This document shows, in pieces, positions 1 to 64,000 of a stretch of 64,000 nt of DNA. The stretch lies in NCBI GenBank assembly GCA_965197795.1, contig OZ240228.1:171765-235764 (forward strand). Reading direction: 5' to 3'. The notes under the pieces were generated by a model that was not told where the DNA came from, made no database searches, and saw nothing but the letters and a program-made list of their open reading frames with translations. How positions within the stretch are numbered: position 1 is the first letter of the stretch; the number at the start of each line of letters is the position of its first letter. The position numbers were made by a program, and so were the translations under genes. Origin of the DNA: Dehalococcoidia bacterium. GTDB taxonomy: Bacteria; Chloroflexota; Dehalococcoidia; DSTF01; WHTK01.

Positions 1-23
1 ATGGCGGCAGTGACTGCGTTTCG

Positions 24-1373
24 TTGCAGTACAGCGGCAGCATGCACGTGCGAAACGACGGCCTCGCGGCCGAAGGCACGCTGCGCCAGGGCGAGCACGT
101 CAGCGCCTGCATTCGCTACGAGCCGGGCCAACCGCACGACCTCGGGGAGGTCGGTGAGCTCGAAGTCGTCAAGCTGTTGGAGCAGACCGTCGCGTACTGG
201 ACCAACTGGACCTGGGGCTGTACGTACCAGGGTGAGTATCGCGACGACGTGATCCGCGCTGCGTTGACCTTGAAGGCGTTGACCTACGCGCCGTCGGGAG
301 CCCTGCTAGCGGCGGCAACCACGTCATTGCCCGAGGTCATCGGCGGCGGACGCAACTGGGACTATCGCTTTACCTGGATCCGTGACGCGACGTTTGCCCT
401 CTACGCCCTTTCCACGATTGGTTTTTACCAGGAGGCGCAGGACTTCAAGCAGTGGCTGGAGTGGAGCACGCTGGGCCGCGCCCGCGATCTGCAGATCATG
501 TACGGCATCACTGGAGAGCGCCGTCTAACCGAGATCGAGCTGCACGACCTCGAGGGCTATCGCAAGTCGCGTCCCGTACGCATCGGCAATCGAGCGCATG
601 ACCAGTTACAGCTCGACATATACGGCGAGATCATGGACTCGGCCCACCTGTTTCGGAAGTTCGGCGGGAACATAGACGATGCATACTGGGCCTACCTGCG
701 GCGCGTCGTCGCCTTCGTGCTCGACCATTGGCGTGAGCCCGATGACGGAATCTGGGAGTCGCGCGGCGGCGCGCAGCACTGGGTTTACTCCAAGGTCATG
801 TGTTGGGTGGCGCTCGATCGTGCGATCAAGGCGGCGCAGGACCTGGACTTGCCGAGCGACCTACCACGCTGGCGGGAGGCCCGGCAGACGATCCGCGACG
901 AGATCCTCGAACGTGGGTACGACGCCGAGCGCGGCCACTTCGTGCAGGCTTATGACTCTACGGTGCTGGACGCCAGCCTGTTGCTGCTACCGTTGGTTGG
1001 CTTCATCCCCGCCACGGACCCACGGATGCGGGCGACGATCGAAGCGATCGAGCGCGAGCTCACGACGCCGGAGGGTCTGGTCTACCGCTACAGGGAAACC
1101 GATGACGGCCTCGGCGGCGACGAAGGAGCGTTCGTCATTTGCTCCTTCTGGCTGTGTGACAATCTGATCTTCCTCGGACGCAAGGACGAGGCGCGTGCCC
1201 TTTTCGAGAAGCTCCGCACCTACAGCAACGACCTCGACCTCTATAGCGAGGAACTGGACCCGAGGACGCTGTCGATGCTCGGCAACTTCCCTCAGGCTTT
1301 CACGCACCTCGGGTTGATCGGCACAGCGGTACAGCTGGAATCGGAGCTGGTTCCGAGGTATCCCGGAGCCTGA
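24..1373 (+). CDS. Glycoside hydrolase family 15 (glucoamylase/glucodextranase/trehalase-like) catalytic domain protein; probably 5'-incomplete at window edge
   Basis: 449-aa ORF with GH15-like (alpha/alpha)6 catalytic-domain sequence ([25 protein letters not shown]). The frame is open back to the window start, and full GH15 proteins are ~600 aa with an N-terminal domain missing here. Confidence 0.75.
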
Positions 1374-1598
1374 CGGCCTCAGCTGCGGTCATCAGGGCGT
1401 CGAGGTTTATTGCCGGCAGGGACGCCTACCGGCAGGCCCGCTGACTGCTGTGGCCGGAAGACGTTGGTGCCGAGAATCTATTCATGCGCTGGGAGTGAGA
1501 TTTGTAATCGCTCCGGCGCTAACCAAACACCCGCGTCTGCGTTGTCATTCTTAGAAAAAGGGCGCAAAATCTCGTAGGCGGGGGATTCAGGAAGACGA

Positions 1599-3743
1599 GT
1601 GACGGCGGACGTTAAAGTGCCCCGGTTCTTCCTCCGATTGCCGCTCCTCCAGCGACTCGATACTTCACGGCCTGGCGCGACCTCACGCAACGCGTTGCGT
1701 CGCGAAGAAGCACGTCAGCGCCATACCGAGAAGCGCTCCAGCTATCTGCCCGGTCTCGACGGCCTGCGGGCGCTTGCGGTCCTTGCCGTGTTGCTCTACC
1801 ACGCGCGGCCTGAGTGGCTGCCCGGCGGCTTCCTCGGCGTAGAGGTCTTCTTTGTCATCAGCGGCTTCATCATCACGCGCGCACTGCTGCGGGAGTGGCA
1901 AGAAGCGGGTCGTATCGACCTGCGCGCCTTCTGGCTGCGCCGCGCCCGGCGGCTGCTGCCGACGCTCTTCCTTCTCCTGGCCGGGGTTATGGCTTACACA
2001 GCGGCCTTCGAGGCCGACGTGGTCGCGAGCCTTCGCGCCGACGTGCTGGCGGCTCTGGCCTACGTCACCAACTGGCACTTGATCCTGGGCGACCAGTCCT
2101 ACTTCGCGAGCTTCGAAAAGCCGTCGTTGCTGCTCCACTTGTGGTCACTGGCTATCGAGGAGCAGTTTTATTTCGTCTGGCCGCTGTTGCTCGCCGGCCT
2201 GTTGCCGCTGTTGCGCAAGAAGGCAACCTTCCTCCTGATCGTCGCTGGCATCCTCGGCTCCACAGCCGCCATGATGATGATGTACCAGCCCGGAAGCGAC
2301 ACGGCGCGTCTTTACTACGGCACCGACACACGGGCGGCGGCGCTGCTCTGCGGCGCGGGGCTCGCCTTCCTGTATTCGAACGGCTCGCTCGGCGCTCGTC
2401 AGCGCTCGCGATGGCTGATGGCGCTGCTCGGGCTCGCGGCGCTGGGGGGTCTTGCCGCTGCGGCGTACTTCATGGCCGAAGACGCCTCGTTGCTCTACCA
2501 GGGTGGCTTCCTCGGTGTCAGCCTAATGACGGCGGTCCTGATATTCGTCGCGACGCAGCGAAACGCGCTCTCGAGGCTGCTCGACATCGCGTCGCTGCGC
2601 TGGATCGGTATACGGTCCTACGGCCTCTACCTGTGGCACTGGCCGATCTTCCTGACGACCTGGCCGGAGACGCCGGCCCTCGAGATTCTCGCCGCGCAGG
2701 TGGCCGCGACCTTCGTCATCGGGGCGCTGTCCTATCGCTTCGTCGAGACGCCGATTCGTAACGGCGCGCTGGGCCGAGTCTGGTCCGACGTGCGCGCCTG
2801 GGGCCGGCTGCGACCCGGCTATCGAAGCGGGCTCGTCCTGGGCGGAAACGCGGTCGTGGCCGTCGTCGCGACCCTGGTGATCGTGGGGGCGCAGGCTCAG
2901 GCGCCGGAGCAACCCGACTACTTCGCGCTGGACGGCGTTCGCCTGCAGAGCAGCGCTTCGGACGCGCGGGCCGACGCCGACTCCCGCATCTGGCCGGTAA
3001 GCGACCTGGTCGAGAGCTTCGATCTGCGGTTGTCTCCGCCTGAGCTGATGGCGCTGAGCTTCGTCTGTCCGGCCAGCCTGCACCCCGGCCTTGCGCTCGC
3101 ATCGGGGTGTGGTGACGCGAGCGTCGTTAGCGTCGCGATCAGCGACGCCGAGGACGTGCCGCCGCCGGCAGGCGATCTGGACGAAGCCATTTCCCGCGAT
3201 GCGTTCGTGGCGGCAGGGTCTTCGAAGCCGGTGTCGCTGCAGATACCTGAGCGGCGAGAGGTCCCGTCCGACACGCCCCTCGTCACGGCGATCGGCGACT
3301 CGGTAATGCTGGGCGCCGCGACCTGGCTGGCAGGCAGCATCCCCAACATCGACCTCGATTCGAAGGTTGGCCGGCAGGCTTCGTCCGCGATCGCGCTACT
3401 GCAGGAGCGGCTGGCGGCCGGTCAGCTTGGGCCGATCGTTCTCGTTCACATCGGCAACAACGGTACCCTGACAGAAGCGCAGTTCGAACGGATCATCGCG
3501 ATCGCCGGCCCGGACCGGCAGGTCATCTTCCTCAACACGCGTGTGCCGCGGACGTGGCAGGACGGCAACAACGCGGTGCTGTCGGCCGGCGCGCAGCGGC
3601 ACGTGAATACGACGCTGATCGACTGGTACGGCGTGACGCAAGATCACCCCGAGCTGTTTGCCCACGACCGCATACACCTCAACGGCGCTGGAGCGGAGCT
3701 CTACACGCGACTCGTGATCGACGCCGTGCTGGGCAAGTCTTAA
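1599..3743 (+). CDS. Acyltransferase family 3 (OafA/YrhL-like) membrane protein fused to C-terminal SGNH/GDSL hydrolase domain
   Basis: 714-aa ORF. The N-terminal half is polytopic with the acyltransferase-3 signature LPGLDGLRALAVLAVLLYH. The C-terminal ~200 aa carry GDSVMLGAA (SGNH catalytic Ser block) and a DxxH-like end. The precise start is uncertain. Confidence 0.8.
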   Translation: MTADVKVPRFFLRLPLLQRLDTSRPGATSRNALRREEARQRHTEKRSSYLPGLDGLRALAVLAVLLYHARPEWLPGGFLGVEVFFVISGFIITRALLREWQEAGRIDLRAFWLRRARRLLPTLFLLLAGVMAYTAAFEADVVASLRADVLAALAYVTNWHLILGDQSYFASFEKPSLLLHLWSLAIEEQFYFVWPLLLAGLLPLLRKKATFLLIVAGILGSTAAMMMMYQPGSDTARLYYGTDTRAAALLCGAGLAFLYSNGSLGARQRSRWLMALLGLAALGGLAAAAYFMAEDASLLYQGGFLGVSLMTAVLIFVATQRNALSRLLDIASLRWIGIRSYGLYLWHWPIFLTTWPETPALEILAAQVAATFVIGALSYRFVETPIRNGALGRVWSDVRAWGRLRPGYRSGLVLGGNAVVAVVATLVIVGAQAQAPEQPDYFALDGVRLQSSASDARADADSRIWPVSDLVESFDLRLSPPELMALSFVCPASLHPGLALASGCGDASVVSVAISDAEDVPPPAGDLDEAISRDAFVAAGSSKPVSLQIPERREVPSDTPLVTAIGDSVMLGAATWLAGSIPNIDLDSKVGRQASSAIALLQERLAAGQLGPIVLVHIGNNGTLTEAQFERIIAIAGPDRQVIFLNTRVPRTWQDGNNAVLSAGAQRHVNTTLIDWYGVTQDHPELFAHDRIHLNGAGAELYTRLVIDAVLGKS

Positions 3744-3814
3744 GCCGCTCCGCTACGAATCCGTTAGAATCGGCGCGTCTCGATGCAGGCTCAGGCTGCC
3801 TGAAGGAGTGAGCG

Positions 3815-4969
3815 ATGCGCGTTTATGACTTCGCCGTTGGCAACCCGGACCCGGGTTCCTTTCCCGCAACCGAGCTGGCCGAGGCTACGGCGCGCGTGCT
3901 GGAACGAGACGGCGAGAAGCTGGTGCTCTACCCGGATCAACGCGGCCACGCGCCCTTGCGTGAGATCGGCGCGGTGCGGTTCGCCAAGAATCACGGCCGC
4001 GACATGTCGATCGACAACATGGCGTTGACCACGGGGTCGATGCAGGCGATCAGCCTCACCTGCCAGGCTTTCCTCCAGCCAGGCGACACGATCATCACCG
4101 AGGAGTTCTCTTATTCCGGCAGCATCAACTGCTTCCGCAAGTACGAAGCGAACATGGTCGGTATCCCGGTCGACGACGAGGGCATGAACACCAATGCGTT
4201 GGAGGAGACGCTCAAGGATCTCGATAGCAAGGGCACGCTGCCGAAGTTCGTCTACAGCATCGGCACCAACCAGAACCCTACGGGCACCATGATGCCGGTG
4301 CAGCGGCGCGAGAAGCTGCTGCAGCTGACTCAGCGCTACGGTATCCCGGTGCTGGACGACGATTGCTACGCCGACCTGCTGTTCGGCATCCCGGCGCCGA
4401 CCAGCCTCTACGCGATGGACCCGGAGTCGGTCATCTACATCGGTTCGTTCTCGAAGATCCTGGGGCCGGGCCTGCGGCTTGGCTTCTTCGCCGCGAAGGA
4501 CGAGTGGCTGCAGAAGATCCTGGGCTGGAAGCTCGACGCGGGTACGAACAACTTCGCCGCGTTTGTGGCGGCGGAGTACCTCAAGGATCACCTCTGGGAC
4601 CACGTCGACGAGATCAACCAGATCGTCAAGAGCAAGCTGGACGTCGTGGTCGAGGCGCTGGACGCCAACCAGGACGCGTTCGTCGAGCACAGCAACCCCA
4701 AGGGGGGCCTGTTCATCTGGGTCAAGCTGCCGGAGGACGCCGAGCCGAACCGCGTCCTCGAGATCGCGGGCCAGAGGGGTGTGCGATACGGCACCGGCAA
4801 GGCGTTTCACTCCGGCGGTCAGGACGTCAGCTATCTGCGCATCGCCTTTGGCCACGCCGCCCACGACGACTTCCGGGAAGGCATCCCGCTGCTCGCCGAG
4901 TGCATCCGCGAGGCACAAGCCATTCCTGCTGTCGCGGCGACCTGGTCAGGTGCGGGCTCGACCGAGTGA
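3815..4969 (+). CDS. PLP-dependent aminotransferase, class I/II fold
   Basis: 384-aa ORF. SFSKILGPGLRLGF contains the PLP-lysine motif typical of aminotransferase class I/II; an RBS-like GGAG lies upstream. The 375-aa antisense ORF 3791..4918 is rejected. Confidence 0.8.
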   Translation: MRVYDFAVGNPDPGSFPATELAEATARVLERDGEKLVLYPDQRGHAPLREIGAVRFAKNHGRDMSIDNMALTTGSMQAISLTCQAFLQPGDTIITEEFSYSGSINCFRKYEANMVGIPVDDEGMNTNALEETLKDLDSKGTLPKFVYSIGTNQNPTGTMMPVQRREKLLQLTQRYGIPVLDDDCYADLLFGIPAPTSLYAMDPESVIYIGSFSKILGPGLRLGFFAAKDEWLQKILGWKLDAGTNNFAAFVAAEYLKDHLWDHVDEINQIVKSKLDVVVEALDANQDAFVEHSNPKGGLFIWVKLPEDAEPNRVLEIAGQRGVRYGTGKAFHSGGQDVSYLRIAFGHAAHDDFREGIPLLAECIREAQAIPAVAATWSGAGSTE

Positions 4970-4999
4970 GCGCTGGCCGGTCTTACGGACGCGGTCGGT

Positions 5000-5606
5000 C
5001 TAAAGAAAACCCAGCTCCTGCAGGCAGGCGCGCAGCTCATCGATCCCCTCGACGCGGTGGGCGGCCATGCCGACCTGCTTCGCCGCGTCCACGTTGGGCT
5101 GCTGATCGTCGAAGAAGGTGACGTCCGCCGCCGTGACCGCCATCTCGACGAGGATGTGCTCGTAGATCTCCCGCGCCGGTTTTCGCATACCGAGCTCGTG
5201 TGAGGCGAATGAGCGCTCGAAGTGATCCGGGACGCCCAGCGCGGCGTTGCGGCACAGTGCACCTCGTTGGAGTTGCTGAGGGCGGCGAGCCGGAAGCGCG
5301 GCCGCAGGGCGTCCCTGGTCTCCGCGGCGCCGGGCAACAGCCCGCTGGTCCAGTTCTCGAAGTTGGCGAGGAAGCCGGCGGCATCGATGCTGAGGTCGGC
5401 CTGCTCTACGAAGCGCTGCGAAAACTCCTCGGGCGTCAGGAGTCCCTTCTCGAAGGCGTCTCAGGCTTCCATGGCCGGCCAGCCGGTCCCATCCGGGCGT
5501 AGCGGTCCTCTGAGGTAGGGCTTGATGTCGCGTTCTCCTGTCACCTCGACGACGACGCGACCGAGGTCGAACAGGAGCAGGCGTTTGGGGTTATAGTTCA
5601 TCATCA
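5000..5606 (-). pseudogene. HAD-superfamily hydrolase, disrupted by an in-frame stop and a frameshift
   Basis: The reverse strand reads MMNYNPKRLLLFDLGRVVVEV (HAD motif I DxG-like start), then a TGA stop, then continues as LSNSNEVH. The C-terminal piece (ORF 5000..5188, VTFFDDQQPNVDAAKQVGM = HAD motif IV) is in another frame. At least one stop and one frameshift are present. Confidence 0.55.
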
Positions 5607-5744
5607 ATCTCGCCTGGGAATCGGCTCTATGGGATTCGGACGAACGGCCTATTCGATTGTTTGCGCCAAGTTAGCACGCGTCTTTACCGCTCAGGCTGCC
5701 ACTGTCTCAAATCCTGGGGAAGGAATTGATTACGAAAGTGCGAA

Positions 5745-6461
5745 CTACACCGGTATTGGCACCGAGTTGTGGTCCTCCGTTTCGACCAAGAGACGAAACC
5801 GCGAGCCATCCATTGCGAAAGGCGGTCGGTCGAGAAACACGCCGGAGCCCATTCCAAGTCTCGAATGTGCGTTTGTTGGCTTGTCAAGATTTGCCGCGAT
5901 CCATTCCCCTGCTGATGGTTGATGCTCGGTAAGAAGAATCCATCTGTACCTGTCCAGCTTCGGAAGTATGCGCGCGATGTCATCGTTCGAGAGATGCTGC
6001 AACACCTGCCTCAGAATGCAGATATCGCCGACGGGTAGGTCTGCCGTTGTCAGGTCCAGACAGAAGAACCGAACGTTACTTCGCGTAAACGCCTTTGAGT
6101 TTGCCTCAACTAAGGATGCAACCACATCCACGCCAACATACTCACCGCACAAGTCGACTAACTGAGAGCCTATCTCGAAATCGCCACAGCCAAGATCGAC
6201 AACAGTTTTGTTTTCGCTTTCAACACTCGACAGCCACCGGCGAACCGCGTCTATATAAGGGCTAGCTTGGCGTGGATCGTGTGTCCCCGCGCCGGAATAC
6301 GCCAGGCCAGGTGTGCCTCCCCAACGGTTATTTGAATAGACAGCAGAGAAAATCTCCGAAGCGGTGCTACGCGGCATCCAACGACGTTCCAAGGTGAACC
6401 GACACCGCCACAGCAGGGCTTGAAAGCGGAAGGGAAGAAGTCTACGGAGCAGGGCCTTCAT
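5745..6461 (-). CDS. Class I SAM-dependent methyltransferase
   Basis: 238-aa ORF with VVDLGCGDFEIG (motif I GxGxG) and the later LQHL motif. The local GC is visibly lower than surrounding genes, suggesting horizontal origin. Confidence 0.7.
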   Translation of the reverse strand: MKALLRRLLPFRFQALLWRCRFTLERRWMPRSTASEIFSAVYSNNRWGGTPGLAYSGAGTHDPRQASPYIDAVRRWLSSVESENKTVVDLGCGDFEIGSQLVDLCGEYVGVDVVASLVEANSKAFTRSNVRFFCLDLTTADLPVGDICILRQVLQHLSNDDIARILPKLDRYRWILLTEHQPSAGEWIAANLDKPTNAHSRLGMGSGVFLDRPPFAMDGSRFRLLVETEDHNSVPIPV

Positions 6462-6584
6462 CCGAACCTTGCCCGCATGGACAGAATCGCGCGCTGGTCA
6501 CGATGCGGCGATTCTGTCGCTGGAGTCGTTCGCTTGTCCCGGTGCAGCAATTCTGTGGTCAGGGCCCTGGGGTCGCGTGACCGT

Positions 6585-8420
6585 TTAGGCCAGTCCGGGC
6601 AGGCTCTTCACCCTCTCGACGATCTTCGACGCCGAGATGCCGGCCCAGTCCCGCAGCTCCTCCGGCGCGCCGGAGCCCGGCATCTGCGTCACCGCCTGCT
6701 TGACGACCCGGCCGCGCAACTCGGCGCCGCCTTCGGATATGGCAGCCAGCACCGCGTCGCCGAGGCCGCCCTCGGCCCAATGATCCTCGACGACCAGCAT
6801 GCTGCCGGTGTCGGCCAGCGCCTTCGACAGCGTTTCGCTATCGATCGGCTTGACGGAGTAGGCGTCGATGACTCGCGTGGCGATGCCGTCGGAGGCCAAT
6901 GCGTCGGCCGCCTTGAGACATTCGAATACCGTGATGCCGGCGCCGACCAGCGTCACTTTGTCGCCGGCGCTGGAGCGCAGGGTCTTGCTGCCGCCGATCG
7001 GGAACTGCTCGTCCGCTGCGTAGAGGACGTCGGTCTTCTCGCGCGTGGTGCGGATGTAGGAGATGCCGGGCAGGTCGGCCATCTGGCTGACGAGTTGAGC
7101 CGTCGAGTTGCCGTCCGAGGGGTAGAGCACGGTGGAGCCGTGCACGGCGCGCATCATCGCGAGGTCCTCCAGCGCCATCTGGGACGGCCCATCCTGGCCG
7201 ATCGAGACGCCGGCGTGCGAGCCGCACAGGGCGATCTTGGCGCGGCTCACGGCTCCCATGCGCACGAAGTCGTAGGCGCGCGTTATGAAGGCGCCGAAGG
7301 TGGCCGCAAACGGCGTCCGCCCCAGCACTTGAAGGCCGATCGCGGCGCCCACCATGTTCTGCTCCGCGATGTAGAACTGGAAGAAGCGGTCCGGCGCCAC
7401 CTTGGCGAAGTCCTCGGTGTGGGTGGAGTTGCTGACCTCGGCGTCGAGAACGACGACGTCGGTGCGCGCCGAAAGCGCCGCCAGCGTCTCGCCGAACGCT
7501 TTGCGCGTCGGTATACCGTCGGTGTAGACGGGCAGCTTTACGGGCTTGCTGCCGTCCCGCGCCGCCCTGTACTCGGGCGGCGGCGGCGTGATGGAGAGTG
7601 AGCGCTCGCCGCCGAGCTCCTCGATCGCTTGTTTGGCCAACTCGGCGTTGAGCGCGACGCCGTGGAAGCCTTCCTTGTTCTCGAGGGCGGAGGCGCCTTT
7701 GCCCTTGAACGTTCTGGCGATGATGAAGCTCGGGACCTCGGCGGCCTCCGCCTCACGGTACGCCTCATCGATCTGGGACACGTCATGGCCATCGACCTCG
7801 ATGACGCGCCAGCCGAAGGCGCGGGCGCGGTCGGTGTACACGGCGCCTTCCCATTCCAGCATCGTCGCGCCGCGCTGGCCCAGGCGGTTCATGTCGAGGA
7901 CGGCGACGAGGTTCGAGAGGCCGTGATGCGACGCGGCCTGCATCGCTTCCCAGACGCTACCTTCGGCCGTCTCGGAGTCGCCGAGCAGCACCCAGACGCG
8001 CCCCGGCGATCCGGTCAGGCGCTGGCCGATTGCCATGCCCAGCGCGATCGGCAGGCCCTGCCCCAGCGATCCCGTCGCGACGTCCACCCAGGGCATCTCC
8101 TTGAGCGGCGCCGGGTGCCCTTCCACGGGACTGCCCATCTTGCGCAGCGACAGCATCTGCTCGTCCGTGATCACGCCAAGCGCCTTGAAGATCGAGTAGA
8201 GCAGCGGCGACCCGTGGCCCTTGGACAGTACGAAGCGGTCGTTGCCGGCGCTCTTCGGATCGTTGACGTCGTAGCGGAAGTGATCGGCGAACAGCACGGC
8301 GGCCAGGTGCGAGGCGGACATAGAGGTCGAGGGATGGCCGGAGCCGGCTGCTGTGGTCGAGCGGATGCTGTCGACACTCAACTGGGCGGCGAGTTGGTTC
8401 CAAAACGCGGTCTTATCCAT
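6585..8420 (-). CDS. tkt: Transketolase (single-chain ~610-aa form)
   Basis: 611-aa ORF with a TPP-binding N-terminus (GHPSTSMSASHLAAVLF, GDSETAEGSVWEA), a Pyr domain and a C-terminal domain. The antisense ORF 6420..7601 is rejected. Confidence 0.9.
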   Translation of the reverse strand: MDKTAFWNQLAAQLSVDSIRSTTAAGSGHPSTSMSASHLAAVLFADHFRYDVNDPKSAGNDRFVLSKGHGSPLLYSIFKALGVITDEQMLSLRKMGSPVEGHPAPLKEMPWVDVATGSLGQGLPIALGMAIGQRLTGSPGRVWVLLGDSETAEGSVWEAMQAASHHGLSNLVAVLDMNRLGQRGATMLEWEGAVYTDRARAFGWRVIEVDGHDVSQIDEAYREAEAAEVPSFIIARTFKGKGASALENKEGFHGVALNAELAKQAIEELGGERSLSITPPPPEYRAARDGSKPVKLPVYTDGIPTRKAFGETLAALSARTDVVVLDAEVSNSTHTEDFAKVAPDRFFQFYIAEQNMVGAAIGLQVLGRTPFAATFGAFITRAYDFVRMGAVSRAKIALCGSHAGVSIGQDGPSQMALEDLAMMRAVHGSTVLYPSDGNSTAQLVSQMADLPGISYIRTTREKTDVLYAADEQFPIGGSKTLRSSAGDKVTLVGAGITVFECLKAADALASDGIATRVIDAYSVKPIDSETLSKALADTGSMLVVEDHWAEGGLGDAVLAAISEGGAELRGRVVKQAVTQMPGSGAPEELRDWAGISASKIVERVKSLPGLA

Positions 8421-8557
8421 GGCGGACTCCGGCTAGACTGAGGCTCAGCGGTGAGCAGGGGTGGTATCGATCATTCTAGAACCCGCCTCGCCGGGCTGCA
8501 TAGACGCCCGGTGGTGGGCAGACTGACGAACCGCAAATCTGGGGGTATCCGTAACTC

Positions 8558-8926
8558 TTGCACTACACTCGCATCTTCGCCGGCGCCGATGGGGAGTCGT
8601 ACTTCGAGGACGTGGACCTCGAGCTGCACGAAGTGGCGTACGCGCCGCCGGCGCCGCCCTTCTTCGTCTCGCAGCCCTCGCCCGCGACCGCCGTTGCCTG
8701 GACCACGATCCCGGCGGGCTGGTCGGGCGATTGGCATCCTACGCCGCGCCTGCAGTGGTGGTTCCAGCTCGCGGGTGAGGTGGAGGTTGGGACCTCCGAC
8801 GGCGCGATACGGCGTTTCGTCGCGGGCAGCGTGGTGCGCCTCGAGGATACGACGGGCCGCGGCCACACGACGCGGGTGGTCGGGGAAGGGGATGTCGTCG
8901 CGGTGTACGCGCACATACCGGAGTGA
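8558..8926 (+). CDS. Small cupin-fold protein
   Basis: 122-aa ORF, beta-rich, with a WxxxH...G motif compatible with cupin_2; no metal-ligand certainty. Confidence 0.5.
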   Translation: MHYTRIFAGADGESYFEDVDLELHEVAYAPPAPPFFVSQPSPATAVAWTTIPAGWSGDWHPTPRLQWWFQLAGEVEVGTSDGAIRRFVAGSVVRLEDTTGRGHTTRVVGEGDVVAVYAHIPE

Positions 8927-8943
8927 GGCCCGGACTGAGGAAC

Positions 8944-8974
8944 GTCATTCTGAGGCGATAGCCGAAGAATCAAG
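8944..8974. repeat. Dispersed short repeat, copy 1 (GTCATTCTGAGGCGATAGCCGAAGAATCAAG)
   Basis: Near-identical to copies at 9097 and 19964; lies 18 nt after the cupin gene stop. Confidence 0.7.
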
Positions 8975-9096
8975 GTGTCCCGTTCTCGGACCAGTGCCCG
9001 GTCGTCGGGGACTCACCGGGGTAAGAGACCGGGAGGAGCCGTTTTGTAAGACGCCTCGCTCAGGTCCTTTCGCAGGCTCAGGACGACATACCGAAT

Positions 9097-9128
9097 GTCA
9101 TTCTGAGGCGGCAGCCAAAGAATCGAAG
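9097..9128. repeat. Dispersed short repeat, copy 2 (GTCATTCTGAGGCGGCAGCCAAAGAATCGAAG)
   Basis: Same family as 8944 and 19964, read by eye. Confidence 0.7.
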
Positions 9129-9191
9129 CACTGCGTCTGCCGGCGCGTCCCGTTCGTCCGAGGCCGGAGTGTTTTGATCCTTCGCCTGGAC

Positions 9192-9240
9192 GGCTTAGGA
9201 TGACAGAGGGAGGTGGCTCAGGATGACAAATCAGGATGGC
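9192..9240. repeat. Inverted-orientation partial copies of the same repeat core (CTTAGGATGACAG / CTCAGGATGACAAAT)
   Basis: CCTCAGGATGAC is the reverse complement of GTCATCCTGAGG, the core of the repeat family; two tandem partial copies. Confidence 0.5.
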
Positions 9241-10412
9241 AATCGCCCTACCAGCTCGTGGGTCTTGAGGCCGGAGCCGGTGTTGAACAGGACGACGCTC
9301 TCGGCCGGGTCCAGCTTGCCCTGCGCCAGGAGCTTCTTGTAGCCGGCGTAGCCTGCCGCACCCTCCGGCGCCGCGAAGATGCCCTCCAGCCGGGCCATCT
9401 CGCCCATCGCCACCAGGATTTCGTCGTCGGAAACCGCGACTGCCGTGCCGTGGCTGTCGCGGATCGCATCCAGGATGAGGTAGTCGGCGATTGCGGCGGG
9501 GACGCGTATACCGGGCGCGATCGTGTGCGCGTCCTGCCACGGCTCCGCCTCACGAAGGCCGGCGTCGTAGGCGCGGACGATCGGCGCGCAGCCCTCCGCC
9601 TGCACGGAGACGAATCGAGGGCGCTCGGGGCCGATCCAGCCCAGCGCCTCCAGCTCATCGAAGGCCTTCCACATACCGACGATGCCGGTGCCGCCGCCGG
9701 TGGGATAGACCAGGACGTCGGGCAGCTTCCAGTCGAACTGCAGGGCGAGCTCCAGGCCCATCGTTTTCTTGCCCTCGGCGCGGTAGGGCTCGCGCAGGGT
9801 CGAGACGTCGAACCAGCCCTCGGCCGGCCCGCGCTCGCGCACGATGCGTCCAGCGTCGGAGATCAGCCCGTCGACCAGCTCGACGTGGGCGCCGTAGACG
9901 GTGCATTCGTTCTTCATCGCGTCCGGCGTATCGGCGGGCATGAAGATGAACGTCTCGATGCCCGCTCGCGCGCCGTAGGCTGCGAGGGCGGCAGCGGCGT
10001 TGCCGGCGGATGGGACCGCGAGCTTCTGGACGCCCAGCTCCTTCGCCTTGGAGACGGCCACCGAGAGGCCGCGCGCCTTGAAGCTGCCGGTTGGATTCAA
10101 CCCTTCTTCCTTGACGAAAACCCGACGTGCGCCGGTCTGCGCTTCGATGCCGGGGGCGGGCAGCAGCGGCGTGCCGCCTTCGCCTAGCGTGACGACGTTG
10201 GTCTCGTCCCGAATCGGCATCAGCTCGAACCAACGCCACATCGATGGCTCACGTGCCGTAATCGTCTCGGGCGTCAGATCGCGCTTCACTGCTTCGAGGT
10301 CGTAGCGGGCGTAGAGGACCTTGCCGCAGGCATCACAGGTGGTCTGCAGCACGTCGGCGCTGTGTTGTTTGCCGCAATTCGTGCAATCGAGGTGTGAGAG
10401 GTAGCTCTTCAT
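9231..10412 (-). CDS. thrC: Threonine synthase, archaeal-type with N-terminal zinc ribbon
   Basis: The ORF track extends to 10847, but residues 1-145 are low-complexity S/G/P translation of the 21-bp tandem repeat. The real start is Met146 (MKSYLSHLDCTNCGK...CDACG Zn ribbon), giving 393 aa. The PLP site is GSFKARG. Confidence 0.85.
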   Translation of the reverse strand: MKSYLSHLDCTNCGKQHSADVLQTTCDACGKVLYARYDLEAVKRDLTPETITAREPSMWRWFELMPIRDETNVVTLGEGGTPLLPAPGIEAQTGARRVFVKEEGLNPTGSFKARGLSVAVSKAKELGVQKLAVPSAGNAAAALAAYGARAGIETFIFMPADTPDAMKNECTVYGAHVELVDGLISDAGRIVRERGPAEGWFDVSTLREPYRAEGKKTMGLELALQFDWKLPDVLVYPTGGGTGIVGMWKAFDELEALGWIGPERPRFVSVQAEGCAPIVRAYDAGLREAEPWQDAHTIAPGIRVPAAIADYLILDAIRDSHGTAVAVSDDEILVAMGEMARLEGIFAAPEGAAGYAGYKKLLAQGKLDPAESVVLFNTGSGLKTHELVGRLPS

Positions 10413-10590
10413 GGTTCCCGCCAGGCTAGATGAACGCCGCGCCGGGGCGCTGCAAGGGTCAGAAAGATTCCGATTTAGCCGAGAATACATGTGATATGCG
10501 TCTATTCCGCAAGAAACAGGACTCCCTTGCCCACCAGGAATAGCTGGACGGTCGGACCTCCAGGCCTTCGTCGAGGAGGATGGCTTCCCG

Positions 10591-10860
10591 ATGTCCGAAG
10601 GCGCCGCCGAGTCCGAAGCGCTCACAGGAGGGGCAGACGGCGGTGTAGCCGATGCCGAGCTGGAGGAAGTCGAGGAGATCGCGAATCTCGAGGCGTATCT
10701 CTCGAAGCTCAACGCTGAGGAGGCCACGGACCCCGGCGAGGAGGCCACGGACCCCGGCGAGGAGGTCACGGACCCCGGTGAGGCGGCTATGGAACCCGGC
10801 GAAACGGCCGTGAAGCCCGACGAAGAGCCTGAAGACGAGCAAGACACCGAGTCCCTCTAG
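10591..10860 (+). CDS. Hypothetical small acidic protein with EEATDPG heptad tandem repeats
   Basis: 89-aa ORF divergent from thrC. It has high GC3 and coding-like codon usage, and the 3' half is encoded by the 21-bp tandem repeat. Whether it is a real gene is unproven. Confidence 0.35.
   Translation: MSEGAAESEALTGGADGGVADAELEEVEEIANLEAYLSKLNAEEATDPGEEATDPGEEVTDPGEAAMEPGETAVKPDEEPEDEQDTESL
10717..10800. repeat. Tandem repeat, 21-bp unit GAGGAGGCCACGGACCCCGGC x ~4 (last copies degenerate)
   Basis: Two perfect and two degenerate units seen by eye. Confidence 0.8.
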
Positions 10861-11027
10861 GCTCTAAACAGGACGCGGTTGGCCGCGCGCTGGCGCTTCA
10901 GATTCGCTCTGTGAGTACCTGTCGCGGAGAATCCTTTCTAGTCACGTCGCACCAGAAGGCATCGTTCAGCGAAATCGAACTCGGCAGAGATAGCTCACGC
11001 CGCAAGATGCGCTAACATCAGGCTGAC

Positions 11028-11230
11028 ATGCCAGCCGTCACCAGACTCAGCCACGCGTCCTTTTCGTTTCCGACCTCGAACAGTCGGCCGTTTTACGAGG
11101 CAGCGTTCGGCCTCGAATTCGTCCGGGCCGCCCGGGCGCCGCGTTCTTTCGCGCGCCGGGTTCGGAGCAGCACCACGACCTGGCGCTGATGGAGGTTGGG
11201 CAGCACGCGCTCGCCCTGCCACAGGGATTT
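11028..11230 (+). pseudogene. Remnant of VOC-superfamily (glyoxalase / extradiol dioxygenase-like) gene, N-terminal fragment with frameshift
   Basis: Reads MPAVTRLSHASFSFPTSNSRPFYEAAFGLEFVRAA (a VOC betaalphabetabetabeta start). After a frame change it reads EQHHDLALMEVGQHALALPQGF, then stops; under 60 codons per frame. Confidence 0.3.
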
Positions 11231-11411
11231 ACTAACTTTCTTTCAGGGGTCAAATTACTCATTTGATGCTAAAATAGGACGTTCGAATAATGAATCTCCG
11301 TACTTTTCCAGCCTGTTCAAGTTGACACGCTTTCGTTCTCGAACCTTCGTTGCAATTGCGCTTCGCGTCCCTCGGAGAGATGCAAGCTCCCACTCCGAAA
11401 GGACGCACTAG

Positions 11412-12683
11412 TTGTCGTTTTCCAGCTTCAAGCTCAAGGCGAGCAGCATGGACGTGCTCGCCAAGCAGGGTATAACCGACCCTACCTCGATTCAGGTACA
11501 AGCCATCCCAATCATGCTCGAAGGCCGCGACATCATCGGCCAGGCGCACACCGGCTCCGGCAAGACGCTTGCCTTCGGGCTGCCGATCGTCGAGACCTGC
11601 GACCCCGATTCCAATGCAACCCAGGCGCTGATTCTCTGTCCCACACGAGAACTGGCTCAACAGGTCGGCGGCGTCCTGGCGCAAATCGGCGAGCCAGCGG
11701 GCTTTAGCGTGACCACGGTGTACGGCGGCGTGGGCTACGGGCCGCAGATAGACGCGCTGCACGCCGGACCGCAGATCGTCGTTGGTACGCCGGGACGAAT
11801 CCTGGATCACCTGCAGCGCCGCACGTTGAGACTCGACGCGATACGCGTATTCGTCCTGGACGAAGCGGACCAGATGCTGGACAAGGGCTTCGCCCCGGAC
11901 GTTGAGCGGATCATTCGCCAGACGCCGAAGTCGCGACAGACCGCGCTGTTTTCCGCCACGACGCCGGATTGGGTGAAACGCGTCTCAGCGCAGCACCTCA
12001 ACGAGCCGGAAATTATCCACGTAGGTGAAGAGACCGAAGCACCGCCGGACATCGAGCACAGCATCATTGAGGTCTGGAGTGGCGAGAAGCTGCCCGTCTT
12101 GCTTAGCCTGCTCAGTCAGCCCATGGAAGGTGCGACGCTGGTGTTCGGACGTACGCGTCACGGCGTGATCAACCTGGCGCGCCGACTGCAGAAGCTCGGC
12201 TTCGAGATCGAAGCGCTGCAGGGCGACCTCGGCCAGCCGGCGCGCGACCGCATCGTCAAGCGCTTCCGGGAGGGCCATTTGCCCATCCTTCTGGCGACCA
12301 ACGTGGCAGCCCGCGGCCTCGACATGCTAAACATCGAGCGCGTGATCAACTACGACCTGCCGGAGACTAGCGACCTCTTCGTGCACCGCGTCGGCCGCAC
12401 CGGCCGCATGGGCCGTTCCGGCGAGGCGATTACCCTGATCGCCGCGACGGACCTGCTCAAGATCCAGGAGATCGAACGCGACCTGGGGCGCAAGCTGCCC
12501 CGCATACCGGTGCCGCCGCCGGTCCAGATGCAGCCCGCGCAAACCGTACAGGCCAAGCCACGCCCCGTCATTGCCAAGGAGCTTTCGGCTACCCCCGCAG
12601 CCGCGAAGGACGAGACAGGCCAACCCCGCCGTCGCCGCCGCTCCAGGCGCAGGAAGCCGCAGCTGGCACAAGCCGGCGCTTAA
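11412..12683 (+). CDS. DEAD-box ATP-dependent RNA helicase
   Basis: Carries the Q-motif (F...TSIQ), AHTGSGKT (Walker A), DEAD (VLDEADQM), SAT, and HRVGRTGRMG with a basic C-terminal tail. It is preceded by ~180 nt of AT-richer leader. Confidence 0.9.
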   Translation: MSFSSFKLKASSMDVLAKQGITDPTSIQVQAIPIMLEGRDIIGQAHTGSGKTLAFGLPIVETCDPDSNATQALILCPTRELAQQVGGVLAQIGEPAGFSVTTVYGGVGYGPQIDALHAGPQIVVGTPGRILDHLQRRTLRLDAIRVFVLDEADQMLDKGFAPDVERIIRQTPKSRQTALFSATTPDWVKRVSAQHLNEPEIIHVGEETEAPPDIEHSIIEVWSGEKLPVLLSLLSQPMEGATLVFGRTRHGVINLARRLQKLGFEIEALQGDLGQPARDRIVKRFREGHLPILLATNVAARGLDMLNIERVINYDLPETSDLFVHRVGRTGRMGRSGEAITLIAATDLLKIQEIERDLGRKLPRIPVPPPVQMQPAQTVQAKPRPVIAKELSATPAAAKDETGQPRRRRRSRRRKPQLAQAGA

Positions 12684-12728
12684 CGGCTGACCGACGCCTG
12701 GAACACTGGATGCCCTCCCACGAGAATC

Positions 12729-13130
12729 GTGGGGAGGATGAAGGAGTCGAACATGAAGCTCGGAGGTCACAGGCCCGGCAGTCTCACCGCATTCGTTGAT
12801 GGGTCTACCGGGGAGATGCTGCTTCAAATAGCCGCCGATCCAAACGGTGATCCCAGTGTCGCCTTTCATCTTTTCGACTGCAACGGCAAAATGGTCAAGG
12901 ACTCCGACGGCTTCAAGGCCTATCCCAAGGGCATCGAGGTGCGCGGCGCCAACGACGAGCAGCTCCTGGAGATACCGAACGATCCCAGTGGCAATGTGAA
13001 GTACCGCCTGTACAACTCGGACGGCCGGCTCCTGACAGCGTCGGACGGCTCTCGCACCCAGATCCTCGGCGGCTTGCGCATCGAGGGCGCCAAGGCGCCG
13101 TCCCGGACCAAGCAGGTCACCAAGGCGTAG
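12729..13130 (+). CDS. Hypothetical protein made of two homologous ~45-aa halves
   Basis: 133-aa ORF with an internal duplication (LQIAADPNGDPSVAFHLFDCNGKMVKDSDG aligns with LLEIPNDPSGNVKYRLYNSDGRLLTASDGS). No family assignment. Confidence 0.45.
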   Translation: MGRMKESNMKLGGHRPGSLTAFVDGSTGEMLLQIAADPNGDPSVAFHLFDCNGKMVKDSDGFKAYPKGIEVRGANDEQLLEIPNDPSGNVKYRLYNSDGRLLTASDGSRTQILGGLRIEGAKAPSRTKQVTKA

Positions 13131-13258
13131 CAGGTAACTCAAGCCTACGGGTCGAAGGCGAAGGCGTGTTTCAGCCCCCAAAAGAGGGCTTACGAGCTCA
13201 AGAACGAGTGACGCCCGCAGCACCAGCTAACGCCGCCAGGACGACACCGTCCGGCTCT

Positions 13259-13403
13259 GTCGTCCTGAGTGAAAGCGAAGGACCAAAACGCAACGCCGTC
13301 GCAAGATGGCCCGTCCTGAGCAGGTAGTCTCCGTCACATTGACGTGACGCCCGAATCAAACGTAACGCTCTGATCCTTCGGCAAGCGCCTCAGGATGACA
13401 GGA
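13259..13403. repeat. Three diverged copies of the dispersed repeat core (GTCGTCCTGAGTGAAAGCGAAGGACC; CCGTCCTGAGCAGG; inverted CGCCTCAGGATGACAGG)
   Basis: Related to the 8944/9097/19964 family and present in both orientations. Confidence 0.5.
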
Positions 13404-13431
13404 CAAGACTCTCTAAATGGATTTTGCTTGA

Positions 13432-13665
13432 CTAGGCCGCGCCGCCGCGCCGGCGTCGATTAGGTTGCGCCCGCGGCGCAACCTCGCGGCCCGTGATTGC
13501 ATCGAGGTGTTGTTTGCTGATCCTGACCTCTTTGCCGATCTGGGCCCGAGTGAACTCACCAAGTCCGAAGTCACGCAGCAGCTTACGTACCTGCGCCGGC
13601 CGCATCGAGAGGTAGGCGGCCGCCTGCTCGATCGTGAGGAAGTCGGGGAAAGGGTCGATATTCAT
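13432..13665 (-). CDS. Excisionase/MerR-like helix-turn-helix DNA-binding protein
   Basis: 77-aa ORF. LTIEQAAAYLSMRPAQVRKLLRD matches the excisionase-family HTH pattern; basic C-terminus. Confidence 0.55.
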   Translation of the reverse strand: MNIDPFPDFLTIEQAAAYLSMRPAQVRKLLRDFGLGEFTRAQIGKEVRISKQHLDAITGREVAPRAQPNRRRRGGAA

Positions 13666-13769
13666 AGCCGTGTCGACGGCGGGGCAGATAAGCTAACACG
13701 CGGTCCGCATCGCCTGTCAACGCGATGCTAGTCGGGCCTACCGCCGGACGATATCAGGGTCAACCCTGA

Positions 13770-14552
13770 TTACTTGATCAGGCGTCGTCGCATGGACCAG
13801 AGCGCCACCCAGTACAGCATTGCCGTCACGACGACGATCCAGGCGAAGTCGACCAGGATACTTAACCCGAGGTCCCCGGTGACCCAGCCGCGCTGCAGGT
13901 CGACGACGTGGCTCAAGGGCAGGAACCAGGCGAAGATCTGCATGCCGCTGGAAAGCTCGTCGGGCGGGAAGAAGACGCCGCCAACCCAGAACATCGGGAT
14001 GATGATGAGGCTGACGAAGTAACCCAGCTGGGTCACGCTGCTGACGAAGGAGGTCGCGAGCAGCGCCATGGCGCCGAACATGAAGCCGGCGAGAACGGCC
14101 GTCGGGATCGCCAGCAGGACGAGTGGCGAGTCGACGAGGCCCCAGACAGGCGTCAACGCGACTGAGATGATGACGAGGAAGACGCAGCTCAGCACGCCAC
14201 GGCTGGCGGCCCAAGCGATCTCGCCGGTGATGACGTCGTCGATGCTCACGGGCGTGGCGATCATGGCGTCGTATGTCTTCTGGTACGCCATGCGGTTGTA
14301 CGACGCCCAGGCGCCCTCGATGACGGCGGCCCACATGATGTAGGCGGCCATAATCCCGGGCGTTAGGAACTGGATGTAGTCCTGGCCGCTCTCCAGCTCC
14401 ACGAAGTGGCCCAAGCCGAGCCCGACGCCGAGAATGACGACGAGCGGCTCGAATACCGGCCAGGCCAGTTCAGGCCCCCACATGTGCCGAAACACGTCGT
14501 TGTTGCGCTGCCAGACCTTGACCGTGCGGTATGAGACGTCGACGGCCATCAT
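13770..14552 (-). CDS. ABC-2 family transporter permease
   Basis: 260-aa ORF with 6 predicted TM segments and an ABC-2 signature region; the start overlaps the stop of the upstream ATPase gene (14549..14552). Confidence 0.85.
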   Translation of the reverse strand: MMAVDVSYRTVKVWQRNNDVFRHMWGPELAWPVFEPLVVILGVGLGLGHFVELESGQDYIQFLTPGIMAAYIMWAAVIEGAWASYNRMAYQKTYDAMIATPVSIDDVITGEIAWAASRGVLSCVFLVIISVALTPVWGLVDSPLVLLAIPTAVLAGFMFGAMALLATSFVSSVTQLGYFVSLIIIPMFWVGGVFFPPDELSSGMQIFAWFLPLSHVVDLQRGWVTGDLGLSILVDFAWIVVVTAMLYWVALWSMRRRLIK

Positions 14553-15487
14553 TCGCTCAGCTCTCTTCCCGTCAGGCGCAGGAAGACGTCCTCGAGTGAC
14601 GCTTTGCGTAGCACAACAGCGCCATGCTCACTCAAGGAGCGGAGGTCCAGCCGCGAGGCACGCCGACCGTCGCGTTCGAAGATATAGGCGACGTCCTGCG
14701 TCTCCTCGATTTCATAGTCTCCTGCCAGGGCGGATACGGCCGCCAAGGTCTCCTCGCGCTGCGCATCCTCCAGATGCACCTCGACGACTTCACTACCGAT
14801 GATGCGTTCAACGAGCTCCGCAGGAGCACCGCGTTCGATGATCCCGCTGTCGTCCATGATGATGACACGGTCGCAAAGCTGAGCTGCCTCTTCCATGTAG
14901 TGCGTCGTCAGCAGCATTGTGATGCCTTCCCGCTTTAGCTGGCGCAGCTTTTGCCAGGTCAGCTGGCGTGCCTGCGGGTCGAGGCCTGTCGTGGGCTCGT
15001 CGAGGACGAGGAGCTCGGGATTGCTCATGAGCGCCCGCGCCACCGTCAGGCGTCGCTTCATGCCGCCGGAGAGGTTGTCGATCTTCTCGTGCGCCTTCTC
15101 GCTGAGAGCCATCAGCTCCAACACCTCCTGGGCCCGTCTGGCGGCTTGAGCGGACGGCACGTCGAAGTAGCGGGCGTAGGCGCGCAGGTTCTCGATCGCG
15201 GTGAGGTCCGTGTCCAGGTTGTCGTCTTGCGGCACCACGCCGAGGCGCGCTTTGATACGCCGTGCGTCGGTTCGAGGGTCCATGCCGAGGACTCGAAGCG
15301 TCCCGGAGGTGATCGGCGAGACGCAGCAGATCATCCGGATCGTGCTGCTCTTGCCGGCGCCGTTCGGGCCCAGGAGGCCGAAGCACTCCCCGGCCTCGAC
15401 CTCGAAGTCGATGCTGTCGACGGCTACCAGATTTCCGAAGCGCTTGGTCAGGCCACGCGCTTCTATGAGCACTTGTGACTGCATCAC
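14549..15487 (-). CDS. ABC transporter ATP-binding protein (DrrA/ABC-2 type)
   Basis: GPNGAGKSST Walker A, LSGGMKRRL signature, LLVLDEPT Walker B. Confidence 0.9.
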   Translation of the reverse strand: MMQSQVLIEARGLTKRFGNLVAVDSIDFEVEAGECFGLLGPNGAGKSSTIRMICCVSPITSGTLRVLGMDPRTDARRIKARLGVVPQDDNLDTDLTAIENLRAYARYFDVPSAQAARRAQEVLELMALSEKAHEKIDNLSGGMKRRLTVARALMSNPELLVLDEPTTGLDPQARQLTWQKLRQLKREGITMLLTTHYMEEAAQLCDRVIIMDDSGIIERGAPAELVERIIGSEVVEVHLEDAQREETLAAVSALAGDYEIEETQDVAYIFERDGRRASRLDLRSLSEHGAVVLRKASLEDVFLRLTGRELSE

Positions 15488-15677
15488 GTAGACACCCTAT
15501 CTCCAGCGACGCCTCAGCATCCCGGAGCAACAATAGACAACAGTAGAAATGAAGGCGCGGTTGCTAGCCAGCCTTAAGCATCGTCGGAGCCTTTGCGTGG
15601 TACATTTTCGACTGTTATCCCGCCGACATCGTCCCGTACGAAGTTTATCGCTTCACCGACTCAACGCAGGAGACCTG

Positions 15678-16790
15678 ATGAAAGCTGCCGTCTTTGAGCG
15701 CGTAGGAAGTCCTCTGGTGATAGAGGATATACCCGCGCCGAAACCTCGCCAAGGAGAGGTCATGATGAAGGTGGCCGCCTGCGGCGTCTGCCACAGCGAC
15801 CTCCACGTCATCAAGGGCGAGCTGCCCTATCCGACCCCCACCGTGCTCGGCCACGAGACCTCCGGCATCGTGATCGATGTCGCGCCTGATGTGGTCAACG
15901 TCAAGCCGGGCGACCGCGTCGTGAGCACGTTCATCCTGCCCTGCGGACGCTGCCCTGGCTGCGCCCGAGGCCGCGACGACCTCTGCGAGAACTTCTTCAC
16001 TGTGCATCGCGCCAAGGGCGTTTTCTACGACGGCGAGACGCGCCTGCACCGCGCCGACGGCACGCCTCTGGCGATGTACAGCATGAGCGGCCTGGCCGAG
16101 TACTGCGTCGCGCCCGCCACCGCGGTCTTCCCGCTGCCGCCCGAGATCTCCCTGCAGGGAGCCTGCATCCTGGGCTGCGCCGTCCCGACCGCCTACAGCG
16201 CCGTGCGTCACCAGGGCGAGGTGCGCCCCGGTCAGACGGTGGCGGTGGTCGGCGCCGGCGGCGTCGGCTCTAACATCATCCAGATGGCAGCCGCGTTTGG
16301 CGCCGCGGAGGTGATCGCCGTTGATATTCGCGAGGACAAGCTCGCCGCGGCACGGCGCCTCGGCGCGACCCAGGGCGTCAACGGCCTCGACGGCGATCCC
16401 GCGGCCGCGATTCGCGAACTGACCGGCGGCAAGGGTGTCGACGTCGCCTTCGAGGCGCTGGGGCGACCCGAGACAGTGACCACCGCCTTCGATGCGGTGC
16501 GTGAGGGCGGCCGGGTCGTCGTCGTCGGCCTGGCGCCGCCGTCCGTCGCCGTGCCGATCGAGATCACGCGCCTGGTACGCCGCAGCGTCGCGATGTACGG
16601 CAGCTTCGGCGCCCGCATGCGCAGCGACGTGCCGGAGGTCGTCAAGCTGGTCGCTCGCGGCGAGGTCAGCACGGAGCAGCTGGTCACGCAGCGCTTCACG
16701 CTAGACACGGCCGGGGAGGCGTACGACGCACTGAGCCGCGGCGAGGTCACCGGCCGTGCCATCGTGGTCGTCGACGAGGCGGCCAGGTAG
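15678..16790 (+). CDS. Zinc-dependent alcohol dehydrogenase (MDR family)
   Basis: Start moved to Met44 of the track ORF (MKAAVFE after AGGAGA). GVCHSDLH zinc site, GxGxxG (VVGAGGVG) Rossmann motif. The antisense 367-aa ORF 16232..17335 is rejected. Confidence 0.85.
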   Translation: MKAAVFERVGSPLVIEDIPAPKPRQGEVMMKVAACGVCHSDLHVIKGELPYPTPTVLGHETSGIVIDVAPDVVNVKPGDRVVSTFILPCGRCPGCARGRDDLCENFFTVHRAKGVFYDGETRLHRADGTPLAMYSMSGLAEYCVAPATAVFPLPPEISLQGACILGCAVPTAYSAVRHQGEVRPGQTVAVVGAGGVGSNIIQMAAAFGAAEVIAVDIREDKLAAARRLGATQGVNGLDGDPAAAIRELTGGKGVDVAFEALGRPETVTTAFDAVREGGRVVVVGLAPPSVAVPIEITRLVRRSVAMYGSFGARMRSDVPEVVKLVARGEVSTEQLVTQRFTLDTAGEAYDALSRGEVTGRAIVVVDEAAR

Positions 16791-16794
16791 CGGA

Positions 16795-17476
16795 ATGAGG
16801 CAACTTTCGGCGGTTTCAGCCTGCGTTCTTCTGCTCGTGGCCGCTGCGTGCGGCGGGGATAGCGAATCGTCCTCGGATGAGACGCCTTCAGGATCAACCT
16901 CGACGCCGATCTTGGAGAGTCCGGGGTCGCCGGTCGCGGTCTCGGCTGAGAATCTCGAGATAGCCTTATTGCGGCTGAGGACTTGCCGGCAGGCTGGGAC
17001 ATGCCTGAAGGAAGTACCGAAGACGATGACGGGACGTGCGGACTAAATCTCAAGACAGACTTCCAGATCACAGCATCCGCATCACGACTGTTCCCCAGGG
17101 CGAGACAGGGCCATTCCTCGTCCAGGAGATTGTTCTCTATGCTCCTGGCGAGGCTGAGGCAGCGTTCACAGCGTTGCAGAGACTGCTGGAGACCTGCACC
17201 GAGGACATCGATGTGGATGAGTTCGGCGCCGAAACGGTTTCTGACCTCCGCCCAATCGTGTTTCCTGGTTTCGGCGACGGAACCGTCGCTCTGAGGATCG
17301 AAGGTCGCGAGCCAAACGTAGTGGGTCTCACTCAAGCGAACTTCGTCATCATCAGGCGGGATGCAGTCCTACTCATCGTGGCTCACCTCTCATTTGGTGA
17401 CGGTGGGCCTGATGTTGCTGAAACGGCAGTGTTCACAGAAGCCGCCTATTCCCGACTGGAAGCGGTTCTGCGTTAG
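16795..17476 (+). CDS. Lipoprotein (signal peptide + lipobox LVAAAC) split over three frames by two frameshifts
   Basis: MRQLSAVSACVLLLVAAACGGDS lies in frame 1. The sequence continues as LPAGWDMPEGSTEDDDGTCGLNLKTDFQ in frame 0 and as ...VPQGETGPFLVQEIVLYAPGEAEAAFTALQRLLE... in frame 2 (ORF 17036..17476). It is either a pseudogene or indel errors. Confidence 0.4.
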
Positions 17477-17541
17477 CCGGGCCCAAGATCGATTGTGCTA
17501 GCCTTGCCGAGGTGCTGGAATTCGTCTCCGAGAGGTACAAG

Positions 17542-18375
17542 ATGGCTACGACGACTGCTGAAGACAGGCTCCTGGAGCAGGTGCTGGAGACCTTCCAGCA
17601 AAGCTCGAACCCGCGGCTGCGCGAGGTCACCGAGGCCGCGATCCGTCACATGCACGCCTTCGTGCGCGAGGTCAACCTGACGCATGAGGAGTGGATGGTC
17701 GCTATCCAGTTCCTCACCGCCGTTGGCCAGAAGTGCGACGACGTGCGGCAGGAGTTCATCCTGCTCTCAGACGTGACCGGCACGTCCAGCCTGGTCGAGA
17801 TGCTCAACTACGAGGGCGCTGCCGGCTCCACCGAGGCCACGGTGCTCGGTCCGTTCTATCAGAGCGGCTCGCCGAGGCGTCAGAACGGCGACTCGATTAT
17901 CGAGACGGACCACGGCGGCCCGCGCTTCCACTTCTCCGGCGTGGTGCGCTCTCTCGACGGCAGGCCGATCGCCGGGGCCGAGGTGGACGTGTGGCAGACG
18001 TCCAGCAACGCGCTGTATCCGCAGCAGGACCCAGGGCAGGACGCCAACAACCTGCGCGGCCTCTTCAGCACCGACGCGGAGGGCCGTTACGACTTCATCT
18101 CCGTGCGTCCGGTCGACTACCCGGTGCCGACGGATGGCCCGGTCGGCGGGTTCCTCACCGCGTCGGGCCGTCACCCGATGCGCGCCGCGCACACGCACTT
18201 GATCGTGCGAGCCGAGGGCTACCACCCGGTGACCACGCACCTGTTCGACTCGGAGTCGAAGTACCTCGACTCCGACGCCGTCTTTGGCGTGCGCGATTCG
18301 CTCATCCTCGACTTCGAACCGGACGGCGCCGGCCTCAAGGCGACTTTCGACATCAAGCTGACGCCAAAGACGTAA
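17542..18375 (+). CDS. Intradiol ring-cleavage dioxygenase, hydroxyquinol/catechol 1,2-dioxygenase family
   Basis: N-terminal dioxygenase_N-type helices (RLREVTEAAIRHMHAFVREVNLTHEEW) and an intradiol core with Tyr/His iron ligands (GPFY, RAAHTHLIVRAEGYHP). Confidence 0.8.
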   Translation: MATTTAEDRLLEQVLETFQQSSNPRLREVTEAAIRHMHAFVREVNLTHEEWMVAIQFLTAVGQKCDDVRQEFILLSDVTGTSSLVEMLNYEGAAGSTEATVLGPFYQSGSPRRQNGDSIIETDHGGPRFHFSGVVRSLDGRPIAGAEVDVWQTSSNALYPQQDPGQDANNLRGLFSTDAEGRYDFISVRPVDYPVPTDGPVGGFLTASGRHPMRAAHTHLIVRAEGYHPVTTHLFDSESKYLDSDAVFGVRDSLILDFEPDGAGLKATFDIKLTPKT

Positions 18376-18395
18376 AGCAGAGCAGAAGAGAAAGA

Positions 18396-18421
18396 GGGAG
18401 GCAGAAGACCTCCCTCTCTCT
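18396..18421 (+). terminator. Stem-loop downstream of dioxygenase gene (AGAGGGAGG-CAGAAGAC-CTCCCTCTC)
   Basis: 9-bp perfect stem immediately after the stop; a weak U-tract, so function uncertain. Confidence 0.3.
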
Positions 18422-18584
18422 GGCTTGGCCGAGGTGGACGGTACTATCCTCGGCCTGTTGAGTGAGAGACCGATAGGTCCCTCTTCTTCATAGACGCTCC
18501 GTTGGTGCATCTGGTTCCTGGCTTGCGATCGCATGGCCTCGGGCATACAGTCAGGCCGTCGCTTCGTAGTCACGGGAGGTCCGT

Positions 18585-19157
18585 ATGGCCGAGACTTACA
18601 GCATGCAGGCGTTCATCAAGGACGCGCGCGAGATCATCGACAAGCGCCTCAGCGAGGAGAAGACGCTGGCGCTCCTCGCCTCGCCGCTCGAACGGATCAT
18701 CGCCCGGACCGACTGCCTCGCCGAGGTTTCGCCTGATAACACGCCGGACCCGGACAAGGGCTTCCCGATCTATCGCGCTGACGACCTCAGCATCCTTTGC
18801 GTCGTGTGGCAGCCGGAAGCCGGCACGCCGATTCATAACCACAACGGTTGGGCCATGGAAGGCATCGTCCGCGGCATGGAGCGCAACCGTAACTTCGCCC
18901 GCCTCGATGACGCCTCGCAGCCCTGGAAGGCCGAGCTCGAAGAGGTCGAGCCCAGCATCGTCAAGACCGGGGAAACGACCTGCCTCGACCTGCCGCCGAA
19001 CGATATCCATGCGGTCGAGATCCTGGGTGGCAAGACGCTGGCGATCCACGTCTACGGCAACGACCTGGCCAAGCAATGGCGTTACCAGTTCGATCTCGAA
19101 ACCGGCGAGGTCAAGCCCTTCATCAGCGGCACCAGGGTTCGTACGCCGGCGCGGTAG
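18585..19157 (+). CDS. Cupin-fold protein, cysteine-dioxygenase-type (3-His) like
   Basis: 190-aa ORF. PIHNHNGWAMEG and a later H (IHAVEI) are spaced like the CDO/PCO 3-His iron site; assignment by motif only. Confidence 0.5.
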   Translation: MAETYSMQAFIKDAREIIDKRLSEEKTLALLASPLERIIARTDCLAEVSPDNTPDPDKGFPIYRADDLSILCVVWQPEAGTPIHNHNGWAMEGIVRGMERNRNFARLDDASQPWKAELEEVEPSIVKTGETTCLDLPPNDIHAVEILGGKTLAIHVYGNDLAKQWRYQFDLETGEVKPFISGTRVRTPAR

Positions 19158-19233
19158 CCGTTTCGCCTGACTTCATTTCGAGCCACGGCGAAGCAATCTC
19201 GCGTGAATCGCCGGCGAAGCTTCTGAGGGAAGC

Positions 19234-19962
19234 ATGGCATCCGATTTCGACCCGATGGCCGTCAAAGCCATGGTGTTCGACACCTTCGGCACCGTGGTCG
19301 ACTGGCGCGGCAGCATCATCGCCGAAGGCGAGTTGTACTGGAAGCCTCAGAAGGGGATGGACGTCGACTGGCCCGCCTTCGCGGACGTCTGGCGAAGCAA
19401 GTACCGCCCGTTCATGAACAAAGTCCGCAACGGCGAACTGCCGTGGACGAAGCTCGATGACCTGCACCGCATGGCGCTGGACCAGAACCTCGAAGAATTC
19501 AACGTCACGAGCCTCCGGGAGGCAGACAAGCAACGCCTCAATTTCGTTTGGCACCGCCTCAACGCTTGGCCCGACGCGCCCTCCGGGCTGGCACGCCTGG
19601 GGAGCCGCTACGTCATCGCGCCCTTGTCCAATGGCAACCTGTCGCTGTTGACGGAGATGGCCAAGTTCGCCGGCCTGCCGTGGGACTGCGTCCTGGGCGC
19701 CGACCTGTTCCACCACTACAAGCCGGATCGGGAAACCTACCTCGGCGCTGCCGCGATCCTCGGCCTCGAGCCGGCGCAGGTGATGATGACCGCCGCGCCC
19801 GTAAATGATCTCAAGGCGGCGAGAGACCTGGGCCTGCGTACGGCCTATGTCTCCCGGCCCCTGGAAGGCGGCCCCGGCGGCGAGAGCGCTCGCCCGGCGG
19901 ACGGCGACTTCGATATCGTGGCGGACGACTTTCGCGACATGGCGGCGAAGCTGGGGATGTGA
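19234..19962 (+). CDS. Haloacid dehalogenase type II (L-2-haloacid dehalogenase family)
   Basis: MVFDTFGTVVDWRG (nucleophile Asp block), SNGN, and the C-terminal DxxxD-like block; 242 aa, typical for the family. Confidence 0.8.
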   Translation: MASDFDPMAVKAMVFDTFGTVVDWRGSIIAEGELYWKPQKGMDVDWPAFADVWRSKYRPFMNKVRNGELPWTKLDDLHRMALDQNLEEFNVTSLREADKQRLNFVWHRLNAWPDAPSGLARLGSRYVIAPLSNGNLSLLTEMAKFAGLPWDCVLGADLFHHYKPDRETYLGAAAILGLEPAQVMMTAAPVNDLKAARDLGLRTAYVSRPLEGGPGGESARPADGDFDIVADDFRDMAAKLGM

Positions 19963-19963
19963 T

Positions 19964-19996
19964 GTCATTTCTGAGGCGTAAGCCGAAGAATCGGGG
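19964..19996. repeat. Dispersed short repeat, copy 3 (GTCATTTCTGAGGCGTAAGCCGAAGAATCGGGG)
   Basis: Begins 2 nt after the dehalogenase stop codon; same family as 8944 and 9097. Confidence 0.7.
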
Positions 19997-20117
19997 CGCG
20001 GCGCGTAGAAAGTCGGTTCGTCTGGCAGTAAGCACACCGACGTAGGAGGCCGGACGGTTGGTTCTGGGAGAACGGGCTGCTTGGTCCTTCGGCTGCTGGC
20101 GCGGCTCAGGAGGACAA

Positions 20118-21212
20118 TTAGAAACGGATCACGACGATCTGGTCGACCGCCGACTCCGGCGACCAGATCTCGCCTTCGCGTCCCAGGATCTGGCGCACGT
20201 TGCCGCCGGGGTGCGGCAGCTCGAAGGTGAGGAACGTCTCGGTCTCGGGGTCGAAGCGATGGATCGCGTTGCCGCCGAAGTCTGAGAGCCAGACCGCATC
20301 CAGCTCATCGACGTAGACGGCGTAGGCGCTGGGGTTGACGCCCGGCAGCGGCCACGTCTGCCAGGAGTCGTCCGTTGGGTCGTATACGGAGACCTGACCG
20401 GCGTTCCATTCGCTGACCCAGATGCGGCCTTGCGAGTTGGACCAGACGCGTCGCGCGCCCTGGTTGGGCGTCGGCGGCTCGATGACAGTCGCTTCTCCGG
20501 TTTCGATGTCGATGTGGCCCATGTAGCTTCCGGCGAGCGAGGCGTAGTAAATGTCGCCGTTGGGCGTCGAGGTGATGCCGTAGGGTCCTCGGCCCTCGGC
20601 AGCGTCATAGACCTGCATATCGCCCGTTACGGGATCGACGCTGCCGTAAACGCCGTTCTGTCCGGTGTACCACAGCACGTCGTTGCGATCGAAGGCTGCC
20701 GTGTTGAGGTTGACATTGCCGCGTTCGGCGGGCAGGTCGAAGAACGTGATCTCATCTGTTTCCGGGTCGACCCGGACGATGGCGTTGAGCCCGCCGTCGG
20801 TGATCCACGGCGCGCCGTCCGGCCCGACGATGACGCCGTGCGGCCGCGAGCCGGCCCCGAGCGGGATCTCGCGGACATCGCCGGTTGCCGGGTCCAGCCA
20901 ACCCAGCTTGCCGCTGCCCTGCGCCGTGTACCAGACGCCGCCGTCGACGGCGGGCGCGACGTCGTGCGGCCGCGATCCGGCCGGGACGGGATAAGCTTGC
21001 ATGACGAAGTCGGCGACGCCCAGCGGTCTTGCTGCGGCGCCTTCTGTCGGTGCCGGCGCAGGTGTCTCGCTGGCTTGCGTCGCCGGCGGCGGCGCTGTAT
21101 CAACCGGCGTTTGGGTGTTGGTTGCCGCCTGCCCCGGTTCGTCACGGCCGGAGCAGGCAACGAGCAGGAACAGGAACAGCGCCGCCATGACGAGGCATCG
21201 TTTGCTGTTCAT
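20118..21212 (-). CDS. Secreted lipoprotein with six-bladed beta-propeller, Vgb (streptogramin lyase)/SMP-30-like family
   Basis: Signal peptide + lipobox (LLVACSG) and a Pro/Thr-rich linker. Repeated blades carry GPxGIT...DG.IW(F/Y)T motifs (PHGVIVGPDGAPWITD, GPYGITSTPNGDIYYAS). The antisense ORF 20430..21263 is rejected. Confidence 0.65.
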   Translation of the reverse strand: MNSKRCLVMAALFLFLLVACSGRDEPGQAATNTQTPVDTAPPPATQASETPAPAPTEGAAARPLGVADFVMQAYPVPAGSRPHDVAPAVDGGVWYTAQGSGKLGWLDPATGDVREIPLGAGSRPHGVIVGPDGAPWITDGGLNAIVRVDPETDEITFFDLPAERGNVNLNTAAFDRNDVLWYTGQNGVYGSVDPVTGDMQVYDAAEGRGPYGITSTPNGDIYYASLAGSYMGHIDIETGEATVIEPPTPNQGARRVWSNSQGRIWVSEWNAGQVSVYDPTDDSWQTWPLPGVNPSAYAVYVDELDAVWLSDFGGNAIHRFDPETETFLTFELPHPGGNVRQILGREGEIWSPESAVDQIVVIRF

Positions 21213-21354
21213 CGCTACAGATCAGGATACGCGCCCGGCGGATGCGGTGGATGGACGCCTTGACCCAGAGTCCGTAGACACGTCGATCGCGGCTTGGGAG
21301 GTTAGGGCCGGCGCGGACCAGGGACTTGTGGCTACGGCCGACAGCGGCAGTGCG

Positions 21355-21756
21355 TCAGGATTGTTGGATGAAGGTCTCGCAGTTTTGGTCGACGTTTTTG
21401 TCACCGTCGGTACCGGAAAGCGCTACATCGGTACCGAGGCCACAGTCGATGTCGTCCTTAAAGTCGCCGGTCAGGACGCAGTCATCGCCATCGCCGGCGT
21501 CGACGATGTCTCTGCCCGCGCTGCCCGTGATCAGCTCATTAGCAGCGGTACCGTTGATCGAGCCGCTACCGGTGATCTTGGCCGTGAGGTTAAGCGCGGC
21601 GCATTCGACAGGCTTCAAGTCGTTAGGAGTGATCGTGGAGATGTGATCGGCGGCGTTGGTGACGGGTACCGTGTTGGACGCCGTAAGTGCGCTCACGCCG
21701 GTGCCTATCAGCACCGCGAGCAGGAACAGCAGGCTAAGCCGCCGCAGGCCGTGCAT
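21355..21756 (-). CDS. Small secreted protein with SipW-cognate-like signal peptide and Asp/Gly-rich calcium-binding-type repeats
   Basis: N-terminus MHGLRRLSLLFLLAVLIGTGVSALTASNTVPVTNA. The ALTASNTVP motif is shared with the paralog at 23518..23855. The C-terminus is rich in GxGxD/DGD repeats. Confidence 0.5.
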   Translation of the reverse strand: MHGLRRLSLLFLLAVLIGTGVSALTASNTVPVTNAADHISTITPNDLKPVECAALNLTAKITGSGSINGTAANELITGSAGRDIVDAGDGDDCVLTGDFKDDIDCGLGTDVALSGTDGDKNVDQNCETFIQQS

Positions 21757-22430
21757 CGTCGCCCTCTGCGTCGCTTACCGTGAGACGGTCTTCGGTTTGA
21801 TAGCTATAGACGGCGCTGCCGTCGTGAAGGAAGTAGGTGTGCTGTTGACCGCTCTGGCTGTGGAGTATGGTCAGCTCCAGCTTTTCGGCCATCCGTACGA
21901 GGCTCTTCATGTTGGCCGTTTGGAAGTGAGTACCTTGAATCGACAGTGCGAAGTACTCCACATCTACTAGCATGGGGCCGTAGGTACGCTTGATCCTGAC
22001 GGACTCGTTGAGTACGGGATTGCGTCTCGCCAGGGTCACGAGAAGCGCCACGCAGGGCGAAATGAGGACCGCGGCCACCCAACCGAGATTTCGAGCGCGC
22101 TGGCGCTGATACTGAGGCTGAGAAAGCCTAGATTGTTGGTCAGGACGCGCTCGGCTTCGATCTCACCTCGATCGACCTGCGTGAATTGCTCCGGCGAGCT
22201 GATGATTACCCGTCCGTCTGCCGAAGGCAGAATTTGCAGCGCATCGAGCAGGAAATAGACGGTTGGCGGCGATTGGATGGGATCGCAGCAAGGCTGGCCC
22301 GCGACCGTGCCGTTGACAGCCATGTTCGCGTGGATGCTGAGCAGGTAGGTTTCGCGCGGGATGCCGGTGAACGTCTTGAAGTCTTCGATCAGTTGATCGA
22401 GCAGCGCCAGGTCGATTGAGCCCTCCAGTC

Positions 22431-23462
22431 TCAGCTCGTTCCATCGAACTCGGTTTCGGGCCCGAGAGCGAACGCACGTTTCCAGCCGCTCTCCTCGCTG
22501 ACCTCCATGACGAGTTGACCGGTTCCGGACATGAAATGCGGGACTACGGCTGAAAACTCATAGTCGAAGTAGACGTCGAAGCTATCCACGAGGCGCCTGA
22601 AGATGGGCTCTCCGGTCATGAGCGGAGGTTCTATGTAGACCGGATCCGGGCTGACGTTGGCTGAGTAGGCGAATTCGCTGGACTGCTGGTAGATCGAGCG
22701 CGTGGTCTCCGACTGCGTCTTGGGCTGGGTAAGCGCGAACGCACCTAGAAGCAGGATTGGTACCAACCCTGCCACGAGGCCTATGAGAAGCATTTCGAAG
22801 CGATTCTTGCGGTCAGAAGTGCCTGGCGGCGCGCGCGTAGATTCGGGACCCGTGTTCTCCTCTTCGCTTGCAGACGATCGCAGAGAGCTGAGGAACATAC
22901 GCTGCGATCGCAAGAAGATGCGAAGCTCACTGAGAGGCCCGGTGGGTTCCGCCTTTCTCCTGGCCCCATCAGGGCCCCGCATGCGGCGACGCTTTCGAAT
23001 CACGAAGAGGCCACCGAAACTGATGAGACTGCCGACGCAGAGCAGCAGGGCAGCGTTTATGGGCCGGCTGGCCCATATCAGATAGGTCTCGGCCTTGGGG
23101 ATGTGGGTGAACGGCACGCCTAGCACGTCGTCTCGAGTCGGCTGGTACTCATCGATCCATGGGTTGTTGTCACCCTGAGTCGTGAATATGCCGGGGCCGC
23201 GCTCGATGACCCGGTGCATGACTGTGACGTCGAGCAGATCGCTGCGATAGGCGATGATGTCGCCGACGTCGTAGTCGTCGGCAGAACGGGCCAGCACGAG
23301 GTCGCCGGCGGTGAACACCGGCTCCATGCTCTGACCTTCAACGACTAGGTATGAGACCTTGCCACCCAGCGCGGTTGGCGCCAGCTGAAGCCATGCGTAG
23401 AGAAGGGCAGCCAGCAAGCCGATTACCAGCAAGGTCGTTTTGGGGCGAAATTTCGTCAGCAT
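22431..23462 (-). CDS. sipW: Signal peptidase I, SipW/archaeal-eukaryal type (S26B) with long C-terminal extension
   Basis: N-terminal TM, then VVEGQSMEPVFTAGDLV (catalytic Ser box), then the His box (TVMHRVIE). A second TM follows, plus ~170 extra residues with another TM. See the finding on possible continuation into 21734..22431. Confidence 0.7.
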   Translation of the reverse strand: MLTKFRPKTTLLVIGLLAALLYAWLQLAPTALGGKVSYLVVEGQSMEPVFTAGDLVLARSADDYDVGDIIAYRSDLLDVTVMHRVIERGPGIFTTQGDNNPWIDEYQPTRDDVLGVPFTHIPKAETYLIWASRPINAALLLCVGSLISFGGLFVIRKRRRMRGPDGARRKAEPTGPLSELRIFLRSQRMFLSSLRSSASEEENTGPESTRAPPGTSDRKNRFEMLLIGLVAGLVPILLLGAFALTQPKTQSETTRSIYQQSSEFAYSANVSPDPVYIEPPLMTGEPIFRRLVDSFDVYFDYEFSAVVPHFMSGTGQLVMEVSEESGWKRAFALGPETEFDGTS

Positions 23463-23517
23463 GCTCAGTTCTTGTCGCGCGAAGACTGCGCGCTCTCCGC
23501 CAGCTCCTCCTTTCTCT

Positions 23518-23855
23518 AGTCAGCGATCACCACACGGAGTTCGTCGGCCGTGGCCACCGTTGCCTGCGGTGAGGTCCGTTACACAGGTGAGGGCGGTGGT
23601 TACGTTCGTGCAGCTGTACCAGGTAGAACCTGCCGCGACGAGTTTGATCTCCATGTCGGCGCCGGCTGAGGGAGCAACGTCCACGTCGAAAGTCACGGAG
23701 TCGATGTTCGAGGGGTTGGCGGCATTGAGGTTGTAGTTCACGTTGCTGACCGCATAGCCAGAAATCGCGCCGGTGCCATCACGCGCTTTGGAGGCAGGCA
23801 CGGTGTTGGCGGCAGTGAACGCGTAGGCCGTGAAGGTGAGCAGCAGCGTCAGCAC
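23518..23855 (-). CDS. Small secreted protein, putative SipW substrate (paralog family FDVDVAPxAGxDxExxL), 3' end frameshifted
   Basis: Begins MLTLLLTFTAYAFTAANTVPASKA. The C-terminus in the track frame ends TAGNGGHGRRTPCGDR. The +1 frame reads ...QATVATADELRVVIAD, which aligns with the paralog end ...TQAIVLLTDELQVIIVD. Confidence 0.5.
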
Positions 23856-24125
23856 CGGTACCAGAAAGACGCCGGCGGACCTTCTCAGCAGATAGAGACT
23901 GTAAATGCCGGCGACCTCCCTGTCGTACGACCTAGGTTCGTTCTGACTCCGCGCGAACAGCCGTTAGCGTAAGCCTTGAGCTTTCCGGGAGGTCAGTAGG
24001 GAACCACCTGATATGGCGCCATCACAGAAGGGAGAGCCTTGGCTCAATATGCTGCGCACGAAAGAAAAGAGAGGGCTCCATGCGGGCCCTCTCTTCCTGA
24101 CTAGTTGGTTAGACGTTAGCTCAGG

Positions 24126-24353
24126 CTAGTCGACGATAATGACTTGCAGCTCGTCTGTGAGCAGCACGATTGCCTGGGTGCCTACCGTCGTGTCACACGT
24201 CACGGCGAGGACAAGGAACGTGCAGGCGTACCAGACGCCCGAGCCATCGTCGAGACTGACCTCGATATCAGAGCCGGCTGTCGGCGCTACGTCTACGTCG
24301 AAGAGGACCTGGTCAATCAGCTGCGGGTCAGCGCCGTTCAGCGTGTAACCCAA
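24126..24353 (-). pseudogene. Degenerate paralog of the small secreted protein (no signal peptide in frame)
   Basis: The 75-aa ORF shares FDVDVAPTAGSDIEVSL...ACTFLVLAVTCDTTVGTQAIVLLTDELQVIIVD with 23518..23855. Upstream, in another frame, a relic start MRGLRRRLRAP... resembles MHGLRRLSLL of 21355..21756 but lacks the hydrophobic core. Confidence 0.4.
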
Positions 24354-24555
24354 GTACCAGGCATGGGACTACTAGGAACCGGGGAGCCCGCAGGCGGCGG
24401 CGTAATCCTCGCATTATCTAACCTACGTTTCCTCGTGTCAGCAATTCTTTGACGACTTGGCGACACGTTTCTCAATTTGTGCTTTCAGTATTCTGGACAA
24501 ATGCGAAGGCTTATTTAGAGGGTCCTCACGGGCGCCTGAGTTACGCTGTCAGTGT

Positions 24556-25128
24556 CTAGCTTGGTCCACCGCTGATGCTGATCAGGCCGTCGCCGATCTC
24601 GCTGCCGATCAGGTTCTCGTCCAGCTCCAGCGTTCGCGCGTCGTCGTCCAGCAAGAGGTTGAGCACGGCGTCCGCAACGAAGCCCGGCAGGTTGCCGACG
24701 TCGACGGAGTCGAGCTGAAGCATGGGCTGAGCGCCGCTTGTGTCGAGTCGCCCCGTGACCACGAAGTCGACGTTGACGCCGATCGCCTCGACCTCGCCGG
24801 CCAGCTGGCCTCTGCCTTCGTCGCAGAAATAGACGCGCAGGTTGTCGATTGGCGCGTTCTCATCGTTGACGTACTGACGCGCGCGAGATGTCGCCTCCGA
24901 CTCTGAGATGTCGATCGACGAGCCGGCGGCGAGGATCTGGGCCGAGAACTGATCCCAGCGCTGGTCGAGTTGAGTCGCTACGGCCGCTGAGATCGGCGCA
25001 ATCTCGCGGTCGGTGCAGGTTCCGGGCGAACCGGTGACGACGAGGAGCACGCCCAGGGAAGCGGCGGCGACGGAGATGAAGAAGAAGCCAGGTATCGCGA
25101 AGAGGACGATCTTAAGTACTAGACCCAT
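24556..25128 (-). CDS. Hypothetical N-terminally membrane-anchored protein (first gene of the sipW cluster)
   Basis: 190-aa ORF; one N-terminal TM (IVLFAIPGFFFISVAAASLGVLLVV), the rest acidic and soluble. Operon-like spacing with the downstream genes. Confidence 0.45.
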   Translation of the reverse strand: MGLVLKIVLFAIPGFFFISVAAASLGVLLVVTGSPGTCTDREIAPISAAVATQLDQRWDQFSAQILAAGSSIDISESEATSRARQYVNDENAPIDNLRVYFCDEGRGQLAGEVEAIGVNVDFVVTGRLDTSGAQPMLQLDSVDVGNLPGFVADAVLNLLLDDDARTLELDENLIGSEIGDGLISISGGPS

Positions 25129-25154
25129 CGTCTTTGTATCGGACGTTTCTCAGG

Positions 25155-26099
25155 CTACCGCGATTCGAACGGCGGCTGTTCGCTCCAGTCCTTGATGATG
25201 TAGTGGGCGATGGCGATCGAGCCGGGGATGCCGAAGCCGTGCTTCTCTGGGTTCGGGTCGAGAAGCGCCATGCGTATCTCATCTCTCGTGAACCAGCGGG
25301 CTCCGTCCAGCTCCAGCGGGTCGACCGTCTCCTGCTCGCTCGTGACGTGCGCGAAGCAACCGATCATCAGGGACGAGGGGAAGGGCCACGGCTGCGAACG
25401 GCGATAGACGACCTCATCGACGTCCAGGCCGACCTCCTCCTTGACCTCGCGTTTGACGGCCTCTTCGATCGTTTCACCCTGATCGAGAAAGCCGGCCAGG
25501 GCGGAGTAGCGATGCGGCTCCCAGGCGCGCGCACGGCCCAGGATGCAGCGGTCGCCGCGCCACACCACCATGATCACGACCGGGTCGGTGCGCGGGAAAT
25601 GCTCCGCCCCGCAGGCGTCGCATGCGCGCATCGAGCCCGCAACGCGCGGCTCGGTCGGCGTGCCGCAGTTGGGGCAGAAGCGATGCCGGTTGTGCCAGTC
25701 GATCACGGAGCGGGCGTGGGCCAGCGTGCCGGCTTCGCCAGGGGCCAGCAGCGCCGCGGCGGCCCTCGTGTCGCTGAACTCCGCGCCGTCCAGCTCCAGC
25801 GTCGCCAGCGGTTCTTCCAGCGGCGAGAGGTCGATCGCGAAGTGCGCTATGTCATCGCGCATACCCAGCAATACCGGCCCGTCGCGCTCGGCGCCGTGGC
25901 GTAGTACCGAGGAGTCGAGCCAAAGCAGTTCGATGGCTTCCTGGCCCGCCGGAAGGCTGCGAGTCAGGGGGTTATTTTTCCACAGCGGCAGGAAGCGGCT
26001 GGCCGGCGCATCGAGCTGGGCCTGCACCCAGTCCGGGTCGCGGCGCTCGTTGCTAGCTCGCCACAGCGGATCGCCGGAGAACGGTATCGGATCGGACAT
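25155..26099 (-). CDS. nudC: NAD+ diphosphatase (NADH pyrophosphatase) NudC
   Basis: Zinc-ribbon CPNCG...CDACG followed by a Nudix box (GFLDQGETIEEAVKREVKEEVG). The start is chosen at Met71 of the track ORF (315 aa). Confidence 0.8.
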   Translation of the reverse strand: MSDPIPFSGDPLWRASNERRDPDWVQAQLDAPASRFLPLWKNNPLTRSLPAGQEAIELLWLDSSVLRHGAERDGPVLLGMRDDIAHFAIDLSPLEEPLATLELDGAEFSDTRAAAALLAPGEAGTLAHARSVIDWHNRHRFCPNCGTPTEPRVAGSMRACDACGAEHFPRTDPVVIMVVWRGDRCILGRARAWEPHRYSALAGFLDQGETIEEAVKREVKEEVGLDVDEVVYRRSQPWPFPSSLMIGCFAHVTSEQETVDPLELDGARWFTRDEIRMALLDPNPEKHGFGIPGSIAIAHYIIKDWSEQPPFESR

Positions 26100-26335
26100 C
26101 GGTTGCCTTCCTAGTGCTCGGCCCATGATAGCCGCTCGCCAGTGCTCAGACATCGGCGCGACGTTGGCCGATGACCCGGCGTAAAAAGACCGATCTGCTG
26201 CTGAAGCGACCGCGAGGTCTGGTAAAAGCGCCGCCGGGTTGCGGAGAATGCGCCTAAACCGGGCCCGGTCCGGCCAGGCGATTGTATTCAGGGCGTGGCC
26301 GATGGTCACGCGCCGGTTTGAATGAGGTTCCAGCT

Positions 26336-27247
26336 ATGACTCGAGTCAACTACGGTCTGCGGGTGCCGGCGGTGCATCCGGTGGACACCGTCGCGCTGCG
26401 CGCCTTCGTGAGCCGTGCCGAAGAGCTGGGCTTCACGTCGATCTGGGCCGGCGACCACGTCTTCTATCGCAGAGACGTCCTGCAGCCGCTGCAGATGCTG
26501 ACCTGGATCGCGGCGTTCACGACGCGGGTCCGGCTCAGCACGGCGGTCATGCTCTCCGCCTATCTCAATCCCGTCTTGCTGGCTCGCGAGGCCGCCAGCC
26601 TCGATCGTTTATCGGACGGCCGCCTGGCGCTGGGCATGTCGTTGGGCGGTACGGCGGCCGAGTACACCAGCATCGGCGTGCCGATGAACCAGCGCCTCGG
26701 CAGGTTGCTCGAGACGGTCGAGATCATGCGGTTGCTGTGGCGCGAAGACGGCGTCAATTACAAGGGCCGTTACCACGAGATCGTCGAGGGGACGATTAAC
26801 CCGAAGCCGGTGCAGGCGAACGGCGTCCCGATCTACCTCGGGGGGACCGGTGACGCCATGTTGCGGCGGATCCCCCGCGTGGCCGACGGCTGGATCGGGG
26901 CGGGGGCTCCGATCGATCGCTTTCTGACGGGAGTCGAGACCGTCCTGGGCGCTGCCGACGCGATCGCGCGTGATCCCTCCAAGCTTTCCTTCGGCAAGCT
27001 CCAGGGAATCAGCATCGCGGCGACTCAGGAGCAGGCACGCGCTGTCGGCGAACGGCACTGGAAAAGCTACTACGGCCCCAACTTCGATATCGATGCGGCG
27101 ACGATCTACGGCACGCCTGACGAATGCCGGGCTCAGCTCGCGGTGTTCGAAGGTGCGGCGTGCGACGAGGTGACGCTGGCGTTGGAGCTACCCAGCCTTT
27201 CGCTGGAGGACCTCGAGACGTTGGCAACGGTGACGACGCTGGCTTGA
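26336..27247 (+). CDS. LLM-class (luciferase-like) flavin/F420-dependent oxidoreductase
   Basis: TIM-barrel LLM signature (WAGDHVFYRRDVLQPLQMLTWIAA, LSDGRLALGMSLGG, YKGRYHEI). The start is at Met19 of the track ORF, just downstream of the Shine-Dalgarno-like GAGG. Confidence 0.8.
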   Translation: MTRVNYGLRVPAVHPVDTVALRAFVSRAEELGFTSIWAGDHVFYRRDVLQPLQMLTWIAAFTTRVRLSTAVMLSAYLNPVLLAREAASLDRLSDGRLALGMSLGGTAAEYTSIGVPMNQRLGRLLETVEIMRLLWREDGVNYKGRYHEIVEGTINPKPVQANGVPIYLGGTGDAMLRRIPRVADGWIGAGAPIDRFLTGVETVLGAADAIARDPSKLSFGKLQGISIAATQEQARAVGERHWKSYYGPNFDIDAATIYGTPDECRAQLAVFEGAACDEVTLALELPSLSLEDLETLATVTTLA

Positions 27248-27259
27248 GGTCTCGACGCG

Positions 27260-27757
27260 CTAGATTGGGGCGGCGCGTCCCGGGGCGTAGACCACCTCGA
27301 ACCGCTCGCAGAGCAGCGGCATCTCCTGCGTCGGCTCGATCCCCATCTCGTGGCACTCGCTTGCGTACCAGGCGAAGACGTGCTCTCTCCACCACTCCAG
27401 GGTCCGAGGTCCTTCGCCGTAGTCGTAAGCGAACGCCGCGTCAACGTCGCAGAAGCGCTTCGTCTCGAGCTGCGTGGTGCGCAGGACGCAGACGGGGCGC
27501 CAGCTGCCGTCCAGCAGTACGTGTTCGTCGCCCACGTTCCACAAGGGCTTCTGGTTCCACTCGACGTGCCAGAGCAGGTCAGAGGTGGCCGTCTTGAGCC
27601 CGTCCAGCACGAGGTGTGCAAGCTGGTCGGCCATCGACCCGCCCGAGGCGAACTGGAAGGCCTCAACGTAGGTGCGGCGGCGCGCGCCGGTCGACAGCGT
27701 TTCGAGGTACGTCTGCCAGAAGGCGTCGGCGGCAGCGTGAACCGGGTCTTTCGCCAT
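27260..27757 (-). CDS. ASCH (PUA-like) domain protein
   Basis: 165-aa ORF. ASFASGGS-like start (FQFASGGSMADQLAHLVLDGLKTATSD), typical of ASCH/YqfB-like proteins. Confidence 0.6.
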   Translation of the reverse strand: MAKDPVHAAADAFWQTYLETLSTGARRRTYVEAFQFASGGSMADQLAHLVLDGLKTATSDLLWHVEWNQKPLWNVGDEHVLLDGSWRPVCVLRTTQLETKRFCDVDAAFAYDYGEGPRTLEWWREHVFAWYASECHEMGIEPTQEMPLLCERFEVVYAPGRAAPI

Positions 27758-27901
27758 TTCGCCTCACACCGTGTGGGAGCCGGTTGGGTTCGCGTATCAT
27801 AGCGCGCTACCCGCGTCTTGCCGTCCAACGCATCGTGCCTGATTCGAGGTTCGCGAAGGAGGCCTGCACTATGGAGGACGCCGCGCCTTTAGACTAGAGG
27901 C

Positions 27902-28897
27902 ATGCTGACGCTCAGCCACCTGCGGATCCTCGCCGTGCGCACCGTCAAGGAGTTCGGCGACGACAACTGCTCTCAGATGGCCGCGGCCATCTCCTACTAC
28001 GTCCTGTTCTCTCTGTTCCCGTTGCTGATCTTCTCCGTCGGCGTGCTGGGCGTCCTGCTGCAGGACTCAAAGCTGCAAGAAGACCTCGTCGAGGTGGTGC
28101 TGGACTACATCCCGCTGAGCGAGGACGAGGGGCAGAACGACGTCCAGGCGGCGGTGCGCGACATCGCCGGCGCCGGCAGCGGCGCGATCGGCGTCCTGGG
28201 CCTGATCGGCATGGCGTGGTCGGGCAGCAACCTGTTCGGCGTGATCCGGCGCTCGGTCAACCTGGCCTACGACCTCGATGTGCACCGGCCGATCGTGCGC
28301 CAGAAGCTGCTCGACCTCGGCCTGGTGGCCGCCTTCACGCCGCTGGTCATCGCCTCGCTGGCCGGCACCGCGGCGATCCGATTCGTCCGCGAGTCCTCGG
28401 AGGATGTGCCAGTATTGTCGGACGCCAGCCAGACGCTCGGCCTGGTCTGGGACGTGCTGCCGCTGCTGGTGCCCGCCGCTATATCGTTCGTCGCTTTCGT
28501 CGCGCTCTACTGGATCGTGCCGGCCACGCGGGTCAAGGTACGCGACGTGGTGTTCGGCGCGGCGCTGGCGGCGGTCCTCTTCGAGGTGGCGAAGGTGGGC
28601 TTCACGGTCTACCTGGCGAACTTCAGCAACTACAACGTCGTCTTCGGCTCGCTAGGCGCCGTCGTCGCCTTCCTGTTCTGGGTGTTCATCAGCGCCAACA
28701 TCATGCTGCTCGGCGCCGAGGTCGCCTCCGAGTACCCGCGCGTCATGCGCGGCGAGTACGACGAGCCGCAGGACAAGGCCCCGAAGCCGCACCTAACCCC
28801 GGGGCAGCGCGTCCGCGCGTTCGTGATCGGCCTCGTCTGGCACCCGCACGAGCGGGAGGAGGCGCACAAGCAGCGGGAGGACGCGGAGGGGGAGTAG
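27902..28897 (+). CDS. YihY/BrkB (virulence factor BrkB / former ribonuclease BN) family membrane protein
   Basis: AISYYVLFSLFPLLIF signature with 6 TM segments. Confidence 0.85.
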   Translation: MLTLSHLRILAVRTVKEFGDDNCSQMAAAISYYVLFSLFPLLIFSVGVLGVLLQDSKLQEDLVEVVLDYIPLSEDEGQNDVQAAVRDIAGAGSGAIGVLGLIGMAWSGSNLFGVIRRSVNLAYDLDVHRPIVRQKLLDLGLVAAFTPLVIASLAGTAAIRFVRESSEDVPVLSDASQTLGLVWDVLPLLVPAAISFVAFVALYWIVPATRVKVRDVVFGAALAAVLFEVAKVGFTVYLANFSNYNVVFGSLGAVVAFLFWVFISANIMLLGAEVASEYPRVMRGEYDEPQDKAPKPHLTPGQRVRAFVIGLVWHPHEREEAHKQREDAEGE

Positions 28898-29112
28898 AAA
28901 TCCGCTGCTGACGGCTGGACTGGGTATCCGCTGGTCTGACTCAAACTAGCCGGCGAAAACCCACCGCCCTAAGCAGCTCCGCTCCAATAGGAACCAGCTC
29001 CGTGCGTTTCAAACCCCTTAAGATTCTGTGGCGCGCGAATGGCGATGCTTATTGCGATGCCGGCTTTGAGCTCACACCCGGTAGGGGTTGAGCCTGATCG
29101 GTGATGCGGAAA

Positions 29113-29153
29113 GCCCGACCGCGGTTAGGCGGTCGGGCATCAAGCCTATTTTT
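29113..29153. terminator. Candidate bidirectional terminator between convergent YihY and FAH genes
   Basis: GCCCGACCGC-GGTTAG-GCGGTCGGGC, a 10-bp GC-rich stem, then ATCAAGCCTATTTTTC on the plus strand and TTTCC on the minus strand. Confidence 0.4.
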
Positions 29154-30009
29154 CGGCCTTGATCGGGTTCGACAGAACGCCGATCCCTTCAATTTCGATC
29201 TCGCAAGTGTCGCCGGGTGTCATGAAGATCGGCGGCTTGCGGACGAAGCCTACCCCTGCAGGCGTTCCGGTGACGATGATGTCGCCGGGTTCCAGCGTAA
29301 AGATCGTGCTGGCTTCCTTTATCAAGGTCGCGACGTCGAAGATCATCGATGAGGTGGTGGACGATTGGAGCGTCTTACCGTTCAGCCGGGCTTCGATTTT
29401 GAGGCCCTTGGCGCCCTTCGGCAGTTCGTCCGGGGTGACGATCTCCGGCCCGAAGGAGCCCGAGTTGTCGAAGCTCTTTCCGATCATCCATTGCGAGGTC
29501 TTCATCTGATAGTCGCGGATCGATCCTTCATTGGCGATCGAGTAGCCGGCGACATGATCAAGCGCCTTGCCCTTGGGGATCCCGCGGCCGCCTTTGCCGA
29601 TAACCGCGACGAGTTCAGCCTCATAGTCGAAATGTTTGGACGCTTTGGGCCGGAGCAGCGGTTGGCGGTGGCCGACCAGCGACGCCTGTGTGCGTAAGAA
29701 GAGCACCGGATAATCGGGCACTTTCATGTTCGCTTCCGTGGCGTGATCGTTGTAATTCAATCCGACGCAGATCACCTTGCCGGGGTTGGTCACCGGCGGT
29801 GCGTAGGATACCCGCCCTTTGATCACCGCTTCTGCCGGTGGTTTGCGCGCAGCACTTTGAACCTTTGCCATTGCGCCGGCGCCGGCGCTCAGCAATCCGA
29901 TCATATCGCGTGGCAGGCCGGGCACCGCGACCGATAGGTCTACCAACCCGGCATCACTCCGTACGCCGACGACCGTCTCGCGGCCTTTCTTGAAACTAAC
30001 CAAACGCAT
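29146..30009 (-). CDS. Fumarylacetoacetate hydrolase (FAH) family protein (2-keto-4-pentenoate hydratase / oxaloacetate decarboxylase-like)
   Basis: 287-aa ORF with FAH-fold metal-binding blocks (KVICVGLNY, ELVAVIGKGG, DHVAGYSIANE). Confidence 0.85.
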   Translation of the reverse strand: MRLVSFKKGRETVVGVRSDAGLVDLSVAVPGLPRDMIGLLSAGAGAMAKVQSAARKPPAEAVIKGRVSYAPPVTNPGKVICVGLNYNDHATEANMKVPDYPVLFLRTQASLVGHRQPLLRPKASKHFDYEAELVAVIGKGGRGIPKGKALDHVAGYSIANEGSIRDYQMKTSQWMIGKSFDNSGSFGPEIVTPDELPKGAKGLKIEARLNGKTLQSSTTSSMIFDVATLIKEASTIFTLEPGDIIVTGTPAGVGFVRKPPIFMTPGDTCEIEIEGIGVLSNPIKAEK

Positions 30010-30059
30010 TCGTGTCTCCCTGCTGTTGGGCCGCCGCCGTCACGGCGCCGACCTAGTTT

Positions 30060-30255
30060 TCCGGATCCCCTTCGATCAGGTAATCTCACATCCGCTCAAA
30101 TATCCGTCCTGAGGTCGCGGCTCGAGCCTTGGCTTCTTCCACCGGGATCTCAACTGACGTCGCGCTGTCGCCGATCGCCATAACCGCGAGTTCGGTTCGC
30201 GCCGCTTCCTCAAGATAGCACGCCATCACGATCGCCTCCTCGACCGTCGCCCCGT
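30060..30255 (-). pseudogene. 3' fragment of a class II aldolase/adducin-family gene truncated by a low-GC insertion
   Basis: The reverse strand reads ...PHGATVEEAIVMACYLEEAARTELAVMAIGDSATSVEIPVEEAKARAATSGRIFERM*, the aldolase-II C-terminal helix pattern. The 5' part is replaced by AT-richer DNA from ~30256. Confidence 0.35.
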
Positions 30256-30693
30256 GAGGACCGCCGATTCATCTGTGTCTGCTTTCAGGCTATTCAGTGA
30301 CTCACGGAAGATGCAAATATCGCGGAGAGTGTCCTCATGATATGCGAGCCTGAAGAAAGGTGATGTCGGAACGTCCCTTGGCTCTTCTGCGCTCAGAATG
30401 TCCCCCGCTAATTTAAGAGGTCCCTCAACATCACATTTGGCTAGCTTGGCTTTTGCTATAGCCACAGCGATTTGAGAAGAATCGATACCCCAAGCTTTCA
30501 TGCCCAACTGGCGCGCCGCATACAGGGTCGTACCGCGGCCGCAAAATGGGTCCAGTACATTGAGCCCCGTCCGTTTCGTTCTTCGCAGGATCCTGAGTGG
30601 GTACTCAAGTGGAAACATTGTGAAATAAGGACAAATGGCGTTTAGCGCGGTTTCCTTGGTATAAGCGAGACGCGTGCGCGTGGTCATCTGCAA
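30226..30693 (-). pseudogene. Truncated DNA N4/N6-adenine/cytosine methyltransferase (beta-class) C-terminal fragment; low GC
   Basis: FPLEYPLRILRRTKRTGLNVLDPFCGRGTTLYAARQLGMKAWGIDSS matches motif X plus motif I (FxGxG) of beta-class MTases. The catalytic (D/S)PPY motif is missing, with a stop immediately upstream. The ORF track end reads through into the aldolase remnant in the wrong frame. Confidence 0.5.
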
Positions 30694-31438
30694 GAGAAGG
30701 CAGTCCTATTGTTCTACGATCGTGGCCCAACAAACTGCACGCTAACGACAGCCGCAGGCCGCCTTTAGAGCTTTCGACCCGGGCGCCAACTGAAATTATA
30801 CGTGCTCGAAAGACTGGGAGATTCCCGAACGGTTCCTCCATCGCGAGGATTAGGGACCGTGGAGTGGGCACCCTCCGGTGCGGGGGACTGGGTATCACTC
30901 GTGCCCACGAGCGCCATTGGCCTTCCTGCGCTCGAAGGCCGGCGCTCCTCTGTAGGCGAGCTAACACTCGTCGGTAAGTTGTGGACATCATCTGTCCTGA
31001 CAGACGAATTCTGATCACGTTCGCCGGCCCCAAAAAGCTCGGCGATGCTTGTTCGAACCCTGGAGCGACGGACGAGCAATTCGCCGCTTACAGACGTACT
31101 GGGTATCCTCTTGTGGAGCAGCGACGCATGAGTGCGACCCGATTGCCTAGCTCCAGAGTGGCGGCCATAAGTCCCCCGAGACGCTCTTCCAACCGTGTTT
31201 TGCGGCATTCTACTGGAGCCCAGAAAACGCAGAAAACAGGTGTGCGTTGCCGCCAACGCCGGCGTAGTTCCACGCAGACGGCGCATAGGGCTTCTGTCGT
31301 TCGGAAATCAGGCTGTCAAACGGGCGCCGTCGAAGCTAGATCTCCTGCCAGGTCCTATGGATGTCGCGTCGAGTCTTGACGCTTCCGCGCCACCCGGTAC
31401 GCTGGCGCCACTGCGCCCGTCTATCTGGAGGAGACATC

Positions 31439-32383
31439 ATGAACGTTGGTTTCATCGGCCTGGGCCGCATGGGCAACCACATGGTCCGCAACCTGGCCCA
31501 GAAGGGCCACCAGGTGACGATCTACGACATCCGCCCCGACGTGGTTGCGCAGCTCTCCGAGGAGCTCAACGTCACCGCCGCGAAGTCGATCGCCGAGGCC
31601 GTTCAGGGCGCCGAGGTCGTCGGCACCTCGCTGCCGGGGCCGAAGGAGGTCGAGCCGGTGGCGCTGGGCTGCGGCGGGCTGATCGAGTCGATGCAGCCCG
31701 GCAGCGTCTACGTCGACCTCTCGACCAACTCGCCGACGCTGGTGCGCAAGGTCGCGGCGCAGCTGGCGCAGAAGGGCATCGACATGCTGGACGCGCCGGT
31801 TTCCGGCGGCACGACCGGCGCCGAGGCGGACACGCTCTCAATCATGGTCGGCGGCGACGCGGCCGTGTTCGAGCGGGTCAAGCCTTTCCTGGCGTCGATC
31901 GGCAGTGAGGACAAGATCTACCACTGCGGCGACATCGGCGCCGGCGACGTCTGCAAGCTGTGCAACAACCTCGTCGGCATCGCCGTGCCGGTGATCGCGG
32001 CCGAGGTGCTGACCATGGGTGTCAAGGCGGGGGTTGACCTTCGGACGCTGGTCGAGGTGATCGGCGTCAGCACCGGGTCGAACCGCTGGATCACCGGCAC
32101 GTTCCCGCGCACCGTGTTCCGGCGCCAGTTCGAGCCCGCCTTCTTCTCGACGGCGCTGTCGTCGATGGACACGCACCTGGCGCTCGACCTCGCCGAGGAG
32201 GTCGGCGTCGAGATGGCGATGGGGGCCGTCGTCGGCCGCGAGTTCGACTACATGCTGGGTCAGGGCTGGCAGGAGCAGAACTTCGATGCTGTGGTGCGCG
32301 CTCAGGAGGATCGCAGCGGCGTCACGCTGCAGCTCGACGACGACAACATGCCGCAGCCGCCGGCCAGCGGTTGGCGGGCCTGA
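31439..32383 (+). CDS. NAD(P)-dependent 3-hydroxyisobutyrate dehydrogenase family oxidoreductase
   Basis: MNVGFIGLGRMGNHMVRNL (GxGxxG) start after GGAGGAG; a 6PGDH-like NAD-binding domain plus a C-terminal helical domain; 314 aa. Confidence 0.85.
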   Translation: MNVGFIGLGRMGNHMVRNLAQKGHQVTIYDIRPDVVAQLSEELNVTAAKSIAEAVQGAEVVGTSLPGPKEVEPVALGCGGLIESMQPGSVYVDLSTNSPTLVRKVAAQLAQKGIDMLDAPVSGGTTGAEADTLSIMVGGDAAVFERVKPFLASIGSEDKIYHCGDIGAGDVCKLCNNLVGIAVPVIAAEVLTMGVKAGVDLRTLVEVIGVSTGSNRWITGTFPRTVFRRQFEPAFFSTALSSMDTHLALDLAEEVGVEMAMGAVVGREFDYMLGQGWQEQNFDAVVRAQEDRSGVTLQLDDDNMPQPPASGWRA

Positions 32384-32401
32384 GCATCTGAGGATGCCAT
32401 A

Positions 32402-32844
32402 GTGACTGAGCGCGCATCGCAGGCAGGAGTACGGCCGTCGCTGGTGGTGGCGGTGTACCTAGTCCCTATTGAAAGCGACCGGGTGCTATTGGCGCGCCGC
32501 AAGAACACCGGCTACGCCGACGGCATGTATAGCCTCGTCGCGGGTCACGTCGAATCGGGCGAGACGCTGACCGTGGCGATGATTCGCGAAGCGCGCGAGG
32601 AAGCAGGGATCAGTATCGAGGCATCGGAGCTGACGCTCGCACATACGCTGATAGGCCGGCGAAAGCCGTATCGACTTCTTCTTTACCGTGCCGCTGGGGT
32701 GGCGTCATCGAGATCAGAGAACCCGACAAATGCGACGACCTGAGCTGGTTCCGACTCAGGGATTTGCCTGGCACGACCCTTCCCTATATTCGGCAAGCCA
32801 TCGAAAGCATCGAAAGCGGGCTCATCTACTCGGAATCGAAGTAA
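32402..32844 (+). CDS. NUDIX hydrolase, C-terminal third displaced by two closely spaced frameshifts
   Basis: Nudix box GHVESGETLTVAMIREAREEAG. After ...GRRKP the family continuation (DFFFTVP, then RWGGVIEIREPDKCDDLSWFRLRDLP...YIRQAIESIESG) lies in the other two frames within ~40 nt. Confidence 0.55.
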
Positions 32845-32901
32845 GTCGAGGATCAGCGCGCAGTATGCAGTTGCGGGGCTCCTGCCCGGAATACTGCGAG
32901 C

Positions 32902-33981
32902 CTAGCGCGGCAGGTTGGCCGCCATCCAGGCGTGGCGCTCCTGCGACACGGCGCGCAGCCTGTCGGGGTCGGCGTGGTACAACGCGAAGGCGTTGGCGTA
33001 GTCCTCCAACGGGTCGAAGTGGGACACCTCAGGCCAACGGAACGTGCCCTCGTACTCGAAGACGATTCTCGTGTGGTCCACCGCCGTGGCTACCGTGTCG
33101 CGCGGCGTCACGATGCTCCAGCCAGTCGCTGCTAGGAAGCTCTGCATTTCGGGGTCGACCAGGACCTTTGCGTAGTGGCCGGCCGGCGTGGCGCGCAGGT
33201 TGTACGCGTGGCCCAGCTCGTGCAGCACGGTCGTGACGCGCTGTCCAGGGAAGAGCACCAGCTCGTTCACACCGTCGTTGGTCGAGAAGTAGTTGGCGAC
33301 GCCGCCGTAGGGCTGCGAGCCGTTGAGCGACTGCCCATCCTGGTTGACCAGGATGGGCAGCGACCCGAAAGCTGGGTTGCCGAGGTTTGAGAGGATGCTG
33401 GCCGGCAGCAGCGATAGCGCGGCGTCGACGTTGGTCAGGCTCCGTTCGTTCCAGGCCTGGGCCTGCGTGACGAGCACGATTCCGGCCGCCGCCCAGCGCT
33501 GAGCCGTGGTTGTCGTGGTCAGCTGCGCGGCGGGCGCGACGTCCGGCGCTGTTGCCTGCGAGACGGGCGCCGGCTGAATCGGAGCCGTCGCCGGCTGCTC
33601 GGGCGTCAGCTCTATCACGGCGGCTTGCTGGGGCTCTGTCGCCGCTTCGGTAATGAACGGCTCGTCGCTGGAAGCGACGAGGCCGGATTCGATGACGGCC
33701 CCGGACTGGCTGAAGCTTGCAGCGCTTGTCTCCGCGACCCGTTGAGCCTGGCTTATCGAGATGGTCGGGGCGTCGCTACCAGGGGCGGGCGCGGGCTGGT
33801 TGGCGACGATCGGCCGCGTGAAGCTGTAATTGCCGCTGACGACGTAGAAGGCAAGGATCGCCAGCACGGCCACGACGACGAGCCACGGGCGCTCGTAGGC
33901 GAGCCGGGATGCGGGGTTGGAGTAGCTACGGTTATATGGTGGTGAGTGGGCCATCCCTGCCTCCGCCACCGGCGCCATCAT
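32902..33981 (-). CDS. Membrane-anchored protein with HExxH zinc-metallopeptidase motif
   Basis: One TM (WLVVVAVLAILAFYVV), a Pro/Ala/Thr-rich linker, and a C-terminal domain with HELGH plus a downstream E/D. Family unknown. Confidence 0.55.
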   Translation of the reverse strand: MMAPVAEAGMAHSPPYNRSYSNPASRLAYERPWLVVVAVLAILAFYVVSGNYSFTRPIVANQPAPAPGSDAPTISISQAQRVAETSAASFSQSGAVIESGLVASSDEPFITEAATEPQQAAVIELTPEQPATAPIQPAPVSQATAPDVAPAAQLTTTTTAQRWAAAGIVLVTQAQAWNERSLTNVDAALSLLPASILSNLGNPAFGSLPILVNQDGQSLNGSQPYGGVANYFSTNDGVNELVLFPGQRVTTVLHELGHAYNLRATPAGHYAKVLVDPEMQSFLAATGWSIVTPRDTVATAVDHTRIVFEYEGTFRWPEVSHFDPLEDYANAFALYHADPDRLRAVSQERHAWMAANLPR

Positions 33982-34165
33982 GGCTCCGGCACCTCATCCT
34001 TGAGGTTCTGCGTCTAGATCACAAAACGGGGCGGGTGCTGCCGTATTTCATATCACGCGGGCTGGATAGAGCAAGCCGGCCGCATCGAGGCGGCGTATCG
34101 GAAGGGAACGCGGTTAAGGACGCGCCTTGGCGCTGCCTGGTACGACGCGTATAATTGCGGGACTC

Positions 34166-34241
<76 letters not shown>

Positions 34242-34344
34242 GACTAATCAGGGCGCACGGCTCCAATTCAGAACCTGGGTAAAACTCGGGGCAAGAAAGG
34301 ATTGGCCGTGCGTCCTTCTGTTAGCAGCTTGCAGCCCCGACCCC

Positions 34345-34470
34345 TAATTACCTCCCTCTCGTTCGCGAACAAGACGAGTTGCTACTGCGCGAGTGGCTCC
34401 TCGTACTCAAGGGCGACGGTCGCTCCCCCAAGACGCGGACTCTACTAACGGCCACTAGCAGGTCGGCCAT
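34345..34470 (+). pseudogene. Possible tyrosine-recombinase (phage integrase) N-terminal remnant adjacent to tRNA
   Basis: Reads ...VREQDELLLREWLLVLKGDGRSPKTRTLLTATSRSAI*, resembling the SAM-like N-domain pattern (L..fL..L...g.Sp.T...Y). It terminates after ~42 codons into AT-richer non-coding DNA. By-eye similarity only. Confidence 0.3.
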
Positions 34471-34651
34471 TTGATTACAGTACAGGCGTGCTAATATGGT
34501 ACCCATGCGAAGGACATGTAAGTGAGCATCCCGTCCCAATAGCACCGAATCTGTCAGACAACGAAGAGCACTTCCGAGCGCTAGCTAGTCCCTCGTGGTT
34601 GCCCGAACGGCATTGCCGAAGGGGATATAGCGCTTGTCTTGAAGCAGGAAG

Positions 34652-34671
34652 TAGTACATGTGTGCTATAAT
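34652..34671 (+). promoter_or_regulatory. Candidate imuB promoter: extended -10 TGCTATAAT overlapped by imperfect palindrome TAGTACATGTGTGCTA
   Basis: The only strong -10-like element in the 240-bp AT-richer gap upstream of the imuB GTG (~45 nt upstream). The palindrome could be a LexA-type operator, since the imuB-dnaE2 cassette is classically LexA-regulated, but the consensus for this lineage is unknown. Confidence 0.3.
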
Positions 34672-34713
34672 GCTCCTTGAACTCCGATCCCGCCCGGAGC
34701 CAGAGGCAAGCCT

Positions 34714-36135
34714 GTGCGGATCGCGTTCGTTTCCATCCCGCGTTTCCCATGCGCCGTGGAGGTGCTGCGACAGCCTGAGCTGGCGCGACGGTCGCTGATT
34801 GTCGGTGACGCGGAAGCAACCTAAGCGTGTACTCGACCGCTCGCTAAGCGCCCGCGCTGAAGGCGTTCGTCACAGCATGACGATTCGCCAGGCGCTGGGC
34901 GTCTGTCCGGACGCCGTCATCGTGCCGCCTGACCCGGTGCTGTACCGCAATAAGTGGGAGTCGATCCTCGATGCCCTTGGCGAAATCAGCCCTGAGGTCG
35001 AAGGCGAAGAGCTAGGTTGCGCCTACCTCAACATCAGCGGCCTCGAACCGCACTATGAGAACGACGCGTCGCTGGCAGAGTCCATCGTAGAGATGGTTCG
35101 TCTTGTCAGCGGTCTCGAAGCCAGTGTCGGTCTGGCAAATGGTAAGTTTCCTGCCTTCGCCGCAGCCGAGCGTGTCTCTACTAACGAGTACGCGGTGGTG
35201 CCCGCCGGCGGCGAAGGCGGTTACCTCGCTCCCCTTAGCATCGGGCTACTGCCGATTTCTCGGGAGATCGTCTCCCGGCTGCGCCTGTTCGGCCTGGAGA
35301 CGATTGGCGAGGTCGCAGCGCTGACGCTACCGGAGTTGCAATCGCAGTTCGGCTTCGAGGGCAAGCGCCTGTGGCGGCTCGCCAACGGCATCGACGAGGA
35401 ACCGCTACGACCCCAGCCGACCATGGAGCGTGTTGAGGCGTGGCTGAGCTTTGAGGCGCCGGTTGCAGGTATAGACGTCATGGTCGCGGCGGCGAAGCAA
35501 CTGCTTTCACGACTCCTGCCGTCTTTGAGAGGTAGGGCAGCCCGCGAGTTGACTCTGCAAGCAGAGCTGACGACGGGTCGTGGTTGGGAGCGTCAGGTCG
35601 TCCTGCGAGAAGCAGTGAGCCAATCCGAGCGACTCGCCTTTGTGCTGCGCTCCTCGCTGCAGAACGCTCCGCCACCCAACGCTGTGCGCAGCATCTCATT
35701 ACGGCTCGGCGGGTTGACGGGGGAGGTAGGTAAACAGCTATCACTGGATAAAAAGGGCTGCTTGCAGAGACAGATAGAAGAAGCAATTCGTCAACTGAAA
35801 GCGCGGTATGGCTATTCGCCGGTGTACCGCTGCGTGGATGTGGAACCATGGTCGGTAATCCCAGAACAACGGCAGATACTCGTCGAATCCGACGCCTAAA
35901 AACTCCGCATGCCATTGAGGTTGAAGTGGCTGCGGATGGCGTTCCACTGCGTCTGCGGTTCAACGGCGCATGGCAAGACGTGACATTGGTCCAACACCCC
36001 TGGCGTATCGATCAGCACTGGTGGCGCTCGGAGCCGGTGCGGCGCGACTACTACCGCGTCACACCTGAAGACGGCTCCCCGTTAACGCTTTACCACGACC
36101 TTGTTAGCGACGAGTGGTTACGACAGGAATATTAA
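34714..36135 (+). CDS. imuB: ImuB (inactive Y-family polymerase-like component of ImuB-DnaE2 mutasome), split by two frameshifts
   Basis: N-terminus VRIAFVSIPRFPCAVEVLRQPELARRSLIVGDAEA (frame 1, GTG start after AGAGG) is followed by a stop. The +1 frame continues as ...KRVLDRSLSARAEGVRHSMTIRQALGVCPDAVIV (track ORF 34799..35899). The C-terminal region (track ORF 35848..36135, RLRFNGAWQDVTLVQHPWRIDQHWWR) is in a third frame. Its stop overlaps the dnaE2 ATG (TAATG). Confidence 0.7.
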
Positions 36136-39100
36136 TGACGTATGTCGAGCTGCACTGCCACTCCAGCTTCTCGCTACGCGAAGGCGCTTCGGCGACTGAG
36201 GACCTGATCCTGCAAGCGAAGCGTCTTGGCTACCCGGCGCTGGCTCTGACCGACCACGATAGCCTGGCCGGCGCGATGCAGTTCGCGCAGGCAGGGAAGA
36301 CCTGGGGTGTGCAGGCGATCATCGGTGCAGAGATAACGCTGGCTGGGAGTCCGCCGGTTGAAACCGGCGGCAATTCGGTGAAGCTGCGGGATGAAACCCG
36401 CAGGAGGCCTTTGGAGTACCACCTGACGTTGCTGTGTGAAACGCCGCGCGGCTATGCCAACCTCTCGCGGTTGCTGACGCGCGCCAACCTCTCGTCATCG
36501 CGTGGCGAGCCGCGGGTGCGCTTCGAGTGGCTGGCGGAGCACGCCGAGGGGCTGATCGCACTTTCGGGCTGCCGCAAGGGCGAGGTCGCCGCGTTGATCG
36601 AACGGAACGAGGCGGTGGTGGCGCGTGAGATCGCGAAACGCTACCGCGACGTCTTCGGGGCCGCCAATTACTTCATCGAGCTGCAAGACAACCTGGTCTA
36701 TGAGGATCAGTCACGCAATGAGGGGCTGGTGGCGCTAGCACGAGAGTTGGGCCTCGGCGTGGTCGCGACGAACAACGTGCACTATCACGTCCAGGAACGC
36801 CACCGTCTGCATGACGTGCTGGTCGCGGTGCGGCATCACACCAACCTGAAGGAGGCGCGGCCTCATCTACGCGCCAACGCGGAGTTCTACCTCAAGCCAT
36901 CTCGTGAGATGGAGCACCTGTTCGCCGACCTGCCACACGCGGTTGAGAACACAGCTCGTATTGCCGAGCGCTGTCGCAGCTTCGACCTGACACGCGATCT
37001 CGGTTACGAGTTCCCGGACTACGACTCCGGCGACGACCGCAACGCCGACGAGTTCCTGCGCGACATCTGCTATCAGAAGGCGCGAGAATACTACGGCTCG
37101 CCGCTGCCGGAGCACGTCGAAATCCGCATCCTCAAGGAGTTGGAGCTGATCCGGACTAGCAAGCGCGCCGGGTTCTTCCTGCGGCTGTGGGACATTCTGC
37201 GTTACGCCCATGACAACGAGATGCCGGTCAGAGGGCGCGGTTCCTCAGTCGGCTCCGTGGTCTGCTTCCTGCTTGGCCTCTCGGGAATCGACCCGATCAA
37301 GTACAACCTGGCGGTGGAGCGCTTCCTCAGCGAAGGCCGGCCGGATAGTGACGTGCCAGACATTGACCTGGACTTCGGGCGCGAGGCGCGGGCGGAGATG
37401 TTCCGCCACGTCTTCAAGGAATACACCACGGAGCGCGCGGCGATGGTCTGCACCTTCATCGAGTATCGCTACGCCAGTGCTATTCGGGACGTGGGCAAGG
37501 CGCTGGGCCTGCCTGAGAGCCAGATCGACCAGGTCGCCAAGCGGATGCACAGTCGCTTCGCCGGCACGCTTGAGAAAGAGCTATCAGAGATGCCGGAGTT
37601 CGCGACCCGCATGAAATTCCCGATCTGGCAGGACTTCCTGCGGCTGGTCAACGAGCTGCGCGGGCTGCCGCGGCACCTGAGCCAGCACTCGGGGGGCATG
37701 ATCATCTCGACCAGCCGTATCGACGAACAGGTGCCGGTGGAAGCGATGGCGATGCCGGACCGTTTCATCTGCCAGTGGGACAAGGACTCGGTCGCCGACG
37801 CCGGCTTCATCAAGCTCGACTTCCTGGGCTACCCAAGCCTCGACCAGCTGGAACGTGGCCTTGGTTACGTGGAGGAACGCTACGGCCACGTCGTGAGGCC
37901 TGCGAAGGACATCTCGCTGGATGACGCGAATGTCTACGAGATGATCCAGCGCGGCGACGTGCTGGGCATCGTCCAGATACAGAGCCGGGCCCAGATCCAG
38001 GTGCTGCTGCGCATCAAGGTCGCCTGTATCGAAGACATGATCATCCAGGTGGCGCTGATCCGCCCCGGGCCGATCCAGGGCGGCGCTGTGCATCCCTACA
38101 TCGCGCGCTGTCTGGGCCAGGAAGATGTCGAGTACGACCACCCGCTGCTGGAGCCATACCTCAAGGAGACGAAAGGCGTCTTCGTCTATCAGGAGCAGGT
38201 AGTGCAGGCGGCGATGATGGTCGCTGGTTTCAGCAGTCGTCAGGCGGAAGACCTGCGCCGGGCGATGAGCCGTAAGCGCTCGCGCGAGGCGATGGAGGCG
38301 CTGCAAGACGAATTCTTCGCCGGCGCCGCGCGCAACGGTGTCGACGCCAAGACCACTGGCGTCATCTACGACAAGATCCTTGCCTTCTCGTCCTTCGGCT
38401 TCCCGAAATCGCACGCCGCCGCAATGGCCGTGACCGCGTTTCAGGTCGCCTGGCTCAAGCGCTACTACCCAGCCGAGTTCTACTGCGCCCTGCTCAACGA
38501 GCAACCGATGGGCTTCTATAGCCCGGAGGTCATCGCCAACGATGCCCGGCGCCACGGCATTGAGATACGCGGCGTGGAGGTAAACCAGAGCGGCGTCGAG
38601 TGTCTGATCGAAGATGAGCCGCCAAGCGCATCTGGCAAGCCCTCGGTTCGGCTCGGGTACAAGTATGTCAAAGGCCTGGCGGAGTCGTCCTATCAACGTC
38701 TCGACGAAGAGTGGGGCAGTGGTGAATACGTCTCTTTGTGGGACTTCTGGAAACGAACGCGATTGTCGAGAGAGGCGATCGAGAACCTGATCCAGGTTGG
38801 CGCCTTCGCCTGGACGGGGATGCACGAGCGTGAGCTGTTGTGGCAGCTCGGCGCGTTCTACCGGCCGCTGGGCGCGCAACTGCCGCTGGAGATTTTGAAC
38901 ATGGGGGGTACCCCCAAACTCCCGCTAGACGGCCAGATCGAGGAGTCCATGGCCTCCAGAGAGGCGCTGCCAGAGTTACGCGAGATGACTCACAACGAGC
39001 GCGTGGTGACCGACCTGCTGATCAGCGGCATGGCGGTGCACGGCAGGTCGATGGACCTCGTCGCCGACCAGCTGCACGAGGGCATTACGCCCAGCCGCCT

Positions 39101-39401
39101 GGTGGAGCAGATGCAAGTCGGCAATAAGGTCACAGTCGCGGGTTTAGTGGCGGTACGTCAGTCACCTGAGACGGCGAAGGGCTTCGTGTTCCACACATTG
39201 GAGGATTACGACGGCCTGGTTAATGTGATCACTGCACCGGGCCTGATCCCGAAGTTCCGCCGACTGATCGAAGCCGCCCCGGCGCTCATCGTGAACGGCC
39301 ACATCGAGCGTCAGGAGCGCTCCGTCAACGTCATCGCAGAGCGCTTCGAGGCTTTGCCGATCATCTCGGACGCAGAGCGGCGGGTGCACAACTTTGGATG
39401 A
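36135..39401 (+). CDS. dnaE2: Error-prone DNA polymerase DnaE2 (ImuC)
   Basis: MTYVELHCHSSFSLREGAS (PHP domain), followed by polIII-alpha palm/fingers and an OB-fold, with a ~1088 aa length typical of DnaE2. The start is at Met8 of the track ORF. The antisense ORF 37584..38879 is rejected. Confidence 0.9.
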   Translation: MTYVELHCHSSFSLREGASATEDLILQAKRLGYPALALTDHDSLAGAMQFAQAGKTWGVQAIIGAEITLAGSPPVETGGNSVKLRDETRRRPLEYHLTLLCETPRGYANLSRLLTRANLSSSRGEPRVRFEWLAEHAEGLIALSGCRKGEVAALIERNEAVVAREIAKRYRDVFGAANYFIELQDNLVYEDQSRNEGLVALARELGLGVVATNNVHYHVQERHRLHDVLVAVRHHTNLKEARPHLRANAEFYLKPSREMEHLFADLPHAVENTARIAERCRSFDLTRDLGYEFPDYDSGDDRNADEFLRDICYQKAREYYGSPLPEHVEIRILKELELIRTSKRAGFFLRLWDILRYAHDNEMPVRGRGSSVGSVVCFLLGLSGIDPIKYNLAVERFLSEGRPDSDVPDIDLDFGREARAEMFRHVFKEYTTERAAMVCTFIEYRYASAIRDVGKALGLPESQIDQVAKRMHSRFAGTLEKELSEMPEFATRMKFPIWQDFLRLVNELRGLPRHLSQHSGGMIISTSRIDEQVPVEAMAMPDRFICQWDKDSVADAGFIKLDFLGYPSLDQLERGLGYVEERYGHVVRPAKDISLDDANVYEMIQRGDVLGIVQIQSRAQIQVLLRIKVACIEDMIIQVALIRPGPIQGGAVHPYIARCLGQEDVEYDHPLLEPYLKETKGVFVYQEQVVQAAMMVAGFSSRQAEDLRRAMSRKRSREAMEALQDEFFAGAARNGVDAKTTGVIYDKILAFSSFGFPKSHAAAMAVTAFQVAWLKRYYPAEFYCALLNEQPMGFYSPEVIANDARRHGIEIRGVEVNQSGVECLIEDEPPSASGKPSVRLGYKYVKGLAESSYQRLDEEWGSGEYVSLWDFWKRTRLSREAIENLIQVGAFAWTGMHERELLWQLGAFYRPLGAQLPLEILNMGGTPKLPLDGQIEESMASREALPELREMTHNERVVTDLLISGMAVHGRSMDLVADQLHEGITPSRLVEQMQVGNKVTVAGLVAVRQSPETAKGFVFHTLEDYDGLVNVITAPGLIPKFRRLIEAAPALIVNGHIERQERSVNVIAERFEALPIISDAERRVHNFG

Positions 39402-39504
39402 TAAGAGAAAGGGTTCGGCTTTGATTCTGAGCGACTCGCCTTCTTCGCGAAATCCTCGAATGCCCGGCCGTCTACAGCCCCGCCAAACGTGCCATGATCG
39501 ACTC

Positions 39505-40209
39505 ATGACTGGCTCCGACGCACAACAGCCTGAATCACCAAGCAAGCTTGCGAACCGTCTATTCGCGCCCATCGCGTCGAACTACGATCACTGGTCTGAA
39601 TTGCTGAGCCTTGGCCAGGACCCGCGCTGGCGCCGCGAAATGGTAGCGCATCTCGATTTGCCTTCCGATGCTCAAGTGCTGGACGTTGCAGCTGGTACCG
39701 GACTGATCACTCGACTGCTCGAAGAGCGAGGACACAACGTGATCGCTCTCGACCTTACCCGCGAAATGCTCCATGGCGTCCGGCGGCTCGGCGCGAGTGC
39801 AGTGTTGGCGACGGCTGACGCCTTGCCTTTTCGGGACGCGACCTTCGACGGGCTTACCTTTGGCTATCTGCTTCGCTACGTTGCGACCCACCCGGAACTA
39901 TGCGGGAACTAGCGCGTGTGGTGCGGCCCGGCGGCGTCATTGGGATGGTCGAGTTCGGCCGGCCCCGTGGCGTCTGGGGGCCCGCCTGGTGGCTGTACAC
40001 ACGGGTTGGCCTGCCTGCAGCTGGTCTGTTAGCTGGGCGCGCCTGGGTGGCGGGTCGGTCTCTTCCTTGGCCCAAGTATCGAACGTTTCTACCGCCTCTA
40101 CCCTGGCGATTTGATTAAGGCGCTATGGACCGCGGCTGGGCTTACGGAAGTGCGTACTGCTAGGCGCTCGCTTGGCGGCGGACTTATCGTCTGGGCGCGG
40201 CGAGGGTGA
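39505..40209 (+). CDS. UbiE/MenG-type class I SAM-dependent methyltransferase, C-terminal third frameshifted twice
   Basis: FAPIASNYDHWSELLSLGQDPRWRREMV...VLDVAAGTG (UbiE-type start and motif I). After ~39900 the continuation MRELARVVRPGGVIGMVEF (motif post-II) and then ...ERFYRLYPGDLIKALWTAAGL are in other frames. Confidence 0.55.
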
Positions 40210-40218
40210 CACGCAGCC

Positions 40219-40950
40219 ATGCGAGTGCGGATTGGACGACTCCAGCCGGCCTTTTACGGGCGGACAGGGCGTCCGTGGGGCGACGTTCTTACATTGCTCC
40301 ACCCTCCGTACACGGCATGGCACCTCTCGTACATCGTTTTTGGCGCATCTATCGCCAGCGACCTGGATCTCCTACGGCTTGCGGGCACCCTCGCGGCGTT
40401 CTTTCTCGGCACCGGCATCGCCGCACACGCGCTCGATGAGCTTCATTCGCGCCCTTTGGGCACGCGGCTCAGTAGCAGCGCGCTGCTCGGACTAGCTGTT
40501 GGCGGACTCGTAGGGAGCATGACGGTTGCTGTTGCGGGCGCCTTCATCATCTCCCCTTGGACGCTGGCTTGGGCGGCGGTCGGCATGCTTCTCGCAGTGG
40601 GCTACGTCCTCGAGTGGCACCGCATGCTTCACACTGATCTCGCGTTCGGCCTCTCATGGGGTGGCTTTCCCGTCCTGGTCGGCTTCTGGGCTCAGACTGA
40701 GCAGATTAGCTTGGCCGCGCTGCTCGTCGCGCTGATTGCGACGCTGCTAAGCCTTGCACAACGTGGCCTGAGCAAGCCCGCCCGGTACCTACGGCGAAAT
40801 GCGTTAGATGCTCACGTGCAGGTTGAGGGACCCACGGGGGTCGAGCGATGGTCCCGCGAGTACCTGCTCGCGACGTGGGAGCGCCCCTTGAAGCTGCTCG
40901 CTGCCGCCACGCTGACGTTGGCGATGGGCCTTCTTATAGTGCGGGCGTGA
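40219..40950 (+). CDS. Hypothetical polytopic membrane protein (6-7 TM)
   Basis: 243-aa ORF. It lacks the Asp-rich NDxxDxxxD/DxxxD motifs, so UbiA prenyltransferase was considered and not supported. Confidence 0.45.
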   Translation: MRVRIGRLQPAFYGRTGRPWGDVLTLLHPPYTAWHLSYIVFGASIASDLDLLRLAGTLAAFFLGTGIAAHALDELHSRPLGTRLSSSALLGLAVGGLVGSMTVAVAGAFIISPWTLAWAAVGMLLAVGYVLEWHRMLHTDLAFGLSWGGFPVLVGFWAQTEQISLAALLVALIATLLSLAQRGLSKPARYLRRNALDAHVQVEGPTGVERWSREYLLATWERPLKLLAAATLTLAMGLLIVRA

Positions 40951-41056
40951 CGGTTGCTTCTGTGCCGACGTCGCGAGTGACATGATTTACACATCGTGTT
41001 AATGACGAAAGCGAATGTCGGCGTCAATTTATAGTGCATAGATGCTACAAGCGCGG

Positions 41057-42274
41057 CTACTCTAACGAGCGAAGGTCTACGGATTCATCCTGCAGTTGAG
41101 GGACATCGAGGAGTCGCTGAGACGCAATTAGAGGAATCGCACGCCGGAGATCTCTGGCACGGTTTACCGCGACGGCAGCAACCATTACGCCATGCTGGAG
41201 ATAAAACGTAACGAACTCCCGGTCTTCGGGGCTTCCTCGCGTTACGAGTTCATCCGCTTCACCATGAAAGCCAGCGTACTGAATGTTCAAGTTGAATTGG
41301 TCCGACCAAAACCAGTGGACCTCACGGTAGGGCTCTCCACGGCCCATCATGCTCTTGGCCGCTGCCGTGCCTTGGCGCATGGCGTTCTGCCAGTGCTCAA
41401 CGCGTATATGGCGACCTAGTAGGGGATGAAAATGATTGGCTACATCGCCGGCGGCAAACACACCATCCAGACTTGTGCGGCAGTACTCGTCAACCACGAT
41501 ACCGTTGTCGAGTGAGACATCCGTGTCTGTGAGTAGATCGGTGACCGGCTCGATTCCCACGCCGAACACCACGAAGTCGCATTCGAGTCGTTGACCGTTG
41601 CGTGTGACGACGCTTTGCACTCGACCGTCGCCCTCAAAGGCCTCCACGAAGTCGCCAAAGTGCATCTTGACGCCGTGATCGCGGTGGACGGACTCAACAA
41701 GTCGACTGAGTTCCTCTCCGAGGGCGCCTCCCAGGGGTAGATCCAGACCCTCAACGACGGTTACGTCCAGGCCCATTTCGCTCAGAGAAGCGGCGACTTC
41801 TGAGCCAATAAAGCCCATGCCAACGACTACGACGCGGGCACCCGGTTGCGCCTCCGAGCGAATGCGGTTCGTGTCCGCGATTGTTCTGAGGTCATGCACC
41901 CCTTCCAGGTCGATGCCCGGTATCGATAATCGCCGGTTGCGGCCGCCGGTGGCGATTAGCAGGTTGTCGTAGGGAACAAGCCTGCCGTCAGCGAGTTCCA
42001 CAACCTTGCCCGCCGGATCCACGAGGGTTGCGGGCACTCCAAGTAGGGTCTCTATGCTGTTGGACGCGTAGAAGTCAGCGGGTTGCAGCAGCATTTTGTC
42101 TACCGGCATCTCGCCTCGTAGATATTGCTTCGATAGAGGAGGACGTTCGTAAGGCAACTGTGGCTCAGCGCCGATCAGCACAATCCTGCCGTCGAATCCC
42201 TCCTGGCGAAGGCCAAGAGCCGCGCTGCCGCCGGCGAGATTCGCGCCGACGATAACAAAAGTCTCCGGCATCAA
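41057..42274 (-). CDS. FAD-dependent NAD(P)H:ferredoxin oxidoreductase (putidaredoxin/rubredoxin reductase family)
   Basis: VIVGANLAGGSAA (FAD GxGxxG) and a second Rossmann motif VVVGMGFIGSEVA (NAD). The 405-aa length fits CamA/BphA4-type reductases. Confidence 0.85.
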   Translation of the reverse strand: MMPETFVIVGANLAGGSAALGLRQEGFDGRIVLIGAEPQLPYERPPLSKQYLRGEMPVDKMLLQPADFYASNSIETLLGVPATLVDPAGKVVELADGRLVPYDNLLIATGGRNRRLSIPGIDLEGVHDLRTIADTNRIRSEAQPGARVVVVGMGFIGSEVAASLSEMGLDVTVVEGLDLPLGGALGEELSRLVESVHRDHGVKMHFGDFVEAFEGDGRVQSVVTRNGQRLECDFVVFGVGIEPVTDLLTDTDVSLDNGIVVDEYCRTSLDGVFAAGDVANHFHPLLGRHIRVEHWQNAMRQGTAAAKSMMGRGEPYREVHWFWSDQFNLNIQYAGFHGEADELVTRGSPEDREFVTFYLQHGVMVAAVAVNRARDLRRAIPLIASQRLLDVPQLQDESVDLRSLE

Positions 42275-42327
42275 TAGAAATGTTTCTCCTTGGGAGGAAG
42301 CAGTCAGACTAATTCAAGGCCGGAGGC

Positions 42328-42639
42328 CTAGCCAAGGTCGACCGATACGTCCTGTCCGTTCACCTCGACCGGGTATACGGCTATGGGATCAGTCGCAGGC
42401 GGCGCGGTGTTCTGACCGGTGAGGATGTTGAACTTACTGCCATGACAGAGGCACTCGACTTCCTGGCCGTTTACCTCCCCCTCCTCGCTGAGGAGGCATT
42501 CCTCATGCGGACATACGTCGGAGGTCGCCACCGGCTTGCCGTCTACCAGGTAGAGGGCAACCTTGGTATCTCCCAACTCGACGCCCGTGACTTTGTCGGC
42601 GGATAGATCAGATAGTCCTGCCGCACGTCGGAATGGCAT
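42328..42639 (-). CDS. Rieske [2Fe-2S] ferredoxin (oxygenase electron-transfer component)
   Basis: CPHEECLLSEEG...CLCHGSKF (CxH...CxxH). The real start is Met101 of the track ORF (103 aa), and the gene lies directly downstream of the reductase. Confidence 0.75.
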   Translation of the reverse strand: MPFRRAAGLSDLSADKVTGVELGDTKVALYLVDGKPVATSDVCPHEECLLSEEGEVNGQEVECLCHGSKFNILTGQNTAPPATDPIAVYPVEVNGQDVSVDLG

Positions 42640-42763
42640 TTCAGACTCTCCTAACTTGCAATTGAAACTTGAGCTGTGTTGCACAGGCCAGCGCTGAGAT
42701 TCTAGCTCAACTTTCCAAAACTCGACTGCTTGTGGCCCGGCCCACGCCGTATTCTTTAGTGAG

Positions 42764-43471
42764 TTGTCAGAGAGGATTGATTCCTTGCAGCCTCCCAAAC
42801 TAGTCGCAATACCTGGCGGACAGGCCGTCGTGGGCTGCGACGCGGGTCGTCCCGACGAGCGGCCAGCGCACAGGGTGACGCTGAGGTCCTTTTGGACCGC
42901 TTGCCGTCCCGTAAGCAACCACGAGTACCTAGCCTTCATCTCAGCAACCGGATACCGGGCACCCCTCTTCGCAGAAGACGAGAGGTTTTCGCCACTCGCA
43001 CAGCCAGTCGTCGGAGTGAGTTGGCACGACGCTGTCGCCTATTGCCGTTGGTTGGAATCTGTTACAGGGATAGCCGTCCGGCTACCGACCGAGGCAGAGC
43101 GTGAATACGCAGCCCGGGGTGGCCTCCACGGTGCTGTCTGGCCCTGGGGTGAAGAGGCGCCTGAGCAGCGCAAGAGCATTCAAGAGATCGCTCAATTAGA
43201 GCAGCCCCATATCCCAACCTCCATTTGCAGCAATGGCTACGGTCTGATGTGCATGGCGGACAACGTTCACGAATGGTGCGCCAACTGGTACGTGTCGGAC
43301 TACAATCGCTCTTTGGGAGCAGAGTTGCCACAAGACCCTCCGGCGGTCGAACGCAGAGCGAGTCGCGGAGGCAGCTGGCGTCACCAAATCAAGTTCACTC
43401 GAGTCTCAGCGCGGTCCAGTCTGAATCCATGTTTCAGGTACAACGATTACGGATTTCGCGTCTACGTGTAA
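42764..43471 (+). CDS. Formylglycine-generating-enzyme (FGE-sulfatase/SUMF1/EgtB-C-terminal) domain protein
   Basis: FGE-fold blocks HRVTLRSFW, PVVGVSWHDAVAYCRWL, RLPTEAEREYAARGG, RGGSW...GFR. There is no DinB N-domain. 235 aa (the start may be internal). Confidence 0.7.
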   Translation: MSERIDSLQPPKLVAIPGGQAVVGCDAGRPDERPAHRVTLRSFWTACRPVSNHEYLAFISATGYRAPLFAEDERFSPLAQPVVGVSWHDAVAYCRWLESVTGIAVRLPTEAEREYAARGGLHGAVWPWGEEAPEQRKSIQEIAQLEQPHIPTSICSNGYGLMCMADNVHEWCANWYVSDYNRSLGAELPQDPPAVERRASRGGSWRHQIKFTRVSARSSLNPCFRYNDYGFRVYV

Positions 43472-43786
43472 CGGGGTGAGTCTGAGTCCAGTCCTCGCTA
43501 TCGTGCGAGGAGCTACGGAAGAGGGCGATCGCGCCAAGACTCATAGAATCTGCAACAGTGAGTTTGGGTCGCGACCACGATGCCGTCATAGTACGAGTTC
43601 GTGAAGAACGTCCCGCGGATGAGACGAGGCCGCTTCATTCTGACCTGGTGCGAACCGGATCTCTCGACATCAACTGGACCAGTGGCCCGGTCAACGTCAT
43701 GCAGTTGGTCGACACCTAGAAGACGGACGAACGGACATTAACGTATGTTTGTAACCGTAGATGTCCGTCAGTTGGTTGGAGATGCT

Positions 43787-45016
43787 ATGCAGAGAGTAAT
43801 GCTGCTGATCCCTGGCTCCAGTTATCGAGCAACGGACTTTATGCAGGCGGCTGCCAAACTCGATATTACGGCAGTCGTTGGCAGCGACGAGTGGAACCCG
43901 CTGCAAGACGTGCAGCCCGGCAATTATGCTGAGCTCAACTTCACTGATGTGGACAAAGGCGTTGAACGACTAGAGGCGTTTGCCCGCGAGTACCCGCTAG
44001 ATCGGGTCATCGCTGTCGACGATTCCGGTGTCCGACTGGCCGCTCAAGCTTCCCGTCGCCTTGAGTTGCCGCATAACTCTGTCTCCTCTGTCGAGGCAAC
44101 ACGCAACAAAGCGCTGCTTAGAGAAAGATTGGCCGCCGCCGGCATACCTTCTCCCACCTTTGAGGTGGCCGCCACGGGTAGCCAGGCTCGCCTTCTGACG
44201 CAGGGCTTACGTTTCCCCGTTGTCTTGAAACCGCTTGCCTTATCCGCTAGCCGTGGCGTGATCCGTGCGAATGACAGCGATCAATTCGAGAGCGCATTCG
44301 CCCGAATAGCCCAGATTCTCTCCGACCCTCGCAGCGTCGAAGAGTGCGGCCAACTGTCAGACCAATTCCTTATCGAGGGCTACATCCCTGGTATCGAAGT
44401 GGCGCTGGAAGGGCTCCTTACTGATGGAAGGCTACGCAAACTGGCCATCTTCGACAAACCGGATCCCCTCGAAGGGCCGTTCTTCGAAGAAACAATCTAT
44501 GTCACTCCTTCTCGCCTGCCGAATGGCGACCAGGGCCTCGTTGTAGAGATGGCTGAGCGATCCGCTGCCGCAATTGGCCTGAGAGACGGCGCGATCCACG
44601 TCGAGCTACGACTCAATGATGATGGTGTCTTCCCTGTGGACATAGCAGCGCGATCCATTGGCGGGCTCTGCTCTCGCGCTCTGAAGTTCGAGAACGGGCT
44701 CTCCTTAGAAGAATTAATCCTGCGCAACGCCATCGGTTCTGAAGTCTCTTTCGAAAGAGAGGCCGATGCGGCTGGTGTAATGATGCTCCCTATCCCCAAG
44801 GGTGGCATCCTTCGAGGCGTGGCTGGCGTAGAACTCGCCAAAGCTGTCCCACTGGTTGAATCTGTAGAAATCACAAGTCGGCCCGGGAATCTCCTAGTAC
44901 CCTTGCCCGAAGCGGGCGATTACCTGGGATTCATTTTTGCTCGCGGTAAAGGGCCTCAGGAGGTTGAGGTTGCGCTTCGCGAGGCACACCGGCTGCTTGA
45001 ATTCGACATCGACTAA
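43787..45016 (+). CDS. ATP-grasp enzyme, L-amino-acid-ligase/carboxylate-amine-ligase-like
   Basis: A pre-ATP-grasp N-domain, a central domain (NKALLRERLAAAGIPSP...VVLKPLALSASRGV) and a C-terminal Mg/ATP site (IHVELRLNDDG...PVDIAARSIG). About 410 aa from Met15 of the track ORF. Confidence 0.7.
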   Translation: MQRVMLLIPGSSYRATDFMQAAAKLDITAVVGSDEWNPLQDVQPGNYAELNFTDVDKGVERLEAFAREYPLDRVIAVDDSGVRLAAQASRRLELPHNSVSSVEATRNKALLRERLAAAGIPSPTFEVAATGSQARLLTQGLRFPVVLKPLALSASRGVIRANDSDQFESAFARIAQILSDPRSVEECGQLSDQFLIEGYIPGIEVALEGLLTDGRLRKLAIFDKPDPLEGPFFEETIYVTPSRLPNGDQGLVVEMAERSAAAIGLRDGAIHVELRLNDDGVFPVDIAARSIGGLCSRALKFENGLSLEELILRNAIGSEVSFEREADAAGVMMLPIPKGGILRGVAGVELAKAVPLVESVEITSRPGNLLVPLPEAGDYLGFIFARGKGPQEVEVALREAHRLLEFDID

Positions 45017-45074
45017 GACTTTAGATTCCAAGTGCCCGGTCGAGCGGAGCTAACTGCTCCGTTGTTGGCTCAGC

Positions 45075-46451
45075 TCAACAGAACCAGCCTTCTGTCAATC
45101 CAGGCACAACTCTCTTGGGCTGTGGTACAAGCACGGTTGGGTCGTCCCGACCAGTCAGCATGCGACTCGTGGCGTGCTTCACCTTGCCAAAGGTGACTTC
45201 GTAGGCCTCTCCGTGCGACTCGCTCTCCGAGGCGGTAGCTGCCTCGACGATGCTAGCCACCTCGGCCTGTAACTTGAAGATACGTGGATCAGGATTCGAC
45301 CATGTGTAGGTCAAGGCATCAGGGTCCAGCGGCCCGAGGAGGCCTTGAGCATCGACGACTTCAATGAGCGGGGAACCGGGCGGGATCAAAAGCTTCAGCG
45401 CGTACTGAACTGGCTGGACGTGCCGAACCAGTCCATTGTGCTCGACGAACTCCAATAGTTCACTAAAGTCCTCCAGGCTCACCCAGGGAGTAAAGGCGAC
45501 CCAGGTCGGTCTTAGGACGAGGCCGACGCGGTCGAGCATTGCGACGGCTCGATCCAAGTCCTCCCGCGTGTGCCCCTTTTGCAGCGTGCTGAGGATGTCG
45601 TCATTAGTAGACTCAAACGCGGATGTTACAAACAAGCAGCCAAGATCTCTTAGTCGCGGCAGTAATTCTTCGTATTCGAGCAAGTGCTCGACCTTGATCG
45701 TGACATCGAAGGTTGCGTCCGGATGACGCCGGTGAAGTTCCTCGACGATGCTCAACGAGTGCGGGAGCGCGTTTAAGAAATCGGGGTCTCCGAAGGTGAT
45801 GTGACGGGCGCCCATCGTCACCAGCTGGTCAATGTCGGCGAGGACAGTCTCTTTCTGTACCAGGCGCAGTCGGCCAGCGTATACAGACGTAATGGGGCAA
45901 TGTGTGCAGGTGTGGGCACAGCCGCGGGAAGCCTCCACGTACCCGGCCAGCCTCATGTCACCATCGAGGTCAAGGCGCGCGTAGTCATCGAGATGAGGCA
46001 GGCCTCGGCGATCTGGGGTGAGGTAAGCCTGGCGGCTGAAGAGAGGGACGGCGCCAACGCCGGCCAAAACTCCGCCACCTTCACAAGCCAGGTTCCGGGC
46101 CAAGGCCTCAAGACCAATCTCGTATTCTCCACCGATTACCGAATCGGCCAACCCAGAGCTCATGAGCAGGTCGTGCAAGGGTGATGCGTAGAGGCCGTAA
46201 AAGGCGATGTGTAGATTCGCGTCTATCTGCCTGATTCGCCGGGCCAACTCTATGCCGAGACGGGAGGCAGTGTGCATCGGGATCGAGATGCCGACCAACT
46301 CGGCCTCTGCGAACAGGCCTGGCTCCAGCGTCTGGACGGACAAATCCAGGCAATCGACGTCGTGGCCGGCGCTCCGAAGCACCGCAGCGGGCGCCGCAAG
46401 CCCCAAGGGCTGATGCCCCATCTCGTAGGTAGAAACGAGGAGGACTCGCAC
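45075..46451 (-). CDS. B12-binding domain radical SAM protein
   Basis: The N-terminal cobalamin-binding Rossmann-like domain (MRVLLVSTYEMGHQPLGLA) is followed by the CAHTCTHC CxxxCxxC motif. Confidence 0.85.
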   Translation of the reverse strand: MRVLLVSTYEMGHQPLGLAAPAAVLRSAGHDVDCLDLSVQTLEPGLFAEAELVGISIPMHTASRLGIELARRIRQIDANLHIAFYGLYASPLHDLLMSSGLADSVIGGEYEIGLEALARNLACEGGGVLAGVGAVPLFSRQAYLTPDRRGLPHLDDYARLDLDGDMRLAGYVEASRGCAHTCTHCPITSVYAGRLRLVQKETVLADIDQLVTMGARHITFGDPDFLNALPHSLSIVEELHRRHPDATFDVTIKVEHLLEYEELLPRLRDLGCLFVTSAFESTNDDILSTLQKGHTREDLDRAVAMLDRVGLVLRPTWVAFTPWVSLEDFSELLEFVEHNGLVRHVQPVQYALKLLIPPGSPLIEVVDAQGLLGPLDPDALTYTWSNPDPRIFKLQAEVASIVEAATASESESHGEAYEVTFGKVKHATSRMLTGRDDPTVLVPQPKRVVPGLTEGWFC

Positions 46452-46456
46452 CAGCC

Positions 46457-47074
46457 TTACTTCTTTGTGGGTTGGTAGTAGGGGTTTTCGCCGGACGCGT
46501 GGTCAGTTTGGTCCACGACTCGTTCGATCTCGGAGACAGCTTCGACGATGGTGGCTTCGATCCCTTGCTTCAACGTGACGTCCGCCATGCCGCAGCCCTG
46601 ACAACCCCCGCCTAGCTCTATGACGGCAGTTGTGCCTTCGACGTGAAGGAGATCCATGTAACCGCCGTGTGCTGCGATCGCTGGGTTGAGTTGATCATCG
46701 ATAATGTGCTGAATTTTTGCTTCAATTGCGCCCCACCACAGGGGGTTCGGGTTAGTAAACTCCAGGCCGCTACGGTCTTCCCCTTTGTAGCGGTAGTGGA
46801 CCTGTACAGCGCTGAGGTAAGCGGCATTCTTTCCCTCTACGAAGATCGGGACAGGCAGGCCTGGCTCCGCCAAGGGTAGGTCTCCCTCCGTCTCTTTCCC
46901 TTGTTCGACAAGACTCAATACATGCTCGAACCTGCCATGCACCCTGCCGGTGATCTGGAGACGCAGACCGGCAACAGGGCTCGGGCTATTGCCGACGACC
47001 TCACGCAGTTTCGCGATTGCGTCATCCGTCAAGCTGACAGATGGCTCTGCGGATTGCTGCCTGGTGTCAGTCAT
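46457..47074 (-). CDS. NfuA-like Fe-S cluster carrier (degenerate A-type N-domain + Nfu C-domain)
   Basis: The C-terminal GGCQGCGMADVTLKQGIE matches the Nfu CxxC motif. The N-terminal ~100 aa are HesB/IscA-like without the full Cys triad. Confidence 0.65.
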   Translation of the reverse strand: MTDTRQQSAEPSVSLTDDAIAKLREVVGNSPSPVAGLRLQITGRVHGRFEHVLSLVEQGKETEGDLPLAEPGLPVPIFVEGKNAAYLSAVQVHYRYKGEDRSGLEFTNPNPLWWGAIEAKIQHIIDDQLNPAIAAHGGYMDLLHVEGTTAVIELGGGCQGCGMADVTLKQGIEATIVEAVSEIERVVDQTDHASGENPYYQPTKK

Positions 47075-47306
47075 TTCTCACCTCGGGATCTGGTCCCCCT
47101 GCTAAACGCCGTTACTAGTTTACGCCCTAAGAGCGCTTCAGATTATGCGCGGATGGCGTCACGGGCAGGTTGACAAGTGGGGTAGCTTCGCAACGAGGCC
47201 TCTTTGTTGAGCTGGATCTTCGATTTTGTGAGGGACTTCAGCGCGTGTATAGTCTTAACAGACTGTCCAGTGGGGGCATCGTTACCAGAGTATCGAGGTT
47301 GCACAA

Positions 47307-48014
47307 ATGGACAAGGTAGAGAAAGTCAATGAATTACTCGGTCTGCGGATCCCAGCCGTCGCTGTGTCGTTTCTCGACGAGCCGCCGACTGGGTTACGTG
47401 CCTGGGATGGGCCACCTCAGCCTGCCGGTTGTGCCTTTTGGCGTTGGGCAGCTGAGGGGCGCGCCTTCTACACTGAACCGTCCGACCACTACAACTGCGC
47501 GATAGGCTCCTACACCCACGCAATCGACCTGCCACCTGCGCGATCCAGTGAACTGGACGAGACGGTAAAGATGATGGTAAGGGCCAGCTACCTTCGAACT
47601 TCAGAAGTGCCCGAGATACCACGGCTAGCTCAGACGCCAAACTTTATAGCCTATGGTCCTGCGGACGACCCCGGCTTTCAGCCCGATGTGGTGTTGATGA
47701 CTGCGACGCCGCATCAAGCGATGCTGATTTACGAAGCCACTATGCGAGCCGGTCTCAGTTCTCCGATCAGCAACATCATGGGTCGGCCAACCTGCGCCGT
47801 CTTGCCTCTAACATTGAGCAGGAATTCACCAGGTGTGTCGCTTGGATGTGCTGGTAACCGCGTTCACACAGGACTTGGTGATCATGAGCTTTACGTTTCG
47901 ATCCCAGGAGCGAATTGGTCCGCATTCAAAGCCAGCCTCCTGGAGATTCTCGTGGCGAACCGAACCATGATTGAGTTTTACGAGGAGAAGGAGAAGACAG
48001 GCGGTGTCTCTTAA
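47307..48014 (+). CDS. DUF169-family protein
   Basis: 235-aa ORF. VAVSFLDEP...GCAFWRWAAEGRAFYTE...NCAIGSYTH pattern recalled from DUF169; a by-memory assignment. Confidence 0.5.
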   Translation: MDKVEKVNELLGLRIPAVAVSFLDEPPTGLRAWDGPPQPAGCAFWRWAAEGRAFYTEPSDHYNCAIGSYTHAIDLPPARSSELDETVKMMVRASYLRTSEVPEIPRLAQTPNFIAYGPADDPGFQPDVVLMTATPHQAMLIYEATMRAGLSSPISNIMGRPTCAVLPLTLSRNSPGVSLGCAGNRVHTGLGDHELYVSIPGANWSAFKASLLEILVANRTMIEFYEEKEKTGGVS

Positions 48015-48041
48015 GCCTCCGGTCTCCCGTCACGGTCGCTC

Positions 48042-48650
48042 GTGACGAAGGAGATGCAAATGTCCCGCAGGCGAGTCGCAGCTCTGAAGTCGATTGACCG
48101 CGAGAATACGGCTGACCCGTCGCATATCCTCTTTGAAGCGGAGGACTACGCCACGGCACTGATCGAGGGTGTCCGGGCCCACCACTGGGTACAACACCTG
48201 CGGCCAGATGCGCCTGACCCTTTGCTAATCGCCGCACGAGGCCACCACCTCCGGCGATGGGAAATTCCACGTAATTCCTATCCACACGCGCCACGGCTCT
48301 CTCGCTTGGCGGAACCGTCTTTATGATTTCCAAGCCGAGGCTGTGGCAGGAGTGATGCAACGCGTGGGCTAGACCCAGGATGACATCGCACAGGCTGGCC
48401 GTCTGCTCCGAAAACAGGACCTAAAGGCGGATGCGGACGCCCAGACGTATGAAGATGCCGTTAGCCTGGCCTTCTTAGAGGTGCGGCTGAGGTGCGGCTC
48501 GCATCGTTTATGGAGACTGTCACGACCGGGCAGCTAACGCGAGCACTTCACAGCACCTGGCGCAAGATGAGTGAATCAGGACACGCAGTAGCGCAGACAC
48601 TAATCCTCGAGCCACGAGCAGCAGACGTCGTACTTCGCGAGCTCACTTAA
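48042..48650 (+). pseudogene. DUF4202-like protein broken by frameshift(s) and an in-frame stop
   Basis: The N-terminal piece (track ORF 48042..48326) has HHLRRWEIPRNSYP. Downstream continuations (WRNRLYDFQAEAVAGVMQRVG*, then QDDIAQAGRLLRKQDLKADADAQTYEDAVSLAFLEVRL) are in other frames. Confidence 0.35.
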
Positions 48651-48769
48651 CAGGCACAGTCCTGGGCCTCGACGGGCCGCAACCGCTCCGGAGTAGCGGC
48701 TGGGGGACACGAGCGGTCATCCAGCCTGACTATGTCGGCCGCAAACCGGGACGAAACTCAGCGTGGCCC

Positions 48770-49129
48770 AGCAGCGAATCCCTACTCTGGGCTACTTTGC
48801 CAAAGAGACGCTGACGCCGTCGATGCTCGCAGCTTGCTGTTGCAGGAGACGCAGGCGTAAACGCCTTGAGGATGTGCTCGATTACGCGGACGCGAGACCG
48901 GAGGGGCCGGCGTCTGGTCTGGGTGGAGCTGACGCCGGCGGGACGCGAGATTTCCGAGGAAGCGACGAGGATCGTCCTCGCCATGGCCTCCGAGCTTGCC
49001 CCCGTGCTGCGAGGCCCCGATTCGGAAGAGATGCTCGCTGTTTTGAGTCAAACTCGCGATACCGGCTTCAAGATCGCCGGCGTGCGGGAAGGCGTTCGCC
49101 AAGAAGCACTTCGGCGCGTCTGGGGCTAG
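48770..49129 (+). pseudogene. MarR-family regulator remnant
   Basis: Track ORF 48866..49129 reads ...TRDRRGRRLVWVELTPAGREISEEA, the wing + dimerization helix of MarR. Upstream HTH fragments are scattered over other frames, and the overlapping long ORFs on both strands look non-coding. Confidence 0.3.
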
Positions 49130-49143
49130 CTGCCACAGCTCAT

Positions 49144-49571
49144 CTACGCCTTCAGCAGCCCCCGACGCCGCAGCGCCCGGTCCAGCGCGGGCTGCATCTT
49201 CATGGCCTGGAACTCGGCGATGGCGAAGTCGAGGTGCTCGATGGCCGTGTTGCGCTCGTCGGGGTAGTGGTCGAGCAGCAGCTCGGCGAGCTGGAGGCGA
49301 GTGAGGGCGAGCTCGGGGCGGCACCGCGCTCTCGTGCAGACATCGATGCCCTGATGGTAATAGTCGCGAGCCTTCTCCGGCTGGCCCAGCAGCACCGCCG
49401 CACCGCCCAGGTCCGCGACCCATGCAGCTGACGATCTAGGGTTCGATGAAGAGCAGGTTCGCCAGCGGGCCCAGGCGCGGTTCGAGGATGGCGGCGGCGT
49501 CCCTATGGCCTATAGCTACGGCAGCCTCTAGCAGGAAGCGCAAGAACGTAGCCGCTGTGTGGTCGTCCGGG
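49144..49571 (-). pseudogene. Severed C-terminal TPR tail of the giant Ser/Thr kinase-AAA-TPR gene (cut off by IS insertion; also one internal frameshift/stop)
   Basis: Track ORF 49144..49395 (LLGQPEKARDYYHQGIDV...LTRLQLAELL) plus upstream ...ATFLRFLLEAAVAIGHRDAAAILEPRLGPLANLLFIEP. The reading joins exactly across the IS target-site duplication to 51887..52588. Confidence 0.5.
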
Positions 49572-49643
49572 CTTGCGAGGGTAACAACCTAGTTGACTCA
49601 GTAACACATATGGGCTATGATTCTTTCGTAAGGAGTCAAAGCC

Positions 49644-50603
49644 ATGAGTGACAGCAATCCCGAAACCCTCATCGAAGCCATCCAGTTCTTCTCTGACCCT
49701 GGCACTTGCCAGGACTTCATGATGGCCATGCGCTGGCCGGATGGCGTCGTGGCTTGCCCTAACTGTGGCCGAAGTGATGTGCGCTACATCTCCACTCGCC
49801 GCCTGTGGGAGTGCAAAGAGAAACACGCCAAGCGGCAATTCTCGATCAAGGTCGGCACCATTTTTGAGGACTCGCCTATGGGCCTCGACAAGTGGTTGCC
49901 CTCCCTTTGGCTCATTGCCAACGACAAGAACGGTATCAGCTCCTACGAACTGGGCCGCGCTCTCGGCGTGACTCAAACAACTGCATGGTTCATGCTGCAC
50001 CGCATCCGACTCGCGATGCAGTCTGACGACTACACCAAGCTCGGCGGCACCATCGAGGTCGATGAGACTTTCATCGGCGGCAAGGCCCGCTTCATGCACA
50101 AGAGCGAGCGCGTGGGCAAGATCAAGGGGACAGGCACCGTGGGCAAGACTGCGGTTCTTGGTCTCTTGGAGCGCCACGGGCCGGACGGTCACAGCACCGT
50201 AAGGGCAAGTGTCGTTGCCAGCCGTCGGCGTAGTACTCTCAGCCCAGCGGTGCGCAGAAACGTTGCTAGCGGGGCGGTTGTCTACACGGACGCGCTGCCG
50301 TCCTACGCCGATCTGAAAGCTGACTATACCCACGGCGTTATCGACCACGCCGAGAAGTACGTCGATGGCAAGATTCACACCAACGGCATCGAGAATTTCT
50401 GGGCGCTGCTCAAGCGGGCCATCAAGGGAACCTACATCAGCGTCGAACCGTTCCACCTGTTCCGCTATCTCGATGAGGAAGCTTTCCGCTTCAACAACCG
50501 CAAGGCTAGCGACGGTGAGCGCTTCCTCCGACTCGCCCGCAGCGTCGTTGGCAAGCGTCTGACCTACGAAGAACTGACTGCAGTTACTACGACGCCAGCG
50601 TAG
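49644..50603 (+). CDS. IS1595-family transposase (DDE, N-terminal zinc ribbon)
   Basis: Zn ribbon CPNCGRSDVRYISTRRLWECKEKH, then a DDE domain (TIEVDETFIGG..., VVYTDALPSY, HTNGIENFWALLKR). The IS1595 family was recalled by motif; AGGAG RBS 8 nt upstream. Confidence 0.85.
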   Translation: MSDSNPETLIEAIQFFSDPGTCQDFMMAMRWPDGVVACPNCGRSDVRYISTRRLWECKEKHAKRQFSIKVGTIFEDSPMGLDKWLPSLWLIANDKNGISSYELGRALGVTQTTAWFMLHRIRLAMQSDDYTKLGGTIEVDETFIGGKARFMHKSERVGKIKGTGTVGKTAVLGLLERHGPDGHSTVRASVVASRRRSTLSPAVRRNVASGAVVYTDALPSYADLKADYTHGVIDHAEKYVDGKIHTNGIENFWALLKRAIKGTYISVEPFHLFRYLDEEAFRFNNRKASDGERFLRLARSVVGKRLTYEELTAVTTTPA

Positions 50604-50749
50604 GCAGGGAAGAGGCAAGCGTGGCAGAGCAACCCCGAAAGCCAAAGGAAGAGACGCCAATGGAGCGCCTAGAGCGGCTGGCGAAGAAGCTGCTGCGCGT
50701 ACCGAAGGCAGCAATCCAAGAGCCGAAGGACGATAGGCCACAGCCGCAG

Positions 50750-51859
50750 TCATGAAATCGCTTTCTTCAACTCATCTACGAAGTTGCGAGTATCTAGGTA
50801 GTAATTGGGGTAGGTTTGGCGAAGCGCCATTAGGGATTCTGCCGAAACTAGCACAGCGTCCTGATGCCCACCATCATTGAAGGTGGCCCGCTCGATGCCT
50901 TGATAGTCAATCAATGCACGCTGTAAGTCATTCGCCTGATACCCAGTAATCTTGACCGTCCTGGCATCCGCGTCCAGTTCCACAAGGTAGTAGAAGGCCT
51001 TCTTGCCCGCGGTTGACTGGACATCAATGGCACTGGCGAACGCTTCCAAGTTGTCCGCAACGCGCAAATCCTCTGCATATCTCCTTAGGTCACTCTTGAG
51101 CGTCGCTCCATCCATAGGAGTCCGTGGTACAAGTGCGCAGTCTTCCTTTAGTGCGAACTGCGATCCTATGAGGGCAAAGAAGCGCTTCCAATTCCTTGTC
51201 CCTCTACCAGCTTTGAGAGCTTGTCGTGTGAATATATCGACGGTCTCCACGGCTGTTGCCCAAGTATGCTGTAGTTGTGAGCGGAACTGCATTTCAATTC
51301 GATAGCCGTCATACTCTGGTCGCCGCTCACTTCCGTAACTAAAAATGAGATGGACGCCCCGATACCCAGAAGGTTTCGGTCCACGAATGTAGTCATTGGT
51401 ATAAAGGAGGTCGTGGCGGCGAGTATATTCCTGATATGCCTCAACCAGGTCATCTACCTTTTCAACTGAACTAAGCACCGCCCTACAACCTGCTATGTCT
51501 TGCATCTCTGAGAGCGTGAATTTGTCCTTATACTTACGAAGCTTGCTATAAATAGCGGGGAAGCGCTTTAAGCGCTGAACGACAAGGGAGTGCTTCTCGA
51601 CATCGTCAGCCTTGGATCGCAAAGTTGTCTGAAAGACGTTTAATGGATGGCCATGTGCGGCTCGCCAACTATCGAGAACGTCGAGCGCAGTAGTTAGCCG
51701 ACGGGAGTCCCCGGGTTCGCGCGATCCTTGGTTAGCTGCCCACCGCAGCAATTCGTTGCCAGCCTCGTTAACCTCTTCAGGGTTGAAGTGCGGGACAGCA
51801 AAGGGCATAAGGCACCTGCCACGGCCAGCCAAGTTGGTCTGACTACTAACCTTAGCCAT
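50750..51859 (-). CDS. RelA/SpoT-homolog nucleotide pyrophosphokinase domain protein (toxSAS / CapRel-like single-chain architecture), IS passenger
   Basis: The synthetase-fold motifs RLKRFPAIYSKLRKYKDK (RxKxxxSxxxK), DIAGCRAVL (DxxGxR), PKPSGYRGVHLIF (GYxSxH) and RIEMQFRSQLQHTWATAVE (ExQxRT...W) are all present. Roughly 95 aa N-terminal and 135 aa C-terminal extensions flank the domain. Confidence 0.6.
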   Translation of the reverse strand: MAKVSSQTNLAGRGRCLMPFAVPHFNPEEVNEAGNELLRWAANQGSREPGDSRRLTTALDVLDSWRAAHGHPLNVFQTTLRSKADDVEKHSLVVQRLKRFPAIYSKLRKYKDKFTLSEMQDIAGCRAVLSSVEKVDDLVEAYQEYTRRHDLLYTNDYIRGPKPSGYRGVHLIFSYGSERRPEYDGYRIEMQFRSQLQHTWATAVETVDIFTRQALKAGRGTRNWKRFFALIGSQFALKEDCALVPRTPMDGATLKSDLRRYAEDLRVADNLEAFASAIDVQSTAGKKAFYYLVELDADARTVKITGYQANDLQRALIDYQGIERATFNDGGHQDAVLVSAESLMALRQTYPNYYLDTRNFVDELKKAIS

Positions 51860-51886
51860 CGTAGCCCCCGTGACTTACTGAGTCAA

Positions 51887-54800
51887 CTAGGTTGTTTCCC
51901 TTGCGAGGTCCCTTGTGGCGAGGAACTCGTCGATTATCGAGGCAGCTTCTTGGTGACGGCCTGAGTATTCCAGGTAGATAGCACGCTGAGCAGCAAAGAC
52001 GCCGCCGAGTGCCCATAGGTGAGTCGGCTCGGCAATGCCCGCGAGCGCTTCTTCCGGCCGACCGAAATAGAGTAATGCTCGGCGTTCTACCTGGCCCGCC
52101 AATTGACGACCGACAGGTGCAATGCCGGCGCTTTCTGCAAACCCTCGCATCTCCGCGCCGAGCGCTAGGCAGTCCTCAAGGGCCCCATCCATGGCCGCAA
52201 GCACAGCACTTAAACCAAGCTCAACCAGCCTGACAGCGGGTCTCGGGACCCGATCCGCCAGCTCATGGCAACGAGACGCCGCCATCTCCGCCCGTGTTCG
52301 GTCGCCCCACATTAGAGCCGTAAAGAAGCAGGAAGACCATAGAAGCTCTAAGTCATGTGCATACCCTTCGGGTACGGGCTGAGCCCAGACCACTTCAGCA
52401 GCCTTGAGCCTCTCATCGATGTCTTCCACTGGCGCATTCTGCCCTATGACAATAGTCCTTGCGGCAGTCAAAGTCTCACGAAAATCCTGGAGATTCTGAG
52501 CCGTTGCGAAGGAGCGCAGATTGATGCGCCAGGCTTCATAGTCCCTGCCTTTCCCTCTCAGTACAGTGGCTAGCGCATCATCCGCCACGAGCCGGTGGAT
52601 GGTGTCGGGGGGGGGGGGTACTCATCCGCGCGCGAGGCCCAGAGCTCCCGTAATGTCTCATCCGAATCACGCATACCGCTTCGATTAAGGGGGACTACGG
52701 CACTCCAGGCGACCGTACAAGCGCGTGGCGCGTGCTCGTCGCCCAGGAGAACGCCTATCTGGAAGGCCTCCTCAGCGATAGACACGGCACGCTCGGGCCC
52801 GCCGCTCTGTGTCAGCGATTCAGCGAGAGAGATCAGCAAGTCACAACGCTTCGCCTTGTCGTCCGGGTCAATGATGTTCTGTACCTCCAGTGCTCGCTCC
52901 AGATGACGCACGGCTTCGCCATACGCGAACACCGAGATAGCACGGTTCGCTGCCAGCTCGCCATACTCGATAGCCCTTTCCAGGTCAGCGCGGTCTGTTG
53001 ACTGCCCGAAGTGCTCAGCCAGCTCGGCAGCGTGCTCCTCACGGCGTGAGGCGTACTGGGCCTCCAGAGCACGGGCGACCTCCTGATGGAGACTGAGGCG
53101 ACGCGGTGCAATCATCTCCTCGTAAAGCGACTGCCGGAAGAAGGCATGCGCAAACCGGTAGCGCACGGCACCGGGCAACGACCGCTCTTCCAGTACTCCA
53201 ACCCGCACCGCTTCCTCAATGCCCGTCAGTAGGTCGTCTTCGCTGAGGCCCGCCACTCCGCGCAGCGTCTGTAGGTCAAAGTCACGGCCGACGGCGGCCG
53301 CAACGGAGAGAAGTCGGTTACAGCTCTCGCTCAAGCGGGACAGGCGCTTACCCACCACGTCCCGCAGTCCCTCGGGTAAGCCGGTGCTGGGGCCGGTACC
53401 CTCGGACAGCACGTAACGACCTCCCTCGCGTACCACCAGGCCTTCCTCGACCATGTAGCGCATGACCTCCTGGACGAAGAGGGGATTGCCTTCCGTCTGA
53501 CGATGAATAGCCTCCGCCCGTGCCCATGAGACGTCCTGGCCCCGGAGAGAAACGTGCATGCGGTGCACCTCGTCCACCGTGAGTCCGCGTAACGGAAGCC
53601 GGAGGAAGGTTTCGCTACGTCTCAGCTCTGCCAACGTCGCCGACAGTGGATGAGCGCGGTCAACCTCCACGTCGCGGTAGGTGCCTACCACTAACAGTCG
53701 GGAGCCGTGGAGGTTACGTGAGAGATGGAGCAGCAAGTCTAGCGTGCCACTGTCGGAGTCGTGCAGGTCTTCGAGGACGAGGAGTAACGGCTGCACCGTT
53801 GTGGCGTTGCGCAGGAAGCCTGTTACTGCCTGTAGAAGACGGTAACGCTCCTCCTCCGGGTCACCGAGGGGCTGCAGCTCCACCTGAACGCGGTCACGCA
53901 CCTCAGACACGATGCGAGCGACCTCAGCTGCACCGGTACCCAGGTCAGACTTGAGTCCATCAGGCTCGCGCTCTAAGACGTAGGTGCGCAGAGCCTCGAT
54001 GAACGGTAGGTAAGGTAAGGAATGCGAGCCCTCCTCATAGCAGTGACCGACCAGCGTCTTACCACCTCGCAGCGCAGCGTAAGTGGCTAATTGCTCACAG
54101 ACCGATGTCTTGCCGATGCCGGGTTCACCTACGACCATCGCCAGCGAACCCTGACCGGACAGGGCCGTGTCGAAGGCTTTCTGTAGCTGTTGCAGCTCCT
54201 GCTCGCGCCCGACGAAGGTCCTCTGGTAGGTCGGTCATGCGCGTGCGGTGTCTCCTCGACGTGCTGCAAACTCGCTCCGCCCGGGCTGGCAGCGTTCTCC
54301 AGCGCCTCCCTGACTTCCGCGGCTGATGTCGGTCGCCCACCAGCGTCCTTCTCCAACAGCCTGAGGATCAAAGCCTCCAGCCCCGCAGGGGCAGTCGGGT
54401 CGGTGCCAGGTCGGCGCCACCGGCGGCGTGTTGAGGTGCTGGCCGATGATCGCCACGTGCTCGTCACCGACGAAGGGGGGCCGGCCGCAGACCATCTCGT
54501 ACAGCATCGCCCCCAGGGAGTAGAGGTCACTCTGCGGTGTTACCTCCCCTCCCATGGCCTGCTCCGGTGGCATGTAGCTCACCGTGCCCACCATCATCCC
54601 CGCCTGGGTGAGGCGGCTACGGTCTACGGCTACGGCTAGGCCAAAGTCACCGATCATCGCCCGGCCGTCCTCTGCCAGCCAGACGTTACCTGGCTTTAGG
54701 TCGCGGTGGATGATGCCCTTCTCGTGCGAGAACTCCAGGCCCATACAGGTCTCGGTGGCTATCTTGACCGCCTGCTCTATCGAGAGTTTGTGGTCTTCTG

Positions 54801-55326
54801 CCTGCTCAATGACGCCTTCTACGTCGCCACCGGGTAGCACGGGCAGGATGAGGTAGGGCTGACCGTTCTCTTGACCGATGTCGTAGACGGTGACGATGTG
54901 GGGGTGGGAGCCGAGGCGTCCCATGGCCTGGGCTTCACGGGTTATGCGCTGTCTGGCCTGTTCGTCCAAGCCTTCGGTCTTGATCAGGGCGAAAGCGACG
55001 TCACGGTCGAGCTGGGTGTCGTGGGCCAGGTAGACGCGCTTCTTACCGCCCTCGCCCAGGAAGCGTTTGACCTCGTAGCGACCAGAGGCGAAGGAGGTGG
55101 GCTGAGGTGCGGTACGGGCAGGTGGCGTCGGGGTCTGAGTATCGGGCAAAACCAAGACAGATCTCTCGGCAGCCGCCAGGAAAGCCTTCGCGTCGGCATT
55201 CTCTGGGTCAAAGGCGAGGATGCCTTGGGCTTTCTGGCGGACTGATTCCCAATCGAGTTGGTCAGCCGCCTCCTCGGCTTCGTCAAGGAGACGATTAATA
55301 CGACCCTGAATACGTTCACTGGTCAC
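51887..55326 (-). CDS. Giant Hanks-type Ser/Thr protein kinase - AAA/NB-ARC-like ATPase - TPR regulator (PknK/MalT-like), currently in 4 frame-pieces
   Basis: Kinase 55326..~54500 (GEGGKKRVYLAHD, HRDLKPGNVWL, DFGLA, SDLYSLG). The kinase tail (LEALILRLLEKDAGGRPTSAAEV) is in the +1 frame (ORF 54129..54530), then returns to the original frame for the AAA part 54138..52570 (GEPGIGKTS Walker A, LLVLEDLHDSD Walker B). A G12 tract at 52607-52618 separates the TPR part 52588..51887, which continues across the IS into 49571..49144. Confidence 0.7.
52607..52618. repeat. Homopolymer G12 (C12 on coding strand, encoding PPPP) at the AAA/TPR junction
   Basis: With 12 Gs the frame terminates 36 nt downstream (...YPPPPTPSTGSWRMMR*). 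With 13 Gs it reads through into ORF 51887..52588 (...YPPPPDTIHRLVADDALATVLRG...). Confidence 0.8.
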
Positions 55327-55516
55327 AGTGTCGTGATTCTGTCGCTGGCGAGTCAGGGTGTCAAACGGAAAGGTTACTCACCGGCTGGTCGGTCAGCAGG
55401 AGGCGGATCTACAGGTAAACGCAAGTCAATTCGCGAAATATCTGGACAAGAACTGTTGAAGTGAGATACTTGGACGACGAAACCTCTTCAATGGAGACTT
55501 CAGGAGGATAGCAATC

Positions 55517-56842
55517 ATGCTGACAAAAGAAGATAACGAGCTCATAAACCAGGTCGGTCCGGGTACTCCGATGGGGAATCTGCTGCGGCGCTATTGGGTT
55601 CCCGCGCTCCTCTCAGAAGAGCTATCGACTTCGGATTGCGAGCCCGTCGAAGTGCGGCTACTGGCTGAGGACCTCGTCGCCTTCCGCGACACGGAGGGCA
55701 GAGTCGGCCTGATTGATTCCTGCTGTCCTCACCGCGGCAGTGGCATGTTCTACGGCCGCAACGAAGAGGGCGGCCTGCGCTGCGTTTACCACGGATGGAA
55801 GTACGACGTGAACGGCCAATGCATTGATATGCCTTCGGAGCCGCCGACCAGCAACTTCAAGGACAGGCTGAAGATTCCCGCTTATCCTGTGCATGAGTCT
55901 GGCGGCATCGTCTGGACCTACATGGGGCCGCCGGAAACGATGACGGGCTTTCGCGATTTCGGCACCGAGAACTTACCGCGTGAGCGATGGCAAGCAAGGA
56001 AGCAGTTCCAGCCCATGAGCTGGCTGCAGTGGATGGAGGGCCTCATGGACACCACCCACAACTCCTGGCTACACCACTGGAAGGGCAGACTCGCTCTGGA
56101 AGACGACGGCTCCGACACGCCCGGCGTCTACAACTCGAATACCGGAATGCAGAAGTTCTGGGGTTACGACCAGGCCCCGGAGATTCGTGTGCACGAGGCT
56201 TGGCACGGCTTCCGAGCGACGGGCTTGCGCAAGACCCCCAACGGCAACACTCACGCTCGGCTCTATGCCTTCGTGATGCCCTACCTCTGCGGACCAGGTG
56301 GACGAAGCTTCATCGTCCCGCGCGATGAGAACACGGTCTACGACTATCACTTCGCGACGGTCCACGATGACCTGTGGAGCGAGGTCGTAATGGACGGGGG
56401 GGATTTCTTCGGGCAGCGGCGGCGTCCCATTCCCGGGCAACCGTACGGGCCTGACAACATCGACCGCAACTTGGCGAACAAGTTCCTCATCGACCGTGAG
56501 TTGCAGAAGGACGGTACGATCTTCACTGGCATCACCAGCACCAACGCTCAAGATGTGATGGCGCGACAAACGTCGTACACCGATCGGACAAAGGAACACC
56601 TTGGCAGCCTCGACCGGAAGATCATTCTCGTGCGCCGGATGTTGATCAACGCGGCAAAGAACCTGGCCCGCGGCGTCGAGCCGCCGGTGACCGACCCGTC
56701 GCTGCCCTACGACAAGATCGGCTCACCAAGTAAGGTTCTGGCGCCGGGCGAAGACTGGACGATCCTCGGGTCCGAGCTCGACCCTATTTACGAGGGCGCA
56801 AGGCCGGGCGCCGTGGCCGCGCCGCCGCCGCTCGCGACTTAA
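55517..56842 (+). CDS. Rieske non-heme iron oxygenase, alpha (catalytic) subunit, phthalate-dioxygenase-like single-component type
   Basis: CCPHRGSGMFYGRNEEGGLRCVYHGW (Rieske CxH...CxxH) followed by a mononuclear-iron His box (NSWLHHWKG). The antisense ORF 56069..56599 is rejected. Confidence 0.8.
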   Translation: MLTKEDNELINQVGPGTPMGNLLRRYWVPALLSEELSTSDCEPVEVRLLAEDLVAFRDTEGRVGLIDSCCPHRGSGMFYGRNEEGGLRCVYHGWKYDVNGQCIDMPSEPPTSNFKDRLKIPAYPVHESGGIVWTYMGPPETMTGFRDFGTENLPRERWQARKQFQPMSWLQWMEGLMDTTHNSWLHHWKGRLALEDDGSDTPGVYNSNTGMQKFWGYDQAPEIRVHEAWHGFRATGLRKTPNGNTHARLYAFVMPYLCGPGGRSFIVPRDENTVYDYHFATVHDDLWSEVVMDGGDFFGQRRRPIPGQPYGPDNIDRNLANKFLIDRELQKDGTIFTGITSTNAQDVMARQTSYTDRTKEHLGSLDRKIILVRRMLINAAKNLARGVEPPVTDPSLPYDKIGSPSKVLAPGEDWTILGSELDPIYEGARPGAVAAPPPLAT

Positions 56843-57325
56843 CCGAAGCTCCCACGAACGACGCAGGCTGGCCTGCTGGTCAGCCTGCGTTCATTCACCA
56901 CGACAGAACTTCGACTTTCGCGGACAACAAACGACATCGAGGTTCGGTCGTTCTCCACCGTCGGTTATCGAGTAGTTACGCCTTCAGCAGCCCCGACGCC
57001 CCAGCGCAAGCTGCATTTCGTGTCCTGGGGCTAGCGTCGACGGACGCGAGTCCCACACGATCAAGCGATAGTGTCCCGTCGTCTGCCCCTGAGCGCACGC
57101 CTGAGGTTTCCAATCTCAGCCTGCAGACCGAGCTCCTCGTGACCCGCTAGCATCTCCAGGATTTCGATGCGTTCCTGCTTGGCGCGCACGTGGCAGTCAA
57201 GCTGACGGATCAGCGATCTTGTCGCGACCGAGCCTAACCGGTCGAACGCGACCACGACGTCATCGTGTGACGGGGCTCACGTCTGGATTGTTGGCAGCTC
57301 TCTAATCCACCCGTACGATTCGTAT

Positions 57326-60238
57326 GTGGAAGCCGACATTCAGGAACTCGCGCTTGGCCTGCTTGAGACGTCGCAGCAACGTGAACCGATCACGTTAACC
57401 CCGGCCTGGTGGCAGGCGCGCCTGCTGGAATGGGCCACCGGGGATCCCAAGTTCCGCGTTAAGCTGCTGCGTTTCGTCGATGTTTTGCCTTCGCTGCGGA
57501 CAAGTGGAGCACTGGCCGATCACATCCGTCAGTACTTCCGTGACGAGTCGCCCTTCTTGATCCAGGCGGGAGCACAGCTGGCGACGCCAGTTCTCTTCCG
57601 CCCGGTGGTATCGCGCGTGGTGCGTGAGGGCGTGCTGGCAATGGCGCACCGTTTCATCGCTGGGGAAACGGCGGAGGACGCGATACCCCGATTGCAGGCG
57701 CTGGCGAAGGAGGGCGTCGGATACACGGTCGACTTGCTGGGCGAGGCCACGTTGTCGGAGCGAGAGGCCGACGTATACCTCGATCGATACGAGAGCCTGC
57801 TGCGGACACTGGTACAGGAGAGCCCTGGGCCGCAGGCGGGCGTCTGGCAGGGCGTCCCGCCGGTGAACCTGTCGGTAAAGCTGACGGCGTTATACCCGCA
57901 CTTCGAGACAGCAGCGCCGGAGCACATTAGCCGAGCCGTGCAGGCACGTTTGGGGCCGCTACTACAGCTGGCGAAGCAGCACGGCGCCTTCGTCAACGTG
58001 GACATGGAGCAGTACGCCTACCGCGACCTGATTCAGCGGGTGCTCGCCGACGCAGTGCTGGAAACGGAGATGCGCGACTACCCGCACTTCGGAGTCGTGG
58101 TACAGGCGTACCTGAAGACGGCGGAGCAGTCGATCGAGTTCCTGAGGGAGCTGGCGCGGCAGCGGGGCTCAGCGCTGACGGTACGGCTGGTCAAAGGTGC
58201 CTACTGGGACGAGGAGCGCATCGTAACGGCGCAGAACGGCTGGCCGGTCCCCGTCTACGAGGACAAGGCGGCAACCGACGCATCGTTCGAACGGTGTACA
58301 GATCTGCTACTGGACGCGTGGCCCCATCTCGAACTTGCGGTTGGCAGTCATAACCCGAGGTCGATCGCGCAGGCCATCGTCAAGAGCCGTGAACGAGGGT
58401 TGGAGAACGAGGTCGAGTTCCAGATGCTCTACGGCATGGCCGATACGTTGCGCCAGGCGGTGGCCGAGCAGGGCTTTCGCACGCGGATTTACGTGCCAGT
58501 GGGCGCGATTATTCCCGGCATGGCTTACCTAGTGCGGCGACTCTTGGAGAACACGTCGAACCAGTCGTGGTTCGTCAAGGAATCGCTGGAAGTGACACCG
58601 GAAGAGGTCGTGCAGCCGCCGACCCCCGCGCCGCAGTCCAGCCCGGAAGCAGTCGGCAGCGGATTCCGAAATACCGGGCTTGCGGCGTTCCACGAGCCTG
58701 ACCAGCGGGACGCAATGTCGTCGGCGCTGAAGCGCATGCGCAGCGAGTTCGGCGGAGTGCAGCCGCTGCTGCTTGCCACTCGTCCCGTGCACGACGGGCC
58801 GAAGATCGAGATACGCTGCCCGGCGGAGCCTTCGCTGGTCCTGGGACAGGTGGCGCAGGCCACGATTGCTGACGCCACAACGGCTGTTGAGGCGGCGAAG
58901 GCGAGCTTCGACGAGTGGCGTGGGTTGGGCGTCAAGGGGCGGGCGGCGATCCTGCGACAGGCGGCATCGGTGATGCAGGAGCGGCGCTTCGAGTTGGCGG
59001 CGCTGATGGTCTACGAGAGCGCGAAGCCGTGGCGCGAGGCGGACGGCGATCTTGCGGAGGCCTGCGACTACCTGCGTTACTACGCCGAACAGGCTGAGCG
59101 CCTCATGCGCCCTGAGCGGCTCGGCTCGGTGCTGGGCGAGGAGAACGTCTACCTGAGAGAACCGCGCGGCGTGACGGCCGTCATTGCACCTTGGAACTTC
59201 CCGCTGGCGATCATCACTGGCATGTCTTCGGCGGCGTTGATTGGCGGCAACTGCGCGATCTTGAAGCCGTCTGAGCAGTCACCCTTGATCGCCGCCAAGC
59301 TGGTAGAGATCCTTCGCGAATCCGGAGTGCCGGACGGTGCGGTTCAGTACCTGCCTGGAGCCGGCGCGGAGGTTGGACGAGCTCTCGTAGAAAGCGCCGG
59401 TGTGGATACGATTGCGTTCACCGGCAGCAAGGAGGTTGGGCTCGACATCGTCCGGCGAGCGGCGCAGCCAAAGAGCGACCAACGCAACGTAAAGCGCGTC
59501 ATCGCCGAGATGGGCGGTAAAAACGCCGTTATCGTGGACGAGGACGCCGACCTGGACGAGGCCGTGGCGGGAGTTGTCAGTTCGGCATTCGGTTACGCAG
59601 GTCAGAAATGCAGCGCCTGCAGCCGGCTCATCGTGGTTGGGACCGCTTACATAGAAGCTGTGGACCGGCTCGCTGCCGCTATCGAGAGCCTCATAGTGGG
59701 GCATCCTGAGGATTCTGCGACTTTCGTACCGCCGGTGATCGACCAGGATGCGAAGCAGAGAATCGAGCGCTACATCGAGCAAGGAAGGCAGACGGCAAGA
59801 CTGCTGGCGCAGGCCACCGTGCCGGATTCAGACGGCTACTTCGTCGGCCCGGCCGCTTTCGTCGATGTGGACCCCACTAGTCCCTTGGCCCGCGATGAGG
59901 TCTTCGGACCGGTGCTATCGATCTTTTACGCACGGGACATGGACGCTGCGCTGGCGCTGGCGATGGACTCCGAGTTCGCGCTGACAGGTGGACTGTTCTC
60001 TCGCAACCCACGCAACATCGAGAAAGCAAAGCAGGCGTTTCGGGTCGGCAATCTGTATGTGAACCGCACGATAACAGGCGCAAAGGTCGGCCGTCAGCCG
60101 TTCGGCGGCCTGGGGATGTCGGGCGTGGGTGACAAGGCTGGCGGTCCCGATTACATTCTGCAGTTCCTCAGCCCACGCACGATTGCTGAAAACACGGCCC
60201 GTCGGGGCTTTGCGCCGCGTGCAGAATATGACGCCTGA
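57326..60238 (+). CDS. putA: Bifunctional proline dehydrogenase / L-glutamate-gamma-semialdehyde (P5C) dehydrogenase PutA (no N-terminal DNA-binding domain)
   Basis: 970 aa. A PRODH TIM barrel occupies the N-terminal half. The ALDH superfamily C-terminal half has the catalytic Cys region (FGYAGQKCSACSRLIV) and Glu (AEMGGKNAVIVDEDAD). Confidence 0.9.
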   Translation: MEADIQELALGLLETSQQREPITLTPAWWQARLLEWATGDPKFRVKLLRFVDVLPSLRTSGALADHIRQYFRDESPFLIQAGAQLATPVLFRPVVSRVVREGVLAMAHRFIAGETAEDAIPRLQALAKEGVGYTVDLLGEATLSEREADVYLDRYESLLRTLVQESPGPQAGVWQGVPPVNLSVKLTALYPHFETAAPEHISRAVQARLGPLLQLAKQHGAFVNVDMEQYAYRDLIQRVLADAVLETEMRDYPHFGVVVQAYLKTAEQSIEFLRELARQRGSALTVRLVKGAYWDEERIVTAQNGWPVPVYEDKAATDASFERCTDLLLDAWPHLELAVGSHNPRSIAQAIVKSRERGLENEVEFQMLYGMADTLRQAVAEQGFRTRIYVPVGAIIPGMAYLVRRLLENTSNQSWFVKESLEVTPEEVVQPPTPAPQSSPEAVGSGFRNTGLAAFHEPDQRDAMSSALKRMRSEFGGVQPLLLATRPVHDGPKIEIRCPAEPSLVLGQVAQATIADATTAVEAAKASFDEWRGLGVKGRAAILRQAASVMQERRFELAALMVYESAKPWREADGDLAEACDYLRYYAEQAERLMRPERLGSVLGEENVYLREPRGVTAVIAPWNFPLAIITGMSSAALIGGNCAILKPSEQSPLIAAKLVEILRESGVPDGAVQYLPGAGAEVGRALVESAGVDTIAFTGSKEVGLDIVRRAAQPKSDQRNVKRVIAEMGGKNAVIVDEDADLDEAVAGVVSSAFGYAGQKCSACSRLIVVGTAYIEAVDRLAAAIESLIVGHPEDSATFVPPVIDQDAKQRIERYIEQGRQTARLLAQATVPDSDGYFVGPAAFVDVDPTSPLARDEVFGPVLSIFYARDMDAALALAMDSEFALTGGLFSRNPRNIEKAKQAFRVGNLYVNRTITGAKVGRQPFGGLGMSGVGDKAGGPDYILQFLSPRTIAENTARRGFAPRAEYDA

Positions 60239-60308
60239 AAGATCCGGCACGGTAAATGACCCCAAGCCTACGTACCAGAAGCTAACCGCCTGAGCACGGA
60301 GAATCCTT

Positions 60309-62385
60309 ATGCGAATACTCATGTGTCCACCTCAACACTTCGGTGTCGAGTACGTGATCAATCCATGGATGCAAGGCAATGTCGGTGCGGGGTCGGCTTC
60401 GAGAGCCCTGTTGCAGTGGCAGGGCTTGCGCGAAATCCTCGAGGAACAGGCGGCCGTCCAGACCATCGAGTCGATCGAAGGGCTACCCGATATGTGCTTC
60501 GCCGCAAATGGCGGTTTCGTCCTGGAAGACGTCTTCGTCCCTGCGGTGTTCAGCGTTCCGCAACGCAGCCCCGAATCGGCTCTCTACACATCCTGGGCGG
60601 AAAACAACGGTTTCAGAGTCGTCCAGTTACCCGTCGACCACGCCTTCGAGGGCGAGGGCGATGCGCTCTGGTGGCCAGATAGTGAACCCATCCTTTGGGC
60701 GGGATACGGTGTTCGAAGCAGCCTCGAATCTCATCGCGATCTATCCGAACTGCTGAACGTCGAAGTCGTTTCGCTGCGCTTGGTGGACGAGCGGTTCTAC
60801 CATCTTGACACGTGCTTCGTACCGCTCCCCGAAGGTCGAATCATGTATTTCCCCGCCGCGTTTGACGACCGCTCGCGAGCTGTTATCGAGAAGCACGCGC
60901 GTCCGGAAAATCGGATCGAGGTGGGCGACCGGGACGCGCTCAATTTCGCTTGTAACGTCGTCCGCTTGGGTAAATCATTGATAACCAATGCTGCCTCCGA
61001 CGAGCTTCGGACTGCACTGGATAAATGGGGATATGTCGTCCGAACCACCCCCATGGATGAGTTCATGAAGGCCGGCGGGGCCGCAAAGTGTCTATCCTTG
61101 CTGCTCGATCAAGCAACGCCGGACACCTCCACATTCAGCCGACGCGAGCCGGCAGCCTCTCCGATTTCTACCGAAGTAGTCGACCTCAGAGGTCATCTCC
61201 TAGACGATGGGATACTGACCCGAGCGCTTGACGCCGTGACCCTGTCCGGCGGGAGTTTCCGGTTGGAGAACTTCCGCGCTGGAGAGCGTAGCGACCAGAT
61301 GAGCCATGCTCGTTTTGCCGTGAGCGCGCCGGAAAAAAGCACGCTGGACGAGATCATCGAGCAGCTACAACGCTATGGCGCAGAGACCGCTTCCGAGACA
61401 ACGTCCGCTCTACTAACAAGTGTTACGCAAGACGGGGTTGCCCCTGAGGACTTCTACTCCTCGACGATCTACCCGACCGATATTCAGGTTGATGGCCGGT
61501 GGATACCGGTTGATCGCCAACGGATGGATGCGGCGATCGTCGTCGACACCAAAGGCACTCCGAGCGCCGTCTGCATGCTGATGCGCGACCTCAAAAGGGT
61601 GACCTAGTCGTCTGTCACGCAGACGGCGTACGTGTTCGTCTCCCCGATACCCGTCGCGCAGAGCGCGAATTTGCGTTCATGAGTGCCGGCGTCTCGAGCG
61701 AACGTCGAGTCGAAAGTGACATCGAAAGCTCGCCTGGGAGATGCGGCGCATCCGCGCAAGAAAAGGTCGTATCGTGGTCGTGGCCGGCCCGGTCGTCATC
61801 CACACGGGCGCGGGTCCTCACCTCGCGAAGCTCATTCGGAACGGCTACGTACAGGCACTCCTGGCCGGCAACGCCTTAGCCGTACACGACATAGAAACGA
61901 ACCTCTTCGGCACGTCTCTCGGCGTTGATTTGAAGCGGGGTTTAGGGGTCCAGGGCGGACACCAGCACCATTTGAAGGCCAGCAATCGCATACGCCAGGC
62001 CGGATCCATCCAGGAAGCGGTCGCGGCCGGCATCGTCGATGAAGCCGTAATGTACGAATGCGTTCAAGCCCAGGTACCTTACGTACTGGCAGGTTCCATA
62101 CGTGACGACGGTCCGTTACCCGAGACCGTGATGGATCTCATCGATGCGCAAACTGCCTATGCGGATGCGATTAGAGGTGCCGATATGATCCTCATGTTGT
62201 CTTCAATGCTGCACGCTATCGGAACCGCCAAGATGACGCCCGCGGGCGTAAGGCTAGTGTGTGTGGACATCAACCCGACCGTCGTTACGAAACTCGCGGA
62301 CCGGGGTAGCCTCGAATCAACCGGCATCGTTACCGACGTCGGACTCGTCCTCAATCTTCTCACGGCGCGTCTTCTCGACAACTAG
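60309..62385 (+). CDS. ArgZ/AgrE-like arginine dihydrolase: amidinotransferase-fold (guanidino-modifying enzyme) N-domain + LOR/SDH-like C-domain, interrupted near 61600-61740
   Basis: The N-terminal ~270 aa have the GME-superfamily 5-bladed propeller pattern (MRILMCPPQHFGVEYVINPWM...YHLDTCF...AAKCLSL with C-terminal catalytic Cys). Track ORF 61741..62385 (VVVAGPVVIHTGAGPHLAKLIRNGYVQALLAGNAL) is LOR/SDH-like. The two are separated by ~130 nt with a stop/frameshift. Confidence 0.55.
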
Positions 62386-62726
62386 GAGAACTTGCCGTAA
62401 AGACTGAACCAAAGCTATCGATAGGTGGATCGCTGGTCACGGTGCAGCGATTCTGTCGTCGAAGAGCGAGGGTGTAAAAACCAAACACGATCGGGCGATA
62501 GTGTCACGTCGTCCGGGCCTGCAGCGCTCGTCTTAGGTTCTCGATCTCGGCCCGTAGTCTCAGCTTCTCGTGCCCACCAGCATTCTGAGTAGTTTCTTCC
62601 CTCAAACCCCGTTCGGAGCCGACCCCCTAATTGACGGTGCTCGCAACTCCCTAATTGCTCGCAGCTTGCATGTTGTATCCAGGTTCCAGAAGCTCGTTAG
62701 CAGCTTGCATTGGACCAGGATAATTA

Positions 62727-62797
<71 letters not shown>

Positions 62798-62861
62798 CGG
62801 CACACGCCGCGTCGAAATGGGCGTTCACGCGAGTCCCGATTTGGTTAGCGTCGAGAAGCGC

Positions 62862-64000
62862 TTAGGCGCCGTCGATTGGTACTGCGATCGGTGCTTCTAG
62901 CTCCGTGCGCCCGAAATGGACCTCTTCCAGCATGTCGAGGCCGTTGACGCCCCTGGGCACAATGGCGCCACCTCCGCGCATGCGGAACAGCTCGGGCTTC
63001 TCGACACCGGGCGGGATCACGCCTCGTTCGGCGAAGTCATGCATGGCACCGAGCAACTTTCGGCGGCTCCTGATGATCATCGCGTCAGAGGTCCCGAGGT
63101 GCTCCTGGGTGCGGTCGTAGATCCGACCCATCGTTTCCTGGGCCATCGGGTCCTGGGCAGGGCCTGGGACGCCAGTGTACGTACCCATTTCGCTCTGCAG
63201 GTCGCGGTCGATCAAATAGTCGTTGTCTTTGTTGGCGATGGGGCGGAAGCGGCCCAACGGGCCAGTGGTATCCGGCAAGAACGTGCGGGCCTGCTGAGCG
63301 CCGGGCTGTCGCTGTCCATAGGGGTCGTATTTGCCCAACGGGTCGCGGCGGAAGTAGCCGAACTTGAGGCCGCCAATGCCCTCGGTCTCCGGCGGAAGCA
63401 CCGGCTGCGGGCCGATATTCCATACCATCGTGTTCTCATCGTCGAGCGGCACCCAGGCGATGCACGAGTTCTTGATGCCGGCCAAGCCCGGGGCATTCAT
63501 CGTGTAGAAGGGCATCAAATAGTGCCCCATGCGCCAGTATTCGGTATCCTCCTCGGCATCCCGAATTGCCGAGTAACTGGCGCCGATTTCGTGTTCGCGG
63601 GCCTCAAACCGGGCTTCACGTTGCCTGGTGATGTAGTAGTCGATGCTGCCCGGCATCGTGTTCTCTGTCTTGACGTGGCCCGAGTGCAGGAAGAAGGCGT
63701 GCACCGTGTCGATGTCGCCTTCGAGGGCCTGCATGTAGTTGCACTCTTCGAGGCGGGTCCAGACCCTGCACTCTGGGTCGAGGTTAGGCAGCAGCTCAGG
63801 CAGCGGCGGCGGTACGGCCAGTGGACCCATGTAAGCCCAGATGATGCCGTTGCGCTCCTGGGTCGGGTACGCTTTCGCCCTTACCTTGTTCTTGAAGTTG
63901 CTCTCGGCCGGCTCGGAGGGCATGTCGACGCAGGCGCCGGTAACGTCGAACTTCCAGCCGTGGTATACGCAACGTAGGCCGTCCTCCTCGTTGCGACCAA
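62862..64000 (-). CDS. Rieske non-heme iron oxygenase alpha subunit, paralog of 55517..56842; N-terminus beyond window end
   Basis: The track ORF begins at an internal Met. Upstream in-frame sequence to the window edge reads ...GRNEEDGLRCVYHGWKFDVTGACVDMPSEPAE, the second half of the Rieske motif. The antisense ORF 62916..63977 is rejected. Confidence 0.8.
   Translation of the reverse strand, partial: GRNEEDGLRCVYHGWKFDVTGACVDMPSEPAESNFKNKVRAKAYPTQERNGIIWAYMGPLAVPPPLPELLPNLDPECRVWTRLEECNYMQALEGDIDTVHAFFLHSGHVKTENTMPGSIDYYITRQREARFEAREHEIGASYSAIRDAEEDTEYWRMGHYLMPFYTMNAPGLAGIKNSCIAWVPLDDENTMVWNIGPQPVLPPETEGIGGLKFGYFRRDPLGKYDPYGQRQPGAQQARTFLPDTTGPLGRFRPIANKDNDYLIDRDLQSEMGTYTGVPGPAQDPMAQETMGRIYDRTQEHLGTSDAMIIRSRRKLLGAMHDFAERGVIPPGVEKPELFRMRGGGAIVPRGVNGLDMLEEVHFGRTELEAPIAVPIDGA

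Follow-up and report, generated by a model that had tools for sequence, protein, structure and literature searches.

The stretch of DNA analysed here (the window, 64,000 nucleotides of a Dehalococcoidia bacterium) contains a run of genes that raises a simple question: do a signal peptidase and the small exported proteins encoded beside it form a dedicated secretion or surface module, and if so, what does it build? An earlier note, made from the sequence, had described a seven-gene cluster, all on one strand, and the minus strand and the coordinates were verified for all listed open reading frames. The cluster itself had to be reduced to a core of four genes, comprising two small paralogs, a peptidase-DUF5305 fusion and a 133-aa beta-roll protein. 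The features are as follows.

24556..25128, minus strand: gene for an acidic 190-aa protein, N-anchored, a same-strand neighbour
24126..24414, minus strand: paralog 1, a pseudogene (reading frames, and deletion relative to the near-identical loci L004, L005, L086 and L087)
24059..24095, minus strand: terminator-like hairpin (RNA fold)
23516..23906, minus strand: paralog 2, frameshifted, with an ATT start (homologues P0006 and P0007 intact)
21734..23462, minus strand: signal peptidase-DUF5305 fusion gene, broken (TIGR02228, DUF5305 match, tblastn)
21355..21756, minus strand: third gene, intact, predicted RTX beta-roll protein (PF00353, alignment, AF2 model)
20118..21212, minus strand: lipoprotein of the Vgb_lyase beta-propeller family (PF24684, LVAC lipobox)

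The labels beginning with L denote related assemblies or loci that were compared with the window. The acidic protein and the lipoprotein are regarded as neighbours rather than components because they are confined to close relatives; homologues of the former were found in the closest relatives only (2/81 loci), and the lipoprotein gene is present only at the loci of close relatives. Both proteins had been described correctly. The acidic protein has a pI of 4.05 and an N-terminal hydrophobic anchor, and the lipoprotein matched PF24684 (Vgb_lyase) with 105 bits against a cut-off of 50 (3.3e-30) and carries an LVAC lipobox. Its membership, judged by profile scores, is limited to the broad Vgb_lyase propeller family; identification as the streptogramin B lyase Vgb was rejected, the NCBIfam Vgb(B) model yielding 78.9 bits and the other Vgb model 60.5 against a cut-off of 600. 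In L086 and L087, which are conspecific strains, 110 bp of this gene are deleted.

In other genomes, the peptidase gene lies immediately 3' of a small-protein gene on the same strand at 76 of the 77 evaluable distinct loci, the hosts being Chloroflexota and Actinomycetota. The sole exception, a second copy, comes from a genome in which a complete locus is present as well. The peptidase takes the form of a peptidase-DUF5305 fusion at 68 distinct loci, the beta-roll gene was found at 70 (with 71 loci counted for its family), and a neighbourhood comparison across loci revealed no conserved neighbour genes beyond the module parts. The proposal that a SipW-type peptidase is dedicated to its own small exported family is borne out by this linkage and by a cleavage-site Asn common to both substrate families; the argument that could be brought against it, that the paralogs might occur elsewhere without such a peptidase, fails because these 76 loci keep the small-protein gene directly upstream of the peptidase gene. 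On sequence comparison, the copy in the window is a decayed instance of a widespread, unnamed three-part module of Chloroflexota and Actinomycetota.

The peptidase of the window matched TIGR02228 with 75.6 bits (cut-off 51.85, 3.8e-21), and intact homologues scored 72.7-78.5 bits. Residues S45, H83, R84, D98, N100 and D104 are invariant in 77/77 homologues; the catalytic pair is Ser/His with no catalytic Lys, in an extracytoplasmic domain placed after the N-terminal membrane anchor (TM1), and S45 lies in the motif GxSMEP. By profile and motif the enzyme is thus, as had been claimed, a Ser/His signal peptidase I of the archaeal/ER type (MEROPS S26B-like, or SipW type in the broad sense). Assignment as the Bacillus SipW equivalog was rejected, NF046067 giving 30.8 bits against a cut-off of 190 and 45.3 bits at most among the homologues. 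These scores place it as a relative of SipW, not an orthologue.

Intact peptidase-DUF5305 homologues are 576-581 aa long and the fusion has four TM segments (7-32, 134-157, 220-247 and 458-481), of which TM3 and TM4 flank ~210 residues and are followed by a C-terminal tail of ~95 residues. An extra C-terminal region had been noticed previously; it exists, and is most probably a DUF5305 domain, the gene running from 23462 to 21734 over three frames. The window fragment 21734-22078 scored 19.6 bits with DUF5305 (PF17231), below the gathering score of 29; the intact homologue at L003 exceeded it (30.2 bits), that at L005 scored 22.8 bits, and distant homologues carry a precomputed PF17231 annotation. 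As described for DUF5305/TafG proteins (bioRxiv 10.64898/2026.01.04.697558), two TM helices accompany a beta-rich domain outside the cell and a C-terminal domain in the cytoplasm, and the predicted layout of the DUF5305 part of the fusion agrees with this architecture. Peptidase-DUF5305 fusions have been noted in Tepidiforma (PMC11821415) and Anaerolinea thermophila (bioRxiv 10.64898/2026.01.04.697558).

The motif FDVDVAPxAGxDxE was found, as reported, in both small paralogs (24126-24353 and 23520-23855). Their length had been put at ~110 aa; intact precursors are about 125-130 aa with a mature part of 93-97 aa (~96) and a median pI of 4.9. The family comprises at least 1,617 clusters at 50% identity, has two invariant Cys, and is covered by no Pfam or NCBIfam family. 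In paralog 1, an ATG at 24414 begins the signal peptide (MRGLRRRLRAPRFLVVPCLV) and the C-terminal 75 codons (24126-24353) remain readable (...FDVDVAPTAGSDIEV...LQVIIVD). Its product is the probable major subunit. Directly after its stop codon stands a hairpin followed by UUUUCUUU (RNA fold, z = -2.3), and a comparable inverted repeat was seen in the relative L003 by reading the unfolded sequence. The hairpin was not picked up by a consensus terminator scan, in our reading because the loop exceeds the 8-base limit of the scan. A terminator-like hairpin in this position, after the first subunit gene, would be in keeping with strong expression of a major subunit. For paralog 2 the start was placed at 23906, at a conserved ATT that GGGAGG precedes by 8 nt as Shine-Dalgarno sequence; a start at the GTG at 23855 was rejected.

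The third protein is a 133-aa precursor with a predicted signal peptide ending ...SALTAS before NTVPVTN, and a mature part of 106 aa with four Cys and a pI of 4.05. PF00353 scored 23.5 bits in the window protein (gathering score 23) and 42.3 bits in the Pelolinea homologue, upholding the earlier description of a secreted protein with an ALTASNTVP signal and Ca-binding-like repeats. The AF2 model is confident (pLDDT 92-97 over residues 41-130) and superposes on serralysin-family beta-rolls with 0.7 A over 49 residues; on this model the protein is a small RTX beta-roll and a putative calcium binder. The gene is intact in the window, and a 7-aa length difference from L005 is a polymorphism, being present in L086 and L087 too.

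The signal peptides of both substrate families converge on one motif. In paralog 2 the signal peptide is predicted to end ...TAYAFTAA before NTVPASK, and the Asn at the predicted site is invariant in 57/57 sequences from the two families, with small residues at positions -3 and -1. From the -3/-1 rule and conservation, cleavage is predicted just before this Asn, after (A/T)-A-(A/S) and ahead of N-T-V-P. The A(F/L)TA(A/S)NTVP signal that had been attributed to the exported proteins stands for paralog 2 (AFTAANTVP) and the 133-aa protein (ALTASNTVP); in paralog 1 of the window the motif is deleted. Motif likeness was greater within loci than between them (8.19 versus 7.48 +/- 0.14 identities; 0/5000 permutations reached the observed value), in a permutation test that treats loci without correction for shared ancestry. 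A comparison of the N-termini with models of SipW-cognate signal peptides had been suggested. No SipW-cognate or other NCBIfam signal-peptide model matched the full-length proteins or the isolated N-termini, even at E <= 10, in searches where HMMER filters may hide very weak matches to such short models; the SipW-cognate and alternate-type classes are those that we take to be TIGR04088 and TIGR04089. A housekeeping signal peptidase might in principle cut the (A/T)-A-(A/S) site as well.

The best-conserved part of the small-protein alignment is the segment right after the predicted cleavage site, NTVPASKAGDGxGAISGY, which reaches 10-18 residues into the mature protein. The AF2 model of the subunit is a confident seven-strand beta domain with this N-terminal segment unplaced (residues 34-48, pLDDT < 50, single chain). 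A TasA-like jelly-roll core, which had been suggested as a check, was not obtained, and no superposition on TasA, AbpA or TafE of the TasA superfamily was found. Foldseek against the PDB gave no significant match to TasA, AbpA, TafE or any solved pilin (best E-value 0.3), with weak, non-significant Ig-like matches. A profile search of PDB sequences gave none better than E = 0.39, with no pilin among the matches, and no match to TasA/Peptidase_M73 (PF12389) or DUF1102 was found in Pfam at E <= 10 in 71 family members.

Decay of one paralog had been recognized before; as sequenced, both paralogs and the peptidase gene are damaged. Paralog 1 encodes an intact 130-aa protein in the near-identical L004, L005, L086 and L087; in the window 104 bp are missing from it at 24347/24348, a loss which shifts the frame and removes the cleavage motif together with the last part of the signal peptide and the start of the mature protein. 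In paralog 2 an additional G at ~23577 (+1 frameshift) replaces the last ~20 residues, the listed frame stopping at 23520; the ancestral C-terminus (TSPQATVATADELRVVIAD) is read in the adjacent frame, where the stop is at 23516-23518. L004 and L005 share this frameshift; L086 and L087 do not have it. The peptidase gene carries 1-bp deletions at ~22441 and ~22097 relative to L005, and tblastn with a 581-aa homologue traced it through frames -3/-2/-1. Codons 1-343 (23462-22431) remain intact and cover TM1, the catalytic domain (S45, H83, R84, D98) and TM2, then a basic linker on the cytoplasmic side and TM3. What follows, namely the DUF5305 part outside the cytoplasm, TM4 and the C-terminal domain within it, is spread over two further frames. 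In the near-identical strains paralog 1 and the peptidase gene are intact, and other lesions are present elsewhere. Given the 104 bp missing from one subunit gene, the frameshift in the other, and two more in the peptidase gene past the catalytic domain, the module copy in the window cannot function in its sequenced form. In gene calling, the ATT start codon and the frameshifts cause the module genes to be split or truncated here.

These lesions could in part be assembly errors. That they are assembly or consensus errors, the module being intact and functional in the organism, seems rather unlikely. The related records resemble low-coverage assemblies by their contig names (3x, 6x, 9x), private 1-bp indels in L004 exceed ten across 12 kb, and L001 and L003 each have a different frameshifted gene. 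However, across the 12.1 kb aligned the window itself shows just three private indels, every one of them inside the module, and the chance of three random events all falling in the ~3.06 kb core is about 1.6% by our arithmetic. A 104-bp deletion is in our judgement atypical for a base-calling error, the 1-bp deletions sit outside long homopolymers, and intact frames of 1097, 1010 and 721 codons occur elsewhere in the window, while other conspecific assemblies have different lesions in the same genes.

What, then, would an intact module make? The region is a decayed copy of a conserved three-part exported-protein module that most likely builds an extracellular fibre, a reading that we favour by a modest margin over doubt. 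Small precursors (~125 aa, one to three of them) and a single beta-roll precursor (~130 aa) would be exported, probably by Sec, and cut before the Asn by the dedicated membrane peptidase, which is joined through two extra membrane spans to the DUF5305 (TafG-like) domain. The released ~96-aa subunits would be acidic beta-sandwiches with one disulfide that polymerise by donor-strand exchange, the N-terminal NTVPA(S/T)KAGDG serving as donor strand by analogy with TasA, ABP and Tafi. The beta-roll protein, which shares the N-terminal segment and lacks the sandwich domain, may be a TapA- or TafC-like nucleator, tip or terminator, in a role that is probably calcium-dependent. Of the secretion, surface-fibre or matrix module envisaged in the earlier note, the dedicated peptidase with its substrates is upheld and a surface fibre or matrix module is probable; the copy in the window is non-functional as it stands in the sequence, and the modelled core did not prove TasA-like.

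The absence of a significant match between the subunit model and known pilins counts against a fibre; with seven strands already in the monomer model, no missing strand is apparent. The segment proposed as donor is short, Gly/Ala-rich and not clearly amphipathic. The peptidase and its substrates might instead yield soluble or wall-associated proteins that do not polymerise, such as calcium-binding adhesion or matrix factors, with the N-terminal segment acting as peptidase recognition only. Neither structure nor sequence links the subunit to known donor-strand pilins, its monomer model is a complete-looking domain, and the conserved motif straddles the cleavage site in the fashion of a recognition element, yet the conserved segment extends further into the mature protein than signal peptidases normally read. 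Furthermore, several paralogous subunit genes with one odd protein sharing only the N-terminus reproduce the TasA/TapA and TafA/TafC/TafE pattern, and the DUF5305-linked peptidases reported to date come from fibre loci (PMC11821415, PMC12337348, bioRxiv 10.64898/2026.01.04.697558). Non-polymeric products are considered a doubtful alternative, though one of some weight. It is very improbable that the hydrophobic N-termini are uncleaved signal anchors holding the small proteins in the membrane beside a peptidase-like scaffold. The AF2 models of the small and beta-roll proteins do show a long N-terminal helix, but the catalytic Ser/His pair is invariant in all 77 peptidases, the small -3/-1 residues and invariant +1 residue fit cleavage, and two invariant Cys with a low pI fit a released extracytoplasmic domain.

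The closest known systems to the proposed fibre module are archaeal Tafi (TafD and TafG) and tapA-sipW-tasA. In Tafi, both the maturation of the major subunit TafA and the formation of the fimbriae depend on the TafD peptidase, and the DUF5305 protein TafG is proposed as its helper (PMC11821415); donor-strand assembly was shown by cryo-EM (PMC12337348). Tafi of Haloarcula hispanica and Natrinema sp. J7-2, with Sec-dependent counterparts in Thermococcales and Archaeoglobales, likewise combine a dedicated archaeal-type Ser/His signal peptidase with a DUF5305 protein, and the His-83/Arg-84 pair reported for TafD (PMC11821415) corresponds to H83-R84 here. In both, several small secreted beta-rich subunits are encoded beside the peptidase, including a minor subunit with a differing C-terminal domain, and the machinery resides in the cytoplasmic membrane, the cells having no outer membrane. 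The module differs in its bacterial hosts, in having peptidase and DUF5305 as one polypeptide, in export that is not consistently Tat-type, in subunits of ~96 aa rather than ~150-200 aa with no match to DUF1102, Tafi or TasA models, in an RTX beta-roll as minor subunit, and in having no conserved regulator (TafB) or anchor (TafF) gene nearby.

The tapA-sipW-tasA operon of Bacillus subtilis is likewise a three-gene set of minor protein, dedicated SipW-type peptidase and major fibre subunit, and by analogy the minor protein of the module would give an N-terminal strand nucleating polymerisation. The module peptidase is, however, not a SipW equivalog and bears DUF5305, its subunits are not Peptidase_M73/TasA (PF12389), the gene order is unlike, and the signal peptides do not match SipW-cognate models. 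The calcium-responsive biomatrix loci of the AbpX type (bioRxiv 10.64898/2026.01.04.697558) resemble the module in their acidic secreted subunits and in pairing a dedicated signal peptidase with a DUF5305 accessory, and calcium may matter in both. Ten TM helices are described for the AbpX-associated peptidase against four TM segments here, AbpX is a 163-aa TasA-superfamily jelly-roll whereas the module subunit is an unrelated 96-aa domain, and the calcium-binding motif of the module lies in a separate minor protein. Gram-negative chaperone-usher pilins are also small beta-sandwiches, with a weak Ig-like resemblance and the N-terminal donor strand proposed for the module, which has no chaperone, usher, outer membrane, or sequence or Foldseek match to them.

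The proposal that TafG-type proteins are peptidase subunits gains support from the naturally occurring peptidase-DUF5305 fusion. The module may represent an undescribed, widespread class of surface fibre in Chloroflexota and Actinomycetota, cells without an outer membrane, with the smallest known donor-strand subunits (~96 aa, of TasA-unrelated sequence), processing by a fused peptidase-DUF5305, a mini calcium-binding beta-roll that nucleates or caps, and repeated independent knockout within one species; this composite picture is tentative, and we hold it with somewhat more doubt than confidence. If true, the repeated knockout would suggest that displaying the fibre is costly, for instance because phages use it as a receptor. 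Two cultured carriers, Pelolinea submarina MO-CFX1 and, more distantly, Arthrobacter pascens, make the fibre prediction directly testable. Dedicated-peptidase fibres (TasA, ABP, Tafi, AbpX) are a recently recognised matrix and pilus system common to bacteria and archaea, which the module would extend to two large bacterial phyla, mostly uncultured and common in soil and sediment.

All of the ORFs listed in an earlier note, which had described a seven-gene SipW-type operon, are present and lie on the minus strand:

24556-25128, minus strand: 190-aa protein with a hydrophobic N-terminus and a pI of 4.05
24126-24353, minus strand: paralog 1, a 75-codon ORF ending ...FDVDVAPTAGSDIEV...LQVIIVD
23520-23855, minus strand: paralog 2, a 111-codon ORF with ...AYAFTAANTVPASK... 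and FDVDVAPSAGADMEIKL
22431-23462, minus strand: signal peptidase, a 343-codon ORF
21355-21756, minus strand: 133-aa protein with ...SALTASNTVPVTN...
20118-21212, minus strand: 364-aa lipoprotein with an LVAC lipobox

Elsewhere in the window, a NUDIX/NADH-pyrophosphatase-like ORF (25155-26309, minus strand) extends to 384 aa from an upstream GTG; its true start is probably internal, because the relatives are called at 313-314 aa. A tRNA-Gly(GCC) at 34166-34240 (plus strand) was the sole Rfam or ARAGORN match within the 64-kb window, and in a crude gene map the regions 41700-49100 and 60200-62900 held few ORFs with the high third-position GC seen elsewhere in the window.

The peptidase gene in the window is broken, and is longer than its 343-codon ORF suggests. 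The ∼670 bp separating this ORF from the 133-aa gene contain two more ORFs in other frames, one of which matched the C-terminal half of DUF5305 below the gathering score in the family scan, and the same position in syntenic relatives (78% DNA identity) is occupied by a single protein of 562-581 aa. When the 581-aa homologue was compared with the window by tblastn, residues 1-342 were located in frame -3, residues 342-462 in frame -2 and residues 457-567 in frame -1. The window peptidase matched TIGR02228, the archaeal-type signal peptidase I model, with 75.6 bits against a cut-off of 51.85; this model was also above threshold in intact peptidase homologues, and DUF5305 was detected in the homologue from L003, a locus of a 78%-identity relative, with 30.2 bits against a threshold of 29. 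The Bacillus SipW equivalog model yielded 30.8 bits, below its cut-off of 190; the SipW-type enzyme of the earlier note is archaeal-type and not an equivalog of Bacillus SipW. In its intact form the gene encodes a fusion of a signal peptidase with an entire DUF5305 protein. An intact 576-aa form contains four hydrophobic segments (7-32, 134-157, 220-247 and 458-481), and the predicted order is anchor, external catalytic domain, TM2, basic cytoplasmic linker, TM3, external domain of ∼210 residues, TM4 and cytoplasmic tail. The catalytic apparatus is intact across the family, with S45, H83, R84, D98, N100 and D104 invariant in 77/77 peptidase homologues.

Frame-corrected paralog 2 was used as a query and retrieved 279 proteins of ∼125 aa each, none of which carried a Pfam domain and almost none a name. 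A profile constructed from 71 members matched 1,617 cluster representatives (50% identity) at E <= 0.001, and 857 at E <= 1e-10. The family consensus consists of a hydrophobic N-terminus followed by YAFAAANTVPASKAGDGSGAISGYTVS.V.Y.LN..NP.NIDSVTF.LD.AP.AGS..KIKLVAAGSTWYSCTN.TTA.TC.T..PQATV..AD.LRVV.AD; it includes two invariant Cys residues and a nearly invariant N-T-V-P...A-G-D-G...G-Y block. Counted from the invariant Asn, the mature subunit is 93-97 aa long with a median pI of 4.9. Pfam and NCBIfam scans of the subunits returned sub-threshold noise only (DUF6318, SpaA_2, DUF7285), and a profile search of PDB sequences with the family found nothing relevant. The AF2 model of the subunit, generated from a 71-sequence alignment, had a mean pLDDT of 76.9 and comprised an N-terminal helix corresponding to the signal peptide and a seven-strand beta domain (pLDDT 84-93), with residues 34-48 (ANTVPATKAGDGATA) below 50.

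To assess linkage, one genome per species was scanned, which located 148 relatives, from which 80 loci were retained; every ORF in them was translated and searched with the parts of an intact relative. Two loci come from duplicate records, and counts of distinct loci are identified as such. The carriers in the Chloroflexota were Anaerolineae, Dehalococcoidia, Thermoflexaceae and the cultured Pelolinea submarina, and those in the Actinomycetota were Acidimicrobiales, Thermoleophilia and Gaiellales. [quoted passage not shown] Three of the four loci lacking a peptidase end at a contig edge just past the small gene, and the fourth, L057, is the second of two copies in its genome, the other of which (L046) is complete. 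Co-occurrence of the FDVDVAP family with a SipW-type peptidase, proposed as a check in the earlier note, was therefore found in 76/77 evaluable distinct loci. The peptidase was followed in 71 loci by a third gene, encoding a hydrophobic N-terminus with (A/T)A(A/S/T)N(T)VP.(S/T)(R/K), which continues as a Cys-rich GGxGxD domain and ends CET.IQ. No conserved regulator, sortase or anchor was found among the 80 loci; a histidine kinase was present in 15 and an ABC ATPase in 11. The three parts are tightly linked, and from this linkage and the absence of other conserved neighbours the core is subunit gene(s), fused peptidase and beta-roll gene, in that order. The seven-gene cluster is thereby reduced to this core. 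The 190-aa protein, which had no match in family scans, and the Vgb-like lipoprotein were discarded as components, as their homologues are restricted to the closest relatives. In the cultured Arthrobacter pascens (L088 4557-7032, JAUSXF010000001.1) a fused peptidase-DUF5305 is preceded by a 125-aa protein, which is probably a distant relative of the subunit family on the basis of profile alignment (hhalign probability 86%, E = 5e-6). This protein has AFTAASGIDQ instead of AFTAANTVP. The 143-aa gene that follows the peptidase is unrelated and lacks both a signal peptide and an RTX repeat, and a 278-aa secreted protein is encoded further downstream.

The Ca-binding-like repeats noted previously in the 133-aa protein were recognized as an RTX repeat (PF00353, 23.5 bits against a gathering score of 23), and the AF2 model (pLDDT 92-97 over residues 41-130) has a beta-roll fold, which aligns with serralysin-type protease beta-rolls to 0.7 A across 49 residues; the N-terminal segment was unplaced and a sandwich domain was absent. 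The lipoprotein is a beta-propeller, as had been proposed, of the Vgb_lyase family (PF24684, 105 bits), and scored far under the streptogramin-lyase cut-offs.

The substrates carry extracytoplasmic features, and a common motif is present at a plausible cleavage site. When both substrate families were compared across 57 loci, each had A/T at -3, A at -2 and A/S/T/G at -1, with Asn next in 57/57 sequences per family, followed by T-V-P, which is consistent with signal peptidase I cutting directly before Asn. Over 15 positions around the site, identities numbered 8.19 within a locus compared with 7.48 +/- 0.14 between loci, and 0/5000 permutations, uncorrected for phylogeny, reached the observed value; both Pelolinea proteins, for example, have VPESG. 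Such likeness would be expected if the two proteins were co-adapted to one peptidase, or if one mimicked the strand of the other. The comparison of the N-termini with signal-peptide models, also proposed earlier, matched no NCBIfam signal-peptide class. Export by Tat was considered and rejected; some n-regions contain twin arginines, those of the three window proteins among them, but the feature is inconsistent across the family.

The copy of the module in the window is a recent wreck. Paralog 1 retains its ATG at 24414 and 22 signal-peptide codons and then lacks 104 bp, which in near-identical strains encode ...AGYAYTAANIVPASKAGDGTGAVTGYTISNID. The earlier note had one paralog decayed, but both are: paralog 2 is frameshifted by an extra G at about 23577 that places the last 20 codons out of frame, and the ancestral C-terminus TSPQATVATADELRVVIAD is readable in the next frame. 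An ATT at 23906 (23904-23906, minus strand) aligns with the ATG of P0007, an intact homologue, and is found in L003 at about 7950. The 78%-identity relative, whose gene is otherwise intact, preserves this ATT, a GGGAGG 8 nt upstream and the entire signal peptide; the ATT was therefore rejected as a lesion and is read as a genuine but weak start codon. Gene callers begin paralog 2 late, at a GTG (111-112 aa) or an internal Val (94 aa), because the start codon is ATT.

A terminator-like hairpin directly follows paralog 1; this hairpin and the weak ATT of paralog 2 would suit an arrangement in which paralog 1 is the major subunit and paralog 2 a second one made at a low level. The ∼95 nt preceding the ATT (about 23907-23995, minus strand) share about 92% identity with L003, where the locus-wide figure is 78%. 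Within them, GACCUCCC is perfectly complementary to the Shine-Dalgarno region GGGAGGUC, which lies about 65 nt downstream and with which it is paired in the minimum-energy fold. The stretch may be a Shine-Dalgarno-sequestering leader, but the fold was not better than shuffled (z = 0.32), two species gave no covariation, and the fold was set aside. A promoter scan gave one consensus match against 0.9 expected by chance, which is not evidence.

Four near-identical loci (L004, L005, L086 and L087) share 99.1-99.8% identity with the window over the locus. Indels were compared over 12.1 kb aligned from the window, L004, L086 and L087, with L005 compared separately. Three indels are private to the window, the deletion in paralog 1 and two 1-bp deletions in the peptidase gene, and all fall within the module. 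L087 has an independent 1-bp deletion in the peptidase gene, 17 nt away, giving a 357-aa product (P0284). Two lesions are common to L086 and L087: one base is missing from paralog 2 where the signal peptide meets the mature domain, and the Vgb-like gene has lost 110 bp. The window, L004 and L005 all carry the +1 frameshift of paralog 2. A 21-bp difference in the 133-aa gene was not counted as a lesion, since it preserves the reading frame and L086 and L087 also have the short form. Four genes (paralog 1, peptidase, 133-aa and Vgb-like) each have an intact copy in one strain or more; paralog 2 is damaged in 5/5, and its intact form was deduced from relatives, L003 and P0007 among them. Several records are apparently low-coverage assemblies and L004 has many private 1-bp errors, so some single-base lesions may be artefacts of assembly. 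The lesions in the window are probably for the most part real, because one is of 104 bp, all lie inside the module and the remainder of the window contains long intact ORFs. Differing indels among conspecific assemblies of >99% identity (20100-24450) reflect repeated loss at this locus or poor assembly of the region. The decay is recent and varies from strain to strain.

Fibre systems dependent on a peptidase offer the closest comparison. In the Tafi of Haloarcula hispanica, TafD is needed both to process the major subunit and to form fimbriae, the DUF5305 protein TafG is its proposed partner, and bacterial peptidases to which DUF5305 is fused, one of them from Tepidiforma, have been noted (PMC11821415). 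Cryo-EM of the Natrinema Tafi revealed donor-strand assembly and a role in biofilms (PMC12337348). In the AbpX preprint, DUF5305 is presented as an accessory of the peptidase in which an external beta-sandwich is combined with two TM helices and a cytoplasmic domain, and a fusion from Anaerolinea thermophila is cited (bioRxiv 10.64898/2026.01.04.697558). In the mechanism considered most likely, the substrates would be exported via Sec and cleaved before Asn by the fused peptidase, the subunits would polymerise via their conserved N-terminal segment, and the beta-roll protein may occupy a TapA/TafC-like role in which the strand is present and the acceptor domain absent. The main rival explanation is that these proteins are substrates of a dedicated peptidase and do not polymerise.

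The observation in the earlier note was real and its anatomy incomplete, and the interpretation as a fibre or matrix secretion module was correct in kind. Neither these DUF5305 papers nor wider literature searches yielded a description of the subunit family of 96 aa, of its beta-roll partner or of the module of three genes. The module family is most likely a new variant of peptidase-dependent fibre systems, built on an unnamed subunit family.

Follow-up and report, generated by a model that had tools for sequence, protein, structure and literature searches.

CapRel of Salmonella phage SJ46 (PDB 7ZTB, 9ERV; PMC9712102, PMC11578894), a toxin fused to its antitoxin, is a prophage-borne protein of 373 aa, in which R79 and R116 coordinate ATP and Y155 is the G-loop tyrosine (residue roles and mechanism in PMC9712102). 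Proteins of this type are known to sense phages and kill the infected cell, and in SJ46 CapRel either the major capsid protein or Gp54 of phage Bas11 sets off the response. RelQ and RelP (PDB 5DEC, 6EWZ) are single-domain proteins of about 200-230 aa. As to mobile DNA, transporter insertion sequences (tIS) of the IS1595 family, that is elements with passenger genes, go back to Siguier, Gagnevin and Chandler (2009; cited by PMC3129680 and PMC7986276). Such elements encode one DDE transposase, whose N-terminal part is a zinc ribbon, and have short inverted repeats (IRs), an 8-bp target duplication and one or more extra genes inside the IRs. Tn7-like defence-cargo transposons combine a backbone with variable cargo rich in defence, toxin-antitoxin and restriction genes.

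We describe here a locus in which an IS1595-type element and a CapRel-type gene occur together. Both kinds are already known, the IS1595 transporter IS since 2009 and CapRel since 2022, and what is new is the member and the combination; our literature search found no paper joining IS1595 elements with CapRel or anti-phage cargo. We consider, at a probability of roughly 80%, that the locus is a 2,320-bp IS1595-family tIS carrying one passenger, a fused CapRel-type toxSAS, its mobility being suggested by features of the family and its function by homology. If both of these hold, a very small transposon moving a single-gene immune system would be implied. The family context is more interesting than the single element.

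Boundaries and insertion site

Within the window, which is the whole 64-kb stretch of DNA that was analysed, the element spans 49580-51899 and is flanked by two identical 8-bp copies of CTTGCGAG (49572-49579 and 51900-51907), the left of which agrees with the family target consensus CTWATWAG (56 elements). The left repeat, IRL (49580-49604, plus strand, GGTAACAACCTAGTTGACTCAGTAA), matches the family consensus GGcAATAATATACTTGACTCA, and the right repeat, IRR (minus strand, GGAAACAACCTAGTTGACTCAGTAA), is the reverse complement of 51875-51899; they agree at 24/25 positions, with a weaker similarity running on to about 41-50 nt. In the 64-kb window there are just two occurrences of the 22-nt IR core, one at each end of the element (0 in 100 shuffles), and the same search found no internal copy within the element. 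The element end, GGnAAtAAT..., presumably resembles that of the ISNwi1 subgroup.

The first-pass annotation of this DNA had proposed an IS1595-family element with an 8-bp duplication and a passenger inside the repeats, and both proposals are borne out, the former by the transposase profiles and the perfect CTTGCGAG duplication, the latter by the position of IRR beyond the passenger start codon. Its left end was correct; the right end is 51899 rather than 51896, the second duplication copy, rightly noticed, ends at 51907 rather than 51904, and the repeats, present at both ends as described, measure 25 nt instead of 26, the string given having been one base too long.

The order inside the element is IRL, transposase, a 44-aa small ORF and a convergent CapRel gene whose 5' end adjoins IRR. 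The transposase (49644-50603, plus strand, 319 aa) is one uninterrupted ORF, matching NCBIfam transpos_IS1595 (2.1e-55, 187.9 bits against a cut-off of 75) as well as Pfam DDE_Tnp_IS1595 (4.4e-40, 137.6 bits) and Zn_ribbon_IS1595 (4.5e-11, 43 bits). A single-ORF DDE transposase with an N-terminal zinc ribbon, short IRs and an 8-bp duplication are the marks of the IS1595 family, and the CapRel ORF (50750-51859), sitting between the small ORF and IRR, is that of a tIS. More than 451 relatives of the transposase were found in GTDB genomes, the best being 89% identical and from a Dehalococcoidia MAG. The host lineage appears to be uncultured, since the nearest transposase relatives are MAGs; these belong to Dehalococcoidia/Chloroflexota, a phylum absent from the CapRel phyla listed in PMC9712102.

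The small ORF (50621-50755, plus strand, MAEQPRKPKEETPMERLERLAKKLLRVPKAAIQEPKDDRPQPQS) has its own start codon, begins 17 nt past the transposase stop and has a 6-nt overlap with the CapRel gene at the stop codon of the latter, to which it is the sole neighbouring ORF. No Pfam match was found for it. Its peptide motif, tPFeRFerLakkivsVPKkE, directly follows the transposase in at least 27 related elements, and it belongs to the backbone, occurring with unrelated cargo too; in sister elements the DNA homology stops just past it. This ORF had been overlooked in the first reading of the sequence.

The CapRel gene has a GC content of 0.517 (GC3 0.54) and is the lowest 1.1-kb stretch in the window, whose mean is 0.622, while the transposase, at 0.592 (GC3 0.75), is host-like; the statement that both IS genes are low in GC is correct for the passenger only.

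The interrupted host gene encodes a Ser/Thr kinase with an AAA_16 STAND-type ATPase and TPR-like parts (Pfam Pkinase 7e-46, AAA_16 3e-20, and TPR-like matches too). Its upstream part (51887-55326, minus strand) consists of three frame-shifted pieces and now ends ...FLATRDLARETT* inside IRR, and a C-terminal remainder of about 143 aa lies downstream (49144-49571, minus strand, in restored-frame translation, with a frame break near 49430). The target, of the form CTnnnnAG, is in the C-terminal part of this kinase-AAA_16-TPR gene. When the element and one duplication copy are removed, ...FLATRDLASPDDHTAATFLRFLLEAAV... is read in a single frame, which agrees with the exact junction described earlier, and the Pfam matches bear out the kinase and the TPR tail; to call the gene giant, at about 1,290 aa after removal of the IS, was generous. 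The restored frame stops about 50 aa on and the TPR-like tail resumes in another frame, and the host gene is therefore broken in frame at other points too, independently of the IS.

In public assemblies the same insertion is present on three other near-identical contigs, whose transposases are 99.8-99.9% identical, and neither an empty site nor a second copy of the element was found in the 64-kb window or in these contigs. The insertion had been called recent and precise: precise it is, and recency is not demonstrated, as the three contigs share it. Among the four contigs we count three substitutions in the CapRel ORF (50817, 51829 and 51860), the last of which would lie in the 5' leader with Met18 as the start; the element itself is free of indels. 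A poly-G run at 52607 differs in length among the contigs, one of which reads through to give a 751-aa ORF, and this may make at least one frame break of the host gene an artefact of assembly, the assemblies being labelled 3x-6x, which we take as low coverage. Neighbouring genes encode radical-SAM, NifU and DUF169 proteins, and the context, as judged from the sequence, is a normal chromosomal, non-prophage one.

The passenger gene

The passenger (50750-51859, minus strand, longest ORF 369 aa) is homologous over its full length to the fused CapRel of SJ46, toxin and antitoxin/sensor being in one chain. It contains a Pfam RelA_SpoT domain at residues 95-202 (1.8e-14), and its only PADLOC match, PDC-S33 (2.7e-108), is also the only one of SJ46 CapRel (7e-87). 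The best matches in PDB by phmmer are 7ztb/9erv (E 1.8e-32, residues 56-362), and by tblastn the best match is phage SJ46, with 29.7% identity to its CapRel. The AF2 model (pLDDT 86.7, pTM 0.85) matches CapRel, RelP and RelQ cores and is aligned by Foldseek to CapRel over 365-369 columns (E 4e-21); the rmsd against the open CapRel crystal form is about 10 A although the alignment is full length, which is compatible with a different domain arrangement of the predicted fold. The 369-aa RelA/SpoT-domain passenger and its single-chain, CapRel-like toxSAS layout, both noted at first pass, are therefore upheld by PDC-S33, 7ztb/9erv and Foldseek alike, and the profile and structure comparison which had been advised for 50750..51859 places it on the CapRel side and not with RelQ/RelP, its C-terminus aligning with the CapRel antitoxin/sensor.

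The toxSYNTH (RelA/SpoT nucleotidyltransferase) region covers residues ~56-240 (51140-51694, minus strand), where R96, R126 and the G-loop Y166 align with SJ46 R79, R116 and Y155 and are invariant in 61 homologues. The C-terminal antitoxin/sensor region, residues ~278-369 (50753-51028, minus strand), aligns with the C-terminus of CapRel SJ46 and is composed of a pseudo-ZFD-like beta-sheet and helix (278-333), a VLV...YPNY motif and a terminal helix, the AF2 strands being at 279-283, 290-296, 301-307 and 333-339 and the helix at 309-329. In the YPNY autoinhibition motif Y350/Y353 correspond to SJ46 Y352/Y355, and V336/L337 to V338/L339; Y350 is invariant in the 61 homologues, Y353 is kept in at least 90% of them, and V336/L337 are invariant or nearly so. 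The greatest variation is in residues 278-333, where mean identity is 34%, compared with 56-58% on either side. There is no separate antitoxin gene, this domain being in the same polypeptide.

The passenger consequently shares with CapRel SJ46 the toxSYNTH domain, the anchor helices, the pseudo-ZFD and the C-terminal YXXY, the equivalents of all seven residues named above, the PDC-S33 profile, a comparable length (369 or 352 aa) and a sensor domain that is the most variable part. It differs at the interface, where A77, A341 and A351 are replaced by V94, S339 and T349, and in being IS-borne within a chromosomal gene, at about 30% identity. Its true start is probably the ATG at 51808 (M18), giving 352 aa, to judge from homologues that begin at residue 18 and from residues 1-16 being disordered in the AF2 model. 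The first ATG, at 51859, overlaps the predicted right-end -10 box, which leaves the start codon uncertain.

Expression and proposed mechanism

Only two promoter-like sites were recognised in 49400-52100, one per end and both facing inward. The left one, a putative sigma-70-like promoter of the transposase (49593-49621, plus strand), has its -35 TTGACT in IRL, a 17-nt spacer and a -10 TATGAT; the right one, putatively serving the passenger (51858-51886, minus strand), has TTGACT in IRR, a 17-nt spacer and TACGAT. Across the family a -10 at that spacing is present at 45/54 left ends (0-9/54 at control offsets) and at 25/54 right ends (1-5/54 at control offsets). The right-end TACGAT is a modest match; the three near-identical contigs carry C51860T, by which it becomes TACAAT. 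We infer from these patterns that both IR-embedded sites act as promoters.

Taking in account these features, we can suggest that the DDE transposase would bind both 25-bp IRs and move the entire unit, the passenger included, as features of the family suggest. Movement of the whole unit is supported by three other CapRel-carrying elements, described below; in two of them the IRs are intact and a perfect duplication marks insertion elsewhere, and the third has perfect IRs yet no matching duplication. The left-end TTGACT, paired with TATGAT, would drive the transposase and the small ORF, and the right-end one, paired with TACGAT (TACAAT in the sister contigs), would drive CapRel, probably from Met18, with read-through from the co-oriented host gene as another possible source of its expression. 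By analogy with CapRel SJ46, in an uninfected cell the C-terminal pseudo-ZFD would dock on toxSYNTH and YPNY would block the ATP site (R96, R126); upon infection a phage protein may bind the variable pseudo-ZFD and open the enzyme, which would then pyrophosphorylate the 3'-CCA ends of tRNA, so that translation stops and the infection aborts. On the same analogy the IS would be the vehicle of a single-gene immune sensor-effector. The passenger's substrate and trigger could differ, as it is only about 30% identical to the characterised CapRel.

Alternative explanations

A passenger that is a housekeeping RelQ/RelP-like synthetase making (p)ppGpp and merely adjoining an IS would account for the Pfam RelA_SpoT domain and for weak matches to YjbM/RelQ and RelP, with which it shares the nucleotidyltransferase core fold. 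This identity is rejected and the explanation effectively refuted: the passenger scores 48.8 bits with the NCBIfam RelQ profile NF053588 GTPPhKinYjbM against a cut-off of 320, RelP/RelQ structures match about 190 of 369 columns in Foldseek (E 4e-8, roughly 20% identity), the passenger adds N-terminal helices and a 130-aa C-terminal antitoxin/sensor domain, and the gene is enclosed by the IRs and the duplication. An output other than that of CapRel SJ46, for instance (pp)pApp synthesis and ATP depletion like FaRel/Tas1, is a good deal less improbable and still quite unlikely. The identity of just ~30% speaks for it, and so does the use of both mechanisms by toxSAS subfamilies (PMC9712102); against it, in full-length architecture, profile and regulatory motif the passenger agrees with the translation-targeting CapRel subfamily, and no FaRel or Tas1 structure is among the passenger's PDB sequence matches at E <1.

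With the CapRel-type assignment retained, its purpose and present state may still be read differently. Selfish stabilisation of mobile DNA is a classic role of toxin-antitoxin genes, and the fused protein might serve the IS, by stabilisation or addiction or by killing cells in which it is lost or silenced, rather than host phage defence. Other cargo of the clade includes Panacea-type antitoxin domains and restriction-modification, which can act selfishly. We regard such service to the IS as slightly less likely even than a different output, since toxin and antitoxin are one polypeptide and cannot decay at different rates once the gene is lost, as they do in two-gene systems, a phage protein has to bind before characterised fused CapRels become active (PMC9712102), and variability of the sensor region points to an arms race with phages. 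Some more weight, about one chance in ten, may be left to an immobile fossil fixed in the lineage, with CapRel as silent or decaying cargo of no current function, in view of the single copy in the window, the same site being filled in all four near-identical contigs, several host-gene frame breaks and the one IR mismatch. All three element ORFs are intact, however, the catalytic and regulatory residues are kept, the IRs agree at 24/25 with a perfect duplication, the four contigs differ by only three CapRel-ORF substitutions, without indels in the element, and at least one host frame break is a poly-G length difference that is maybe an assembly error.

Related elements and their cargo

All 54 relatives with defined ends (54/54) carry cargo adjoining the right repeat. 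Perfect 8-bp duplications are present in 53 relatives. A backbone of ~1.2 kb (1.17 kb) is conserved across them, whereas the cargo varies and much of it is defence-like: CapRel, AbiU, GmrSD/HEC-06, PDC-S42, PDC-S05, type II R-M, AIPR, RhuM and Panacea-domain proteins, besides DUF3800 (16 elements) and an unannotated family (10 elements). The hosts belong to Chloroflexota, Acidobacteriota, 'Deltaproteobacteria', Binatota and others. Cargo differs between backbones that retain 75-89% identity, homology resuming only in the 24-bp IRR.

It is tempting to suggest, at odds a little short of even, that this large and apparently obligately cargo-bearing IS1595 clade is a minimal expression-and-delivery vector for single- or few-gene immune and toxin modules, in which a constant ~1.2-kb backbone (IRL promoter, transposase, basic small ORF) is followed by a cargo slot after the small ORF, the cargo being read from a hybrid promoter with the -35 of IRR and exchanged between backbones. 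If true, the cargo families without annotation would become candidates for new defence genes. From the described IS1595 tIS our elements differ in that the passenger here is a putative phage-defence toxSAS and the clade has the small ORF and a -35 box in both IRs; compared with Tn7-like transposons they are far smaller (2-6 kb, one transposase gene), are without att-site targeting machinery and usually bear a single cargo gene that adjoins one IR in a constant orientation.

Three relatives carry CapRel themselves. L081 is collinear with the window element, at 66.5% DNA identity over 2,069 nt (transposase 67%, CapRel 65% identical), and has perfect IRs, yet is without a matching duplication. 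L118 is 3,164 bp long, with IRs agreeing at 24/25 and the duplication CTAGTTTG (8/8), and L211, on an IMG/VR contig, is 2,856 bp long, with intact IRs and the duplication CATCACTG (8/8); both occupy sites other than that of the window element.

The element, its ends and its cargo gene

According to our analysis the element is a combination of known kinds, and we file it as an IS1595 transporter IS carrying a fused CapRel, since at the sequence level it shows every property by which both are recognised. Transporter IS with passenger genes were defined within the IS1595 family in 2009, as cited in PMC3129680 and PMC7986276, and fused CapRel proteins were characterised in 2022-2024 (PMC9712102, PMC11578894). 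In open-access full text we found no relevant paper that connects IS1595 or insertion sequences at large with CapRel or with cargo of anti-phage or toxin-antitoxin type.

The IS occupies 49580-51899 (2,320 bp). Read in the sequence, the left target-site duplication copy CTTGCGAG lies at 49572-49579 and the 25-nt left terminal repeat (IRL), GGTAACAACCTAGTTGACTCAGTAA, at 49580-49604; the right repeat (IRR) is its inverted copy at 51875-51899, reading inward GGAAACAACCTAGTTGACTCAGTAA, with a single mismatch to IRL at position 3, and is followed by the same 8 bp, CTTGCGAG, at 51900-51907. The first-pass annotation had correctly recognised the repeats and the 8-bp copies, but it placed the right boundary, and with it the second duplication copy, 3 bases too far to the left and quoted a repeat with one surplus base. 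A repeat finder shows the ends to be alike out to about 50 nt at 82%. With up to 3 mismatches allowed, the 64-kb window contains the 22-nt repeat core just at the two ends, so no further copy of the element was found there, and 0 of 100 shuffles contained the core. When the element and one duplication copy are removed the host frame rejoins exactly as had been claimed (...FLATRDLA followed directly by SPDDHTAATFLRFLLEAAV...). The insertion is thus precise; that it is also recent, as was stated, is unproven, because all four contigs available (the window and three near-identical ones) hold the IS at the identical site. The exact transposase protein is found on three contigs, each with this same insertion, and exact-protein look-ups over these three revealed neither an empty site nor a second insertion site. 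The exact 369-aa CapRel has no database record, since the other contigs differ from it by one or two substitutions.

The transposase (49644-50603, + strand) scores 187.9 bits against the NCBIfam model (cut-off 75) and matches Pfam DDE_Tnp_IS1595 and Zn_ribbon_IS1595. The passenger ORF of 369 aa (50750-51859, - strand) belongs to the IS: IRR lies beyond the start codon of the passenger, an internal repeat is absent, and the closest homologue of the passenger (65% identity) is found in the same layout beside a 67%-identical transposase, in an element (L081) that runs collinear with ours for 2,069 nt and whose repeats are perfect (25/25).

The passenger is predicted to be a fused CapRel

Evidence from sequence comparison and from a structural model converges on the passenger being a fused CapRel-type toxSAS. 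Among PADLOC models it matches one only, PDC-S33, end to end (2.7e-108), and the same single model is matched (7e-87) by CapRel SJ46, the characterised fused toxin-antitoxin of Salmonella phage SJ46, taken from its GenBank record; the name PDC-S33 itself was not found in the literature searched. The top matches among PDB sequences are the SJ46 structures 7ztb and 9erv (E 1.8e-32, residues 56-362), and the top match among phage genomes is the SJ46 gene (29.7% identity, 82% coverage, E 3e-32). An AlphaFold model built from 61 homologues (pLDDT 86.7, pTM 0.85) finds CapRel structures as its best PDB matches, with E 4e-21 over 365-369 columns and TM 0.62-0.69, against just about 190 columns and E of about 4e-8 for RelP and RelQ. 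The possibility that we deal with a housekeeping RelQ (YjbM) had been named beforehand, as clustering with RelQ/RelP, as what would speak against the assignment; it fails, because the equivalog score, 48.8 bits, stays below the cut-off of 320.

The residues shown to be important in CapRel SJ46 by Zhang et al. (PMC9712102) have their counterparts in the passenger, namely R96 and R126 for adenine coordination (R79 and R116 in SJ46), the G-loop tyrosine Y166 (Y155), Y350 and Y353 of the YXXY active-site plug, here YPNY (Y352 and Y355), and the interface residues V336 and L337 (V338 and L339), and all of them show little or no variation in the alignment of the passenger family. Mean identity is 34% in the sensor (residues 278-333), compared with 56% in the synthetase core and 58% in the C-terminal tail; the sensor is thus the most variable part in this family, as it is in CapRel. 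The true start of the passenger is probably Met18 (ATG at 51808, which would give 352 aa), to which three things point: homologues start at this residue, residues 1-16 are disordered in the model, and a predicted -10 box extends over the first ATG.

The passenger has more than 4,000 matches among database proteins, the best at 65% identity, and the family occurs also on about 120 IMG/VR contigs, which fits the known prophage association of CapRel. The context of the present insertion is not a prophage, because the neighbouring genes are those of radical-SAM, NifU and DUF169 proteins.

Other CapRel-carrying elements were found at unrelated sites. One of 3,164 bp (L118) and one of 2,856 bp on a viral IMG/VR contig (L211) have their repeats intact, and each is flanked by a perfect 8-bp duplication, CTAGTTTG and CATCACTG, respectively. 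The closest CapRel-carrying relative, L081 (4816-7100 in reverse-complement coordinates), has no matching duplication (CTCTTTTG vs TTCCCAAT), a state that may have arisen when two copies recombined or when a deletion occurred next to the element. Where a CapRel-family gene has at least 1.2 kb of flank, an IS1595 transposase match lies near it at 8 of 44 metagenomic and 5 of 70 viral loci. On three IMG/VR contigs (L169 1728-2108, L182 5172-5537, L183 5172-5516) short matches to the N-terminal zinc-ribbon part of the transposase only were seen directly downstream of CapRel homologues; these may be left over from an IS carried in the past, or belong to a zinc-ribbon protein that has nothing to do with it.

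A clade of insertion sequences with exchangeable cargo

More than 451 proteins related to the transposase were found in a search with one genome per species. Of these, the best 80 are 55-89% identical to it and come mostly from MAGs of Dehalococcoidia/Chloroflexota, Pyrinomonadaceae/Acidobacteriota, "Deltaproteobacteria" and Binatota. Element ends, defined by script as repeats with a perfect 8-bp duplication, were found in 53 of these 80 loci, making 54 elements together with ours. They measure 1,877-5,918 bp and all bear cargo; a cargo-free IS, expected at about 1.2 kb, was not found among them. Their duplications, taken with those of L118 and L211, give the palindromic consensus CTWATWAG (C 39/56 and T 41/56 on one side, A 38/56 and G 42/56 on the other), which suggests that the clade chooses its targets by sequence. 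The transposase and the largest cargo ORF converge in 44 of the 54 elements, and the ORF nearest to IRR usually begins within about 100 nt of the right end.

It would be natural to expect CapRel in the closest transposase relatives, and it was present in 0 of the 80 genome loci, which leads to a picture of cargo swap. The backbones of sister elements (IRL, transposase and a small ORF, about 1.15-1.22 kb) share 75-80% DNA identity, yet their cargo is unrelated: the homology of such pairs stops just past the small ORF and returns solely in the 23-26-bp right repeat. On a neighbour-joining tree built from the transposases, elements with one type of cargo are scattered among those with another, and the nearest transposase relatives of our element (89%, 79% and 70%) carry other cargo, while the more distant L081 carries CapRel.

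Much of the cargo is defence-like. It includes a cluster of 16 DUF3800 proteins (14 pass Pfam), a domain described as the RNase H2-like effector of type VII retrons (PMC7736814), as well as AbiU, GmrSD/HEC-06, PDC-S42, PDC-S05 and PDC-S23, a type II restriction-modification pair of a SacI-type enzyme and a D12 methylase, AIPR, RhuM, Panacea-domain proteins, and HNH and GIY-YIG nucleases (examples of cargo are L017 3610-4506, L021 3290-5107, L028 6843-8564 and L006 6098-7165). The idea that the published "DUF3800" RNA motifs might be these IS ends was dropped, as an Rfam scan of the window region and of 12 loci with DUF3800 cargo gave no match.

One cargo family of 250-310 aa is unannotated and was found in 10 elements (L002 6110-6862, L012 1635-2432, L019 2068-2889, L036 7239-8120, L041 6466-7326, L061 9845-10777, L062 4525-5331, L068 6152-7069, L071 6587-7387 and L077 9334-10260); the one member scanned, L002 6110-6862, had no match in Pfam or PADLOC. 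From its location in the cargo slot this family is a candidate for a new defence or toxin gene. In the closest (89%) transposase relative, L001, the cargo position holds an ORF of 66 aa (6114-6314, + strand; MPYTRLVEFSDSASAALLELAKNTGKSEADVLRDAIALAKFISDLH...), which looks like a small antitoxin, and the contig then ends.

These data would be of importance for both anti-phage defence and IS biology. A predicted CapRel sensor-effector could travel on a 2.3-kb IS, far smaller than prophages, satellites or defence islands, in phyla without prior study of CapRel. The cargo slot can be used as a handle for discovery, its occupants, DUF3800 and the unannotated family included, being candidate immunity or toxin genes. 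The family-level pattern, in which cargo is obligate and exchanged like a cassette, the repeat contains a promoter box and a small ORF is conserved, merits follow-up, and it raises the questions of how cargo is swapped with just a 24-bp repeat shared, what role the small ORF has, and whether the repeat doubles as a cargo promoter.

The small ORF, expression signals and base composition

The small ORF (44 aa, 50621-50755, + strand), absent from the first-pass annotation, begins 17 nt past the transposase stop and has a six-base overlap with the passenger at its stop codon. A peptide with the motif tPFeRFerLakkivsVPKkE, and with a start codon of its own, stands right after the transposase in at least 27 elements of the clade, and it is at the small ORF that the conserved backbone ends. 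There was no match in Pfam. The relatives are basic and 40-60 aa long (for instance, L001 5978-6100, L002 5978-6113 and L056 3795-3978). A frameshift fusion with the transposase was considered and dropped: 17-26 nt past the transposase stop the small ORF has a start codon of its own with a Shine-Dalgarno-like sequence, and its frame, -1 in most close relatives, is different in another subgroup, where the distance is 61 nt. Separate translation is the simpler reading.

A consensus scan of 49400-52100 gave exactly two sigma-70-like sites, each within a terminal repeat and facing inward: TTGACT-17-TATGAT at 49593-49621 (+), upstream of the transposase, and TTGACT-17-TACGAT at 51886-51858 (-), upstream of CapRel. 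The -35 hexamer belongs to the inverted repeat and is kept across the clade. A -10-like hexamer (at least 4/6 matches, A at position 2, T at position 6, 16-18 nt inward) is present at 45 of 54 left ends, compared with 0-9 at control offsets, and at 25 of 54 right ends, compared with 1-5. The three near-identical contigs carry C51860T, which turns the cargo -10 from TACGAT into TACAAT, closer to the consensus. Judging by these patterns, IRR may contribute one half of a hybrid promoter that drives the cargo, and this would account for the constant orientation of the cargo. Read-through transcription from the host gene into CapRel is possible as well, because the two are co-oriented. Between the convergent genes terminator-like matches were no more frequent than by chance.

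CapRel is the lowest-GC 1.1-kb stretch of the window (GC 0.517, GC3 0.54; whole window GC 0.622). It had been proposed that both IS genes are poorer in GC than the host, which holds for CapRel; the transposase (GC 0.592) has a host-like GC3 of 0.75, the values for four host genes being GC 0.596-0.639 and GC3 0.69-0.82. Low GC as a mark of recent acquisition was dropped, as CapRel lies below the transposase in all four CapRel-carrying elements (0.517/0.592 here, 0.537/0.619 in the co-diverged L081, 0.488/0.519 in L118 and 0.544/0.592 in L211); for this reason it looks like a property of the gene itself.

The interrupted host gene

With the IS taken out, the host gene is about 1,290 aa long; its product combines a Ser/Thr kinase domain with an AAA_16 ATPase and TPR-like repeats, and about 143 codons follow the insertion point. 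It has several frame breaks in the window, so that it may be a true pseudogene, or the breaks may come from sequencing error. A poly-G run at 52607 varies in length among the four contigs, which are 99.8-99.9% identical: relative to the window it has 4 G more in one (L242), where the host ORF is continuous over 751 aa, and 1 G less in the two others (L243, L244). This difference is either an assembly error or phase variation, and some of the breaks may be errors, because the contig names contain "3x" and "6x", which we read as low coverage. Another break lies inside the kinase domain (54130-54530, - strand), where the Pkinase match breaks off at position 204 of the 263 in the profile and the remainder is in another frame, and one more is seen at about 49430 (- strand), about 50 codons past the insertion point.

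Follow-up and report, generated by a model that had tools for sequence, protein, structure and literature searches.

Gene content and layout of the putA-argZ locus

Inspection of a 64-kb stretch of DNA (the window) revealed that putA is followed by a gene of the ArgZ/AgrE type (Table 1). An original prediction, made from the sequence alone, had placed putA beside an ArgZ/AgrE-like gene, and the open reading frames (ORFs) have the coordinates given there, with a 70-bp gap between them. A scan of this spacer for terminators returned no terminator-like site, and putA and argZ therefore are likely to be cotranscribed. When Rfam was used to search for regulatory RNA, the sole match was the tRNA.

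Pfam analysis of PutA revealed that the PutA_N, Pro_dh, and Aldedh domains (E values of 2e-23 to 2e-137) all lie in one intact 970-aa ORF, which is without a DNA-binding domain. The protein scored 673.9 bits against the NCBIfam model PRK11904, under its cut-off of 747. An identical protein (100%) is encoded on another contig, and the best named matches are from Dehalococcoidia (61 to 72%), as they also are for the housekeeping protein transketolase. Going by the names of the best matches of these two proteins, the locus looks like part of a Chloroflexota chromosome, probably from the class Dehalococcoidia. None of the nearest PutA relatives (71 to 77%) has an adjoining argZ.

A 28.5-kb segment, bracketed by att-like direct repeats at tRNA-Gly, has the two genes at its distal end. 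The repeat copies are identical at 71/71 positions, and the left copy overlaps the tRNA gene. The original prediction described this region as an island. In favor of that description is the exact 71-bp repeat with the tRNA-Gly 3' half. The accessory-looking genes, the slightly lower GC content (0.602 within the segment versus 0.638 in the left flank), and a secondary IS1595 insertion are further likenesses to tRNA-targeted genomic islands and integrative elements. Unlike such islands, the segment has no identifiable integrase, excisionase, or conjugation genes, and its cargo includes a phylum-typical putA. Pfam analysis of the ORFs scanned between the repeats detected no integrase, Phage_integrase domain, or other recombinase, leaving the IS1595 transposase as the only mobility gene among them, and the segment likewise yielded no excisionase, conjugation, or other transfer gene. 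When JGI metagenome contigs and IMG/VR were scanned with an exact att 26-mer, neither an empty att site nor attP was matched. All of the sibling strains carry the segment (the right repeat copy also was found in sibling L081), and no relative was found to be without it. Given that neither an integrase nor an island-free relative was found, it is the repeat that points to an island.

Table 1. Features of the putA-argZ locus and of the repeat-bracketed segment, in window coordinates
Feature	Position	Strand	Description
tRNA-Gly(GCC)	34166-34240	+	ARAGORN; Rfam tRNA, 72.9 bits; presumed integration target
Left 71-bp direct repeat	34199-34269	+	3'-terminal 42 bp of the tRNA gene (its 3' half) and the next 29 bp
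putA	57326-60238	+	Bifunctional proline dehydrogenase/glutamate-gamma-semialdehyde (P5C) dehydrogenase; 970 aa, intact ORF
putA-argZ spacer	60239-60308	+	70 bp; GGAG 8 nt 5' of the argZ ATG
argZ/agrE-type gene	60309-62385	+	Arginine dihydrolase plus LOR/SDH-like ornithine cyclodeaminase; two -1 frameshifts
argZ fragment 1	60309-61607	+	432-aa ORF; complete arginine dihydrolase domain (residues 1 to ~265), PF04455 region (residues 289-388), and beginning of ArgZ-like_C_1st
Frameshift site 1	61593-61596	+	A4; A5 in all relatives (CTCAAAAAGGGTGAC = L-K-K-G-D)
argZ middle segment	61598-61726	+	Open solely in the third frame (GDLVVCHADGVRVRLPDTRRAEREFAFMSAGVSSERRVESDIE); homologous to the AgrE 430-475 region
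Frameshift site 2	between 61726 and 61727	+	G missing; GAA-AG-CTC versus GAA-GAG-CTC in relatives
argZ fragment 3	61741-62385	+	214-aa ORF, internal ATG; Rossmann-fold part of the cyclodeaminase domain
Right 71-bp direct repeat	62727-62797	+	341 bp past the argZ stop; far end of the 28.5-kb segment

Domain architecture and predicted chemistry of ArgZ

As sequenced, argZ is interrupted by two 1-bp deletions. Addition of one base at each site yields a protein of 692 aa (the repaired ArgZ), in line with the gene of about 690 aa that had been expected. The repaired protein aligns end to end with the structure of Anabaena AgrE (6LRF; residues 2 to 689, AgrE residues 6 to 691; E value of 3.6e-239; about 55% identity) and also matches Synechocystis ArgZ (6JUY; E value of 4.8e-232), with scores far beyond chance. 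These alignments bear out the proposed pairing of an amidinotransferase-fold domain with a LOR/SDH-like domain. Against the NCBIfam model bifunc_ArgZ, the repaired protein scored 939.5 bits over model positions 5 to 692 of 696, short of the NCBI cut-off of 1025; the model is of type "exception" and, as we read it, is calibrated on the cyanobacterial proteins.

Profile searches matched both halves of the gene. The 432-aa ORF was matched by the NCBIfam arginine dihydrolase model (E value of 5.6e-98) and by the Pfam LOR/SDH family PF04455 (E value of 8.6e-29), and the 214-aa ORF by Pfam ArgZ-like_C_2nd (PF21570; E value of 1.1e-93). PF04455, PF21571, and PF21570 all are present and collinear, split across three frames by the two deletions. 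In a sibling sequence (P0369; 689 aa), the PF04455 and ArgZ-like_C regions lie on one polypeptide. Repair also brought the C-terminal part above the TIGR00300 equivalog cut-off of 410.8 bits (542.4 bits; residues 287 to 689, model positions 2 to 404 of 407); searched separately, the fragments scored 129.5 and 337.2 bits, each under that cut-off. The C-terminal 400 residues align with 3C2Q (E value of 8.9e-93).

Further inspection of the N-terminal domain revealed that N67, E114, D118, H165, and C261 are retained, and these residues are invariant in 51/51 homologues. We take N71, E118, D122, H168, and C264 of AgrE to be the active-site residues of its guanidino-modifying domain, with C264 as the catalytic Cys. 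C261 corresponds to C264 and is the nucleophile that the original prediction had placed near the C-terminal end of this domain. The N-terminal domain scored 325.8 bits against the Arg_dihydro model, which misses the curated cut-off of 450.

The window ArgZ thus shares its three-part architecture with AgrE (Alr4995 of Anabaena PCC 7120; PDB 6LRF/6LRG/6LRH) and ArgZ (Sll1336 of Synechocystis PCC 6803; PDB 6JUY), along with equivalents of their active-site residues and PutA as the pathway partner. Its length of 692 aa, compared with 703 to 707 aa, is treated as the same. Unlike the cyanobacterial genes, the window gene is physically linked to putA, belongs to a host that is not a cyanobacterium, is frameshifted twice, and encodes a product that scores under the bifunc_ArgZ cut-off. 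The C-terminal domain resembles stand-alone ornithine cyclodeaminases of the TIGR00300 family (PDB 3C2Q); what sets it apart is the arginine dihydrolase domain to which it is joined.

The comparisons above show which domains are present and which residues are conserved, and the chemistry is proposed by analogy with the characterized cyanobacterial enzymes. An intact N-terminal guanidino-modifying domain would convert arginine to ornithine, CO2, and 2 NH3, with Cys261 as the predicted nucleophile acting together with His165, Glu114, Asp118, and Asn67. The TIGR00300-type domain would then convert ornithine to proline and NH3 by cyclodeamination, and PutA would oxidize proline via P5C to glutamate. 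An AgrE-to-PutA route of this kind has been described in cyanobacteria (PMC8262935). According to PMC13524815, which cites Desguin 2025 on this point, stand-alone TIGR00300 ornithine cyclodeaminases depend on a nickel-pincer (adenine dinucleotide) cofactor, and NCBI's present name for the family is nickel-pincer nucleotide-dependent ornithine cyclodeaminase. No larB, larC, or larE, the genes for this cofactor, was found among the scanned ORFs of the 64-kb window or beside argZ in the 80 loci surveyed below.

Frameshifts in argZ

The gene had been predicted to be broken near positions 61600 to 61740. The break was located at 61593 to 61728; compared with every relative, one base is missing there at each of two separate sites. 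The same two frameshifts are present in sibling assemblies L086, L087, and L088, with no further indel over 5.4 to 6.7 kb, and these assemblies are distinguishable by SNPs, one of which lies at codon 642. Three strain-specific replacements (G580A, N642K, and F681V) affect positions that are conserved in 48 to 50 of 51 homologues, and all three lie 3' of the frameshifts, in fragment 3. The long-term dN/dS of argZ is 0.14; the window branch carries 6 to 7 nonsynonymous versus 0 to 2 synonymous changes, which are small counts. Other sibling strains have different lesions, in argZ or putA, and those of L081 and L085 each occur in one assembly only. Because the frameshifts are shared by SNP-distinct assemblies, near-invariant residues have been replaced, and siblings carry other lesions, the break most likely is a real and recent inactivation of argZ in the window strain.

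The most serious alternative, which we nevertheless consider unlikely, is that the frameshifts are sequencing or assembly artifacts, that argZ is an intact 692-aa gene in the living cell, and that putA and argZ together work as an arginine-to-glutamate operon. All of the assemblies consist of long-read metagenome contigs with low coverage (3x to 16x; contig names show 3x, 6x, 8x, and 15.7x), site 1 is a homopolymer (A5 to A4), and housekeeping genes of siblings contain singleton coding indels that probably are errors (transketolase in L090 and a dioxygenase in L091). The low long-term dN/dS and the open 689-aa argZ frame of sibling L085 also would fit a functional gene. However, the two deletions are shared exactly by four assemblies that differ by SNPs and not by any other indel, site 2 is not a homopolymer, and relatives with the identical local sequence come out intact. 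Frame-breaking coding indels number 7 in 9.7 kb at the locus, whereas in 17.8 kb of housekeeping DNA from the same genomes there are 2 singleton coding indels, 9/11 indels being intergenic; the locus is enriched approximately 8-fold. Random sequencing error does not account for this enrichment or for the shared deletions, and unique replacements at near-invariant residues 3' of the breaks also speak against an artifact. We reject programmed frameshifting as well. Two +1 shifts separated by 131 nt would be required, a known slippery or stimulatory context is lacking, and the extra bases simply are present in relatives.

If argZ has been inactivated in this way, at most a 432-aa N-terminal product, which might still convert arginine to ornithine, would be left. 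Since the break most likely is real, the module as sequenced probably cannot turn arginine into proline. We regard it as improbable that the split gene retains a partial function, in which the 432-aa product keeps arginine dihydrolase activity (arginine to ornithine, CO2, and 2 NH3) and ornithine reaches glutamate through an aminotransferase and the P5C dehydrogenase half of PutA, bypassing the lost cyclodeaminase. The whole N-terminal domain with all five active-site residues is contained in the 432-aa ORF, the isolated N-terminal domain of ArgZ is stable and crystallizable (PDB 6JV0, 6JUZ, and 6JV1), and putA is intact. Against this, the N-terminal domain has acquired A217V on the window branch at a position that is Ala in 46/51 homologues, the lesion of L081 falls within this domain, the truncated product would bear a partial, probably unfolded C-terminal piece, and the 64-kb window showed no ornithine aminotransferase.

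That the N-terminal domain is a dimethylarginine dimethylaminohydrolase (DDAH) or an arginine deiminase, followed by an unrelated gene with its own start, is a reading to which we attach almost no weight. The 214-aa ORF does open with ATG, and the N-terminal domain shares with DDAH the guanidino-group-modifying fold and the Cys-His-acid apparatus, so that the NCBIfam DDAH model (NF045659; Mycobacterium tuberculosis type) matches residues 2 to 264 with 229.6 bits. This score is lower than the model's own cut-off of 300 and lower than the 325.8 bits reached with the arginine dihydrolase model; a DDAH, unlike the window ArgZ, has a single domain and a length of about 280 aa. Homology to AgrE runs unbroken across the gap in the third frame, and relatives with 98 to 99% nucleotide identity are open through both sites, which refutes the two-gene reading. 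Judged by its sequence, the window gene is an ArgZ/AgrE-type fusion and neither a DDAH nor an arginine deiminase, and it extends through the C-terminal ORF, as the original prediction held on both counts.

Distribution and origin of argZ

The original prediction noted that the module had so far been characterized in cyanobacteria. The enzyme is not confined to them, and argZ neighborhoods were surveyed at 80 loci from many phyla, with about 1,000 ORFs clustered. Full-length ArgZ fusions are common outside the cyanobacteria, with at least 10 phyla represented among the 80 loci; homologues were found in Planctomycetota, Gammaproteobacteria, Acidobacteriota, Verrucomicrobiota, Myxococcota, Gemmatimonadota, and others. 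The only widely recurrent neighbor of argZ is putA, at 12/80 loci (in Verrucomicrobiota, Myxococcota, Sumerlaeota, Binatota, Spirochaetota, and others), and for this reason we consider the linkage functionally meaningful. The order is putA followed by argZ in the window versus argZ followed by putA in 10 other loci. TldD/PmbA-like peptidases, ankyrin proteins, and a BCCT transporter also occur near argZ, confined to one sponge-gammaproteobacterial group.

The closest relatives of the window ArgZ (70%) are from Planctomycetota (Phycisphaera) and sponge Gammaproteobacteria. Phyla are intermixed in the ArgZ tree, and the window copy groups in a mixed clade of Planctomycetota, Gammaproteobacteria, and Acidobacteriota sequences, apart from those of cyanobacteria. 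An argZ with 85% identity was found in an unrelated context; the shared homology stops at the argZ stop codon and takes in a remnant of about 50 bp of the putA 3' end. These comparisons indicate that argZ apparently was acquired horizontally from another phylum. Because PutA is host-like and ArgZ is nearest to proteins from other phyla, putA and argZ are, from their relatives, genes of different histories that were put together locally rather than imported as a module. The proposal of horizontally mobile catabolism accordingly holds for argZ and not for the pair.

That putA and argZ arrived together, ready-made, on the tRNA-Gly island from a cyanobacterium is highly improbable: both genes do lie inside the repeat-bracketed segment and the pathway was characterized in cyanobacteria (PMC8262935), but PutA is Dehalococcoidia-like and ArgZ is not, the cyanobacterial ArgZ sequences are 52 to 55% identical and form a separate clade, the gene order is opposite to that of the 10 other loci, and the 85% relative shares only argZ plus the putA stub.

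We therefore favor, with a probability of roughly 0.66, the reading that the locus is a two-gene arginine-to-glutamate unit in which argZ was gained horizontally beside a host-type putA, was recently inactivated, and is decaying. Under this reading, argZ would have entered from outside the phylum, inserting 70 bp 3' of putA, and the two 1-bp deletions would have followed. The lesions of the sibling strains, in argZ or putA, suggest an ongoing loss of the module in this lineage.

The find adds modestly to known biology, being a new and most likely decaying relative of the known AgrE/ArgZ enzyme. The AgrE/ArgZ-PutA route still is seen in the literature as a cyanobacterial specialty; a 2026 Coxiella preprint, for example, terms arginine dihydrolase characteristic of cyanobacteria. 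The fusions in at least 10 other phyla, with putA as the sole recurrent neighbor, lend comparative-genomic support to a route from arginine via proline to glutamate in heterotrophs, and the noncyanobacterial fusions are candidates for biochemical testing. Only tentatively, and with more doubt than confidence, do we extend this to a general picture in which fused AgrE/ArgZ and PutA form a widespread arginine-to-glutamate route in heterotrophs that has spread horizontally, has been linked to putA repeatedly, and has been lost in parallel here in every sampled strain. The linkages to putA may be independent, with argZ first in most lineages and putA first here, and the loss here may stem from an inability of the host to provide what the cyclodeaminase half requires, such as the nickel-pincer cofactor. 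For the window organism, argZ most likely is a fresh pseudogene, so metabolic reconstructions should give it no credit for converting arginine to proline. The locus offers a small, clean case of a horizontally gained gene decaying in parallel among sibling strains.

Domain architecture of the putA-argZ pair

The original prediction placed an arginine dihydrolase-like gene, broken near 61600-61740, downstream of putA, and our ORF list reproduced its ORF coordinates exactly. Against the NCBIfam bifunctional ArgZ model (696 positions), the 432-aa ORF covered positions 5-428 and the 214-aa ORF positions 482-692. Three-frame translation of 61480-61860 revealed the missing piece (GDLVVCHADGVRVRLPDTRRAEREFAFMSAGVSSERRVESDIE) in the third frame; two distinct -1 shifts, rather than a single one, therefore interrupt argZ. 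One base was inserted at each frameshift site, yielding a 692-aa protein.

The repaired protein scored 542.4 bits against TIGR00300 ([quoted passage not shown]), above the cut-off of 410.8. Scores were below the cut-offs for the bifunctional ArgZ model (939.5 bits; cut-off, 1025), the arginine dihydrolase domain model (325.8; cut-off, 450), and the DDAH model (229.6; cut-off, 300). It aligned collinearly with the structures of Anabaena AgrE (6LRF; residues 6-691, E = 3.6e-239, ~55% identity) and Synechocystis ArgZ (6JUY; E = 4.8e-232), and the predicted pairing of a guanidino-modifying with a LOR/SDH-like domain is borne out by these profile matches and alignments. AgrE residues N71, E118, D122, H168, and C264 correspond to N67, E114, D118, H165, and C261, which were invariant in 51/51 homologues. 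A DDAH-like N-terminal domain followed by an unrelated C-terminal gene is excluded by the lower DDAH score and the collinearity with AgrE.

By analogy with the characterised cyanobacterial enzymes, intact ArgZ would hydrolyse arginine to ornithine, CO2, and 2 NH3 and then cyclodeaminate ornithine to proline and NH3, and PutA would convert proline to glutamate. As sequenced, the 432-aa N-terminal product alone could be active, which would uncouple it from proline and PutA. NCBI names the C-terminal domain family nickel-pincer-nucleotide dependent; a 2025 report, as cited in PMC13524815, describes a nickel-pincer adenine dinucleotide in ornithine cyclodeaminases.

Features of the putA-argZ locus and its surroundings
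Feature	Position	Strand	Remarks
S24 (LexA-like) peptidase-domain gene	22431-23462	-	~11 kb upstream of imuB-dnaE2
tRNA-Gly(GCC)	34166-34240		overlaps left repeat copy
Left 71-bp repeat copy	34199-34269		3' 42 bp of tRNA-Gly(GCC) plus 29 bp downstream
imuB-like Y-family polymerase and dnaE2 error-prone polymerase cassette	34799-39401	+	near end of bracketed segment, directly after tRNA-Gly
UbiE/COQ5-type methyltransferase	39394-39912 and 39900-40118	+	apparently split, two overlapping frames
Ferredoxin reductase and Rieske ferredoxin	41057-42939	-	13 kb upstream
Low-GC (~0.575) cluster	43745-48014		ATP-grasp L-amino-acid-ligase-like, B12-binding radical SAM, NifU-domain, DUF169
IS1595-family transposase	49644-50603	+	within 2.3-kb insertion
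RelA/SpoT-domain protein	50750-51859	-	369 aa; within 2.3-kb insertion
Ser/Thr kinase, AAA_16, and TPR regulator gene	51887-55326	-	broken, at least 3 ORFs
LigXa-like Rieske oxygenase	55517-56842	+	inside segment, one side of putA-argZ
putA	57326-60238	+	970 aa; Pfam PutA_N, Pro_dh, Aldedh
putA-argZ spacer			70 bp between ORFs
argZ, first ORF	60309-61607	+	432 aa; Pfam PF04455 (LOR/SDH conserved region), ArgZ-like_C_1st
argZ, second ORF	61741-62385	+	214 aa; Pfam ArgZ-like_C_2nd (E = 1.1e-93); 133-bp gap before
Right 71-bp repeat copy	62727-62797		341 bp 3' of argZ
LigXa-like Rieske oxygenase, paralogous	62862 to beyond 64000	-	just outside segment, other side of putA-argZ

Distribution, putA linkage, and origin of argZ

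The ArgZ-type fusion is widespread and repeatedly linked to putA. Among 5.8 billion proteins searched, >4,000 matched at E <= 1e-50, and most of these had an identical Pfam set and a length of ~690-710 aa. With GTDB sampled at one genome per species, 361 relatives were detected. Of these 361 loci, the top 80 came from Planctomycetota, Terriglobia, Myxococcota, Spirochaetota, Verrucomicrobiota, Gemmatimonadota, Sumerlaeota, Nitrospinota, Binatia, and Gammaproteobacteria (many sponge MAGs, Azotimanducaceae), with two from cyanobacteria (52-54% identity). In a rough neighbour-joining tree, the window ArgZ pairs with a Phycisphaera sponge MAG within a mixed Gammaproteobacteria/Terriglobia/Myxococcales clade, and the cyanobacterial sequences branch apart, among Verrucomicrobiota. 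The module has been characterised only in cyanobacteria, as originally stated, but the family is not cyanobacterial.

All-against-all clustering of ~1,000 flanking ORFs from the 80 loci identified putA as the sole widely recurrent neighbour, and tblastn with the window PutA detected a full PutA in the flanks of 12. No larB/C/E genes were linked to argZ in any of the 80. The order was argZ-putA on one strand in 10 of the 12, the reverse of that in the window; since the linked loci are also scattered across the ArgZ tree, the linkage has formed more than once. This recurrence supports, by genomic association, the arginine-to-proline-to-glutamate logic described for cyanobacteria (PMC8262935) and proposed for this pair. 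Separately, in loci of sponge-associated Gammaproteobacteria (L002, L003, L014, L018, L036, and L068), a pair of TldD/PmbA-like metallopeptidase genes follows argZ, together with genes for an ankyrin-repeat protein and a BCCT-type transporter; this context is conserved in the group and differs from the putA linkage.

The best named matches were "Dehalococcoidia bacterium" MAGs both for PutA (61-72%) and for the housekeeping transketolase (72-73%). Genes elsewhere in the window are those of an ordinary chromosome: GH15, transketolase, DEAD helicase, ABC transporter, catechol dioxygenase, luciferase-like monooxygenase, and imuB-dnaE2. No Chloroflexota relative of ArgZ was present among the best 80 of 361 loci, and argZ was absent beside putA in the three nearest PutA relatives examined (77%, 73%, and 71%). 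A 6.0-Mb ENA contig, L083, carries an 85%-identical argZ among unrelated neighbours, with homology to the window extending from ~120 bp 5' of argZ to its stop codon. Its positions 9883-10000, aligned with window 60187-60308, still show a recognisable vestige of the final ~50 bp of putA, which indicates that this copy derives from a putA-argZ arrangement; the arrangement is ancestral to both lineages. Taken together, these comparisons argue that argZ arrived by horizontal transfer and became linked to a putA of resident type. The horizontal mobility proposed for the pair would apply to argZ but not to the Dehalococcoidia-like putA.

Disruption of argZ

We consider the window argZ a genuine recent pseudogene, in a module decaying in this lineage, with a probability of about 75-80% based on shared frameshifts, indel excess, window-branch substitutions, and sibling lesions. 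The breaks look at first like long-read errors: a 98%-identical homologue (P0001) is open through both sites but has a break at another position, and in an 87% relative the break falls close to the C terminus. A sequencing or assembly artefact is nevertheless unlikely. The same 432 + 214 aa split was found in three further assemblies (L086 [6x], L087 [3x], and L088, the Logan assembly of ERR13605531), which are distinguishable by SNPs and show 99.94-99.985% identity to the window with no indel differences over 5.4-6.7 kb. A G/C polymorphism at 62232 places Lys at ArgZ codon 642 in the window and L086 and the ancestral Asn in L087 and L088; both frameshifts are common to Lys and Asn assemblies, so this substitution postdates the breakage.

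Three-way alignment revealed nine indels in 9.7 kb around the locus, including non-homopolymer events and 2-bp deletions; eight were coding and seven frame-breaking. Across 17.8 kb of housekeeping sequence in these genomes, 9/11 indels were intergenic, with only two singleton coding indels, a roughly 8-fold difference per coding kb (P ~0.006 by our estimate). The argZ dN/dS was 0.14 against the 85% relative, and the window branch carried 6-7 nonsynonymous and 0-2 synonymous changes. Among these, G580A, N642K, and F681V lie 3' of the frameshifts at residues conserved in 48-50/51 homologues. In sibling strains, L081 has a 2-bp deletion in the N-domain, and L085 has lost the near-invariant S-T-I of YSSTIYPT through a 9-bp in-frame deletion and also has a frameshifted putA. 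The 85% relative has a 1-bp deletion near the argZ C terminus in 3/3 assemblies.

The observation that opened this analysis is confirmed and its interpretation partly supported: the window ArgZ is non-cyanobacterial and probably defunct, belongs to an already known kind of enzyme, and is encoded next to a native putA on what is probably a tRNA-Gly island. Of greater interest than the broken copy itself is the broader pattern of a widespread fusion, repeated putA linkage, and parallel decay here.

The tRNA-Gly bracketed segment

An exact 71-bp direct repeat brackets 28.5 kb containing putA-argZ (GC, 0.602 versus 0.638 in the left flank). Direct repeats overlapping a tRNA gene are a classic footprint of site-specific integration, and judged from the repeat by itself, the island of the original prediction is plausible; the segment is probably an old integrated element. 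Pfam scans of the segment ORFs found no integrase, and exact att 26-mer scans of JGI metagenome contigs and IMG/VR located no empty site. The segment encodes imuB-dnaE2, a ferredoxin reductase, a Rieske ferredoxin, an ATP-grasp ligase, a B12-radical-SAM enzyme, NifU, DUF169, a broken Ser/Thr kinase-AAA-TPR gene, a LigXa-like Rieske oxygenase, and putA-argZ. A nitrile hydratase operon lies just past the window's end in sibling contigs.

The split methyltransferase is a probable further frameshift within the segment, and the low-GC cluster may have a role in small-molecule or peptide modification. A 2.3-kb insertion (49580-51900) is missing from the 98.8%-identical L081; its RelA/SpoT-domain protein could be a small alarmone synthetase or toxin carried as IS cargo. 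The adjacent kinase-AAA_16-TPR gene has a G12 homopolymer near 52607 and five indels relative to L081, in which it is also fragmented.
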